Source: Macrostomum lignano
Taxonomy: Eukaryota
NCBI GenBank assembly: GCA_002269645.1
Contig: NIVC01002093.1
Coordinates: forward strand, 62,001 to 126,000
Direction of reading: 5' to 3'
DNA length: 64,000 nucleotides
In this document: piece after piece, positions 1-64,000 of the stretch
Numbering within the stretch: position 1 is the stretch's first letter
Layout of the letters: every line of letters starts with the position of its first letter
Translations under genes and position numbers: made by a program
The notes under the pieces: generated by a model
Databases searched by the model: none
Told to the model about the DNA's origin: nothing
What the model saw: the letters and a program-made list of their open reading frames with translations, nothing else

Positions 1-346
1 GAATGAATGATTTGACGTTAAACGGTTTGCCTCTATATGGCTTTTGAGCTACTACGAGCGTACTTAAAAGTTAGTTTGGCAGCCATAAAACACACCGGAA
101 GGAGCCAAACGAGATAAATCAGTTGCGAAAAGCAGGCAGCGGCCTGTCGGGTGCAGAGGCTTTAAGCTGGCCGGTGCGGCCAACACCCCCACACCTCAAC
201 CCCCCGCCAAAGTACAGCGATATGTACAGCGGCACCCTCCGGCGTGTCTAACACCCCTTACTCAGAGAGTAACGATTGCATAATACAATGTAGTAACATA
301 TGAAGAACAGTTGTTGAGCAAGTGGCCACCAGCAGCAGCAACTCAC

Positions 347-779
347 CGTTGGTGTAGCTCAGCTGGAGCACCCGGTTTTGCTAGTCGCCTCTGCAGTTCT
401 GGCCCGAATTTCCACTGCAGGCCAGATTGCACTCCGAGTCAGGAGCAGCGCCCAGCGACCCGTAGGAGTTGCCACAGAAGCACCAGTATATGGCCTGCAG
501 AGCCGCGAACTCGAAGCCGCCCAGAGCGCAGACGCTGCTGCACAGCTCGTGAGTCATCTGGCTGCTGCCGACAAAAGCGGTACCGGATTCGTATTTCGGA
601 GATACTTCGGAGCTGCCGATCCGTGTGAGGCCAATGTGCTTCATGTCACCGACGTCTCTCATGTGATTCGAGTATTCAACGAAGCAGCCGAGGTCCGAAA
701 TCTGGAACTGGCGGCAGAGAGAGTCGCAGATGAGGCAGCTCAGGATCGGAGCAGCGCAGAGGATCCTGCAGAGAGGCAT
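347..779 (-). CDS. WSC-domain secreted protein, first exon (contains in-frame TAG at 381-383)
   Basis: Signal-peptide-like N-terminus (MPLCRILCAAPILSCLICDSL), then the WSC Cys pattern LGCF...MTHELCSSVC...FAALQAIYWCFCGNS...ECNLACSGNSGQNC. The frame continues past TAG as QNRVLQLSYTN to a GTGAGT donor at 346-341. Confidence 0.7.
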
Positions 780-871
780 GGCCAGGCTGGGTTTGTCAGT
801 GCGGCATTAAGCAGAATATTACCGAATCTCTGTGCGAGAGAGAGGCTAAATAACAGCAGCCTCATTGATGC

Positions 872-885
872 GTTGCCATGGAGAC
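872..885. promoter_or_regulatory. RFX X-box-like palindrome GTTGCCATGGAGAC
   Basis: Matches the RFX consensus GTYNCY-AT-RGNAAC except one position; lies ~95 bp upstream of the WSC ATG. Confidence 0.35.
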
Positions 886-1279
886 TCTCAGCAGGCAGCC
901 TCTTGCCTATCGGTAAACAGAGCTCTGTGGGAGCGGAATGAGCCGGATTGAAATCCATCAGCGCCATGCATTAACTCGCTCTTGCCCTTAGCCAGAATCA
1001 GTGGAGCTTGGAGACCGTTGGGAGTCTCGATTTGCTTTCTGCCGTTGTCGCATCGAGGCTGCAGCAACTGCTCATAGCCTCATAAGCCCTCATCGAGATC
1101 TGTTTTTCGATTGCGCAGGTGACGCCGAAGCCATTAGTCTACCGTGTGTCTGCGTCAGAAAATTAATTTGAGTTTTGACCCGGCCGCAGCACTTCGTTCG
1201 TGACTAAAACGATGAGAAGCAGCTGGCGGCCGTAATGATCAATAAGTCAGACTGAAACCATCTCTCTAGGCCCATTAGT

Positions 1280-1286
1280 TATCTAT

Positions 1287-1336
<50 letters not shown>

Positions 1337-1344
1337 GTCTATCT
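1280..1344. repeat. (TATC)n microsatellite
   Basis: Direct reading. Confidence 0.95.
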
Positions 1345-3880
1345 AGTTCCACCATTGAACGAGCCGAGCACGGCACCGCTGAAGGCAGCTTCGGGCGAGT
1401 GAATAATTTCTACTTCTAGAAAGTATTTACGAGTAAATAAGGTAGACTCCCATGCATTTTGAAATTTTACGTTTTTTCTCTAAAAAATGCTCCTGTTTTG
1501 CAACCACTGCACCGATTGAGTTGAGTTGAGTGAGGTGTCGATCGATAGAAAACTTTTAGATCTATCGAATGAATATACTTTTAAGTGCAGAGATTACTTA
1601 ACTGAGCCGTAAATTAACTGGAAAGACATTTTTTTCAAAAGTGCTTCTAGGAGATCTCGAAATTCTGGTACACCTAAAGAGATACGGCTTCGACATCTGA
1701 AGATCAAAGTTTTCAAATTAAATTTCCTACAAAATGGTACATGGCGCTTTGATTTATTTCTGCATTTTTATGCAGTTTTGGTGGCTTTTTTGGGCAAAAA
1801 ATGACCCTCATTTTATTATTTCGCCCCCTTTTCCTACGAAGCTTTCTGAGTTTGGGCTTCAAAGCAGTGCAGTTAGATGCGCAATGCAAAAATCTACAAG
1901 TGTCTAAATTTCTGTTTTCCTGCGATTCTGCAGTGCTGAGAAATCGACAAGAATCGATTTTTTTAAAAATCGCCTGACTTTCGCATTATTGCTCATTATA
2001 ATTTTGAGAACATGGTGCGAATAATCCGACTTCGAATTTCTATAGCATAGTTACTGTACTATATTGGTTGAAATTTCCGCCGTCTAATTTCGCTGCTTTC
2101 GGGTTGAAAAATCGATCAGAAATCGATAATTAGTGATTTTTGGCTGATTGGGTGCCCGAAAAATGGATGAATAAAATTTTAAAAGAATGGTAGATCAAAA
2201 GCGGATACCGCAACGAGTCGTCCTTATGTCTGGCTAAAATCAACCAAGTTTTTGAGTGTCTGCACCAAATGCTCATGTGTCAAAAGTGATTGGAAATCGA
2301 TCAGAGTAGTGACTTTTTATGTTTGGCTGGAAATCAGGCAAAAAAAAACGCAATAGGACGGCAATATTTTTATGACGCCTGATTTCCCACATAACGAGGC
2401 TGCAATTTCTAGAGATTCGGTTCATTGGGTAAAAAATTATCGATAAAAAACTGAAAACTTGATTTTTGATACTTTTGCTACTTCCGGGGCTAATTAACCG
2501 GGGGGCTTGGCGTGAGGGCTTGGCGGCTTGGTTTGGAGGGCGTGTAATAGAGCTTCATTTGACTCGCGCACAGACCAAGGAAAATTAGATCGATAAACGG
2601 GCGTCACTTTTTTCATCTTAGACATTTATTATAGGTGGATTTAGCTCTTTAACTGCACATTTGATTTGCAAGCCCAGTTCAAAGTTTGGCCAAGTCACTA
2701 CGTGTACAATCCTTCCCCAGACTATAAGGTTGCCTCCATTTCTCTTAGGCTCTTTTGTGAGCCTGGAGTGAAATGGGTGTTAGCCATCCACCCCTCGCGC
2801 TGTACTTTGTGCCGCCTTTGTGCGCCGTCCTCTCTACCCCCGTGGGGTGGGGGGGTTTGCTCACCCGCTTATTTATATGCACGCCGCCCTCTGTACCCGT
2901 CGTTCGCTTTGGCTTTGCAACGCAAATTTTTTTTAAACACATTTTATTTTTTAAATCTCGTTTGCTTGCAAAATACACTTATCCCCACCTTTCCTTTCCC
3001 CACCTCTCGCGCTGCTTCGGGCCATAGACCTTTGCCTGCCTGCTGTTCGTCTCATTTGCTGTTGGGGTGTGATTGGTTAACAGGCGATACGGCTTATGAA
3101 GTAGCTAGCTATTTACAGTGTTTTGGAAAGACCTTTATTTATAGCTTTCTTTGCAACTCCGTTGGAGAAGAGGCGTGCGGTATCTTAAGTGTACTATCTG
3201 ATTGAGAGTACGAGGTTTATGTCCCACAAAACTGGCCTGACTTTCCAAGCACTTCAGCTGATGCTGAGGATCATGCGCCGAAACAACCAGCTTAATGAGG
3301 TCGAGGTGGTATAACCCTGCTACGCTCTGGAGACTTTGGTCATTAGACAATTTTTAGATCGAGGCCTTCGAGGGCCTATTATAGAAGATTCGATTCTAGC
3401 TCATGGCTGCGGGTCAGATGAGAGAGAAAATGAAAGAAAATAGAGAGAGAAGAGAAAAGACGAGATAAGAGATAAGACGAGAGAGAAGCGAGAGGAGAGG
3501 AGAGAGGGAGACTAGAGAGAGATTAGAGAGGAGAGAAACAGAACAGACAAAGAGAGAAAATGGGAGAAGTAGAGATTTACATTTTTCTTGAGCTTCTCAA
3601 AGTTCTTTTTCATCGGTACAAAGCTAGGTTTATCAAGTAGTATGAAGACCCGCGTCTAAAAAGAAGCCCGTTCACTGGTGGCAAGAAGACGTGTGCGTCT
3701 TCATACTACTTGTAGATTTATTTAGATAGTTTAGAACTTTATATAGATCAGAGAAGCTTGTTTGCGTCTTTGAAAATCAATATTCACTCAGCTCTCTATA
3801 TTAGTGCGTGCCCACAGTGCCTTCACTGCGCTTCTCTCATCTTAGCCTAAAGCCTAATTTGCCAAATTTGGTTCAAGTTC

Positions 3881-3961
3881 GGCCATAGACTAGGATTTTA
3901 GCGCTTTGTATTAAGACTGAGTTAAGCAGCTTTTGCGATCTCCTCAATTTAGTCTATGGCC
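3881..3961. mobile_element. 81-bp mini inverted-repeat element with GGCCATAGACTA termini
   Basis: ggccatagacta at 3881 and tagtctatggcc ending at 3961. Confidence 0.45.
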
Positions 3962-4367
3962 AGTGGCCTCTGTGCAGTACAGTTCCATTCTGAGCGCCTT
4001 CCCCCCAGCTTTTGTTAAGCTAGCAGACAAGCGAGCGGCGATCGCAACTCTGAGGCTCAGATAAGTTTTGTTCAACGAAGGACCAAGACTGGGTAAGTTT
4101 GATTTCTGACCAATTCTGCCATGCCTTATATATGGAATCTTTGTTCGCAAAGCTGTTCCATTTTTAATTTAGGGAACTATATAAGCTGTTGAAACCCGCG
4201 GCTTTTGTACGAGCCCACTAAATTACAATCCTTGGAATTATTTTTTTGTATGCATTTTTAAATCTGATGTCATATTTAAACAAAAACTTGTTAATATTTA
4301 TAGGATAAAAGTTAACAATGTGAGACTATAAAATTTTAATAGAAGATGAATCTTTTAAAAGATAGAT

Positions 4368-5040
4368 CCAGCAGGCCTGGCGCCCCCCTCCTTTCCAGCA
4401 GGCCTGGCGCCCCCTTCCTTTCCAGCAGGCCTGGCGCTCCCCCTTTCCAGCAAGCCTGGCGCCCCCCTCCTTTCCAGCAGGCCTGGCGCCCCTTCCTTTC
4501 CAGCAGGCCTGGCGCTCCCCCTTTCCAACAAGCCTGGCGCCTCCCTCCTTTCCAGCAGGCCTGGCGCCCCCCTCCTTTCCAGCAGGCCTGGTGCCCCTCT
4601 CCTTTCCAGCAGGTCTGGCTCCCCCTCCTTTCCAGCAGGCCTGGCGCCCCCCTCCTTTCCAGCAGGCCTGGCGCCCCCTCCTTTCCAGCAGGTCTGGCGC
4701 CCCCTCCTTTCCAGCAGGCCTGGCGCCCCCCTCCTTTCCAGCAGGCCTGGTGCCCCCCTCCATTCCAGCAGGCCTGGCGCCTCTCTCCTTTCCAGCAGGC
4801 CTGGCGCCTCTCTCCTTTCCAGCAAGCCTGGCGCCCCCCTCCTTTCCAGCAGGCCTGGCGCCCCCTTCCTTTCCAGCAGGCCTGGCGCTCCCCCTTTCCA
4901 GCAAGCCTGGCGCCCCCCTCTTTTCCAGCAGGCCTGGCGCCCCCTCTTTTCCAGTAGACCTGGCGCCCCCCTCCATTCCAGCAGGCCTGGCGCCCCCTCT
5001 TTTCCAGTAGACCTGGCGCCCCCTCCATTCCAGCAGGCTT
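4368..5040. repeat. GC-rich minisatellite, 26-27-bp unit (ctggcgcccccctcctttccagcaggc), ~25 copies
   Basis: Direct tandem reading; explains the spurious ORFs at 4326-5238. Confidence 0.95.
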
Positions 5041-5409
5041 GGCTCCGCCAGAAATGGGGACATTAAAATGCGTGGACATAGTTGCCACAAATGCACACTC
5101 ACTCTTTGTATTGAAATTGGCTTTAGAGCACAGCAGAGCGATGGAAATTTTTATTTCGTTTTTATTCGGTTTCGTATTACTGCACGATATAAGCGTATTT
5201 GCGCATACGCGTACGTATCCGTCAATAATTTGGGACACAAACAGTAACTTGTATACTTAATACAGTCTTATTTAGCATTATGATTGCTAACGCATTTGTA
5301 TTTGATTGTTATTGTTAATTATGAGGCAAATTTCTTTAGATTGTGATTTTTTGTGATCAAAATTCAATATAATATCAATAGTATAGCTAATATATCTTAT
5401 TTACATAGA

Positions 5410-6900
5410 GAAAGAGCACAACCGTACAAAGTTGTGACCTAGCTTTGAGAACGACCGAGCCGATGAGATGTCATTGGAATCAATGATTGAATGGAATTCG
5501 AATGAAGGCATGTCCTTCGGCTATGTTGACAAAGGATATGATGGCAAGGCAAGTGATCAGGAGGCGACGTCGGCATTGGTAGTGATGGCTGTGGGTCTGA
5601 AGAACTATTGGAAGTTGCTAATGGGTTATTTTCTAGTAAATGGTGTGGATGTTGAATTTTTGTCTAGTGTTGTAGAAGACTCAATTTAGAGGCTTATCAG
5701 ATTGGCGTTGTCGCCACATCGTTCACATGCGATGGATTGCAGCACAGCATTTAAGCTTTGAACTTCTTGGGGCTAAAATTAGTTCTCCGGATTCAATTGT
5801 CGCCACGTTCCCTCATCCTTGTGACCCAAGCATTCAGGTTTCTGCCTTCCTCGATCCGCCTCATATGTGGAAGCTGATTCGCAATCAGTGGCAATCATTA
5901 TGCACGGTAGTTTGGCCAAATAGGGGGAATATTGATTGGAAATCTGAAGGTCTATTTGGCATCCCAGCTTTTTAGTAAGTCAGTTGCTGACTCCCTGCGG
6001 TGGGTGCATCAGCAAGCTTTGGCCGGATTCGAGCACCATAATGTACTTGTGACGGCAGATTTTATTGAGCACATGAATGACTTGTTCGACGCCTTTAACT
6101 ACAAGCTACTAGTAAATTACAGAGACAAAATGGCTCTAAGGGCTGACAACCAGTCGGACTTTATTGACTTCTTTAACTGACTCGATTAAGCTTCTCGGAA
6201 GTCTTGAAAATCTGTCTGGGCGCAAAATTATTGAAACTGCAAAGAAAACAGGCTTTCTCGGCTTCATGGTGAATTGTGAGGCTGATATGGCCCTTGCCAA
6301 GTATTTGTTTTCAAGTTGTGGTTTTTTTCTTTGCACTTACAAGTTGTCGCGGGATTTTCTTGAGTTATTTTTTAACGCCGTCAGACTTTGAAACGGCTGG
6401 AATCACAATCCGACTCCGAGACAGTTTCGCTTAGCCTTTAGACAGTTACTAGTGCACCCTGGAGGTGGAATTCTCCAATCGACTAGTTCCTATGTTAAGC
6501 AACAGGATGCCACTATTTAGTTGTCATTATCTTGTCTTCCTTCGTCACAATCAACAGAGGCAGGAAAACCTTAATGGAAGCAGATAAGTGCTCAGAACAG
6601 TTTGGGTTTAAGCCTTAATTCCATTCAACATTGTGTGAATGCATCAAAATGCGAAGTATGCCAGTCGATTGTGTATTACATTGCAGGCGCAGTGGTCAGT
6701 AGTATGCTTAAATTAATTGAATGCGCCCCGTGCAGATCAGCACTCATTTCCAGCACTGAAATGGTTGCCCTGCTCTCTTGTCACCATGAAAAATGTGCTG
6801 AATAAAGAAGGAACTAGGGGGTTGATTTTTCCAAGCAACAATGTCTTGCAAGTTTTGCTTCATGCCGAAACAATCATTCGACGTGCAAACTATACTGGTG
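5410..6900 (+). pseudogene. Decayed P-element/THAP9-type DDE transposase
   Basis: Frame-broken fragments carry family motifs: ALVVMAVGLKNYWKLLMGYFL, FLDPPHMWKLIRN, KVYLASQLFSKSVADSL, TYKLSRDFLELFFNAVR*NGWNHNPTPRQF, CEVCQSIVYYIAGAVV. Multiple stops and frameshifts. Confidence 0.85.
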
Positions 6901-6947
6901 ATTGGTAAAAATCTGGACATGGTTAGTTTTTGCCATAGACAAAAATA

Positions 6948-8067
6948 TAGCCGCCAATTGCGCCGACTGCTGCCAAATGCGCCGACCAAATGCGCCGACA
7001 AGATTTTGGATTCCCCTCGCCAAATAGGATTCCCTAGCCCATATACCATAGAATATATGAACATTTATCATGCAGCACTAGCGTGACAGATTTCCCCTGT
7101 GCACATATACAAGCCATAGACAAGAACTCGTCGGCGCATTTTGCTGACGCATTTGGTCGGCGCATTTGGTCGGCGCATTTGGTCGGCGCATTTGGTCTAT
7201 ACGTTAGACAAGCCAATGAGAAGCCGGCGCATTTGGTCTATATGTTAGACAAGCCAATGAGAAGCCGGCGCATTTGGTCGGCGCATTTGGTCGGCGCATT
7301 TGGTCTATATATTAGACAAGCCAATGAGAAGCCGGCGCATTTGGTCTATATGTTAGACAAGCCAATGAGAAGCCGGCGCATTTGGTCGGCGCATTTGGTC
7401 GGCGCATTTGGTCGGCGCATTTGGTCGGCGCATTTGGTCGGCGCATTTGGTTGACGACTTTGGCTGACGACTTTGGTAGCTTGACGACTTTGGCTGACGA
7501 CTTTGGTTAGTTGACGACTTTGGCTGACGACTTTGGCAGCTTGACGACTTTGGCTGACGCATTTGGTCGGCGCATTTGGTCGGCGCATTTGGTCTATATG
7601 TTAGACAAGTCAATGAGAAGCCGGCGCATTTGGTCGGCGCATTTGGTCTATATGTTAGACAAGTCAATGAGAAGCCGGCGCATTTGGTCGGCGCATTTGG
7701 TCGGCGCATTTGGTCGGCGCATTTGGTCGGCGCATTTGGTCGGCGCATTTGGTCGGCGCATTTGGTCGGCGCATTTGGTCGGCGCATTTGGTCGGCGCAT
7801 TTGGTCGGCGCATTTGGTCGGCGCATTTGGTCGGCGCATTTGGTCGGCGCATTTGGTCGGCGCATTTGGTCGGCGCATTTGGTCGGCGCATTTGGTCGGC
7901 GCATTTGGCCGACGCAATTGATTGGTGTACTTGGTTGATTTACTCCTATGTTTTAACACATTGATGTTTTGACCCCAGATACTTTAACACTGTTGGTTTG
8001 AACACTAATGTTTCAGCAGTGATGTTTTCAACCCCCCCCCACCCCCCCTCGTGCTTTAGTGGTGGGG
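6948..8067 (+). mobile_element. Non-coding element carrying a 13-bp satellite (catttggtcggcg), copy 1
   Basis: Unique flanks (tagccgccaattgcgccg...; ...gtgctttagtggtgggg) recur in inverted orientation at 52306-53549. Confidence 0.75.
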
Positions 8068-8353
8068 TCCGTAGGCGCCCGCCGCCAGGGCCGCCGACTC
8101 GGCCTCCGTAGCCTTGACGGCCGCGGCCGCCAGCTGCCACATACGAAAACAATGTCTGTGTAATAGGATTTTGGTTCGGTACGGATATCGTATTAGTTGA
8201 TGTCGTTGGTGGTGGCACACTATATAATAAATAAATAAATAAAAAATAATAGATACATTCATATGATGTCACTTACGATACGTATGTGGCGACCGGCTGG
8301 CCGCGACCGTCAACCTCCAAGATGTCATTTTGTTGGGCAGGGTTGGTGGACAT
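8068..8353 (-). pseudogene. Truncated copy of the helical-hairpin family gene (exon 1 8353-8277, exon 2 from 8155)
   Basis: MSTNPAQQNDILEVDGRGQPVATYVS|gtaagt ... acag|HCFRMWQLAAAAVKATEAESAALAAGAYGP, cut off by the 13-bp satellite element. Confidence 0.7.
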
Positions 8354-9565
8354 GTCTGTAGAAAAAAATGCAAGCATTATCACATTATGTTATGCACAGT
8401 TCGATAAATGATAAATAGCAATAAATATATTGACAACAATAATAAAAGAAATCGACTTACTATTTGCTTGAAATCGAATGAGCGAATGAGATCGAATAGA
8501 CTTGATTCAATTGAATGAAAGAAATCGAATGGAGTTGTTGGGTGATTTTATAAGTCGACTCAACTTAACTGTATGTACAGTTTACACAAGACAATCGTCT
8601 ATGGCAAAATGCCAATATTTTGTGTTGATCGATCGATGTTTGGTCTATGGTTCTTTGTCGAAAATATTGTTATCGTTCTCTTGTAATACATATTGATAGA
8701 TGGATATAGTTTCAATGTGTAATTTTACACTGACCATAGCAGCAACAGAATACAGCGTACTGTACACTAAAACAAGCTATATGAATTGCCATAGACTAAA
8801 TAGTCTGACACGCACTGTCTATCTAATCTGTGCCAGCGAATGCTTACTGTCAAGAACAAAACGGAGCAAAAGTTTGCTTCAATTGACTGCACCTGATGAA
8901 GGTGGCAAAGTTAGGTGCCTTATAATTGAGTGTTGCATGGGTTCGAATCCCATGTGGTCAGAGTTTTTTTTTCTGTTTAAAGTTTTTTAGAGCAAACAGA
9001 TTTTCAGTATTTTTTTATTTCTCTTACTCTTATGTTTTTTATACAATTAAATTAATTACAATTTATTATTCTCTTTACACGTTTTTACAGAGTACGGGCG
9101 AATCTTTTAGTGCAGCACGTATGATTGTTAGTGTAAAAAGTATACTACGATACATGTCGGCAAGCAAGTATTTGGTGTATATATAAGCGTCTGTCGTCTT
9201 TAATTTATTTGATATGTTGTGCCCTTCTTATTGTTCTATCTATATTAATAAAGCTTTTTGGTCAGAAAAATATATTTCTATGTTAATATGTGCTCGATAA
9301 TACCTAATTTCCTAAGAAATGAGGTTTCTCGTCATTCTACTTAAGTCGTCATTAAGTTCACCATGGCAACAAGTAACAAGTCTGTAAAAATACATTTTCC
9401 TGTAAAAAAAAACAGTATAGATATCAGGGATAAGAAATAATTAATTTCGATGTTTAATATTCTATCTTGACACTAAAATTCCAACAGAAAAATTTTGTTA
9501 ATACGGGTGTTACATGTTCCTCAATTCTTTTCGAATTTTTACGATTACATTTGGCTTAAAAGCTA
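8068..9565 (+). repeat. 1.5-kb direct repeat, copy 1 (copy 2 at 11748-13245; diverged copy 3 at ~55130-56650)
   Basis: Identical ORFs at offset 3680 (8502/12182, 8700/12380, 8926/12606). Confidence 0.95.
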
Positions 9566-11665
9566 AAGTTGTTCAATAGATTTTAAATAACAGGTCCGTC
9601 CATGGATAATAATTATAATAAGCCGTTGTTAATTTTTACACTTGTTTTATTTGTGCGCATAATTGATTATTAGATAAAGCAAGTGACAATACATTTCACT
9701 ATTAATCGTAGTTGTCGAATCTAAAGTCATCAATTAATTAAGACTAAATACAAGTAATTATATTTCAATTGCATTGTACCTTATGGTTTGTTAGACACTT
9801 TGTTCTAAGAGAAGTTACCTATACTCTAAATACTAATTGGAATGAATTGTAGTTGGCACAGTTAAACTGTTCATTATGATCTAAAATTTCTTTGATCTAC
9901 ATAGTTGGGCATACAATTGAATGTCTGACCCACTAGCTAGATCAATGTAAAGATAATCTATGTCCTGTGTATAGATAAGCTACATTAATATAAAGCTAAA
10001 TATATTGGTTAAGACAGACTACAACCATATTATGCTTTAATATTAATTTTCTTTGAATTGTATAAATAACCTATGAAAGTCAAATTTCAAATAATGAGTA
10101 TTTGTGATGGACAAAACAACTTATTATTGATGCTCTTATCAATATGCATACAAGATATGCTAATTTAATGAATTAATTAGGAAGAAAATATAGTTTATTA
10201 AAATATGATTAGCACATAGTTTGGTTTCCTGTTTATTATGATTCAAGGCAAGACCAGATTTGGTCACAATGTCGCATATCACACCAATATAAATATAATG
10301 ATAACTATATGCAAAGGTCTGTCATTTTATATATTGAATTTCAATTCTTTTCTTCTTTTAGTAAAAAATAAAGGCTAAATGTAGCTAGGTCAAAGACAAA
10401 GTATGATAGAGAACAGCAAAATAGTCAATTAGCATGTTGGAACCAAGCCATATTGTATATTTATTGGCCAATTGCAATATAGAATTGGAATTAAATGACT
10501 AGATGATTAAATTGGATAGACTTCAACAAGGCAAAAATTAAGAATATACATATTTAGTTCAATAAGTCATTTCAATTTCAATAAGTCATTTGAATAGATT
10601 TTGAATTTGAGTTTTGGAACTCAGGGCATACAGGCAAAAAAAATAGAAAAATTCACATAAGTGACACTATATGAATGTATCTATTATTATTTATTTATTT
10701 ATTTATTTATTACATAGTATAAACATAGATAAGCCTAGTATTCTATGGCCTAGGCATATCTTATATGCCTATAATGGCTAAATAGGCATAATTGGCAACA
10801 ATAATTGGCCGCGTCATTGAGTCCTTCTATAATACAGTTCTGGCTAAGGTCATTCAATGACCTGGCCGGCCTGATGCAAATGTAGATGTCGACGCAGGCA
10901 TCCACGCCGTCCTCATAACGATAGCAGCATATTCCATAATCTATATTCCATATTCCGCGTCATTGAGTCCTTCTATAATGCAGTTCTGGCTAAGGTCATT
11001 CAATGTCGGCGCAGGTATCCACGCCGTCCTCATAGCAGTAGCGGCATGCATAGTACTCCTCCAGATTGGCTCGCCGTTCGAGGATTGGATGCTGGCCATA
11101 ATGCCTGTCCGGCCTGATGCAAATGTAGATGTCGACGCAGGCATCCACGCCATCCTCATACCGATAGCAGAATATTCCATTATACTATATATTTTATATT
11201 ACAGAATCCATATTCCATAGTACTTCCGATCGGTTAGCGTTCAGGTGGCTGTCCACTTCCTGTTCCATGAGCTGCGCACCACCAAGTAGCCTTGCGTTGT
11301 ATTCATAATTGACGCCCCAATTAGTCGCTTGTGCGCCCGCTATGCTACCTGATTTACATACATCCGTTCCCAATCTGGTAATTGCCGGTCTTGATTGTTA
11401 AGACTGTTTGCGATAAATATGAAGAATATAATAGATAAATGATAAATTTGTAGGTTTGTAGCACTCCACCAGATTGGCTCGCCGTTCAAGGATCGGATGC
11501 TGGCCATAATGCCTGGCCGGCCTGATGCAAATGTAGATGTCGGCGCAGGCATCCACGCCGTCCTCATAATGGTAGCGGCATAGCAGCTATAGTATAGCAC
11601 AACAATTTCCATTTGGGGTGGCCGGCGCTGGTTGCATTTGTGCATTCTATTTGGTGTGGCCAGCG
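9562..11665 (+). repeat. 2104-bp inverted repeat, left arm
   Basis: Reverse complement of 13969-16072; ORF 10941..11180(-) equals 14454..14693(+). A few SNPs between arms. Confidence 0.95.
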
Positions 11666-12033
11666 GTCGTCCCCCCTTCGCCCCAGCGGCCCGACGCGCG
11701 TCGGCCAGATCCCGCTCAATGGCCCGGTGTTGGCCGGGCGTCATCGGGCCGTAGGCGCCCGCCGCCAGGGCCGCCGACTCGGCCTCCGTAGCCTTGACGG
11801 CCGCGGCCGCCAGCTGCCACATACGAAAACAATGTCTGTGTAATAGGATTTTGGTTCGGTACGGATATCGTATTAGTTGATGTCGTTGGTGGTGGCACAA
11901 TATATAATAAATAAATAAATAAAAAATAATAGATACATTCATATGATGTCACTTACGATACGTATGTGGCGACCGGCTGGCCGCGACCGTCAACCTCCAA
12001 GATGTCATTTTGTTGGGCAGGGTTGGTGGACAT
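11666..12033 (-). pseudogene. Second rearranged copy of the helical-hairpin family gene (exon 1 12033-11957, exon 2 from 11835)
   Basis: Same exon structure as 8353-8068; runs further (AYGPMTPGQHRAIERDLADARRAA) before joining the inverted-repeat arm. Confidence 0.65.
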
Positions 12034-13245
12034 GTCTGTAGAAAAAAATGCAAGCATTATCACATTATGTTATGCACAGTTCGATAAATGATAAATAGCA
12101 ATAAATATATTGACAACAATAATAAAAGAAATCGACTTACTATTTGCTTGAAATCGAATGAGCGAATGAGATCGAATAGACTTGATTCAATTGAATGAAA
12201 GAAATCGAATGGAGTTGTTGGGTGATTTTATAAGTCGACTCAACTTAACTGTATGTACAGTTTACACAAGACAATCGTCTATGGCAAAATGCCAATATTT
12301 TGTGTTGATCGATCGATGTTTGGTCTATGGTTCTTTGTCGAAAATATTGTTATCGTTCTCTTGTAATACATATTGATAGATGGATATAGTTTCAATGTGT
12401 AATTTTACACTGACCATAGCAGCAACAGAATACAGCGTACTGTACACTAAAACAAGCTATATGAATTGCCATAGACTAAATAGTCTGACACGCACTGTCT
12501 ATCTAATCTGTGCCAGCGAATGCTTACTGTCAAGAACAAAACGGAGCAAAAGTTTGCTTCAATTGACTGCACCTGATGAAGGTGGCAAAGTTAGGTGCCT
12601 TATAATTGAGTGTTGCATGGGTTCGAATCCCATGTGGTCAGAGTTTTTTTTTCTGTTTAAAGTTTTTTAGAGCAAACATATTTTCAGTATTTTTTTATTT
12701 CTCTTACTCTTATGTTTTTTATACAATTAAATTAATTACAATTTATTATTCTCTTTACACGTTTTTACAGAGTACGGGCGAATCTTTTAGTGCAGCACGT
12801 ATGATTGTTAGTGTAAAAAGTATACTACGATACATGTCGGCAAGCAAGTATTTGGTGTATATATAAGCGTCTGTCGTCTTTAATTTATTTGATATGTTGT
12901 GCCCTTCTTATTGTTCTATCTATATTAATAAAGCTTTTTGGTCAGAAAAATATATTTCTATGTTAATATGTGCTCGATAATACCTAATTTCCTAAGAAAT
13001 GAGGTTTCTCGTCATTCTACTTAAGTCGTCATTAAGTTCACCATGGCAACAAGTAACAAGTCTGTAAAAATACATTTTCCTGTAAAAAAAAACAGTATAG
13101 ATATCAGGGATAAGAAATAATTAATTTCGATGTTTAATATTCTATCTTGACACTAAAATTCCAACAGAAAAATTTTGTTAATACGGGTGTTACATGTTCC
13201 TCAATTCTTTTCGAATTTTTACGATTACATTTGGCTTAAAAGCTA
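11748..13245 (+). repeat. 1.5-kb direct repeat, copy 2
   Basis: Near-identical to 8068-9565. Confidence 0.95.
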
Positions 13246-13330
13246 TTTTTACAGCGCATATGACCATCGCATTGGTTTGACAACGGATCCGACATACTGG
13301 ATGTGCATCGACAATCAATTTAATATTCTA

Positions 13331-13760
13331 TAGTTTCATTGGCTGTAACAACTATATTGATTTATTCCCTGCCCCAATTAACAAGTATAACACAAATATA
13401 TGCACAGTATATAAGTGCACAAATTCGCAGAACTGATCATGGACCAGCCATAGTTTCATTGGCTATAACAACTATATTGATTTATTCCCTGCCCTAATTA
13501 ACAAGGATAACACAAATATATGCACAGTATATAAGTGCACAAATTCGCAGAGCTGATCATGGACCAGCCATAGTTTCATTGGCTGTAACAACTCTAGTGG
13601 TTTGTGCACTGTCCTAATTAACAAGGATAACACAAATATATGCACATTATATAAGTGCACAAATTCGCAGAACTGATCATGGACCAGCCATAGTTTCGTT
13701 GGCTATAACAACTATATTGATTTGTTCCCTACCCTAATTAACATGGAATTAACAAGGATA
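13331..13760. repeat. 120-bp tandem repeat, ~3.5 copies
   Basis: tagtttcattggc unit starts at 13331, 13451, 13571 and 13691. Confidence 0.9.
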
Positions 13761-13968
13761 TCACAAATATATACAGATCTCTATTGCAGAAACCAATGTA
13801 TATAATATTATACTCATTGGATCCAAGCTGACAGTCATTCGGCTTGCTCGCTACAGTCGGGCGCCCCCAACATTATGAATAAATGTAGCCAGCGCTGGCC
13901 ACCCCAAATAGAATGCATCAATGCAGCCAGCGCTGGCCACCCTCAACATAATGCGTAAATTTAACCAG

Positions 13969-16072
13969 CGCTGGCCACACCAAATAGAATGCATGGGTGC
14001 AACCAGCGCCGGCCACCCCAAATGGAAATTGTTGTGCTATACTATAGCTGCTATGCCGCTACCATTATGAGGACGGCGTGGATGCCTGCGCCGACATCTA
14101 CATTTGCATCAGGCCGGCCAGGCATTATGGCCAGCATCCGATCCTTGAACGGCGAGCCAATCTGGTGGAGTGCTACAAACCTACAAATTTATCATTTATC
14201 TATTATATTCTTCATATTTATCGCAAACAGTCTTAACAATCAAGACCGGCAATTACCAGATTGGGAACGGATGTATGTAAATCAGGTAGCATAGCGGGCG
14301 CACAAGCGACTAATTGGGGCGTCAATTATGAATACAACGCAAGGCTACTTGGTGGTGCGCAGCTCATGGAACAGGAAGTGGACAGCCACCTGAACGCTAA
14401 CCGATCGGAAGTACTATGGAATATGGATTCTGTAATATAAAATATATAGTATAATGGAATATTCTGCTATCGGTATGAGGATGGCGTGGATGCCTGCGTC
14501 GACATCTACATTTGCATCAGGCCGGACAGGCATTATGGCCAGCATCCAATCCTCGAACGGCGAGCCAATCTGGAGGAGTACTATGCATGCCGCTACTGCT
14601 ATGAGGACGGCGTGGATACCTGCGCCGACATTGAATGACCTTAGCCAGAACTGCATTATAGAAGGACTCAATGACGCGGAATATGGAATATAGATTATGG
14701 AATATGCTGCTATCGTTATGAGGACGGCGTGGATGCCTGCGTCGACATCTACATTTGCATCAGGCCGGCCAGGTCATTGAATGACCTTAGCCAGAACTGT
14801 ATTATAGAAGGACTCAATGACGCGGCCAATTATTGTTGCCAATTATGCCTATTTAGCCATTATAGGCATATAAGATATGCCTAGGCCATAGAATACTAGG
14901 CTTATCTATGTTTATACTATGTAATAAATAAATAAATAAATAAATAATAATAGATACATTCATATAGTGTCACTTATGTGAATTTTTCTATTTTTTTTGC
15001 CTGTATGCCCTGAGTTCCAAAACTCAAATTCAAAATCTATTCAAATGACTTATTGAAATTGAAATGACTTATTGAACTAAATATGTATATTCTTAATTTT
15101 TGCCTTGTTGAAGTCTATCCAATTTAATCATCTAGTCATTTAATTCCAATTCTATATTGCAATTGGCCAATAAATATACAATATGGCTTGGTTCCAACAT
15201 GCTAATTGACTATTTTGCTGTTCTCTATCATACTTTGTCTTTGACCTAGCTACATTTAGCCTTTATTTTTTACTAAAAGAAGAAAAGAATTGAAATTCAA
15301 TATATAAAATGACAGACCTTTGCATATAGTTATCATTATATTTATATTGGTGTGATATGCGACATTGTGACCAAATCTGGTCTTGCCTTGAATCATAATA
15401 AACGGGAAACCAAACTATGTGCTAATCATATTTTAATAAAATATATTTTCTTCCTAATTAATTCATTAAATTAGCATATCTTGTATGCATATTGATAAGA
15501 GCATCAATAATAAGTTGTTTTGTCCATCACAAATACTCATTATTTGAAATTTGACTTTCATAGGTTATTTATACAATTCAAAGAAAATTAATATTAAAGC
15601 ATAATATGGTTGTAGTCTGTCTTAACCAATATATTTAGCTTTATATTAATGTAGCTTATCTATACACAGGACATAGATTATCTTTACATTGATCTAGCTA
15701 GTGGGTCAGACATTCAATTGTATGCCCAACTATGTAGATCAAAGAAATTTTAGATCATAATGAACAGTTTAACTGTGCCAACTACAATTCATTCCAATTA
15801 GTATTTAGAGTATAGGTAACTTCTCTTAGAACAAAGTGTCTAACAAACCATAAGGTACAATGCAATTGAAATATAATTACTTGTATTTAGTCTTAATTAA
15901 TTGCTGACTTTAGATTCGACAACTACGATTAATAGTGAAATGTATTGTCACTTGCTTTATCTAATAATCAATTATGCGCACAAATAAAACAAGTGTAAAA
16001 ATTAACAACGGCTTATTATAATTATTATCCATGGACGGACCTGTTATTTAAAATCTATTGAACAACTTTAGC
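13969..16072 (-). repeat. 2104-bp inverted repeat, right arm
   Basis: Reverse complement of 9562-11665. Confidence 0.95.
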
Positions 16073-16248
16073 AGTCTTGTCGGAAAGTCTCAATAGAAAA
16101 TATGTCATACATTGACATAGATTACCTTTGTAACAAATAGCATAAAATAAAATAAAATAGATAATATATAGGTAGATAGATAGACATTTCAATATGGTCA
16201 AAAAACTTGTCAGCTAAACAGATTGCTGGAAGCCAATCCAATCGATCA

Positions 16249-16763
16249 CTATTGCTGCTGCTGCTGCTGTTGCTGCTGCGGCTGCTGCTGCTTGGCGGTG
16301 TGCCATGCCCACAACTCCGTCCACCAGACGCAACCAGCGGTGGCGGCAGACTCTGACTCATCCACAACCAGGCAGCCCTGCTCAATCAGCGACTCAGCGA
16401 AGTCGACCCCGGCAGCATCGCAGAGGGCCACTCGCCAGACCTCCGCCTCGTCAGTAGCAGAGCGTCCGGTTTCAACAGTCATCAGCCTGACTGTCCATTC
16501 CCGGCCGTCGTTGGCTCAGAGAGCGGCGCAGAGAGTCTGTGAGTGCGATGCGGCGAAGGCGTCGGCGGTGCGCACGAGCGTCAGGCGGCATGCGTGGGCG
16601 AACGGCGCCAGAGGCGGCGACTGCAGCTCGGCGGGCAGAGGCGCCAGCTCGGAAGTTGCGGTGGCTTCGTCATTGCAGAAGTCAACGAAGCGCACAGTGA
16701 GGTTGCGACTGCCGGCCGGGTCGGTACAGTGTGTGACGGTACCATTGACCGTAATGGGAAAAT
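16249..16763 (-). CDS. Extended Tudor-domain-like exon with an in-frame TGA (16518-16516)
   Basis: After a tcag acceptor: GTVTHCTDP...LTVRFVDFCNDEATATSELAPLPAELQSPPLAPFAHACRL ... VALCDAAGVDFAESLIEQG, resembling Tudor V.FVDYGN.E...L..LP..F...P.QA..C.L ... INE.LV..G. ORFs 16836 and 16482 are in the same frame. Confidence 0.55.
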
Positions 16764-16775
16764 CTGACCGCGAAC

Positions 16776-16836
<61 letters not shown>
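16776..16836. repeat. (CA)n microsatellite
   Basis: Direct reading. Confidence 0.95.
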
Positions 16837-16838
<2 letters not shown>

Positions 16839-18329
16839 TCGTTTGAGTCTCTGAGCTGAAGTTTCAGCCTGTGACAATACAATAGCCTCTGACTTCAAAT
16901 TCCAAGTCCAATTCAGAAGTCCAATATCGCTGGCTGACTGGCTGGTTAAACTTGTGCATTATGTTGGGTGTGGCCAGCGTTGGCTGCATTTACGCATTAT
17001 GTTGGGGGTGGCCAGCGCTGGCTGCATTTATGCATTCTCTTTGGGGGTGGCCAGCGCTGGCTGCATCTTTGAGGTGGTATTTTGTATTTAGTATATGTGG
17101 ATTGAAATCGTAACATGCATTCATTCAATGTAGCCTTCCAGGTATAACCACATTATCTGTGTAATGTTTATCATAATTAATATCGTTAGTATAAATGTAT
17201 ATTCTTCGCGAATATACAACTATAAATTTTAAGGACATTTGTATATAAATTAGCATTTGCATAAATTAGCATAAATAAGGACATTTGTATATAAAATTTG
17301 TAAATAACTACACACACTATGGCACACAATTTCCAACTTGATTCAACTTGACTGGATTCAATGCAAACAGTAGGTCGATTCCTTTTATTATTGTTGTCGA
17401 TATATTTAGTGTTATTTATCATTTATCGAGACGTGCATAACATAATGCTCACCGTTTCCTTAATTTTTCATACATCTCTTAATGCGGAGAAAAATGATTC
17501 ATAGACACGAAAACATTGCCAATCTATCTTTCATTGGTCGATCGATTGCAATTGCACTTGCATTGGCTACTGTTGTCAGCTTACAAAGAGGAATACTCGA
17601 CAATCCAACTGAGTGCCATCGATCAATGTGCAACACCGGACAAAGAGTCCGGACTAACCATAATAGACACACAAAGACGTATACGATTTTTATATGTTTG
17701 AAATTTACATTATAACAATAAATTAACGCACAATTTACACTTCAGCTACAATCGGACAAGTCGTTCTATAAGGTCAGTTCTGCAGTCCGAGGCCCTGGCC
17801 CGTCCTAGCGATCTGCTGCGCCGTCGGCGACTCCAGCTGTCAGGCCACGTCATCCGCGCCGAGGCCTACTGTCCGGAGCCGGTGCAGGCGGTGTTGCTAC
17901 TTACGTTGCAGGCACCATACCGACGGGGACAGACGAGGACTCGGCGCTATGTCGACTGTCTGATGGCTGACGCCGGCGCCCCGGACTCTGTCGGCGGTGC
18001 GGCCTGTGTTCGCGCCCAAGTTTCGAAGCGCGCCATCTGACGCTGCTTTTGCGAACTGGCAGCGTACTCTGTTGTTGTTATGTTGTTGTTAATCACGCAG
18101 GAAATCGATAATTACACGATCGTCTGGCCGAACTACATATTCGAAATCGCCTAATTCAACTCATTAATTATACAAACGCATCCGAATGTATTTCGAGCAT
18201 TTCAATGTTTTTTTATTTGAATGTTTACGCGTTACAGACCAACAGTTTATCTACAAGACAGTCGGTCAATCGAACTGTCTATCCATCAGACTATACGTCA
18301 TCGTGTCTGTATGTCTGTCTGTATGCCTA

Positions 18330-18330
18330 G

Positions 18331-18392
<62 letters not shown>

Positions 18393-18420
18393 GTCTGTCT
18401 GTCTATCTGTCTATCTATCT
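18330..18420. repeat. (TATC)n/(TGTC)n microsatellite
   Basis: Direct reading. Confidence 0.95.
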
Positions 18421-19034
18421 AAGTTTCTTCATTTGTATCGCTACCAAAGAAATCAAAGAAACTTTAGGCTGCACGGCAACTGCTATCCGTCAACTAGGCC
18501 TCTCATTCTAGCAACATCAGCATCAGGCGCTGCGCGATGGTGTAGCGATACCCCACACCATCTCACGCCAAGTCTTAGATCGAGGTTGTTTTTTTTTCTA
18601 CAGCTCAGTCGCTCATTCTAACAGCAACAACAACAGACGCTGCGCGCGATGGTGTAGCGTTACGCCACGTCCCATGCCCACTCACAGTCTATTGCGCTCT
18701 CACGCGTGCCAGCGAGTCAGCTTGGTGACAATTCTCTCCAAATCGATAATTGCTTCTCACGTTTCACCAACAGGCTGCAGTCGGTGGCGGCAAAGGCGGC
18801 AAATCCGCTACAAATAAATCCATTGGAATATATATCATACTAAGCATCAGTGAATCGATACAATACTTGTTATTGCTGCTAGTGCGTTGCTACCGCGATT
18901 CCACGACCTCGATACTGTAAACATAGTCACACGATTCGTTTGTTTACACAGTATACTACTTGCAGTTTATCCACGCAGAGTTTCCAAGATATCACACCGC
19001 GGTTCCCCAGACAGATTAGTATGAAGAAGAAGAT

Positions 19035-19255
19035 TCATCCCCCAGATAGTAAGCATCCCCCAGATAGTAAGCATCCCCCAGATAGTAAGCATCCCCCAGA
19101 TAGTAAGCATCCCCCAGTTAGTAAGCATCCCCCAGATAGTAAGCATCCCCCAGATAGCAAGCACCCCCCAGATAGTAGGCATCCCCAGATAGTAGGCATC
19201 CCTCATACAGCAGGCATCCCCAGATAGTAGGCATCCCTCATACAGCAGGCATCCC
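19035..19255. repeat. 18-bp minisatellite (aagcatcccccagatagt)
   Basis: Direct tandem reading. Confidence 0.9.
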
Positions 19256-19787
19256 AATAGAGAAAAAAAAATTTTCGGCGCGAAAATTTTCTAAGTCAAA
19301 ATAATTTTGACACTTAGAGAAATTTCACATTTCTCGAGCTAGCGCAGCGGTACCCCAGAAAAAAAACTCGGCTGTGACAGGTAGGTGGTTGGGTTGGGGT
19401 TGTGAATAATTATTCGAGTAATAGTTGGATTGGATGGGTTAGTTAGTTAGTTAGTCAGTTAGTCAATCGGTATGCTATATGAGTACTACTAGTGTTTATT
19501 GTTTAGTCAGACAGTCAGCCAGCCAGCCAGCCAGCCGGTTGGTTTGATTAACAGCAGTATTAGAAACAGAAGAGACAAACATAAACTATCTAACATAGAT
19601 AGATAGATTACCATAGACTAAAGTACTAACTAGTGTCGGTTAGCATCCATTTGTCTATCCATCCCTCCATTCAAACAAAGTGATGGATGTAGGGGTAAGA
19701 GATATCGATTCTATTATTAGCAACTGTTACTATAATTGGCTACAAGATTTTAGCTCTCCATTCGTTATTATGTGTGTGTCTGTCTAT

Positions 19788-20275
19788 TTATAGATGGTTG
19801 TTACCATATGTAGCCGACTAATATATATATTTATAGATGGTTGCTACTATATATAGCCGACTATTATATATTTATAGATGGTTTTTACTATATATAGCCG
19901 CGTTAGTCTATTTATATCGCTTAATTACTATAATTAGTAGTCTATGTTACTAATTATGGATGTTGTTACTAAAAATATAATTGCATACTCGTCCCTAAGA
20001 GATATAGAGACGAGTTGATGATATATACGATAGGTTAGACACATAGACAACTAGTAGTAAATATTAGCGAGTGTAGCTATAGTCAGTCAGCGGTCTATAT
20101 CTCTTAGGGACGAGTATGCAATTATATTTTTAGTAACAACATCCATAATTAGTAACATAAACGCTATTTATAGTAATAAATCCGAAATAAATAGACTAAC
20201 CGGCTATATATAGTAAAAAACCATCTATAAATATATATTAGTCGGCTATATATAGTAACAACCACTCTATAAATA
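19788..20275. repeat. AT-rich fold-back (inverted arms ~19788-20007 and 20095-20275)
   Basis: ctcgtccctaagagatatag (19988-20007) versus ctatatctcttagggacgag (20095-20114), with complementary sequence extending outward. Confidence 0.8.
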
Positions 20276-20360
20276 TGATGATGATGATGATGACCATGCT
20301 GATGATGACCGTTTGTACTGTCTATTTATAGTAACATAAACGCTATTTATAGTAACAATA

Positions 20361-20384
20361 CCCTAACCCTAACCCTAACCCTAG
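20361..20384. repeat. Short interstitial telomeric-type repeat (CCCTAA)3CCCTAG
   Basis: Direct reading. Confidence 0.8.
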
Positions 20385-20886
20385 TTTAATTCTGGGGGAC
20401 GCTCTATCAGCATCAGCATATCATAGGACGTATCAGCTGCTGCATGTGGGTAATTTGTATTGGGGGGGGGATGGTTAGAGGGGCCCGTCCGTAGGAGGTA
20501 ACTTATCTTGGGTTAGCCTAATGCTTACTGATCTGCCTGCTCCCTGCCTGCTTAATCCGTCTAGTGAATATCAGGTTGGTTTCTTTCTTGGAAAATCTGT
20601 CTGGGAAAACCGCAAACTGTACCTCCGCTAATCTGTCTAATGAAACGTATGCTGCTGCTGTTTTTTTCTGGGAAACGCTGTATGTGAATACTTTTATCCT
20701 GGGGAAGCCACCTGTTGCTGTCTGAGGGTAACTTATCTTGGGGGAAGCCACTCTCCCGATGCTTTCCTCTCCTCTCCATGCCATGGGCCGCTGCAATTCA
20801 AAATCACACCTGCCTATTTGTTTCTTCTATTCGTTTGTGACTGCGATTAAGAAAGTACAAGTTAAACTGTCTGGGTTATAATATAG

Positions 20887-25019
<4,133 letters not shown>

Positions 25020-25554
25020 TCCTTGTGCTCTTTTACCTTGGGGTTGCGATAGGGGCCTCGCGGCCTATTCGCGGCGCCTGCGCCCCCCGTCAGTAGTAAG
25101 TAAGTAGTAAGTATAATATAGCATGCTGTTTGTACACACTCTAAACTCCCTTCTGGCTGAATACTCATTCTACTGCCCCCTTTTTGCCATAGAATAAAAA
25201 TTTGAAGTCTCCCTATCGATTTATCACTCTCGATACGTTGTTGCAGCCATAGACATAGATTGAGGCCGACCTGTCCATCTCGATGTTTTAAACCCTGACT
25301 ATTTCGCTCTTGCTCAGTTGTAAGTAGAGCGGCGTCTTGCGCCCGGCTCTCTCGCTTGCTCTATCTATAGATAAGCATAGCTACTACGTTCACCTTTCGC
25401 GTTTCTATCAAGTAAGTTGCAACTGTGCTTTTTTAATATGTTTTATTATATCACGAGTGGAGCTACGCCTTTGAAGGTGAAATAGTACGAACTCTCATCC
25501 TGGAAATTCTGAAGCGGAAGAAATCCCATTCACTTTTATAATCATGTCAAACTT

Positions 25555-25735
25555 GCACTTTCACTATATGTAACAGGTCCCTTACATGCTGCATGTTTAG
25601 GTGGAGCAGCTTCTCTCTCTTTCTCTCTCTCTCTCTCTCTCGGATATGCTATAGCCCTTAACTACTATTGTTTCACAATTGCACTTTCACTATATGTAAC
25701 AGGTCCCTTACATGCTGCATGTTTAGGTGGAGCAG

Positions 25736-25812
<77 letters not shown>

Positions 25813-26010
25813 TATGCTATAGCCCTTAACTACTATTGTTTCACAATTGCATTTTCACTATATGTAACAGGTCCCTTACATGCTGCATGTCTAGGTGGAG
25901 CAGCCTCTCGGGTATGCTATAACCCTTTAATTATTATTATTTCACATTTGCACTATCACTATATATAACAGGTCCCTTACATGCTGCATGTTTAGGTGGA
26001 GCAATATGCT
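25555..26010. repeat. Tandem repeat of ~100-170-bp units each containing a variable (CT)n tract, ~4 copies
   Basis: gcactttcactatatgtaacaggtcccttacatgctgcatgtttaggtggagcagc recurs at ~25555, 25681, 25849 and 25950. Confidence 0.85.
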
Positions 26011-26450
26011 ATAGCACTTTAACTACAATTATCTAATGATCACAGTTTCGCTATACAACAGGTCTATTACATGATGCGAGTTCAGTTGAAGCAGCCTCTC
26101 TATTATAAGCCCTTTTTATTGTAGCTAGCGTCTTAAAACAAGTCATGTTTTCTTATGTGTGGAAAGGCATGGAAACTGTATGCGCTACTATTCTGGATAA
26201 ATTGGGAATCTACTACAACGCACTGCTGGCTAATAACTTCAAGCGTTTGAATCTTCATATCGCCAATTCACATAGACTTTCTATCAGTAGCTTTGCAAGT
26301 TTTAATAAATATACTGACGCTGCTATTCTGACATTTGCAAACCCAACTGAATGGATTGGTCAATTGATGGCCTTTCGTGTTTCATTATTGTCATCCAGGG
26401 TGACCGTTTGAACTTTTGATATCCAATGAAGGAAAAACAGCTGGATTCAT

Positions 26451-27626
26451 TTAGCGCAACTGCTTTTGATCGGTAATCGAGGTCAAATCACCAGTCAGTA
26501 AGGTCACATCACCAGTCACCAAGGTCACATCACCAGTCACCAAGGTCACATCACCAGTCACCAAGGTCACATCACCAGTCAACATGGTCACATCAACAGT
26601 CAACTGGGTCACATCACCAGTCAATCGGGTCACATCACCATTCAACTTGGTCACATCACCAGTCAACATGGTCACATCACAAGTCAACGTGGTCACAACA
26701 CCAGTCAGTCAGGTCACATTGCCAGTCAGTCGGGTCACATCACCAGTCAATTGGGTCACATCACCAGTCAACTGGGTCACATCACCAGTCAACGCGGTCA
26801 CATCACCAGTCAACGCGGTCACATCACCAGTCAACGCGGTCACATCACCAGTCAACGCGGTCACATCACCAGTCAACGCGGTCACATCACCAGTCAATCG
26901 GGTCACATCACCATTCAACTGGGTCACATCACCAGTCAACATGGTCACATCACCAGTAAACGCGGTCACATCACCAGTCAGTCGGGTCACATCACCAGTC
27001 AGTCGGGTCACATCACCAGTCAACTGGGTCACATCACCAGTCAATCGGGTCACATCACCATTCAACTGGGTCACATCACCAGTCAACATGGTCACATCAC
27101 AAGTCAACGTGCTCACAACACCAGTCAGTCGGGTCACATCACTAGTCAGTCGGGTCACATCACCAGTCAGTCGGGTCACATCACCAGTCAGTCGGGTCAC
27201 ATCACCAATCAACATGGTCACATCACCAGTCAGTCGGGTCACATCACCAGTCAACATGGTCACATCACCAGTCAACGCGGTCACATCACCAGTCAATCGG
27301 GTCACATCACCATTCAACTGGGTCACATCACCAGTCAACATGGTCACATCACAAGTCAACGTGCTCACAACACCAGTCAGTCGGGTCACATCACCAGTCA
27401 GTCGGGTCACATCACCAGTCAGTCGGGTCACATCACCAGTCAGTCGGGTCACATCACCAGTCAGTCGGGTCACATCACCAATCAAAATGGTCACATCACC
27501 AGTCACCAAGGTCACATCACCAGTCCCTAAGGTCAAAACACCAGTAGAGGTCATAACACCAGTAGAGGTCACATCACCAGTCACTAAGGTGATGTGACCA
27601 TCCAATCCAATTAAACGTAGAAACAA
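26451..27626 (-). CDS. 21-bp-repeat gene encoding ~50 heptads (VTxLTGD), probable long coiled coil; one in-frame TGA at 26711-26709
   Basis: ORFs 27626 and 26696 are in the same frame, separated by a CGA>TGA-type stop. Val/Leu at heptad a/d positions; Leu is encoded by both TTG and CTG across units. Confidence 0.5.
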
Positions 27627-27978
27627 TCAAACGAAGCGGAGACTGGGTGAAATGCGTGAAATGATCAAAACTCGCAAGCAAGAGAATAGCTAACTTAACT
27701 AACTATAGATTGAAGAATTGGCTGGCTGGCTGACTGACTTGCATTCTGCCTTCGATTGATGCTTGCGCGCGCGCGTTTTTATCAGTTAGCGGGCTACCCT
27801 CCACGCTTTCTATTTCGATACCAACGAGTTAAATATAAATGGGGGATGACCCTAGACAGTATACAAATGACCTTGTCATCGGCCAATACAGAGCAGCGAA
27901 AACCAACCCCCATAAATACAAGCCAATAGATGCGTAAAATTGATGCTAAAATTGGCGAGCATGGTATATCCTAGGGTC
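27616..27978. repeat. ~360-bp block with twin CCAAT boxes; inverted diverged copy at 56906-57259
   Basis: Alignable by eye to the reverse complement of 56906-57259; CCAAT at 27883 and 27923. Confidence 0.85.
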
Positions 27979-28910
27979 TTAGCTTTTTAGGAACATAAAC
28001 TATATCGCGGGTCGTACTCGTATGTACAAATGCTGAATTACGTTAGAATCAACTTGTATAATCAAAGCGCTTACGTTATGCTCGTTCGCGCTCTGTTGCC
28101 AGCTGGGTCTCTCTCGAAGATGACATTGTTAACCCGTTGCGCCATACTTAGAGGTGGTGATGATTTTAGTTTATTTGAATTGATCGAGTTTAATCGAAAA
28201 ACTAGTAACTATTTAAAACAGAGCTGCTGTAAGAAGTAATTTTATTGTAACAATAACAAATACACGAATTCGCGTGCTCATGGATGCTCAACTGGTTGTC
28301 TCGTCTAGTTTATGGTCTAGTATAGCCTATTCTAGCATTTTAAAATATCACGCGTAGACAGGCCATAGAATTAATATCGTGTGTACGAGTATGTAAATGA
28401 ATGTATGTATACATAGTGTCTGTATTGGTTGGTATATTCGCCGGGTTTCAGTCAGTCACGCTGAAAATACAGACCGGATGATTAAGATCAGCGACATTAT
28501 TAGTCAACATGTTGGATGTTAGCATCGGTACGGCATTTGAACGTTTTTTGGTTTCTAAATATACTTGTTTGTCAGAGGAAAGTGTGGGAGAGGGAGGGGC
28601 GGTTAGTTATTAGCATCTCCATATTGAAGTTGACACCAGTACAGTAGCTTTCATAACTGCGCCTGTTACATAGTTGATTGAATTTGGATGCACCATCTCT
28701 GTTATCGGTTGACAGTGATCTTTACAGTGCGTGTGATCGCTGTATGGTTACTGATTGACTGCAATCGTTAGCACTCAACCATTTATTTAGCTCGACCAAT
28801 AATTAATTAATAGTAAAAAAATATATACAAGATTAGACAACGTGTACAAACGATGAGCCGAAGTGTTTAGTTGAATATTACATTAATTGGTCACAAGTCG
28901 CCACTACCTA

Positions 28911-31900
28911 TCATTCGTCACCGGTGGTACTACTGACACCATTTGAGTCTTTGTCATGTGCGTCATTGGCGTTTTTATTGCCTAAACCGATGCGTGCCTC
29001 TAGTAGATTTACATAGACATTCGTATAGACCAATTCAAAACCTCGTGCGCTATGTAAATCATCCCGGGCGTTAATTAAATCCATCATTTGAACACGTGGA
29101 TGATAAGCATCTAGGACAATTCGGTCCAGCTCTGTATCAATCCGACTGCTGCAGTCGCCGAGAATAACTCGCATGTTGCAATACAGTCTGTAAATAATTA
29201 ATTGATAATTACACTAGAAATTAATTAATGACACAGACAGATATGTTTGTAATTCAACTGATCATTCATCTGCGTCTTACCTGATTCGATCGAGCCGAAT
29301 ACTAACAGTTGCCGGGTTGTTGACCATAGGTGGGCTTGTCTCGGTCACATTGGCGCCAGTGGATCTACACATGTATGTGAAGACATCTCGCCAGTTTGAT
29401 ACCCGAGTGTTAGCCCATACAACTAGGTCCACCAATTGACGCATCTCCATATCAGAGGCGACAAAGTTGTACGCGTTGCCGGATATTAACATTTGGTGTT
29501 GCGCAACAACTGCGCTGTGCATAACATACAACGCGCGCCAGATGTTAAACACAAATCTATGATCGTTACAAGTAGTCTATATGATACACACTATGTATGT
29601 AATTTTACGGGAAATCGTATGTATTATATAATAACAATACAAAACAACCCAGTGGGAAATTCTGGTACGCCCAAGGGTGCGCAGACCGCGGCGCCCGGTG
29701 GCCTGTGGCCGGTAGCGGGGCGCACTCTTTGTCCAGTCGGGGCGCCGGCCTTATACCCGGCGCCCGGTGGACTGCCCAATAAATTAAGGCAAGAATTGGT
29801 TTACTCTACTAACAGTAGTATGCAGGGCTTTTATTGATATATTTTGCTCTGGCAGCAGCCTAGCTTTCTGGTTGTTTCAAAATTGAATTTATTTCCAAAT
29901 AATTTTCAGAGCTATCTGATTTTTTTAAGCAATTGTCTCTTCCATTATAAATTTAAACAACCTTGCTGCTACCTGCTTACGAAGTTTGCCTTTTGTAAAT
30001 TTTTTTGCAGTTCTTTAGAAAATTAGTTTGAGTCTATGAATGAAATCGAATAAGAAACTTAAATGTAATGAAATTTGAATTTATTTAGCGAAGTTAAATG
30101 GAACTGATATTAAAACACAATATTAGAACGAAAAATAGTTAAGTTTTTGGCAACAAAGGTGTTGAAAGAATGTCAGTTTTAAAATCATTTTGACAGCATT
30201 TACTCGTAAAATACGTGCTCTCATAATTAGAAGATTTTAAATAACCAGTCTTGATCGGTTTTCGAACAACTCAGTTTTGGTCGATCTTGCTTAACGGCTC
30301 AGTTTTGCTTTGGCTTCCAAATTCTTTTGATTGGAGCTCCTTTCTGCGCCGCTGGCGCTTCTCGCTGATAGTCATTGTGTGACATTAGTTTGCATGCACA
30401 ATCTCTGATTTATTTAGCTTAGCAATCATAGTATTCATGTTCATTATTCAGTTTAGACACGTTTTTACTCACTAGCAAAAAGAAGTGAATGGCTGTGTTT
30501 TGCACGGCGCTGCCAGAAGCGGGACTTTGAGTCGCTGCACCAAAGACCGTCTTTGCGGGACTTTGAGTCGCTGCCACCAAAGACCGTCTTTGCACGGCGC
30601 TGCCAGAAGCGGGACTTTGAGTCGCTGCCACCAAAGACCGTCTTTGCACGGCGCTGCCAGAAGCGGGGCTTGGAGTCGCTGCCACCAAGACTGTCTTTGT
30701 ACGGCGCTGCCAGAAGCGGGGCTTGGAGTCGCTGCCACCAGAGACTGTCTTTGTACGGCGCTGCCAGAAGCGGGGCTTGGAGTCGCTGCCACCAGAGACT
30801 GTCTTTGTACGGCGCTGCCAGAAGCGGGGCTTGGAGTCGCTGCCACCAGAGACTGTCTTTGTACGGCGCTGCCAGAAGCGGGGCTTGGAGTCGCTGCCAC
30901 CAGAGACTGTCTTTGTACGGCGCTGCCAGAAGCGGGGCTTGGAGTCGCTGCCACCAGAGACTGTCTTTGTACGGCGCTGCAGAAGCGGGACTTTGAGTCG
31001 CTGCCACCAGAGACTGTCTTTGTACGGCGCTGCCAGAAGCGGGGCTTGGAGTCGCTGCCACCAGAGACTGTCTTTGTACGGCGCTGTCAGAAGCGGGGCT
31101 TTGAGTCTGGACTCCGGAAAGCAGCTGGCTTCCTGTGCGATGCGACCGCCCCTTTAATCGGTCACCGCCATGCTTTAGCTGCTGTCTGCAAGTATTTCTT
31201 ACAGATTGTTCAGAGGGCCTGCCGGCTTCAGCGGTCGCGCCATAGATGAATGTGATTGCTTCTGTTAGGAAAAAAGTTGAAAGTTACTATGAATAGCATG
31301 CACTGTGCTCGACTAATTTCTTGATATTTAGCTCTAAAAGTCTCATTGAACGTTGATTAAGTAGACTTACTTTGGAAATGGCTGAGCAGAGTGCTCTGAA
31401 ATCCAAGCTGCGCATCAGTAAGGTTGGTCGCAACTCCAGCAGCAACAGCTCGGCTTCGCATGTCTGACCCGATTAAATTAATAACCGCCTGCATCTCTTT
31501 CGACAAGCTCTCGTTAAGCATTGCCATTAAAGCATCGGACCACTTGTCTCGCTTGCATGAACGTAGCAGGCTCTTCTGTTTAGATTTTTACAGGTGAGAA
31601 TACTTATAGATTATTATTTCAGTGATAGTACTAGTGCGCTTTGAGTAGTAGTTAGAGCATTTCTTCTAATGAAAAGAAAATAAAAAGGTTCCAAAAAGCG
31701 TAGCACGCTCTGCACTTCAGTGCGCATTGCGGTGATTTGTTTGGTCAAACTATTTTCTAATGCTTTCAATTCATTCTTGCGCATAGTAAGTTCGCGTAGG
31801 GCATATAAGGACAGAAACTTGATGCCTCTTGGACTTTCCAGCTCAAAGCTAACACCGGCTTGGATCTGCTCTTCTAGTTTTCTAAGAAAGCCAGAACCAA

Positions 31901-34900
31901 AATTAAAAGATGAAATGGTGGGAGGCGACTTAGGAATCGTCGATCGATCATCTGCTACGAACTCAGCTTCTATTTCAGCTTCCGCCTCAGCTTCCACCTC
32001 AGCTCCCATCTCAGCTTCCACCTCAGCTTCCGCCTCAGCTTCCGCCTCAGCTCCCATCTCAGCTTCCACCTCAGCTCCGATCTCAGCTTCCACCTCATCT
32101 TCCGCTTCAGCTTCCGCCTCAGCTTCCACTTCAGCTTCCGCCTCAGCTTCCGCCTCAGCTTCCATATCGGCGTCTACGCCAGCTTCTGCTTCATCATCAC
32201 TAATAGGAGGCATTGGCGCTAACTGTGCAATCGTAGGCGGATGTTGTTTAGGCAGCAAAGCTGGAGGTTGCAAACAGCGGCTGCTCTTATCTTCGAAGAT
32301 TGCCTCGGAATCGGTGGCTGAGCCGTCTGACAGATTCTGTTTGGGATGGTTACGGCATGAGAAATTATCAAGTTAATGTCAGTTTTAAAGATTATTTTCA
32401 CATTTAATTTCTTCCCTTTTCTTAAAAAATAGTTTAAAAGGTAAAACGGAGAAAACAAAGTTCTCGATAAAAATTATATGGGCTGTGCTTAATTTTACCT
32501 TAGTCTGGTAATGCCTTCGTGCTTTCTTCATGTCACGCTCCTGAAAGACTCTGGGTTGAACCAACTCGAGAATTCGGTTCAGTCGGGTCTTTTTGGCCAC
32601 CAATTCACGCACAAAGCGGAAGCTCCCAGGCTCTAGGTTGTTGCTTAGTATTACCTTTAAATTAATGAGAAAATATGAGCGTACAAATATTAGATCGATT
32701 CAAGAATTTTAACATTTCAATCGTTGGGATCGGTTGCTTACCTGAATAATTAGAGCAGAGTAAAAACAGCCTTCATACAAGGCTTCACACTTCCACTTCT
32801 CAGTGGAGTCCCTCTTTTCTAACCATTCCTCTTCCTTAAGGTTTTGAAAGCCTTCAGGAAGCTTCACTTCGCTTTCCGAGACCTCAACAATTTGACGGTC
32901 GTCTTTAAAGATCACTAAAAACTTCATTGTAGCATGCAGACTAGACTATGCTAGTGCAAAACTGAGTACCAAATAAAGCAAGAGTTTGGAGCTCACACTA
33001 TAGTTTATGCTTATTTAATGATTCAGTGGTTTAGGTTGCTTCTAGAAGCAATTGTCTTCTATAGTTCTTCGAATGAAAAAGGCCGCCCTGGCTTTTCCAA
33101 TTTCATTGGCCCTACCGTCCCCGCATCCATACCTGTCCAATCAGCGCGCACAAACCCCCAAAGGAATAGTTTTCAATTCTTCCCAGCTTTTGTTCATATC
33201 CTTTCTTTAATACGAAATAAGCAATCGTAGTAATTACTTTATTATTATTACAACAGTCAACTATCATCAAAGTCTGATTCGGACGAAAACAATGACAAGG
33301 CAATTGAGGCGACAAGCAAATAAGGATTTGCTGGGCTTGTTCATGGAAGGAGAACAAGAAGCTTTGGAAGACATCGCACTGCAAGAGAAAAAAAGAAAAG
33401 TATTCGAAGCAGATGATTCTGGGAGAGTCGCCGGTTTCATCGCTTCGGAGTCCTCTGTAGCAGAAGTCAATGAAGGTACGGATCCAGATCTTGACAACGA
33501 CAATGGCAGCTATCCTGATTTTGACGAGTTCGCGCGAGTTTGCAGCGATGAAGATGAGGAGATTGACAAGAAAGAGGATGACCGCTCTTTAGAAGATAAA
33601 ATATTCGCCTTGCTGGTAGTCTACTTTTCTTGTTTCAACCTAAGTCGTGGATCTAAAAAATTCCTTGTTGATGGTCTAAGAGACATAGGCTTGCCTGCGC
33701 CGAAGTCTGTCAACTCTATTGAGGCCGTCATCAATGCTGGCGATCCAACGGAAAAATTGGAGCCCATGGGAAAAGGCCATTTTCGCTACATTTCGATTCT
33801 GAAAAATCTAGAACTAATGTTTCGCAAAAACCAGCTGCACATGAAGCCAGAATATCTACAACACGATAGTGAAACTGAGAAGGTTTACAAAATTGAAGCC
33901 ATCGTTAATTTTGACGGCTTGCCTTTGTACCGAGCAAGCCACTTCGGTCTTTGGCCCATACTTATGTCTATTCCCAGCATATTCAGCAGACCTTTTCCAG
34001 TAGCCGTATGGGCTGGTTGTGGCAAGCCACCTCTGAATGATTATCTTCGACAATTTTGCGACGAGGCTAAACGTTTTCTTACGGGTCCAATAAAAATTAT
34101 CGAAAATTTAAGCATCAGCTTCTCGACTATCCGATTTGTTTGCGATGCGCCTGCTCGAGCCTGGGTCTCAGTAACTCAAGGGCACATGTCGTACGTCGGT
34201 TGCATGTACTGCAGGGCTACTGGACCTTATACCGACAACAGAGTAACATTTTCAACGAGCGTCGGGGAGTCTCGTAGCAGCCAACAATACCGAGAGGGAA
34301 AGGAGTCTAACCAGGAAAATAAAAAAATCGCTCTATCGCCCCTTCTAAATTTGCCTAACATTAGTTTTGTCGATGCTTTTCCCCCTGACTACCAGCATGC
34401 CGTATGCCTTGGAGTCACAAGGAAGCTATTTTACCTATTTTTCGACAAATCTAATGGCAAGAAGTGTCTCGTCTATCCCGGTCCGATGAGCCTATTGGGC
34501 GACCGAATTACTATGGCTGCCGGTTGGACACCTTCAAACTTTCAACGAAGACCCCGGAAAATCGACTTGGAACTGAAGCACATGAAGGCTACTGAATTCA
34601 GACAGTACTTGCTGTACCTAGGACCTGTCCTCTTCAAAGGCATTTTAAATGAAGAAAGGTATAACCACTTTCTTTACCTCCATTTCGCCATTTACGCATA
34701 CTCCAACGAAAGGTACTCCAAGTGGTGGACGCAGGCAAAAACTTGCATTGAAGTTTTTGTTGAACGGGCTGCCCACCTTTACGGCCAGAAGTTTATAAGT
34801 TTCAATCTTCACACTATTCTTCATTTGGATGAGTTTGTCCGAAAGCTAGGCAGTTTAAACAACTTTTCGACTTTCCCTTTCGAAAACTTTCTTGGATCTG

Positions 34901-37900
34901 TAAAGCGCCGCGTAAAGGTGACAAGGCACATGGCAGCGCATTCAGTTAAGCAGGTGCTCAGAGTTCGCGATCTTCTGTTGAATGAGCAGCGAATTCCACC
35001 GTTGAAATTCAGCACAAAGCGAGGTGATAATTGTTGCATAATCGACAAAGTATGCGTCCTAATCGAAGCTGTAAGTGAAGCTAATCAAGTCACTGGCAGG
35101 ATTTTACACCCAGTTGACAACATCTACGCCAACCCATATCCATCTTTGCGTCTGGGAATCGGCTTGTACAGGATGACATCTGGTGTTCTAACTGGCACAC
35201 CTGAGCGAAAGTGCTGGATTTTGCCTGCGAATCTGCTTGCCAATCTTGCTGGAGCGGACAGGGATCCAGCAAGCCATTTTTTTGTCATTCCTCTGACAGG
35301 TGACTCCGAGGAGGCCTGATGTAGGACGCGTGAGTCGCAAGTGAGTACTAAAAATATCTTTCTCTGGTTTTTTATATCAATCCGATTTCCTTCTATCTCG
35401 ATTCTCGTATTCCCTGTATTCTGCAATTCTGCAATTTCTTCCTGTATATGTTCTCAGCTTCAACACGCAGACATGATTGTAGATTGTGAGTTAAATATTA
35501 GTATATTACGATGCATACTCGATCGCAACTGCCATTTTATCTTTACTTTTAGGATCCGCAGTTTCACGAGTTTACTACAAGCCTGGCGATCGGTCATTCA
35601 TGAACTGGAGTTATTTTAGAGACTGATTATATTGATTCTATCTTTATTGTTTACATTCTTGAACCCTAGAATTAGGTACAGCTTAAAATTCGGTGTTATA
35701 GAGGCCGGAGGGGTAATTTAGCTCAAAACTGTGTAGGAGGGGTGGAGGGGCCGGAAACTTAGTGGGAGGTGATGCCGCTGTATGTGGCTGAAATGGGGGA
35801 TTTATTTTCTTAAACCCCAGTATACGAGTATGAAATACTAATGGTATTGTATACAGTATTCCTACCTCCAATTCAAGCCAACAGAATTTTTGTAATATTT
35901 TACTTATCCCATTGATAATAATCAACTAGCTGCACAACTGTAATTTCCATCTGTTACCATCTGGTTTTACTTTTAAGCACATATAAAATGCTATGAATAT
36001 TTTCTTTCTTTTGCTGGCACCTATTTTAGGTCAGATCGAATCAATACTTTCCGTATCAAAGTATTTATGTGTTTATGCTAGGTTGTAACTTATAAAATAT
36101 ATATATATATATATATAGTTCAGACCTTGTCAAGCCTCGCACGAAATTCGTCTTTGTTCTTCCTTTATCTTTGGTGCAATATGGGAATAGAAAAAACTTG
36201 ATGACCTGCACTGATAAGGAGTCAGGACAGTTTGTTTGTTTCGCATAGGTTCGCTTAAGCAGGCAAGAACGGTACAACGTAGAAATTCCCATATCACTTC
36301 TCTAGCCTTTCTTCTAACCCCCCCCCACCCAACTGAAATGAATTGGCCAAAATTAGCTGTCACCTCTAGGTTAAAATAATTCCTTGCATTGCCCTGTCAT
36401 TACGGGTTATTGCCACTGGCCAGGAAATTCAAAACATTTTTCTAAGAGCAACTCAAAATGAGTAAGCTTTATACAGGCTATAATTGATGAGAGATTTCTG
36501 TTAATGAGAGATAAAGCCCACACGGGTTTTATTGATGTCGGGTTGTAAAAGACGATCGCAAATAGAGAACAATATAGCGAGAATATTCAAGCTGGCGGAC
36601 GTGCGCCGAGCTATAATTTTCTGTTAACTCGGGGATTCAGTAAGACTAGAATAATTGAGTGGCAAAAACTGTCATGAGAACGCAAAGGCACTTTGAAACC
36701 TTTATGATTCAGTGGATTTATTCATCCGGAAAAATGACAAGGCGGGGGTTAGATTGTTATTTATTCATGACCTGTCCCATTTGAGCTCTGACCGCCTCTG
36801 AATATGAAAACTGAGAAAATATCTATGTCTATGTATCCCTCCTTATCAAAATGTGACTGAGTGACTGTGCCCTACTCGTAATCGGGGAGATAAATGAAGG
36901 GGAGACAGGGGAGACAGTCTCCTATCTCCAATCTCCCATGTCTCTTATTTGCCATTATGCAGTTAACTGGGCCCGTCATGCATAGCCTACTGCAGGCTGC
37001 AGGGGTCAGCAAACTCCAGCCCACGGGCCACATGCGGCCCGCAGTCTCTCTATCCAGCCCTCGGGTCCTTTCTAACTTCCCATGCCAATAACAATCCAGC
37101 CCGCTCAAGGTTTGCATCTCTTCTCAGCTTTTTTGCTAATTTCTTCTCCTTTTCTCATCAAAATCTCCCCTCTCTCCTCCTTTCCCCTCTTTCCTTGCTC
37201 CCAGTGGCGCAACCAGGGGGGGGGGGGGGGGGCGGTCCCCCCCCTTAGGCGGAGACCCAGAAAAAATTGAAGGGGGGACCAAGCGAATTTTCGCCAAAAA
37301 CAGAGCCTCCCCTCCGCCCCCTCCCTCACGGGACTTTACCTTCCAGAATCCGCCCCCCCCCTCAAAAAATTTCTGGTTGCCCTACTGCTTGCTCCCTTCC
37401 TCTGACATCTCTCCTTTCGCCTCTCTCCTCTCTCCCTTTATCTCCCTTCTTTCTCTCATCTCGCCTCTCTCCTCTCTTCCCTCCTCTCACATCTCACATC
37501 TCTCCCCTCTCCCCTCCACTCTCCTCCTTCTGGCCCGCAGTCTTGAGCTAGATTCTCTATCTGGCACTTAAAGTAAAATAGTTAGCCAATCCCTCGCAAG
37601 GAATTTCGATCATTACAATGAGCAAAAGTTGACATTAACAAAATTTTGGCGGGCGCGTTGTGCCAAGCCTGAACAGCTTCTCTAGACAGCACTCTGTGCT
37701 CTCCAGAATTACTTGAACTGTTAGCAGTGGCGCAAGCAGAATTTCTTATGTGGGGGGGGGGCGGATTCTGAAGGGTAAAGACCCAAGGGGGCGGAGGGGT
37801 GGCTCTGTATTTTGGCAAAAATGCGCTTGGTCCCCCTTTAATACAGCTTGGCAAACCTGATTGATTTTCCGGGATTTCCCCTGTCCTAGTTGTATTTCTC

Positions 37901-39618
37901 TAAAATTCTGGAAGATAAATCGAGATTCTAGATAATAGCTGCATCTAAGATTAGTTTGTTTTGCTATCGCATTGTACCGTACAATTAATTATTGAAAATT
38001 TTAAACCTTTGCTGGCATACGCATATGTTATCTTTGACCTTACCTGTTGTTTAATAGGTAAATTATTACTGTATGGAGGTACATGTAGATATAGGCATTT
38101 TGACTGTCAACTGTCCACCCCATACAAGCATACGGCTTTCAAATAATTATGCAACCTTGTGCAAGGGTATGCCGCCTACTTACATGTAAAACTTTGAAAT
38201 GAGTATTTATTTACGCCACTATCCAAGGGGGGGGGGGCGCGGCCGCGGGAGACCGACAGCGGAGACCGCCACAATTTGCCCGCCAGACAATTTGCCCGCC
38301 AGACAATTTGCCCGCCAGACAATTTGCCCGCCAGACAATTTGCCCGCCAGACAATTTGCCCGCCAGACAATTTGCCCGCCAGAAAATTTGCCCGCCAGAC
38401 AATTTGCCCGCCAGACAATTTGCCCGCCAGACAATTTGCCCGCCAGACAATTTGCCCGCCAGACAATTTGCCCGCCAGACAATTTGCCCGCCAGACAATT
38501 TGCCCGCCAGACAATTTGCCCGCCAGACAATTTGCCCGCCAGACAATTTGCCCGCCAGACAATTTGCCCGCCAGACAATTTGCCCGCCAGACAATTTGCC
38601 CGCCAGACAATTTGCCCGCCAGACAATTTGCCCGCCAGACAATTTGCCCGCCAGACAATTTGCCCGCCAGACAATTTGCCCGCCAGACAATTTGCCCGCC
38701 AGACAATTTGCCCGCCAGACAATTTTCCCGCCGCCCTATTTCACCTTGAATAGAACGGCGATCAAATTGTGGCGGTCAAATGTACTCGTAGATGTAGTAG
38801 ACCCGGCGGCCGCCCCCTTTGCCATGGCTGGACTTGCATATAAGGGGGGTAAATTTTGAGCTTACTTTGGCTTTTTAGACCAAAACAAAAATTTGGGCAA
38901 ATCTGCCCCCACTACTTTAAAAATCCTGAATTGACCACCAAATCGGACTCATCTAAATGAAAACTTAAGAATACAAGCAACATTGTACATGCGCTAGTGC
39001 TTAAGTAGTGGAGTATTAAAAAATATATTTTTTGTTGCGTTGATTTCGAAGATCAAAAGGTATTACTTATAAGTAGGTAGGCTAAAACGCACACTTTTGC
39101 GTTCACATCCAATTTCTGAAGTGTATGAAACTCAGAAAAATTTGCACGAGTCGCCTATACCCCACTTTGGAGCTTGCAGCAATTTTTCAAAGAGATGGCT
39201 GCTCAAAGGGTTAAAAGTTCAAGTTAGCTGTAGTATGAGGATTGGTCAATGCAAATAAATAATGAGCTCATTATACAAGAAAATAATTAATAAGGATATC
39301 AATAGTTCGCCCCACTGTCCACTGCACGTACTGAAAGGCGTACTGTCAGGTTCGAGCACAAAAACACCCGAAACTAAAAAAATCAACTTTAAAAATTCTG
39401 CTCTTTACATAATTTCCTCACAAAAATATTTCATACGTACAAAGAAGAAAACCTACAAACTTTTATCTTGCGGGATGGGGCGTACCCTTGAGGGCCGCCG
39501 GGGCGCCGGCCTAGAGGGTACGCCCCAATTTTTCTAACCACTGGGAAACTCACGTTATTGGTGTTTCTATGTAAACTCCGTTACCATCACGTTCGACTAA
39601 TTCAGGCAGCGACGACAT
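28911..39618 (-). CDS. Helical-hairpin family gene H1 (205 aa): exons 39618-39554, 29556-29281, 29187-28911; intron 1 holds the CACTA element
   Basis: MSSLPELVERDGNGVYIETPIT|gtgagt; tag|A FVFN IWRAL...WRDVF...IR|gtaaga; acag|A LYCN MRVIL...AYHP. Both introns phase 2 and the joined frame is open. Confidence 0.75.
30419..32927 (-). CDS. Multi-exon companion gene of the CACTA element (BEN/DUF4806-like helical domain, EAEA low-complexity, C-terminal 18-aa repeats)
   Basis: Exon 1 32927-32742 (MKFLVIFKDD...LIIQ|gtaagc). Further GT-AG-bounded exons at approximately 32655-32500, 32340-31700, 31580-31375 (KWSDALMAMLNESLSKEMQAVINLIG) and 31260-30420 (SVRNTCRQQLKHGGDRLKGR then ATPSPASGSAVQRQSLVA repeats). 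Confidence 0.55.
30500..31100. repeat. 54-bp minisatellite, ~10 copies
   Basis: ctgtctttgt recurs at 30691, 30745 and 30799. Confidence 0.92.
33292..35319 (+). CDS. EnSpm/CACTA-type transposase (675 aa)
   Basis: NFDGLPLY...WPIL, FVCDAPARAW..TQGH..YVGCMYC, DYQHAVCLGV, KATEFRQYLLY, FNLHTILHL, FPFENFLG. Confidence 0.92.
   Translation: MTRQLRRQANKDLLGLFMEGEQEALEDIALQEKKRKVFEADDSGRVAGFIASESSVAEVNEGTDPDLDNDNGSYPDFDEFARVCSDEDEEIDKKEDDRSLEDKIFALLVVYFSCFNLSRGSKKFLVDGLRDIGLPAPKSVNSIEAVINAGDPTEKLEPMGKGHFRYISILKNLELMFRKNQLHMKPEYLQHDSETEKVYKIEAIVNFDGLPLYRASHFGLWPILMSIPSIFSRPFPVAVWAGCGKPPLNDYLRQFCDEAKRFLTGPIKIIENLSISFSTIRFVCDAPARAWVSVTQGHMSYVGCMYCRATGPYTDNRVTFSTSVGESRSSQQYREGKESNQENKKIALSPLLNLPNISFVDAFPPDYQHAVCLGVTRKLFYLFFDKSNGKKCLVYPGPMSLLGDRITMAAGWTPSNFQRRPRKIDLELKHMKATEFRQYLLYLGPVLFKGILNEERYNHFLYLHFAIYAYSNERYSKWWTQAKTCIEVFVERAAHLYGQKFISFNLHTILHLDEFVRKLGSLNNFSTFPFENFLGSVKRRVKVTRHMAAHSVKQVLRVRDLLLNEQRIPPLKFSTKRGDNCCIIDKVCVLIEAVSEANQVTGRILHPVDNIYANPYPSLRLGIGLYRMTSGVLTGTPERKCWILPANLLANLAGADRDPASHFFVIPLTGDSEEA
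38264..38777. mobile_element. MITE-like element: 15-bp perfect TIR GACCGCCACAATTTG around a 16-bp satellite (caatttgcccgccaga, ~28 copies)
   Basis: TIRs at 38264-38278 and 38763-38777; no TSD evident. Confidence 0.65.
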
Positions 39619-40099
39619 TATGTGTGGATAATAAATATGAAACTATAGATGTATTAATACGAGAGCTATGCTTTATTAGATTTTACTAGCTTACAGAATG
39701 AATATAAAAATTAAGCTAGCTTTGTATTAAAGCGTGATGTGTCTCCTTCAGAATCTGCAAATAGTCTATGTGCGAAACCCAGCTGCTTCTATTTTTGGAT
39801 CAGTTTATAATCTCCTACCATACCTTTTAACACAAGAGACTTTTAACCGACTTATTATCCCTTGTGTGAACTGGCCGGGATCAGCAATTGCGGCTATCTA
39901 TATGGGTGACGTAGCTGGTTAAAAATCTCCGACTGTCGTCTTTGCTCATTGGATTGTTGCTGATTAAAAATCTCTGAAATCATGTACACGCAAATCAAAC
40001 TCGTGTGATTATGTTTCACATGGATTAATTTCGTACTTTCATACTTTCACACTTTCACACAAATCAAGTTATGACGGATCCGTTATGCACAACTCAGTT

Positions 40100-40921
40100 T
40101 TTTATCAGTTTTTGGTCAGTTTATTTTCATATAGCTCTCATTTTTTATCGGTTTGGCCCCGCACACCTCAGTCTTGATCGGCTTGGCCTCGAACAACTCA
40201 GTTTTGATCGGCATCTTGTTACACGGCTCAGTTTTGGTCAGTTTGGCTTCACACAATTCAATTTTGATCGGAGCTCCGTTTCACGCAGCTCAGTTTTGGT
40301 CAGCTTGGCCTCGCACAGCTCATTTGTGGTCAGCTTAGTTTCACACAACTCTGTTTTGGTCAGCTTGGCCTCGCACAGCTCAGTTATGGTCAGCTTAGTT
40401 TCACACAACTCCGTTTTGGTCAGCTTGGCCTCGCACAGCTCAGTTATGGTCAGCTTAGTTTCACACGGATCTGTTTTGGTCAGCTTGGCAATTTGGGCAG
40501 TTCGGTTTCACAGAACTCAATTTTGGGTAGATTGGTCTCATGCATCTTAAATTTGGGCAGCTTGGCTTCACACAACTCCAATTTGGACAGCTTGACTTCA
40601 CACAGCCCAACTTTGGGCAGGTTTGGCTTAACACAACTCAATTTGGACAGGTTGGCTTCACACAACTCAAATTTGGACAAATTGGCTTCACACAACCCAA
40701 CTTTGTGCAGATTTGGCTTCTCACAGCTTAAAACTGGGCATTTTGGCTTCAGACAACTCAATTTTGGACAGATTGGCTTCGTGCAACTCTATTCTGTTTG
40801 GATTTGTTTCACATGAGTAAATTTCTGGTATTTTCGTTTCACAGCACTGAACTCCGTGTAGATATGCTTCAAATGACTCAATTTCGATAAAGTTTTGCTT
40901 CGCATAAACCAACGTGAGCAT
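40100..40921 (-). pseudogene. Decayed pentapeptide-repeat protein gene
   Basis: ATG at 40921. 5-residue periodicity ANLSK FELCE ... AKLPK FKMHE TNLPK IEFCE, then AKLTK TELCE repeats; stops and frameshifts near 40720 and 40480. Confidence 0.6.
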
Positions 40922-41043
40922 TTTTACTTAGTAAACTTTATATTATCAACAATATAAGAATACGACGTTAAACAAAGTTATAAAAGAATCGCGATTCTTG
41001 TTTATTAATTAACAACACAATGGCAGATGGTGATAGCTCGTAC

Positions 41044-41514
41044 TTAATCGGCTCTACTACGATCATTGGTGGTAGTGTTGTGCCCTTGGCGATTTAGGCG
41101 GCGTCTTGTGATCCTGTTCGCCAAAACTCTCGCTGTTCTGTGCAGAGTATTGGCTCGATCGTCTGCGTTGCGAGACGCGACAGCCTCTTCGTCTGAGTCT
41201 ACGCCTGACGAGATTACGATTGGCGCAGACAGGGTCCCAACCAAATCCGAATCTGAGTCCGACGACACTAGCAGCACGGTAGATTGCGAATCAGATCGGC
41301 TCCGAGTCGCGGCCACTGTGTTCAGAGCGTGGAGTTCAGCGCTACTAGACTCACCGGGATGCTCTCGGTGTTCTTGTCTAGTTGGATGTTGTAGTACAAC
41401 ATGCGGCGATTGCACACCTTCGCGTTGGTTTGCATAGGCTTGTTGTGTAGACCCAACACTTGCTGAATTTACAGACTCTTCGCCAGCAGATGCCGATTCG
41501 AACCATCTGTCCAT
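41044..41514 (-). CDS. 156-aa acidic disordered protein with SIM-like motifs
   Basis: ATG-initiated ORF; TVLLVSSDSDSD and PIVISSGVDSDEE; basic C-terminus (RRRLNR). Confidence 0.45.
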   Translation of the reverse strand: MDRWFESASAGEESVNSASVGSTQQAYANQREGVQSPHVVLQHPTRQEHREHPGESSSAELHALNTVAATRSRSDSQSTVLLVSSDSDSDLVGTLSAPIVISSGVDSDEEAVASRNADDRANTLHRTARVLANRITRRRLNRQGHNTTTNDRSRAD

Positions 41515-42025
41515 TGTGTTGTAAATAAAATTAGATTTGAACGTGGATAGGTAACAGAGACAACCTGCGTAAATTTAATCAGATGAATAGAACAATAGAA
41601 TACACACAGATGAAATTGCATATGCGGCAATACTATTGAAATGTCAATTGTAGACAATCTATGCCATAGACTGATAGTCCGCGTATAATGCGATCGATTT
41701 TTTCTAGTTCAAATATATAAATAGTAAAAAAAAGCATAACATAATATTGCTAAGAATTGTACTATTATAAATATAGTAGTAAAATAAGTAATACTATGAA
41801 TATATTAGTAAACTAAGTGAACTTAGTACGACATATCCTCTATGGACAATGTATGCGTACAGTGTATCATAATCATATAACTTGGCAAGCGCATATAGAC
41901 AGACGGCAAATTGCTCAATAATTTTAATCAAAAAAATTACACATAAAGATTAGCCGATTTATTGTGCTGTTATTCTTAATATTGTATAGTTTTAATATAG
42001 TATTGTTACAACAGCAACGACAAAT

Positions 42026-43266
42026 ATGGACCAACAGCGAGACGATGTCACCCAGTGTGCATACTGCGGGATGGCGATCCCTAGCCGCAGTGGGATGCGT
42101 CGACATTTCATACGCTCACATCGCGACGTGGTCGACACTTTCGACTGGACCACAGTGCCAGAACAGGCGAGACCGGCTCAAAACACGTCCTATGAGACTC
42201 GAGCGGCTACTGTATGGCGACTGATTAGGCTGAACGGACGCGGTCAAGCCGATTGTATTGGTAACATGCAATCGTGCCAATACTGCGGAAAGTCGGTCGT
42301 TGACATATTTGGACACCGCAGGCGTTGCAATCGTAAACAAGCAACCGCCATTGACACAATTGCCGGACACAGCCAATCTGACCAGTCGGCGCACTCGCAG
42401 TCAGACGAGAATGTGGAGACTGATCTTCGACTCATGCGGACGAGCAGAGGCCGACACTAGTCGATACTGGTATACAGTGTGACATTCGGTGTGACACTGT
42501 AGATGCTGCTACCGGACCAAATAGTCGACTCATGGTTGACACGGCCATACAGACAGACAATATAAGACCATATTGTCAATACATTTATATTGTCGGGTAT
42601 GACTTTGACGCCGGGTTTGACACGGAGGTTAATTATCCGATCGACTGTACGGTAGAGCACAACCAAGTTGATGTGTCGGCCTATTGTCCAGATGTTCAAT
42701 TGGTTGAACACGTTGAGACATCTGTTCACATTGAGTCATCCACAACGACGCAGCACACTCGAGCACGAGACGACATCGACTTGTCGCCTGTTGTACTAGT
42801 CACAGAAACGGACAGCGCCATCGACGAAATGCAATGCGTGTTCGATTCTGTCGCCAATGTACATACGGTAGACATCGACGCGGTTGATTGTAGCCATTCT
42901 ATGACGACTATGGGTCACCAGTCCGACGACAGTTGTGCCACGATTGCAGCTATCGACGAAGATCGGGCGGCATGTTCCACGCCACTGTCGAGCACAAGTA
43001 GCCACTCTACTATTGCTGCTATGGACTCAGATTGCGATATGTGCTACACACCGCCGTCGTCGCCCGTAACCGGCTGTGTCGGTCGAACGCGCGCCAGTTT
43101 AGATGGACCAGTAAGCGTACCGGCTAGCCGATCCGACCTGACCATGTCGAGATTAATCAAGCGTCTTAGACGAACAGCCTATTGTACAGCTGGTGTCTCT
43201 AAGGCCACGTTAACCCGATATGGCAGGCGGGTCAGGATGCCAGTATGCAAACACTGTTCACATTGA
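42026..43266 (+). CDS. Double zinc-finger protein with an acidic tail (one frameshift near 42421 joins ORFs 42026 and 42532)
   Basis: CAYC...RHFIRSH and CQYC...GHRRRC. The second frame is open from 42424 (SSTHADEQRPTLVDTGIQCD...VDTAIQTD) to 43266. Confidence 0.6.
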
Positions 43267-43774
43267 CAACTGGCTTGCCGATGATGACAATCGCTACGTC
43301 GTTGGTCCATATTAATTAACGTCTAACAAACAGTCTATTGTATTGTTGATTGATTACTGTAATCATACTGACTTGTGTATACTATTGATGATTTAACAAA
43401 CACAAGTTGCGTTCATTCAGAATTTTAATATAGTTTCAACTTAAACACAAATTCATAATACACTTGAACTTTTATTATTTATACTATCTAGATTTGACGA
43501 ACGTGACTTCACTTGCAATATACACATTGTACATGTACACAACTAACATATATGCATACAAACTGACTCGTATCTATGCGCACTATCTATTGTTTATGGT
43601 TTGCAGTTTTATTGATTGACAGTTCTTATTAGATAGTCTATTTGAAAGCCCAAGCGTCGATCAGTCGGTGACTTTTTTTCATCTTTGATAATTCGTTGCT
43701 TAAACTCTCGTGGAATAAAATTATATGTTTTTTTCTTTTAAACAAACTAACAAACAAACAAACGAACAAACACA

Positions 43775-44511
43775 ATGCCGGTTGAGATCGTCGAAATTAC
43801 ACAAGATGGTCGAAACGTAACGTCCTGCATTTCGTAAGTGTTCGATAATAAGATGATACGGGCTTGTTAACGAGTTACGAATAAATTCACACAACAATGT
43901 GATACACTTGATACAATGACTGATTTCTTTCAGATATTTCTTCTTTATGTGGCAACTGGCCGTCGAAGCCGCCACGCAGATACGCAAAGAGTCGTTATCG
44001 GCCAATGGCGGTCTGTATGGTGAGCTTCACTATGCCATCAAGGAGTCATGCGAGATAACGGTCGCGACAGCCAATCACGAAGCATCGCGCTGGCGCGATC
44101 GATTTATCGCCGCTAAATCGGCCACTACGGACCAAACCATTACCAATTTTGGTTCGATTGTAGTCGACGAAGACGATGATGACGGCCTAAATAGACCGCC
44201 GGCGATGCCAGCAGTGTGAGTATTTAACTCGGTCGTATTTTAATTTATTAATATAAATATACATATGTGCATAGACAGGCCTACCATGACATAATTGTCG
44301 AACGAATTGTAGACTATATCGTAACATGTGGCGCATTACCCGCGAATGGGCCATGCAGTTATATACTGTACATGCAAAGGCTCGCGATCGATGTTACGGT
44401 CCAATACCTGACAGTGACATTGAGCATGGTCGTAGAGCCGTAGCTGCCGCACAGCATAAAGAAGAAATTTGGCGCCGCCGATACGTCGGTGAGATGCCAA
44501 CTGAGGAATAA
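43775..44511 (+). CDS. Helical-hairpin family gene H2 (179 aa): exons 43775-43833, 43934-44215, 44313-44511
   Basis: MPVEIVEITQDGRNVTSCIS|gtaagt; tcag|A YFFF MWQLA...RWRDRF...|gtgagt; gtag|A LYRN MWRIT...CYGP...IWRRRY. Both introns phase 2 and in frame. Confidence 0.78.
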
Positions 44512-44844
44512 TCAACCGGTTTATTGTCTTTTTTTGTTTAATTTGTACAGATGGATGTTATTTGATCGATTGATCCGTGTACTCGTTTATTTATGTTGTT
44601 TGTATAGTGTCGATTAACAATAATCAAATGTATACATTTATTCAAGTATATTTAAGTTAATTAAAATTAAGTTGATTCAACTATCGTATTTAACTGTATA
44701 GATAAGTACCAATAAACACATATTGACATAAAAAGTAAAAAAAAACAAATACACACACAGACGTGGAAATTCACACTGGCACATAATCAGATGTACACAT
44801 GTACACACGTGTATATATTATGTGTGAATTTAATGTCAAATAGC

Positions 44845-45095
<251 letters not shown>

Positions 45096-45103
45096 TCGGC
45101 TCA

Positions 45104-45604
45104 TCACAGTAGTCCGAGTGCTCGCATATGGGCAGCCACACCGCCATCAATGATGTGCTGATAGCGCGCCTTTAAGTGCAGTACATGCCCAATGGTACGA
45201 CCCAGCAGATCAGACACGGCCTGTGTTGACGGAGCCTTGTCGTGCTGTACGCCGAGCAACAATCGGACGTCCCGCGCTCGTTCGGCAGATGGTGACTGAC
45301 GCAACCAGTCGCGCAGCTCGCCGAAGATGTCTAGCAGATTTTGGATGTCTGCTGCTAGAGCTATCGACGTGGGCTGCAGACCAGGGTTGTCACTCATCGT
45401 AGTCCCGTCGTCATCCAGCAGGTCGCCGAGTTGTGATACCTCTAGGCGAACCAATAGCGCTTGATGAACGGGCGCAAGTAAGATGACACCAGGACTACGC
45501 GGATATTCAACACCAGTGTCGTCCCTTACATAATTGTCGTTTGCGTCGGGTTCAGCGCCGCCGTAAAAATGTACAGGAAAACCTGGTGGGATCCGTTCTG
45601 CCAT
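45104..45604 (-). CDS. Hypothetical 166-aa protein, unknown family
   Basis: ATG-initiated, non-repetitive, GC-richer than its flanks, with amphipathic-helix-like composition. Confidence 0.5.
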   Translation of the reverse strand: MAERIPPGFPVHFYGGAEPDANDNYVRDDTGVEYPRSPGVILLAPVHQALLVRLEVSQLGDLLDDDGTTMSDNPGLQPTSIALAADIQNLLDIFGELRDWLRQSPSAERARDVRLLLGVQHDKAPSTQAVSDLLGRTIGHVLHLKARYQHIIDGGVAAHMRALGLL

Positions 45605-46177
45605 GCTTGGTCGGTTATTTGATCGATAAATTGATTCTATACTAGTGTGTGTGTGAATGATGAATAGTTTGTTCGCTTCTACTCTAGTCAGTTTGTCTGC
45701 TTCTTTATAACCAAACGAAGTGGGAGACCCTAGACTATCGTTAAACTGTCTCGTTCATGCATTCACTGTGTATACGCACTGTCTGAGTTTATACTGCAAT
45801 AGTTTCAGCAAGCGCGCGTGCACAATTGGTGTTGTCTATGATCACAAGCATAACACGACCGGATAAAACAACATTAACTGCGTAAATCACACTGTGACGT
45901 ATCAAATATCAGTTATAATAACAATTTTGCATTTGCGCATCACCGCGTTATTTCTTAAAAAAAGTATAGTCAGATTCGTACGTGCGTGCTGGCTCATATG
46001 CACATCTATGAACTATAAATTTGGGCCATTAATTAGTCAAAAGACCCCATTCTGTGCCGCAGCTGTATCAACAACAACATCAGTAGCAACAATAACAGTC
46101 AGCAACCGTAACTGCTGCAACGCATCGAATAATCGGCAAGAAAATTAGGCTAGTTAATAATTAGAATAAGTAATCTG

Positions 46178-46860
46178 ACCGAACTGATTGACTGAGTTGA
46201 CTGAACTGACTGACTGACTGACTGACTGACTGACTGACTGACTGACTGACTGACTGACTGACTGACTGACTGACTGACTGACTGACTGACTGACTGACTG
46301 ACTGACTGACTGACTGACTGACTGACTGACTGACTGACTGACTGACTGACTGACTGACTGACTGACTGACTGACTGACTGACTGACTGACTGACTGACTG
46401 ACTGACTGACTGACTGACTGACTGACTGACTGTTGAACCGAGCTGACTGAGCTGACCGACTGAGTTGACCGACTGGGCTGACTGAACTGACTGAACTGAT
46501 TGACTGAGATTAATGAGCTGACTGAGCCGACTGACTGGGTGAAATAAGCTGACTGACTGACTGACTGACTGACTGACTTAGCTAACTGAGTTGTCTGAGC
46601 TGACTGAACTGACTGACTGACTGGCTGAAATAAGCCGATTGACTAAACTAAACTAAACTGACTGAAATGGCCGACTCATTGGGTTGATTAACCGATTGAC
46701 TGACTGAATGAGCTGACTATATGAACTGACTGACTGTTTGAACCGAACTGACTGAGCTGACCGACTGATCTGACTGACTGACTGAACTGATTGACTGAAC
46801 TGACTAACTGAATTGGCTGAGCTGATTGACCCTATCCGACTGACTGACCGACCGAACTGA
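46178..46860. repeat. (GACT)n microsatellite with degenerate flank
   Basis: Direct reading. Confidence 0.95.
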
Positions 46861-47662
46861 CAATCAATCAATAAATTAACAAATCAATCAATCAACCAAT
46901 CAATCAACAAAAAAATCATCAAATCGACCAATCGATCAGTCATTCAATCTTTCAATCAATCCGTTATCAAACACATTCAACCAACAACTTAATGTTGTGG
47001 CTAGTACGTAAGCATTAATCAATAAATAGCATATATGGCGACGATTATAAATCAATACAAAACAATTAAACTATTAATTAAACAATTAATATAGAATAGT
47101 AATTAAAAAGAAAAGAAAAACAAGATGATATCGAGCGCGATATTTTTTTGTAATTAACAATCCACCAGCCAATCGCTTGGTCTCGCTTCTCGCTTGCATA
47201 TTGCATTATTAGATAGACTGTTATTAATATATTAGTTAGAATGCGCTCGATATTATCTTGGTGTATGAAACGCACACAATCAAGCTAAATCGCTCTATAC
47301 TATTTACATTGCAATAATTCAACAATAATAAACACACTAATAATCACATTATTAATCACCATCTATATACACAAATGGTTCATGTAAGAATCAGTGACAT
47401 GAAAACGCACATACATCTATGCATATATATACACGTGTGCGCGCATAATTTTATGTACAGTTGTGCTACATATATTCATTCACATATGGTTGCGTCTACA
47501 ACTGAGTGAGGCTTGATGATAAGTTTCGATTTCGTTTCACATGGTCGAAGCTTGATTTGTTTTTCTAAGAAATAATTCCTAATTACCTCCTTGTTTGTGT
47601 TGGACACAACCATTGTGATGTGGCGTAATCGGTAAAAAAATAGATATAAATCGATATTTTAC

Positions 47663-50600
47663 TCAATCAAGCATCTCTGTGCGCCGAACGACACGACCTG
47701 ATCGGGTGACAATACAGCTCCTGTGTTGTTGCGGTTGCTGTTGATCCGGTCGACCCCCACGCGATCCAGTCGCAACGCAGTCAATTGCATCAACGGACTG
47801 CGATCGTCGTTGGGTGATGTTCGAACGCATACTAGATGTTGATAGTGATCTGCGTCGCCTGCTCGATGATCGCACATTCGATGTCGCAGCAATCGACTGA
47901 TCAACAGCCACTGAAGACGTAGCACTGTCAGTCGATGTACCAGACAAACGAGTGCGCCGCTCCGACCGCGTCTGGACTAATCGCCGATCGTCAGCATCAT
48001 CGTTAGCAGCAGCCAATCGACTTAAATCGGCAGGTACGCTCGATCCAATGCGTGTACGTACAGAGGAGAGCAACGACCCCGATTTAGGTACAGATCGGTT
48101 GTCACAGCGGCGGCGATGGCTAGTCTGTACATTTGGCGTATGAGTCGCGTCATCGCTTCTTTGACAGCCAGTTGTTGCCCCGTCGTCATCGGCGTCTTCG
48201 TCAGCATCGTCATCATCGTCGGCGTCTAGATCGACGTTCGGCAAATTGCTAATACCACGTCGTTTTTTTGTTGGTGGCGAATGTGGCGACTTGGATCGCG
48301 ACATTCTGCTCGACGACGATGACAATGTCGACGCCAACTGGTGAGAGTTTGATTTCAGACGACTCTTACCAGACGACGGCGAGCGCGGAGACGGCGGTAA
48401 TGAGCGACATTTGCTGGACGATGGCGGACGCGGCGACGGCGATTTAGAGAGGCGACATTTGTCGGACGATGGCGGACGCGGCGACGGCGATTTAGAGAGG
48501 CGACATTTGCCGGACGATGGCGGACGCGGCGACAGCGATTGAGAGTGGCGACATTTGCCAGACGTCTTAGTCGGTGCAGTATCAACGTCGGCTTGATCGT
48601 GCTGCTCTGGCAATACGATGCTAACGCTTCGTCGCCGTCGTCTGCTTCCCGATGTCGTTGTCATCGTCGTCGCCGACTCACTGATCTGCTGCTCGATTGC
48701 TGTCGCAAGCGTCGACGCATCCAAGATGGACGGTTGGACTTTTGCGCATTTTGATTTGCTCCGCTCGTCACCAGTTTGGTTGACGGCGAACTTTTCGAAA
48801 CAGTCCCTCAAGTCGGTAGCAACTTCGAGTCGGGCTGCGTCAATTGCTGCGGCGGCGTAGTACCGGGTGACAACAGGCTTCGAAGTGTCGTACAAATGCG
48901 TCACCTGTTCGATCTGGTCCGGATGAAAACGCGCATACGCAGACAATTGATTGCGCCGTCCATCGCTGGCCCGGTAATTGCGACCAATCACTCGAACCGA
49001 ACCGTCGACCACGAGCCTCGAATAGTCACCAGTGACTCGAGCCGTCCCGTTGGAAGTAGGGAAGATATATTGCATTTCATCGGGCACTTGCACATCTAGG
49101 TCTTCGAGCGCGGGCGTGACAAACTTTTCGCACCATAGAATGAACGATTTACACAATCGTCTCGGTGACAACAGTGTTGCACCACGGCCTCGCGAACCTT
49201 GCTTGTGTGGCACCTCGCTGGGTGGTAATCGCGTTATGACGGTATCCATACTGGAGCCTTTGTTTTTTAACGCGTCTTCGAGGTGATGCCGACACAGATA
49301 GATCCATGGCAATACACGATTGCTATGGAATATTGCAGTGCCCAAGAATGCCAACTCGCGACTGATTGGCATTATGAAATCGCGCCATCTTCCTCGCGGA
49401 GAATTCGTTTGATTGACCAGCCGCGCAATGTCGGACCAGGCACCTTGTGTTGGTAAATCTGACCAGGAATGTTTCTCGATCATATCGACCAATTCCAGTA
49501 GCCTGTTTCTTACGAGGTCATACTCTTCGACAGTCAGGAACAACTCGGTGTATTTTTGTTGTCGTGCATCATCATTCAGATGGTACCGATTGTCCTGTTG
49601 TCGGCTGACTCGTCCGAGTTGCGCCTGTGTGTATTATAAGAGAAGCAAAAATTCATCTTTATGTATCATCATTATCATCATTATCGTTCTTATCATCATC
49701 AGCATCGTCATCACCACCATCATATGCACAATCATAGTTTATAGTTCTAATCTACACATAATATAGATTATAATTTCAAAAATATAATCAAGCAAACAAA
49801 CAAACAAACAAACAGGTACTTACGTAGACAGCATCGATTCGAGGTATTAGAAAAGCAGACACTGTCTTTCGATGGTATAGATTGCTGGGCAACTTCTTTA
49901 CTCCGCTGGCTATTCCATGTAATAGTCTGGCCGCGGTAGTGACGTCATCTGCTGCGCCAGTGAATACGCCGTTGGGTGGTTCCGATAACCGGAGTGCCCT
50001 AATTACAGTGATGGCACCGAAATCAGACTCATTTTCAAATAGAGTCTTGACTGCGGCTAGGATGCACTGTAATTGGCATGCTTTTACTCCGGCGGTACTT
50101 GCTTGCCAGACACCGCGGGTTTTCATCTCTGTCAAATCTGTGGCAACTTGGTGCGGAGCATTTAACCAAGTCTCCAGACTGACACCCAGCTTATGTTTTA
50201 ATTTGGCAAGCGTTCCTCGAACCGCAGTGGTCAGTTGTTTCCGACGATGGACATGCGACTTGTTTTCTTCGATCTTGTTATTAATTTTCCACCAAATATC
50301 GACAAGTCGATTAGTCATGTCCTCGGCGATAGACTGTGCTTCACCATAGTCGATCACGGCAAGTGGATCATCAGTCTCGCTCACACTGCTGTCGGAACCA
50401 CCCGCATTGTCATCCGCTTCGTCCTGAATGTCGGCATCGGAACCAGATGACACATCGGCGGCTTGGTCGTTATCAGGCGGCGCTGGTACGACAATGACTC
50501 TGCCTTGCTGCTCCGAATCTGCAGTTTCATTGTCCTTGGCACACTGTTCGATCGCGTCCAATAAGCTGGCAACAATTTCGTCGTCTGATGTCGCGACGAC

Positions 50601-51711
50601 GTTACCAACCGCGATCTCATCTCCTACTTCTTGGTGCCGTTGTACCGCGCTGGCCAGTCTACCGATAGCAGGACGCTTGACCTGACTGATGCTCGTCTCG
50701 AGTGCACGGACCAGCTGTTTAGACGCCAATTCGACGTGAACACGGAGTACACGTGTCATATCGACAATGTCTACGTCGCTAGTGTCCATGTCTGGACGAA
50801 GCTGTTCTGCAAGCCTGTCAAGTTGACTAGCTGTTTTTTGCAGATCAGTCAAATAGCCTGTTGGTTGTTTAAGCGTAAAACAATATCCATTTACTATGTA
50901 ATTGGTACACGTCGATAAGTATACAATAATATTGTGCGATACTATCTACTAATATAGAAGAATTTAACGATGAATTATTATTACCTTGGAATTGGCGCGC
51001 CTTTCGTATTGTCGCATCGGCGATGCTGTTGCCGACCGAATCATTGTTAGACGATGGATGAACATGGTCGTCGCCAGATGGTCTCTGTTCGACTGGGTTG
51101 TACAACTCGTCGACAGATTCGATGACACACGGTCTAACATGATCAGGCGCGGCATTGGTCGACCCGGTTGCGAACTTAGCTGCCGATTGGCGTTCGGTGT
51201 TCGATGCCGGGGTCACCGTTTGAGCGCGGCGGCGTTCACTGTTGGCTGTCTTGGTCGCAGTTTGAAAATTGGAATCACTGCTTGGTCCAACGTCTACACC
51301 GTCGAGTAAACCACTTGTAGACGGACCAGCGGATAAACTGACGACCGGCTGTTCAACAGTCTGTTGCGCAATCATATCTGTTTGGCGTGCGTTTGTTGCG
51401 TCAGGCTTTCGCTTGCATGATCGTTTTAGATGTCTTTCGACACATCGAACGATCCGATGGCAATGCGGACACATTGTCATGTTGTATGTGTCACCATCGC
51501 GCTGCAGCCTTACCGCCTTCCAAACAGCAATCGCCCTAACAAATACTGGCAACTCGGAAGATGGACCATTCTTTTCTTCCACTGTAGCCAAGTCAAAATT
51601 GCGGACGAATTCTATATGACGTCTTACTAGATGACGCGCCATACTCCGCTGACTAAACAACTGTGCGCAAACAGGACACGCCGCGTTGTCGCTACGGTGA
51701 TTGTCGGCCAT
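47663..51711 (-). CDS. Three-exon 1240-aa protein: two zinc fingers + core-binding-like helices + tyrosine-recombinase-like catalytic domain + Ser/Arg-rich tail
   Basis: Exons 51711-50985, 50857-49824 and 49624-47663. Introns GTAATA...CAG (phase 1) and GTAAGT...CAG (phase 0) join the three ORFs in frame (3723 nt). Motifs: FHSNR, PHKQG..G.A, YIFPTSNG, ASDGRR, VTHLYDTSKPVVTRYY. Confidence 0.72.
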
Positions 51712-51927
51712 TATGTTGACTAATATAATAATATAATATAAATAAATTTCTAAATTTCTATGCTTATAGCAGTTAGGTTACGAACAAAGAATATGCAAAA
51801 AAGGAAGAAAGAATTCCGTATAAGGTTTGTCAATTTAAAATAACAGTAAAAACGCGAGATACAAATTCTTATATCTATGGCAAATAGGTCTAGCTGAGAC
51901 CGATTTTGTACAGGCCTTGGTGTCTGA

Positions 51928-52130
51928 TCCATGGCGGAAAGAATAGAATGGAGTGCTAATCTGAGCCAGTTATTTTTATCTCGCTCAATCTCAACTTTTA
52001 ACATCCTTCCCCCCCCCCTCCCCCGTTCTTTCCTATCGACTCGCGACTGCCATAGACAAAGTATTTTCTTCTCGTTTTTCGTTCCCCTCTGAATGTCTAC
52101 CCCAGCATAGTATGAGCTCGCATCAAAATA
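51928..52130 (+). mobile_element. Partial diverged copy of the 59698-59928 MITE
   Basis: ccatggcggaaagaatagaatgg...gctaatctgagccagttatttttatctcgct...gagctcgcatcaa aligns with 59698-59900. Confidence 0.7.
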
Positions 52131-52305
52131 TGCTTTCAGCCAATATGAAGGAACGGGGGCGAAATGGGTGTTAAAAGCAAAAAATCAAGCGAGATAAAAA
52201 ATATCTCACCAATGTTTAACCAATGTTAAAGCATACGAAGTCAAACCGCCAGAGTGTTAAATTATATAGGTCAAAACGCCAGTATTAAAGCATACGAGGT
52301 CAAAA

Positions 52306-53549
52306 CCCCACCACTAAAGCACGAAGGGGGGGATTAAAACATCAATGTGTTAAGACATAGGAGTACATCAACCAAGTACACCAATCAATTGCGTCAGCCA
52401 TGTACAATAGCCAAATGCACCGACCAAATGCGCCAGTCAAATGCGCCGACCAAATGCGTCAGCCAAATGCGCCGAGTTCTCATTGGCTTGTCTAACATAT
52501 TGACCAAATTCGCCGACCAAATGCGCCGGCTTCTCATTGGCTTGTCTAACATATAGACCAAATGCGCCGACCAAATGCGCCGACCAAATGCGCCGACCAA
52601 ATGCGCCGGCTTCTGATTGGCTTGTCTAACATATTGACCAAATGCGCCGACCAAATGCGCCGACCAAATGCGCCGACCAAATGCGCCGGCTTCTCATTGG
52701 CTTGTCTAACATATTGACCAAATGCGCCGACCAAATGCGCCGACCAAATGCGCCGACCAAATGCGCCGGCTTCTGATTGGCTTGTCTAACATATTGACCA
52801 AATGCGCCGACCAAATGCGCCGGCTTCTCATTGGCTTGTCTAACATATAGACCAAATGCGCCGACCAAATGCGCCGACCAAATGCGCCGGCTTCTGATTG
52901 GCTTGTCTAACATATTGACCAAATGCGCCGACCAAATGCGCCGGCTTCTCATTGGCTTGTCTAACATATAGACCAAATGCGCCGACCAAATGCGCCGACC
53001 AAATGCGCCGGCTTCTGATTGGCTTGTCTAACATATTGACCAAATGCGCCGACCAAATGCGCCGGCTTCTCATTGGCTTGTCTAACATATAGACCAAATG
53101 CGCCGACCAAATGCGCCGACCAAATGCGCCGGCTTCTGATTGGCTTGTCTAACATATTGACCAAATGCGCCGACCAAATGCGCCGACCAAATGCGCCGGC
53201 TTCTGATTGGCTTGTCTAACATATTGACCAAATGCGCCGACCAAATGCGCCGGCTTCTCATTGGCTTGTCTAACATATAGACCAAATGCGCCGACCAAAT
53301 GCGCCGACCAAATGCGTCGACCAAATGCGCCAACTGCTGCCAACTGCGCCGACCAAATGCGCCGACGAGTTCTTGTCTATGGCTTGTATATGTGCATAGG
53401 GGAAATCTGTCACGCTAGTGCTGCATGATAAATGTTCATATATTCTATGGTCTATGGGCTAGGGAAATCCTATTAGGCGAGGGGAATCCGAAATATAGTC
53501 GGCGCATTTGGTCGGCGCAGTTGGCAGCAGTCGGCGCAATTGGCGGCTA
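52306..53549 (-). mobile_element. 13-bp-satellite element, copy 2 (inverted relative to 6948-8067)
   Basis: ccaaatgcgccga arrays plus shared unique ends (…caattggcggcta at 53549). Confidence 0.75.
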
Positions 53550-53600
53550 CAATTTTGTGAGAAACATGCTGTTGTTCACAACAAATGTGTTTTGTTTTAG

Positions 53601-54184
53601 GCACACATTTAATATGTGTAAAATCACGGCAGAGGCTCGTAACAAGATCCGCGAACAGTTAAACTTGTTCTCCATGGATCTATACCATGAGCTGGCGGTT
53701 GACCAAATCGATGTAGCCACTGGTCAGCGTGACCGATTGACAACCGACGCTGGTCGATGGTACGACAGATTTGTCGCTGCCAGAGATGGGTCTGTTAACA
53801 GAATCGACAGACATTGTGACCCTTTTGCGTCAGCTGTAATAAACATACAGAATGCTACACACTTGCCAGCCTGGAGGTAATGTACATGTGCATTGGTCGT
53901 CATTGCTATTATATGCGCGCACATAGCTTGCATAAACGTTGATAAACTCGTATATTCTTTCGTATTGCCGTTATAATTTTAGATTCTTCGCCAATATGCG
54001 CGATATTTGTAGACAATACGCGCGACAAATGGAAGAGGAGGACGAACGAATCTCCAGTGGATATTATGATTGTGTACTAGCTCCCTCTGACGACATCAAT
54101 ATACAAGAAAGTGTCATAACTGCACAAAGTATGGCATTTTACTGGACCGATTTCGTTCGAGGAATTGAGCAGGCACTACATTGA
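53601..54184 (+). CDS. Helical-hairpin family gene H3: exons 53601-53876 and 53983-54184 (exon 1 not found)
   Basis: ttag|G HTFN MCKIT...LYHE...RWYDRF...WR|gtaatg; ttag|A FFAN MRDIC...GYYD...YWTDF. Phase-2 intron joins in frame. Confidence 0.7.
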
Positions 54185-54960
54185 CACTTAATGGCGTGAC
54201 ACCAAATAAGACTAGTACCTGTTCATACGTACTACGTGATTATCTGTACTACATCTTTATTACATGGTACAGATGTAACGGTGTACAGATTTCTATATCC
54301 GTTTGACAGTTTATTTGTCAATGTACATACAATGTTGAACAATTAAATTCATTAAATTTAAAGGAGTATTAAATGTTAACATGCACCCATTAAGTAAACA
54401 TCGCATACAGAACACAGTAGTGTACATTCAACACGTTTGGATTGGAAAAGAATCAGATCATAAATGCTAACCCAAATTATAATCAACCGGCTATAACAAA
54501 GTTACGAATTTCGCTACTTTGCAAATAACTATATACCTACGACGCATAGTTGAACAAATCAATGCCATAGGCACCTCAAGACCAACGTCTGCAACTAGAT
54601 GCTATAGTCTATGGCTTAAGCACAAATACTTCAATCGATTGACTGTTTTGTCAACTAGGCTCGCTTCAAGATAACATATAAAAAGAAACGATTTCTCTGC
54701 TTCTTATGTGGGGGGTGCCAGTTTCTTTTAAGGGAAGAGGGTGGGGCACCAGTTTCTTTTAGGGGGGGATGGGTGGGGGGCGCCAGTTTCTTTTTATTTC
54801 CTTACACCCCTCCCCCTCTGACTATGCCCTGCTACAGATTACAGATTGTATTTACAGCCGGTCAGGGTACTGCAGGAAAAGAAGACGATTTTTTGTTCAG
54901 TTATTGTATATGTGTGCACTATATGACCAGCTTATTACAATGTATACAATATATACATGT

Positions 54961-55424
54961 TCAACTATCATATTTAAACTCTATTGCAGAAACCAATGTA
55001 TATAATATTATACTCACCGGGTCTAGACCTACGGCCATTCGGCTGGCCGTTTCAAGCCGGTCGCCCCACCGGTCGGCGGCTCGGCGCGCATCAACCAAGT
55101 CGCGCTCGACGGCGCGACGTTGGCCTGGCGTTGCCGGGCCGTAGGCGCCCGTCGCCAGGGCCGCCGCCTCGGCCTCCACAGCCTTGACGGCCGCGGCCGC
55201 CAATTGCCACATACGAAAACAATGTCTGTGTAATAGGGTTTCGGTTCGATACGGATATCGTATTAGTTGATGTTGTTGCTATTTGGCACACCATGTGATA
55301 AATAAATAAATAAATAATAATAGATACATTCATATGATGTCACTTACGATACGTATGTGGCGACCGGCTGGCCGCGACCGTCAACCTCCAAGACGTCGTT
55401 TTGGTTGGCGGGGTTGGCGGACAT
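54961..55424 (-). CDS. Helical-hairpin family gene H4: exon 1 55424-55348, exon 2 from 55225
   Basis: MSANPANQNDVLEVDGRGQPVATYVS|gtaagt; acag|A HCFR MWQLAA...AYGP...RWGDRL. A possible further GTGAGT donor at 55017; 3' exons not resolved. Confidence 0.7.
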
Positions 55425-56870
55425 GTCTGTAGAAAAAATGCAAGCATTATCACATTATGTTATGCACAGTTCGATAAATGATAAATAGCAATAAATATAT
55501 TGACAACAATAATAAAAGAAATCGACTTACTGTTTGCCTTGAAAGAAATCAATAAGAAATCGAATGGAGATCGAATGGAGTTGAATGAAAGAAATCGAAT
55601 GGAGTTGTTGGGTGATTTTATAAGTCGACTCAACTTAACTGTGTGTACAGTTTACACAAGACAATCGTCTATGGCAAAATGTCAATATTTTGTGTTGATC
55701 GATCGATGTTTAGTCTATGGTTCTTTGTCGAAAATATTGTTATCGTTCTCTTGTAATACATATTGATAGATGGATATAGTTTCAATGTGTACTTTTACAC
55801 TGACCATAGCAGCAACAGAATACAGCGTACTGTACACTAAAACAAGCTATATGAATTGCCATAGACTAAATAGTCTGACACGCACTGTCTATCTAATCTG
55901 TGCCAGCGAATGCTTACTGTCAAGAACAAAACGGAACAAAAGCTTGCTTCAATTGACTGCAGTCTGACTGATGAGATGCGTACCGACCGGAACCTGATGA
56001 AGGTGGCAAAGTTAGGTGCCTTATAATTGAGTGCTGCATGGGTTCGAATCCCATGTGGTCAGAGTTTTTTTTCTGTTTAAAGTTTTTTTAGAGCAAAAAG
56101 ATTTTCAGTATTTTTTTTCTCTTACTCTTATGTTTTTTATACAATTAAATTAATTACAATTTATTATTCTCTTTACACGTTTTTTACAGAGTACGGGCAA
56201 ATCTTTTAGTGCGGCACGTATGATTGTTAGTGTAAAAAGTATACTACGATACATGTCGGCAAGCAAGTATTTGGTGTATATATAAGCGTCTGTCGTCTTT
56301 AATTTATTTGATATGTTGTGCCCTTCTTATTGTTCTATCTATATTAATAAAGCTTTTTGGTCAGAAAAATATATTTCTATGTTAATTTGTGCTCGATAAT
56401 ACCTAATTTCCTAAGAAATGAGGTTTCTCGTCCTTCTACTTAAGTCGTCATTAAGTTCACCATAGCAACAGGTAACAAGTCTGTAAAAATACATTTTCCT
56501 GTAAAAAAAACAGTATAGATATCAGGGATAAGAAATAATTAATTTCTATGTTTACTATTCTATCTTGACGCTAAAATTCCAACAGAAAAAATTTGTTAAT
56601 ACGGGTGTTACATGTTCCTCAATCCTCAATACGATTACATTTGGCTTAAAAGCTAGAGTTGTTCAATCGATTTTAAATAACAGGTCCGTCCATGGATAAT
56701 AATTATAATAAGCCGTTGTTAATTTTTTACACTTGTTTTATTTGTGCGCATAATTGATTGTTAGATAAAGCAAGTGACAATACATTTCACTATTAATCGT
56801 AGTTGTCGAATCTAAAGTCAGCAATTAATTAAGACTAAATACAAGTAATTATATTTCATTGCATTGTACC
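55130..56870 (+). repeat. Third, more diverged copy of the 8068-9780 block
   Basis: ORFs 55500 and 55770 nearly equal 8502 and 8700; similarity continues to gcattgtacc at 56870. Confidence 0.9.
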
Positions 56871-56905
56871 TGTTATTTAAACTGGTGATAATTTATCAAA
56901 GCACC

Positions 56906-57259
56906 GACCCTAGGATATACCATGCTTGCCAATTTTAGCATCAATTTTACGCATCTATTGGCTTCTATTATGGGGGTTGGTTTTCGATGCTCTGTATTGG
57001 CCGATGACAAGGTCAGTTGTATACTGTCTAGGGTCAACCCCCGTTTATATTTAGCTCGTTTAGTATCGAAATAGAAAGCGTGGGGGGTATCCTACTAACT
57101 GATAAAATGCGCGCTCGCGAGCATCAATCGAAGCCAATTCTGCATTCATTCATTCAATCTATGGTTAGCCAACCAAGTTAGTTAGCTATATTCTCTTGTT
57201 TGCGAGTTTTGATCATTTTGCGCATTCGCCCAGTCTGTCCGATTCGTTTGATTGTTTCT
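56906..57259. repeat. Inverted diverged copy of block 27616-27978
   Basis: gaccctaggatataccatgcttgccaattttagcatcaattttacgcatctattggc… is the reverse complement of 27920-27978, and similarity continues along the block. Confidence 0.85.
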
Positions 57260-58154
57260 GGAATCTTGGATTATGATAAACTGTGATTGAACTTGTGAAT
57301 GAACTGGAATGAATATAATGCGCCAAGTGATTTATACTTGGTTGATACATTGACGCGTATTGGATTCATTCATTTGTTTATTGAAATATTTAAAATTGGC
57401 GCTTTCGCATTTTCTTCTTCATTCTATGTCTATTTCGACTTTCAAATACAACGCCTAATTAAATTACTCAGTCTTTTTTTTCCAGTCACAATGAATTCCC
57501 TGTACTTTCAAAACACACAACAAACCTCAACTCCGCGGTCGCTTACCCCCTCTTCCATCGCTCGCCACTCTGCCCCCAAAAGCCACAACCTCCCCCCACC
57601 CCCCCATCCTCTCGCTTCGCTTGGCCCCACCACCCAACACTGTACTTTCATTGATCGATCGAAACCACTAAACTTCCACGCATGCGATCTTTTAGCCTGT
57701 CTAATTAGCTAGCAAACCAATTTGATATCAAACGATGAACGCACAACGGTCCGTTGTACGCACAAGACAACGATGTGCGGTCGGTTATTCGCTGTCTGTC
57801 TGTCTGTCTGTCCGTCCGTCCATGTACAAACACGTTGCTCTCCCTTCCAATTCCATACTATATAGACGGGCTAGGCTACCACAACGTTGTATTAGCCAAC
57901 CTTCTCTCTATCTATCTCTCTGACCCTCAATGAATTAAATGTGTCAGACAGACACAAAAGAAGTGAGTGTATTATTAATTAACCTTTAGTTAAATTTGAA
58001 TTCCAGTCACAGCCAACAGATCGACTATTTATTATAAGCGTTACAACTAATCCAACATCTAATAATCATGGATAATTGGCAACAACTTGACCAGTTGAAC
58101 AAGTGAGTATATGCCTGTTTATAATAACAATTGTAAAGAATCCATACTACTGGT

Positions 58155-58440
58155 GATGACTGGTGACTGGTGATGTGACTGTGGTGACTGGTGATGTGAC
58201 TGCGTTGAGTGGTGATGTGACCAGACTGACTGGTGATGTGACCTTAATGACTGGTGATGTGACCTTAATGACTGGTGATGTGACCAAGTTGACTGGTGAT
58301 GTGACCACTGAATGACCCGACTGATTGGTGATGTGACCCGACTGTCTGGTGATGTGACCGCGTTGACTGGTGTTGTGACCGTGTTGACTGGTGATGTGAC
58401 CCGACTGACTGGTGATGTGACCCAGACTGACTGGTGATGA
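58155..58440 (+). repeat. Degenerate 21-bp (TGDVTxL) array, inverted relative to 26480-27600
   Basis: actggtgatgtgacc units, with stop and indel damage. Confidence 0.85.
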
Positions 58441-58518
58441 TATGATCTTTTATAACACTCTAGTATACTTGTATAAATTTAATATGTCTTTTTTAACAAT
58501 GTTGCTATATAATCAATA

Positions 58519-59073
58519 TTATACAGACCAACTACGGATGCGACCTGATGTAGAACCTGGTCTGATGTTGTCAGTTTGACACGCGACAGAACGAGCGCCG
58601 CTCAAGAAACTCGACTCCTCTAGAAGATTATCGTCTGAATCACGCAGAGACTCGGCCGGGCTACATCGACTTAGTGGATTGATTAAGCCAGTGTTGTCGC
58701 CGGACAAGTGCTGTTCCGCGATAAACAGATTATATAAAAATTCAATCTCTTCTAGTTCATCGATCATCTGTTCGTCTGCGTCCTTGTCGACATTGTCGAG
58801 CATCGGATCATCTGCGTCGGCGGCTGCGTCAGTTTCATTGTTTGTCACTGAACAACAATCGCCATTCGAGTGCATTTCACTACACGTATAATACGTTGTG
58901 TTGCCATCTACAGACTCGTCGATACTGTCGCATACTGCGTCACTGTTGTCTAAGATGACAGTGTCACTGTCAGACAATACATTGTCGACACCGTCAGCAT
59001 GGTCAACAGTCATTTGTAGCGGGCAGGTCGACTCGGACTCGTCCAGGTCACATCTCGGCTCATAGCGGTCCAT
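58519..59073 (-). CDS. 184-aa acidic disordered protein ending ...LEESSF...SVACQTDNIRP
   Basis: ATG-initiated ORF; shares motifs with 42532 (QTDNIRP) and 60169 (LEESSF...RSVACQ). Confidence 0.5.
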   Translation of the reverse strand: MDRYEPRCDLDESESTCPLQMTVDHADGVDNVLSDSDTVILDNSDAVCDSIDESVDGNTTYYTCSEMHSNGDCCSVTNNETDAAADADDPMLDNVDKDADEQMIDELEEIEFLYNLFIAEQHLSGDNTGLINPLSRCSPAESLRDSDDNLLEESSFLSGARSVACQTDNIRPGSTSGRIRSWSV

Positions 59074-59697
59074 TATGATGTTTTGGAGTGAGTTTATTTA
59101 AAAAGCTTTTAACTTTGACTGACAATATAACAAACTGTTAGAATGAATTATTATTATTATTAACGAGATACCAAATCATCTAGAACAAAGTTTCTATATA
59201 GAACAGACTGATAAGCAACTGATGCGAACAAATTATAGTTTATGTCATCATTAGTAACTATCTATAATTCTAATATTTAAGAACTTTACTGAGTACAGGG
59301 TAGTTGTACTTATACATATGTACTTATGCTAGTCCAAAATATGCACAATCTACACAACTATCAGAATTTATTGTTATCGATTCTCTTGTGTCTGTATGTA
59401 CACAATCACACAACATAACCATATCACGTACGTTACCATCAATCTGTAATCCATATTCCATATGGTCTCTCATAATCACCTTCAATATGTTGCACTCTCA
59501 ATCAGTCTCAGTCGCATTAGAATTGTCAATCTCATTCTCATTCATCCTTTTAATCTTCATTTTCCTCATAGAGAACGAATCATTCCAATCATCTAATGTA
59601 AAACAGAAAACGATATCCATATTTACATATGTAATGCATAAACAACGTCAACAATCAAAATCTAATGTTATTAAATCACCAACACTGATAGACTGAA

Positions 59698-59928
59698 CCA
59701 TGGAGGAAATAATAGAGTGGACTGCTAATCTAAGCCAGTTATTTTTATCTCGCTAGTTCTTCACTTTTACGTAATATCCAGCCCCCCCCCACGCTGTTTC
59801 TGTTTGGCTCGTGACTGCCATCGACAAAGTATTTTTCATCTCGTTTCCCATTCGTTCCACTCTAAAAGGTATGCCTCAGCACAGTAGAAGCTCGCATCAA
59901 TCAAAGTATACTATTCTTTCCTCCATGG
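59698..59928. mobile_element. 231-bp MITE, 18-bp TIR CCATGGAGGAAA(G/T)AATAG
   Basis: TIRs at 59698-59715 and 59911-59928 (17/18 match). Confidence 0.8.
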
Positions 59929-60168
59929 ACTAAACTCAATAATAGTTATTAAACTTATATAACTTATATAACTTCAATAAGTTAAACTTATCTAATATTT
60001 AAGTTCATACATTATGAAATAGTTAGTTAATAATTAAACGTTCAAGCAATCAATCAATCAATCAATCAACCAGATCCACGGCCCGGTCAGGATCAGCAGC
60101 AGACTACCGTAGACGCGTGTGAATGTACTGGATCGAGAGACCATCAATCCAACCAACTATCCAATTAT

Positions 60169-61017
60169 CTAATCGGTGGATCGACGAGAACGCCATCTAC
60201 GGTACAGTCGAGTCCAGGTGCGATTGCGTCGAGGTCGACACCTGTTTACCTGGCAGGCGACTGACCGCCGATCAATGGCAAAGCTGGACTCCTCTAGCAT
60301 ATTGCCATCGGAGTCGTACAGCGACACGGACGGGTCGACTTGACTAATTGGGCTAGCCAACGCTTCGTCCGGTGGTGCACATTAATCGACGACGCTCAGA
60401 TAGACAGTCGCCTCGACCTCTTCGCATACGGCAACAAGTTCCGCGTCTGATATGTACATATCATCAGCGGCGGCCGCATTTGTGTGATCTGTGGTCGCAT
60501 CAGTCGGCGGTTGTTCGACGTTGTCACTGGCGGCATTGCACATAGAAGCATAATAAGCTGTTTCTAGTGCGTCGCACTCTGCCAGCGTATCTGAGTCGAA
60601 CAGGGTGTCGACATCGGCATCAGCATCGACGTCCATATCTTGGTCGATGCACGAATGACGCCGCTTACGCGAGTTTGACGGCATAGATGTCGCAGCAACG
60701 TCGGTCACAATCGCGTTTGCTGCATACAAATCGCCGTCTAACCAGCGCATTGCTTCGTCGAGCTGTTCAGCCCAATCGATGCCTGCCGAATGCATCGCTG
60801 ACACGGCGCGTCTGGTCTCGGCATACGATACAGGCGCCATCATCTGTGTTTGCTGCACTGTATGCTGTTGTTCTTCAACAGATACACAAGCAGCCACCAA
60901 ATCAGCGTCTGTGATGTCGTCTGCCCAGCATAGATGATCGTCAGCAGTGCGCGACTCTTGTAGATGTTGCTGATGCTGCCGCTGCTGTCGATGCTGTTGC
61001 TGCTGCTGCTGTCGATG

Positions 61018-61066
<49 letters not shown>

Positions 61067-61086
61067 GCTTTGTTGGACTCGGACAT
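60169..61086 (-). CDS. Gln-rich/acidic disordered protein with an in-frame TAA at 60384-60382
   Basis: MSESNKAQQQ... The frame continues after the stop as CAPPDEALASPISQVDP...MLEESSFAIDRRSVACQ|gtaaac; ORFs 61155 and 60360 are in the same frame. Confidence 0.45.
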
Positions 61087-61429
61087 GGTTGGTTGATTGA
61101 ATGATTGATTGCTTGATGGATTGATTGTAATCCTGTATATAACTAAACTGTTCAATGGGTTGTCGATTTTTAACAGATAGTTGTCTAATGCGATTATTTA
61201 TCTTGATTGAAACAGACTATTGATATAAATCACCTGCCTTGTCTAGTCGCAACCGGCTCCCTAATACAATTGTCTATGGCAAATTTCGCTTCTTTCTACG
61301 CATAATTGTCTGCGATAGAAATGCACAAATCTCTATCGACTACCTTTATAGTTGATAATTTCTACCCGAATAGCTGTTCTATTTTGCATCGAATGTCGCT
61401 CGATCTCGATATTTATATCCGTATCTATC

Positions 61430-62080
61430 ACTCATCCACACACGCACTAAATCACCCACTCACTCACTCACCCACTCACTCACTCGATCACTCACTCAAT
61501 AACTCACTCATCACTCATTCAATCACTCACACACTCACTCAGTCACTCAATCAATTACTCACACACTCACTCATTCATTCAATCACACATTCACTTACTC
61601 ACCCACTCACTCACACACTCACACACTTACTCACCACTCACCACTCACTCACTCACTCAATCGATCACTCACATACACACTCACATACTCATCAAATCAC
61701 TCACTTACTCACTCACTCACTCACTCGCCCATTCACTCATTCACTCACTCACTCACTCGCCCATTCACTCACTCACTCACTAACTCGCTCGATCACTTAA
61801 ACACTCACTCACTCAATCAATTACTCACACAGTCACGCACACACTCAATCACTTACGCACACACCAACTCACCACTCACACGCTTACTCACCACTCACTC
61901 ATTCACACACTCACTCACTCAATCACTCACTCGCTCAATCACTCACTCACTCACTCACTCATCCATTCACCCACTTACTCGCTCAATCACTCACCCACTC
62001 ACTCGCTCACTTACTCTATCACTCGCTGACTCACTCGTCCATTCGCTCACCCACTCATTCATCCACTCGGTCGCTCATTC
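61430..62080. repeat. Degenerate (CACT)n microsatellite
   Basis: Direct reading. Confidence 0.9.
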
Positions 62081-63369
62081 ACTGTCCCGTTTCTACATAC
62101 ATAGCATGCATATCGTGTCTTTCCTATCATCGTTGGCTGCGTGCGTGTATACATGTGTGCATGCACGCATTTCGTTATCCATCTATAGTTCTAGTCATCC
62201 ACTATCTTAATGGTAGCTACCGATCAATACAACTATCTAAGTAGTGAGTCTGGATATGTGAGTCTATATATGGTATATTCATGTCCGCATTTATAACGAG
62301 TGCCTCGTACTATCACGTCTCCAGTCAATCGAGCTTCTTTTCTGCACATATATCCGCTCTCTCTATCTCCATCTCCCTCACTAACCATTATACACTATCT
62401 ATACACTATATATCCCGTTCTTATTGCATACAATTCACTCGTAATGTCTCCCATTCTACACGTTTGATTAGGTCTGTCTAAGAATATGCATATCTCTAAT
62501 TAGTTTAGTTCTGTTATATTGTGTACATAATATTATTATGATTATTAAATACACGTACGAAGTTTATGAATTCAATAAATTCTAATAAACAATTCCAATC
62601 CATATATATATATAATTGATTAATTCATTAACATTCGCGGAAAAACGAGTCTAATATCGTTTGTTTGTTTGTTTGTTTATTTGTTTGTTTGTTTGTAGCT
62701 TTGCATGTTTATTTGCGAGATCTGGTTGGCTGGCCGACTGGCTGGCTGGCCGATACGAGAATACAAGACAGAGCGCGAGACCAAAGCGAAACTAGGAAAA
62801 TTGTTATAATATAAAGAAAGCATGCACCTCGCTTCGAATATACAACAAGAGGATAACATTATTAATTACACTGATTAATATATTAGTTAGAGTATATAAT
62901 ATTGTCCCACAATAGGCAGACAAAAGAAACCAAATCCGGATGGAACGACAAGCGTACGGATTTGTTATATCAAACTTGAATGAAATAATAACTATAAAAA
63001 AAACGATTCTACCAAAAAACTCATCCACAAATATTAAGTTTGCTATTGACAACACAGCCGGGTTTATCGATATATAGAAATATACGAATATTTGAGGTTA
63101 CTAGGCATACCGGAGCGGATGAATATTTTTTTATACCAGAACCATATACGAGGTGCAGTCTGTCAATGGGGTTGTCACTCACAGGATTGCTCATATTGTT
63201 AGGCAGATTTCGTGCCGAGCGATCAATGCGACATGCAGCAATTTGGACAGTCAATTGTACACGGGCCGATTTGAAGGCCTATGCGTTTGAATGAGTAGAC
63301 GGCCGACAACAGCGACGTGTCGGTACGATCACAGGCTGGTCTACCTGGACCAGCAGGCGCGATACGTGT

Positions 63370-64000
63370 GCCAGCGCCCTGCCATTACGACCACAGACTG
63401 GCATACACGGACTGGCGGTCGCAAATTGCCAGGTGTCGAAACCGTCCGCGGGTTGGACAGCCGGTCGGTCGCGATGTGTCGTCGTCAACAGTACACACGA
63501 CGACGCGCTGGACCGGAGCCAAACCGCAGCACCGTCGGGTCACCTGACACTTGGAGCGGTCGCGCACAACACGGCGCAGTTCGGTAGGCACTATACGTGT
63601 TCTAGCGCCCTGCCACTACGACCACAGACTGGCATACAGGGACTGGCGGTCGCAAATTGTCAGGTGTCGAAACCGTCCGCGGGTTGGACAGCCGGTCGGT
63701 CGCGATGTGTCGTCGTCAACAGTACACACGACGACGCGCTGGACCGGAGCCAAACCGCAGCACCGTCGGGTCACCTGACACTTGGAGCGGTCGCGCACAA
63801 CACGGCGCAGTTCGGTAGGCACTATACGTGTTCTAGCGCCCTGCCACTACGACCACAGACTGGCATACAGGGACTGGCGGTCGCAAATTGTCAGGTGTCG
63901 AAACCGTCCGCGGGTTGGACAGCCGGTCGGTCGCGATATGTCGTCGTCAACAGTACACACGACGACGCGCTGGACCGGAGCCAAACCGCAGCACCGTCGG
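63370..64000. repeat. 231-bp GC-rich tandem repeat, at least 2.7 copies, runs off the window
   Basis: ORFs 63385..63591 and 63616..63822 are near-identical at offset 231. Confidence 0.92.

Follow-up and report, generated by a model that had tools for sequence, protein, structure and literature searches.

Does a stretch of 64,000 nucleotides from the flatworm Macrostomum lignano (the window, at its full length) encode a tyrosine recombinase (YR)? In the initial annotation, three ORFs were joined into one spliced gene, and its product was assigned to the Crypton-type YRs. The gene structure and the residues named in advance hold up; the product is not a Crypton, and a YR-like core is about as likely as an unrelated domain.

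Structure of the gene

The gene model consists of the following elements:

50985..51711, minus strand: coding exon 1, 727 nt; ATG at 51711-51709; residues 1-242 plus 1 nt; double zinc finger, then acidic low-complexity linker
50858..50984, minus strand: intron 1, 127 nt, GTAATA..AACAG, phase 1, 27.6% GC
49824..50857, minus strand: coding exon 2; residues 243-587; acidic linker and N-terminal helical half of the conserved core
49625..49823, minus strand: intron 2, 199 nt, GTAAGT..CACAG, phase 0, 28.1% GC
47663..49624, minus strand: coding exon 3; residues 588-1240, stop codon TGA at 47665-47663; C-terminal core half and Ser/Arg/Pro-rich tail of 336 residues

Joining the three minus-strand ORFs across GT..AG introns of matching phase yields a protein of 1240 residues with one terminal stop. 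In-frame stop codons are present in both introns. The open frames span 656, 385 and 302 codons, while 300 shuffles gave at most 237. The GC content is 50-56% in the exons, 28% in the introns and 32-37% in the flanks. Junction 2 is crossed exactly by the M. lignano UniProt models P0001, P0007 and P0008, which read RIDAVY before and AQLGRVSRQQ after the junction. The coordinates and phases originally proposed are thus exact, and they are independently corroborated by the UniProt models. Given the ORF lengths, the canonical splice sites and phases, the GC contrast between exons and introns, the UniProt models and the conservation of the core, the three ORFs make up a genuine nuclear gene of M. 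lignano, with several exons and alternative splicing. The gene is not hidden, as had been supposed, because it is already modelled as UniProt A0A1I8G604 (1084 residues, 'C2H2-type domain-containing protein'), a near-identical and uncharacterised entry.

Domain organisation and homologues of the core

The protein contains, in this order, two zinc fingers (BED/C2H2-like and C2HC), a long acidic disordered linker, a two-part core and a repeat tail. Its features on the DNA are:

51613..51678, minus strand: zinc finger 1; residues 12-33, C-x2-C-x11-H-x4-H, C2H2/BED-like; read from sequence
51415..51471, minus strand: zinc finger 2; residues 81-99, C-x2-C-x9-H-x4-C, C2HC type; read from sequence
48746..50342, minus strand: conserved core, residues ~415-880, about 465 residues, two-part, split by intron 2
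48372..48564, minus strand: 48-nt tandem repeat, ~4 copies, coding for the repeated SGKCRLSKSPSPRPPS units of the tail

Both N-terminal zinc fingers are present as annotated. Finger 1 gave only a weak Pfam match (zf-Di19, E 0.069, below the cut-off). A paralogous finger at 42026-42460 of the same window passes the zf-BED cut-off with 21.1 vs 20.6 bits, and the metal ligands of fingers 1 and 2 are conserved in this paralogue. The Ser/Arg/Pro-rich tail contains repeats.

Relatives of the protein are rare. No homologue was found among the best 8000 candidates of a search with residues 1-904; an exhaustive phmmer search then retrieved four real matches among 1.84 billion representative proteins, which is an extremely patchy distribution. 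Only two distant homologues were found, L001 and L002. They are located on unrelated contigs and stem from a brackish microbial-mat co-assembly (JGI sample, PMC8605020) and from Logan run SRR31628394. The core is the sole part that the window protein shares with them, with 24-30% identity, and L001 is interrupted by a frameshift and an in-frame stop. The family alignment therefore consists of three sequences only (the window gene, L001 and L002). Word-indexed alignment searches added only M. lignano fragments and P0003. A metagenome scan with an alignment of the family gave 600 pattern matches and no relatives; the degenerate pattern R..PW..L...[HY][LF][ED]D matched 28 metagenomic loci, none of which was related according to tblastn, and the same block had no match in the viral collection. 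Look-ups of the exact proteins (P0001 and the products of the exon-1 and exon-3 ORFs) had no other contigs on record, and no second copy of the core exists within the 64-kb window. What has been delimited is an orphan domain of ~465 residues with two distant relatives in 1.8 billion proteins, which is of use even if it is not a YR.

Whole-domain comparison with tyrosine recombinases

Neither Pfam (including Phage_integrase PF00589 and DUF3504 PF12012) nor NCBIfam nor PHROGs yielded a YR match, even at E<=10. Searches of the PDB with the sequence (phmmer) and with the family profile (hmmsearch) gave nothing relevant and no topoisomerase. For profile comparison, a YR profile of 33 sequences was used, which included 18 Crypton YRs and one Crypton-derived sequence (ATF7IP). 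Aligned to this profile by means of hhalign, the family reached a probability of 0.1%, an E-value of 0.49 and a score of 10.1, compared to 10.5 +/- 1.8 for a column-shuffled null. In contrast, 15 control groups were found at 75-99.6%, among them Cre, lambda Int, XerD, the DIRS groups, CryptonS, CryptonF and CryptonI, KCTD1 and KIAA1958; the catalytically dead DUF3504 proteins, Flp and VLF-1 were likewise detected. In hmmsearch --max with the YR profile, the family ranked below random ORFs of the window.

AlphaFold2 with the single sequence gave an all-helical low-confidence model (pLDDT 37.6), and a shallow alignment of five rows gave a second all-helical low-confidence model (pLDDT 48.4, pTM 0.25); neither is good enough to judge the fold by. 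Foldseek found no match to a low-confidence model in the PDB at E<=0.001.

The assignment to the Crypton-type YRs is therefore not borne out: every whole-domain sequence or profile test was negative, whereas the established eukaryotic clades of YRs were detected, as were their catalytically dead offshoots. Judged by its sequence, the protein is not a Crypton, nor is it a demonstrable member of the YR superfamily, because it fails every whole-domain test that was run.

Candidate catalytic residues

At the level of single residues, the result was different. The motifs FHSNR, PHKQGSRGRGA, YIFPTSNG, ASDGRR and HLYDTSKPVVTRYY are all present as quoted in the initial annotation. The candidate catalytic residues, with their numbering in ORF 49543 in brackets, are:

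49316..49318, minus strand: R690 (R76), candidate Arg-I, in ELAF..R..PW; invariant in 3/3 family members
49202..49204, minus strand: K728 (K114), candidate beta-hairpin Lys; the sole invariant Lys among 7 in the region
48953..48958, minus strand: R810-R811 (R196/197), candidate Arg-II; invariant doublet
48857..48862, minus strand: Y842-Y843 (Y228/229), candidate nucleophile; Y843 kept in L001, 33 residues after R810

R690, K728, R810 and Y843 had been named from one sequence, and they turned out to be invariant in the distant homologues, in canonical YR order and spacing. In the region, six of 20 Arg and one of seven Lys residues are invariant. The spacings of 38/82/33 lie inside the ranges of 24 reference YRs (23-42 / 72-109 / 30-35). 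The rough joint chance of the named residues being invariant is 0.003-0.01, and random placement meets all three spacing ranges at about 0.003; the effective P is weaker than 0.003, since many ORFs and many families had been available for pattern-matching and the residue-level statistics were partly designed after the alignment had been seen. In the global hhalign alignment to the YR profile, which is itself non-significant, Arg-I and Arg-II fall on invariant Arg residues and the Tyr lies at most one column from an invariant Tyr. Two catalytic positions fell on invariant residues in one of 250 column shuffles, and three in none of the 250. The local contexts resemble YR boxes as well: FLTxxE at the domain start, R..PW..L, IFPtsNG and LG(T)S-x7-Y.

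Both active-site histidines are missing. At the His/Trp position of the LGH/W box, where 33 of 33 reference YRs have W or H, the family has T/T; the replacement of this second His had been noted in the initial annotation, and the residue is Thr in both homologues that cover the position. The loss extends to the first His, which had been under-stated: the histidine position of HxxR is S/M/T in the family and H in 32 of the 33 reference YRs.

A divergent YR-like core or an unrelated helical domain

As best explanation we tentatively propose that the C-terminal core half (residues ~600-880) may be a very divergent YR-like DNA breaking-rejoining domain. It would have kept a minimal catalytic set consisting of Arg-I (R690), Lys (K728), Arg-II (R810 or R811) and Tyr (Y843), with both active-site histidines replaced, by S/M/T and by Thr. 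The zinc fingers and the helical N-terminal core half would bind DNA, which the C-terminal core half would clamp. The phosphodiester, activated by R690, R810 and K728, would then be attacked by Y843.

An equally likely option is a core with no relation to YRs: a novel domain, mostly helical, that would resemble them in R/K/R/Y by coincidence only. In that case we would be dealing with a lineage-restricted nuclear zinc-finger factor; it might act, for example, as a regulator of chromatin, transcription or RNA processing with an RS-like tail, whose conserved basic residues bind nucleic acid or a partner and take no part in catalysis. The uniformly negative whole-domain tests agree with this, given that all YR controls including the dead ones were detected, as do the two low-confidence AlphaFold2 models, which are almost purely helical and lack a beta-hairpin, and the absence of both His residues. 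Furthermore, nuclear regulators typically show features of the kind seen here, namely an acidic linker, an SR/SP-rich tail and a KKRR motif. However, a coincidental resemblance leaves the invariance and the YR-like order and spacing of four residues named beforehand unexplained, and it names no mechanism.

With the YRs of Crypton and DIRS elements (Kojima & Jurka 2011, PMC3212892), the protein shares the order and spacing ranges of the candidate Arg-I, Lys, Arg-II and Tyr and the motif contexts, and its upstream helical region could be a core-binding domain. In Cryptons, too, introns are possible and terminal repeats are lacking. In contrast, CryptonA, CryptonI, CryptonF, CryptonS and DIRS cross-detect each other at 97-99.6%, whereas the window family has no detectable profile similarity; the window protein also lacks both histidines, has a longer core (about 465 residues) and differs by the zinc fingers at its N-terminus and by its long stretches of disorder.

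The DUF3504 proteins (ZMYM2/3/4, WOC, QRICH1, KCTD1 and KIAA1958), which are domesticated Crypton recombinases, are alike in that their multi-exon host genes encode zinc fingers ahead of a C-terminal domain derived from a recombinase, and in that the canonical catalytic set is incomplete. In DUF3504, Tyr and Arg-II have been lost (PMC3212892). The pattern in the window family is the reverse: the candidate R, K, R and Y are kept while overall similarity is not detectable, with a YR-profile probability of 0.1% as against 95-98% for DUF3504. Moreover, the window protein has no PF12012 match, and its fingers are BED/C2H2-like and not of the MYM type.

The Starship 'Captain' recombinases (DUF3435) show that a eukaryotic YR can function with its active-site His replaced: the Captain HhpA has a Tyr in its place, and Cre has no strict requirement for the His (PMC10104507). 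They were also recognised late as a YR clade, mainly by structure prediction (PMC10104507). Compared by description, they differ from the window family in retaining the RK(H/Y)RY pentad, in forming a Pfam family of their own and in their fungal origin. Extreme outliers of the same fold, the type IB topoisomerases and Flp, use R-K-R-Y chemistry but resemble phage-type integrases in sequence very weakly or not at all. Since Flp reached a probability of only 75% as a control, a true relative could escape sequence methods, and a relationship of the window core could be shown by structure only.

It is conceivable, although we consider it rather unlikely, that the core represents an unrecognised histidine-less clade of eukaryotic YR-like enzymes with a minimal R-K-R-Y site, which would stand at the same distance from Cre, Crypton and DIRS as topoisomerase IB. 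Such a core, fused to BED/C2H2-type fingers in the flatworm and also present in eukaryotes from a brackish mat and one sequencing run, might be a new DNA transposase or a newly domesticated recombinase. If it is a functional R-K-R-Y recombinase, it would constitute a new deep branch of the eukaryotic tyrosine recombinases, and both 'conserved' histidines would be dispensable in nature. M. lignano, a model animal for regeneration and the germline for which RNAi and transgenesis are available, would gain a candidate for a site-specific recombinase, or else a transposon superfamily not described before.

Host gene or transposon

If the core is YR-like, a host or domesticated gene is somewhat likelier than an autonomous Crypton-type transposon, because of the multi-exon architecture, the long disordered regions and the lack of terminal repeats. 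No terminal inverted or direct repeats bounding the gene were found, only micro- and minisatellites.

It appears improbable that the protein serves as transposase to a Crypton-like DNA transposon, still active or active until recently, which would encode a YR and move via a circular intermediate. Such an element would account for the extremely patchy distribution with its four real matches among 1.84 billion proteins, for the at least seven near-identical M. lignano models with at least three sequence variants, and for the frameshift and in-frame stop of L001, which resembles a decaying copy. Against this, the M. lignano copies may be ohnologues or haplotigs of a duplicated genome. Tandem repeats flank both the window gene and L001, but they occur throughout this window. 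Animal Cryptons have no terminal repeats and may contain introns (PMC3212892), which would fit a transposon of this type. However, the family did not cluster with any Crypton clade in the profile tests, where its score was at null level, a second copy of the core and terminal repeats are lacking in the window, and the apparent use of distant 5' exons as well as of a 3' exon 2.4 kb away fits a host gene.

It is very improbable that the open frames line up by chance or that the gene is a dead pseudogene: the low-complexity tail is open in several frames and homologue L001 is broken, but the frame lengths exceed the shuffled maximum, the splice signals are canonical, the GC contrast is clear, the core is kept across distant taxa and independent gene models exist.

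Existing gene models and alternative splice forms

The near-identical M. lignano models are P0001, P0002, P0006-8, P0009 and P0010. P0009 is a full-length model named 'C2H2-type domain-containing'; the other six are fragments with the automatic name 'Ras-GEF domain-containing protein'. These source names are the only basis for regarding the protein as a Ras guanine-nucleotide exchange factor, which is extremely improbable and effectively refuted at the sequence level: Pfam RasGEF and RasGEF_N gave no match even at E<=10, the PDB matches of the sequence and of the family profile include no RasGEF structure, and the full-length model bears a different name. The 'Ras-GEF' names are thus unsupported for six of the seven UniProt models.

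Residues 100-354 of P0009 map onto coding exon 1 (50985..51711). Compared to the gene model given above, P0009 uses acceptors that are located further downstream and remain in frame: by 51 nt for intron 1 (intron 50984-50807, exon from 50806, ARQFQ joined to EQLRPD) and by 30 nt for intron 2 (intron 49823-49595, exon from 49594). The upstream acceptor of intron 2, chosen in the initial annotation, retains AQLGRVSRQQ; within this segment, Q589 is invariant in the homologues. P0009 further implies the following elements, by which the alternative splice forms are now, like the gene model, tied to coordinates:

55018..55212, minus strand: possible upstream exon A; in-frame ATG at 55212, donor GTGAGT at 55017
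53686..53776, minus strand: possible upstream exon B; 100% identity to residues 70-99 of P0009; donor GTATAG, preceded by G, at 53685
45954..48369, minus strand: possible intron 3; donor GTAAGA, preceded by G, at 48369, acceptor TTTTTTTAAG ending at 45954
45940..45953, minus strand: alternative terminal coding mini-exon, 14 nt, AAATAACGCGGTGA; with the preceding G it encodes E-I-T-R-stop

Exon A sits within a dispersed repeat of 1.7 kb and may therefore owe its origin to this repeat, as a 5' exon or a promoter, and not be true coding sequence. Exon B joins the acceptor AG at 51721-51720; the following exon starts at 51719, with the acceptor 8 nt before the ATG of the gene model. Via intron 3 and the mini-exon, the C-terminus of P0009 is reproduced exactly from the window DNA. 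It is unlikely that an ab initio predictor would invent a terminal exon of 14 nt located 2.4 kb downstream. If intron 3 is used, the protein ends with SPRSPSS-EITR and the last 268 residues of the tail are removed; the Ser/Arg/Pro-rich repeat tail is at least partly optional.

Gene structure and processing

The locus at 47663-51711 (minus strand) is a real, spliced and alternatively processed gene of Macrostomum lignano that encodes zinc fingers and a conserved orphan core. The exon and intron coordinates and the phases proposed in the initial annotation were reproduced by reading and joining the window sequence.

Elements of the gene
51711-50869, minus: ORF 1 of the ORF scan, 280 aa
50852-49788, minus: ORF 2 of the ORF scan, 354 aa
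49543-47663, minus: ORF 3 of the ORF scan, 626 aa
51711-50985, minus: exon 1, 727 nt
50984-50858, minus: intron 1, GTAATA...AACAG, phase 1
50857-49824, minus: exon 2
49823-49625, minus: intron 2, GTAAGT...CACAG, phase 0
49624-47663, minus: exon 3
48369 (donor G/GTAAGA) to 45955-45954 (acceptor (T)7AAG), minus: possible intron 3, implied by the public model P0009, then AAATAACGCGGTGA
55212-55018 and 53776-53686, minus: possible upstream exons, mapped from the 5' extension of P0009

Joined, exons 1-3 encode 1240 aa, and the sole stop is terminal. The open frames comprise 656, 385 and 302 codons, compared with a longest frame of 237 in 300 shuffles of the region. The GC content is 50-56% in the exons, 27.6% and 28.1% in the introns and 32-37% in the flanks, and both introns 1 and 2 contain in-frame stops. 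The spliced structure of three ORFs is real and far above chance expectation.

An exhaustive phmmer search of 1.84 billion representative proteins with aa 1-904 of the joined protein yielded only four real matches (P0001-P0004). Two of them, P0001 (UniRef A0A1I8GN39) and P0002 (A0A1I8J916), originate from M. lignano and match at 98% identity. P0009 (A0A1I8G604, 1084 aa, UniProt name "C2H2-type domain-containing protein") belongs to the same 90% cluster as P0001. Across the shared length its sequence is virtually that of the joined protein, which places the window in M. lignano. The gene is therefore not hidden, as had been claimed; a model is already public, though uncharacterised. Of the seven M. 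lignano models, the other six (P0001, P0002, P0006-P0008 and P0010) are fragments and were automatically labelled "Ras-GEF domain-containing protein". RasGEF similarity was undetectable with Pfam or PDB searches, and the label is apparently an artefact of annotation.

At junction 2, P0001, P0007 and P0008 read ...RIDAVY/AQLGRVSRQQDNRY..., which matches exactly the junction originally proposed. In P0009, P0006, P0010 and P0002 the acceptor lies 30 nt beyond this one (AVY/DNRY, exon start 49594). Because the 10-aa segment retained by the former acceptor carries Q589, a residue that does not vary among the distant homologues, the former is the conserved form. At junction 1, the acceptor of P0009 is displaced downstream by 51 nt (FQ/EQLRPD, exon start 50806). 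Both alternative acceptors preserve the frame.

The C-terminus of P0009 (...SPRSPSS-EITR) is matched exactly by the window sequence via intron 3, which implies a terminal coding exon of 14 nt located 2.4 kb downstream. Since an ab initio predictor would not favour a 14-nt exon over an open frame of 268 codons, this exon is taken as indirect evidence of a transcript basis for P0009. In that case the final 268 aa of the tail in the three-exon form would be isoform-specific. The upstream exons join an acceptor that precedes the ATG of exon 1 by 8 nt, with the reading frame open from an ATG at 55212 onwards. Exon 55212-55018 falls within a 1.6-1.75-kb repeat that has three copies in the window, and may be a repeat-derived 5' exon and not coding sequence.

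Domains of the protein and homologues of the core

Regions of the joined protein
aa 12-33: zinc finger 1, C-x2-C-x11-H-x4-H
aa 81-99: zinc finger 2, C-x2-C-x9-H-x4-C
aa ~100-415: linker, acidic and of low complexity
aa ~415-880: core, the sole part conserved beyond M. lignano
aa ~905-1240: tail, Ser/Arg/Pro-rich, with four 48-nt tandem repeats

Both ligand patterns of the N-terminal double zinc finger noted initially are present. A paralogue of this ~100-aa module begins another ORF at 42026-42460 (plus strand; 35% identity, E 2e-16). It has kept all metal ligands of both fingers, and its finger 1 clears the Pfam zf-BED threshold. In this second gene (42026-43266, plus) the module is followed by an open frame (42424-43263) that does not resemble the main gene's core. 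Since the second gene begins with a paralogous module, the double finger looks like a lineage-specific DNA-binding cassette that two or more adjacent genes in convergent orientation have in common.

The two remaining phmmer matches are distant homologues. P0003 (26% identity) is located on L001, a 2375-nt contig of a brackish microbial mat co-assembly (PMC8605020). Its frame is broken at ~1199-1220 by one 1-nt frameshift and one in-frame stop, and it is bordered by tandem repeats with 12-nt and ~20-nt units (1-170 and 2144-2375). These interruptions may mark a copy in decay or may be errors of the assembly. P0004 (32% identity) is located on L002, a 1772-nt contig of Logan run SRR31628394; the gene has one intron, at a position different from those in the M. 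lignano gene. Searches of the JGI metagenome and IMG/VR collections added no relatives of the core. After correcting for the interruptions on L001 and L002, the three sequences were aligned over ~450 columns with 24-30% identity. The 50 invariant columns include the blocks WW-K, FLTxxE, H-x-W-x3-P-x2-G-x-W, ELAF, R-x2-PW, EV-x2-K, PD-x(2-4)-F and RR-x3-S.

Comparison with tyrosine recombinases

The core had initially been assigned to the Crypton-type tyrosine recombinases (YRs). Searches of Pfam, NCBIfam and PHROGs with all three family members gave no match even at E<=10, and phmmer and family-profile hmmsearch runs against the PDB found nothing relevant. A YR profile was compiled from 33 catalytic-domain sequences (Kojima & Jurka 2011, Additional file 4), including Cre, lambda Int, XerD, Tn916 Int, DIRS and CryptonA/I/F/S. 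When each YR group was left out in turn, hhalign found the remainder at 93-99.6% probability. Outside controls scored 97.5% (the catalytically dead DUF3504 of WOC, ZMYM and QRICH1), 98% (KCTD1), 95% (KIAA1958), 92% (VLF-1) and 75% (Flp, E 3e-5). The M. lignano family reached a probability of 0.1% (E 0.49) and a score of 10.1, compared with 10.5 +/- 1.8 for 100 column shuffles of the family. With hmmsearch --max, the profile ranked the family beneath random ORFs from the window. AlphaFold2 yielded a pLDDT of 37.6 for the single sequence and 48.4 with a 5-row alignment; Foldseek found no match for the latter, and both models are of too low confidence to speak for or against the assignment. In the sequence and profile comparisons the assignment fails at the level of the whole domain, and the protein cannot be classed with the Cryptons or DUF3504, nor is it a demonstrable member of the YR superfamily.

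Four candidate catalytic residues had been nominated from one sequence: R76, K114, R196 and Y228/229 of ORF 49543, corresponding to R690, K728, R810 and Y842/843 of the joined protein. R690, K728 and R810 (with R811) are invariant in the three-taxon alignment, and Y843 is kept in the sole homologue reaching that position. Invariance in this region is limited to 6 of the 20 Arg and 1 of the 7 Lys; by our own arithmetic from these conservation counts, the rough chance of all four being conserved is 0.003-0.01. A forced global hhalign alignment of the family is colinear with the YR domain. Arg-I and Arg-II each land on an invariant Arg of the family, and at most one column separates the catalytic Tyr from the invariant Tyr. 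Two catalytic positions fell on invariant residues in 1 of 250 column shuffles, and three in 0 of 250. The spacings R690-K728-R810-Y843 are 38, 82 and 33, compared with 23-42, 72-109 and 30-35 in 24 reference YRs; when the family's invariant R, K and Y are placed at random, the probability of falling within all three ranges is ~0.003. At the two catalytic His positions the family contains S/M/T and Thr/Thr, the latter in agreement with the replacement of the second His noted originally; the references contain H in 32/33 and W or H in 33/33. A missing first His does not in principle rule out a YR: in the Starship Captain HhpA the residue is Tyr, and Cre does not strictly need the His (PMC10104507). 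These statistics are suggestive of a YR-like core but are not proof, because part of their framing was post hoc and many ORFs had been available for pattern matching.

It is conceivable, at somewhat less than even odds, that the core has in its C-terminal half a DNA breaking-rejoining domain of YR-like type, extremely divergent and reduced to a minimal R-K-R-Y site. The zinc fingers and the helical N-terminal half of the core would then bind DNA. We give equal weight to a novel domain unrelated to YRs within a nuclear regulator. If the core is YR-like, a host or domesticated gene is weakly favoured over an autonomous Crypton-like transposon, because the locus is multi-exonic with distant 5' and 3' exons, and repeated termini and a second copy are both absent within the window; the patchy distribution, several near-identical copies and the broken copy on L001 speak for a transposon. 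The possible YR-like core and the three-taxon family are new, though unproven.

Other features of the window

The AT-rich dispersed repeat occurs in the same orientation at 8066-9781, 11686-13245 and 55076-56871 (92-93% identity), and the end of the last copy provides the putative 5' exon A (55212-55018). The repeat probably represents a non-autonomous transposable element that could supply promoters or exons. At 11340-11942, it lies within a 200-aa ORF sharing the MWQLAAAAVKA... start. An intact non-LTR retrotransposon ORF (21201-25019, plus; 1272 aa) comprises an Exo_endo_phos_2 endonuclease, RVT_1 and RNase_H, and looks potentially active. A 675-aa ATG-initiated ORF (33292-35319, plus) has no Pfam match even at E<=10; its C-terminal FPFENFLGSVKRRV motif may resemble the DUF4218/EnSpm-type transposase-associated region. 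No family match was found for a 166-aa ORF (45104-45604, minus), and tRNA and Rfam searches of the window, which is eukaryotic, gave no matches.

Micro- and minisatellites are numerous. Immediately 3' of the gene, within the putative intron 3 (48369-45954), there are long microsatellites of (CAAT)n and (ACTG)n at 44845-45097 and 46183-46971. The putative 5' intron contains a complex minisatellite (52330-53558; units of 13, 54, 67, 80 and 121 nt; core GACCAAATGCGCC), an inverted copy of which is found 45 kb away at 6939-7976 (75% identity); it is open in several frames, giving spurious ORFs. The arrays at 26470-27626, 30422-31283 and 31614-32376 have several open frames on both strands, which yield "VTSPVN" and "AEAEAE" pseudo-proteins. 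Such minisatellite arrays are a source of false ORFs in the M. lignano genome.
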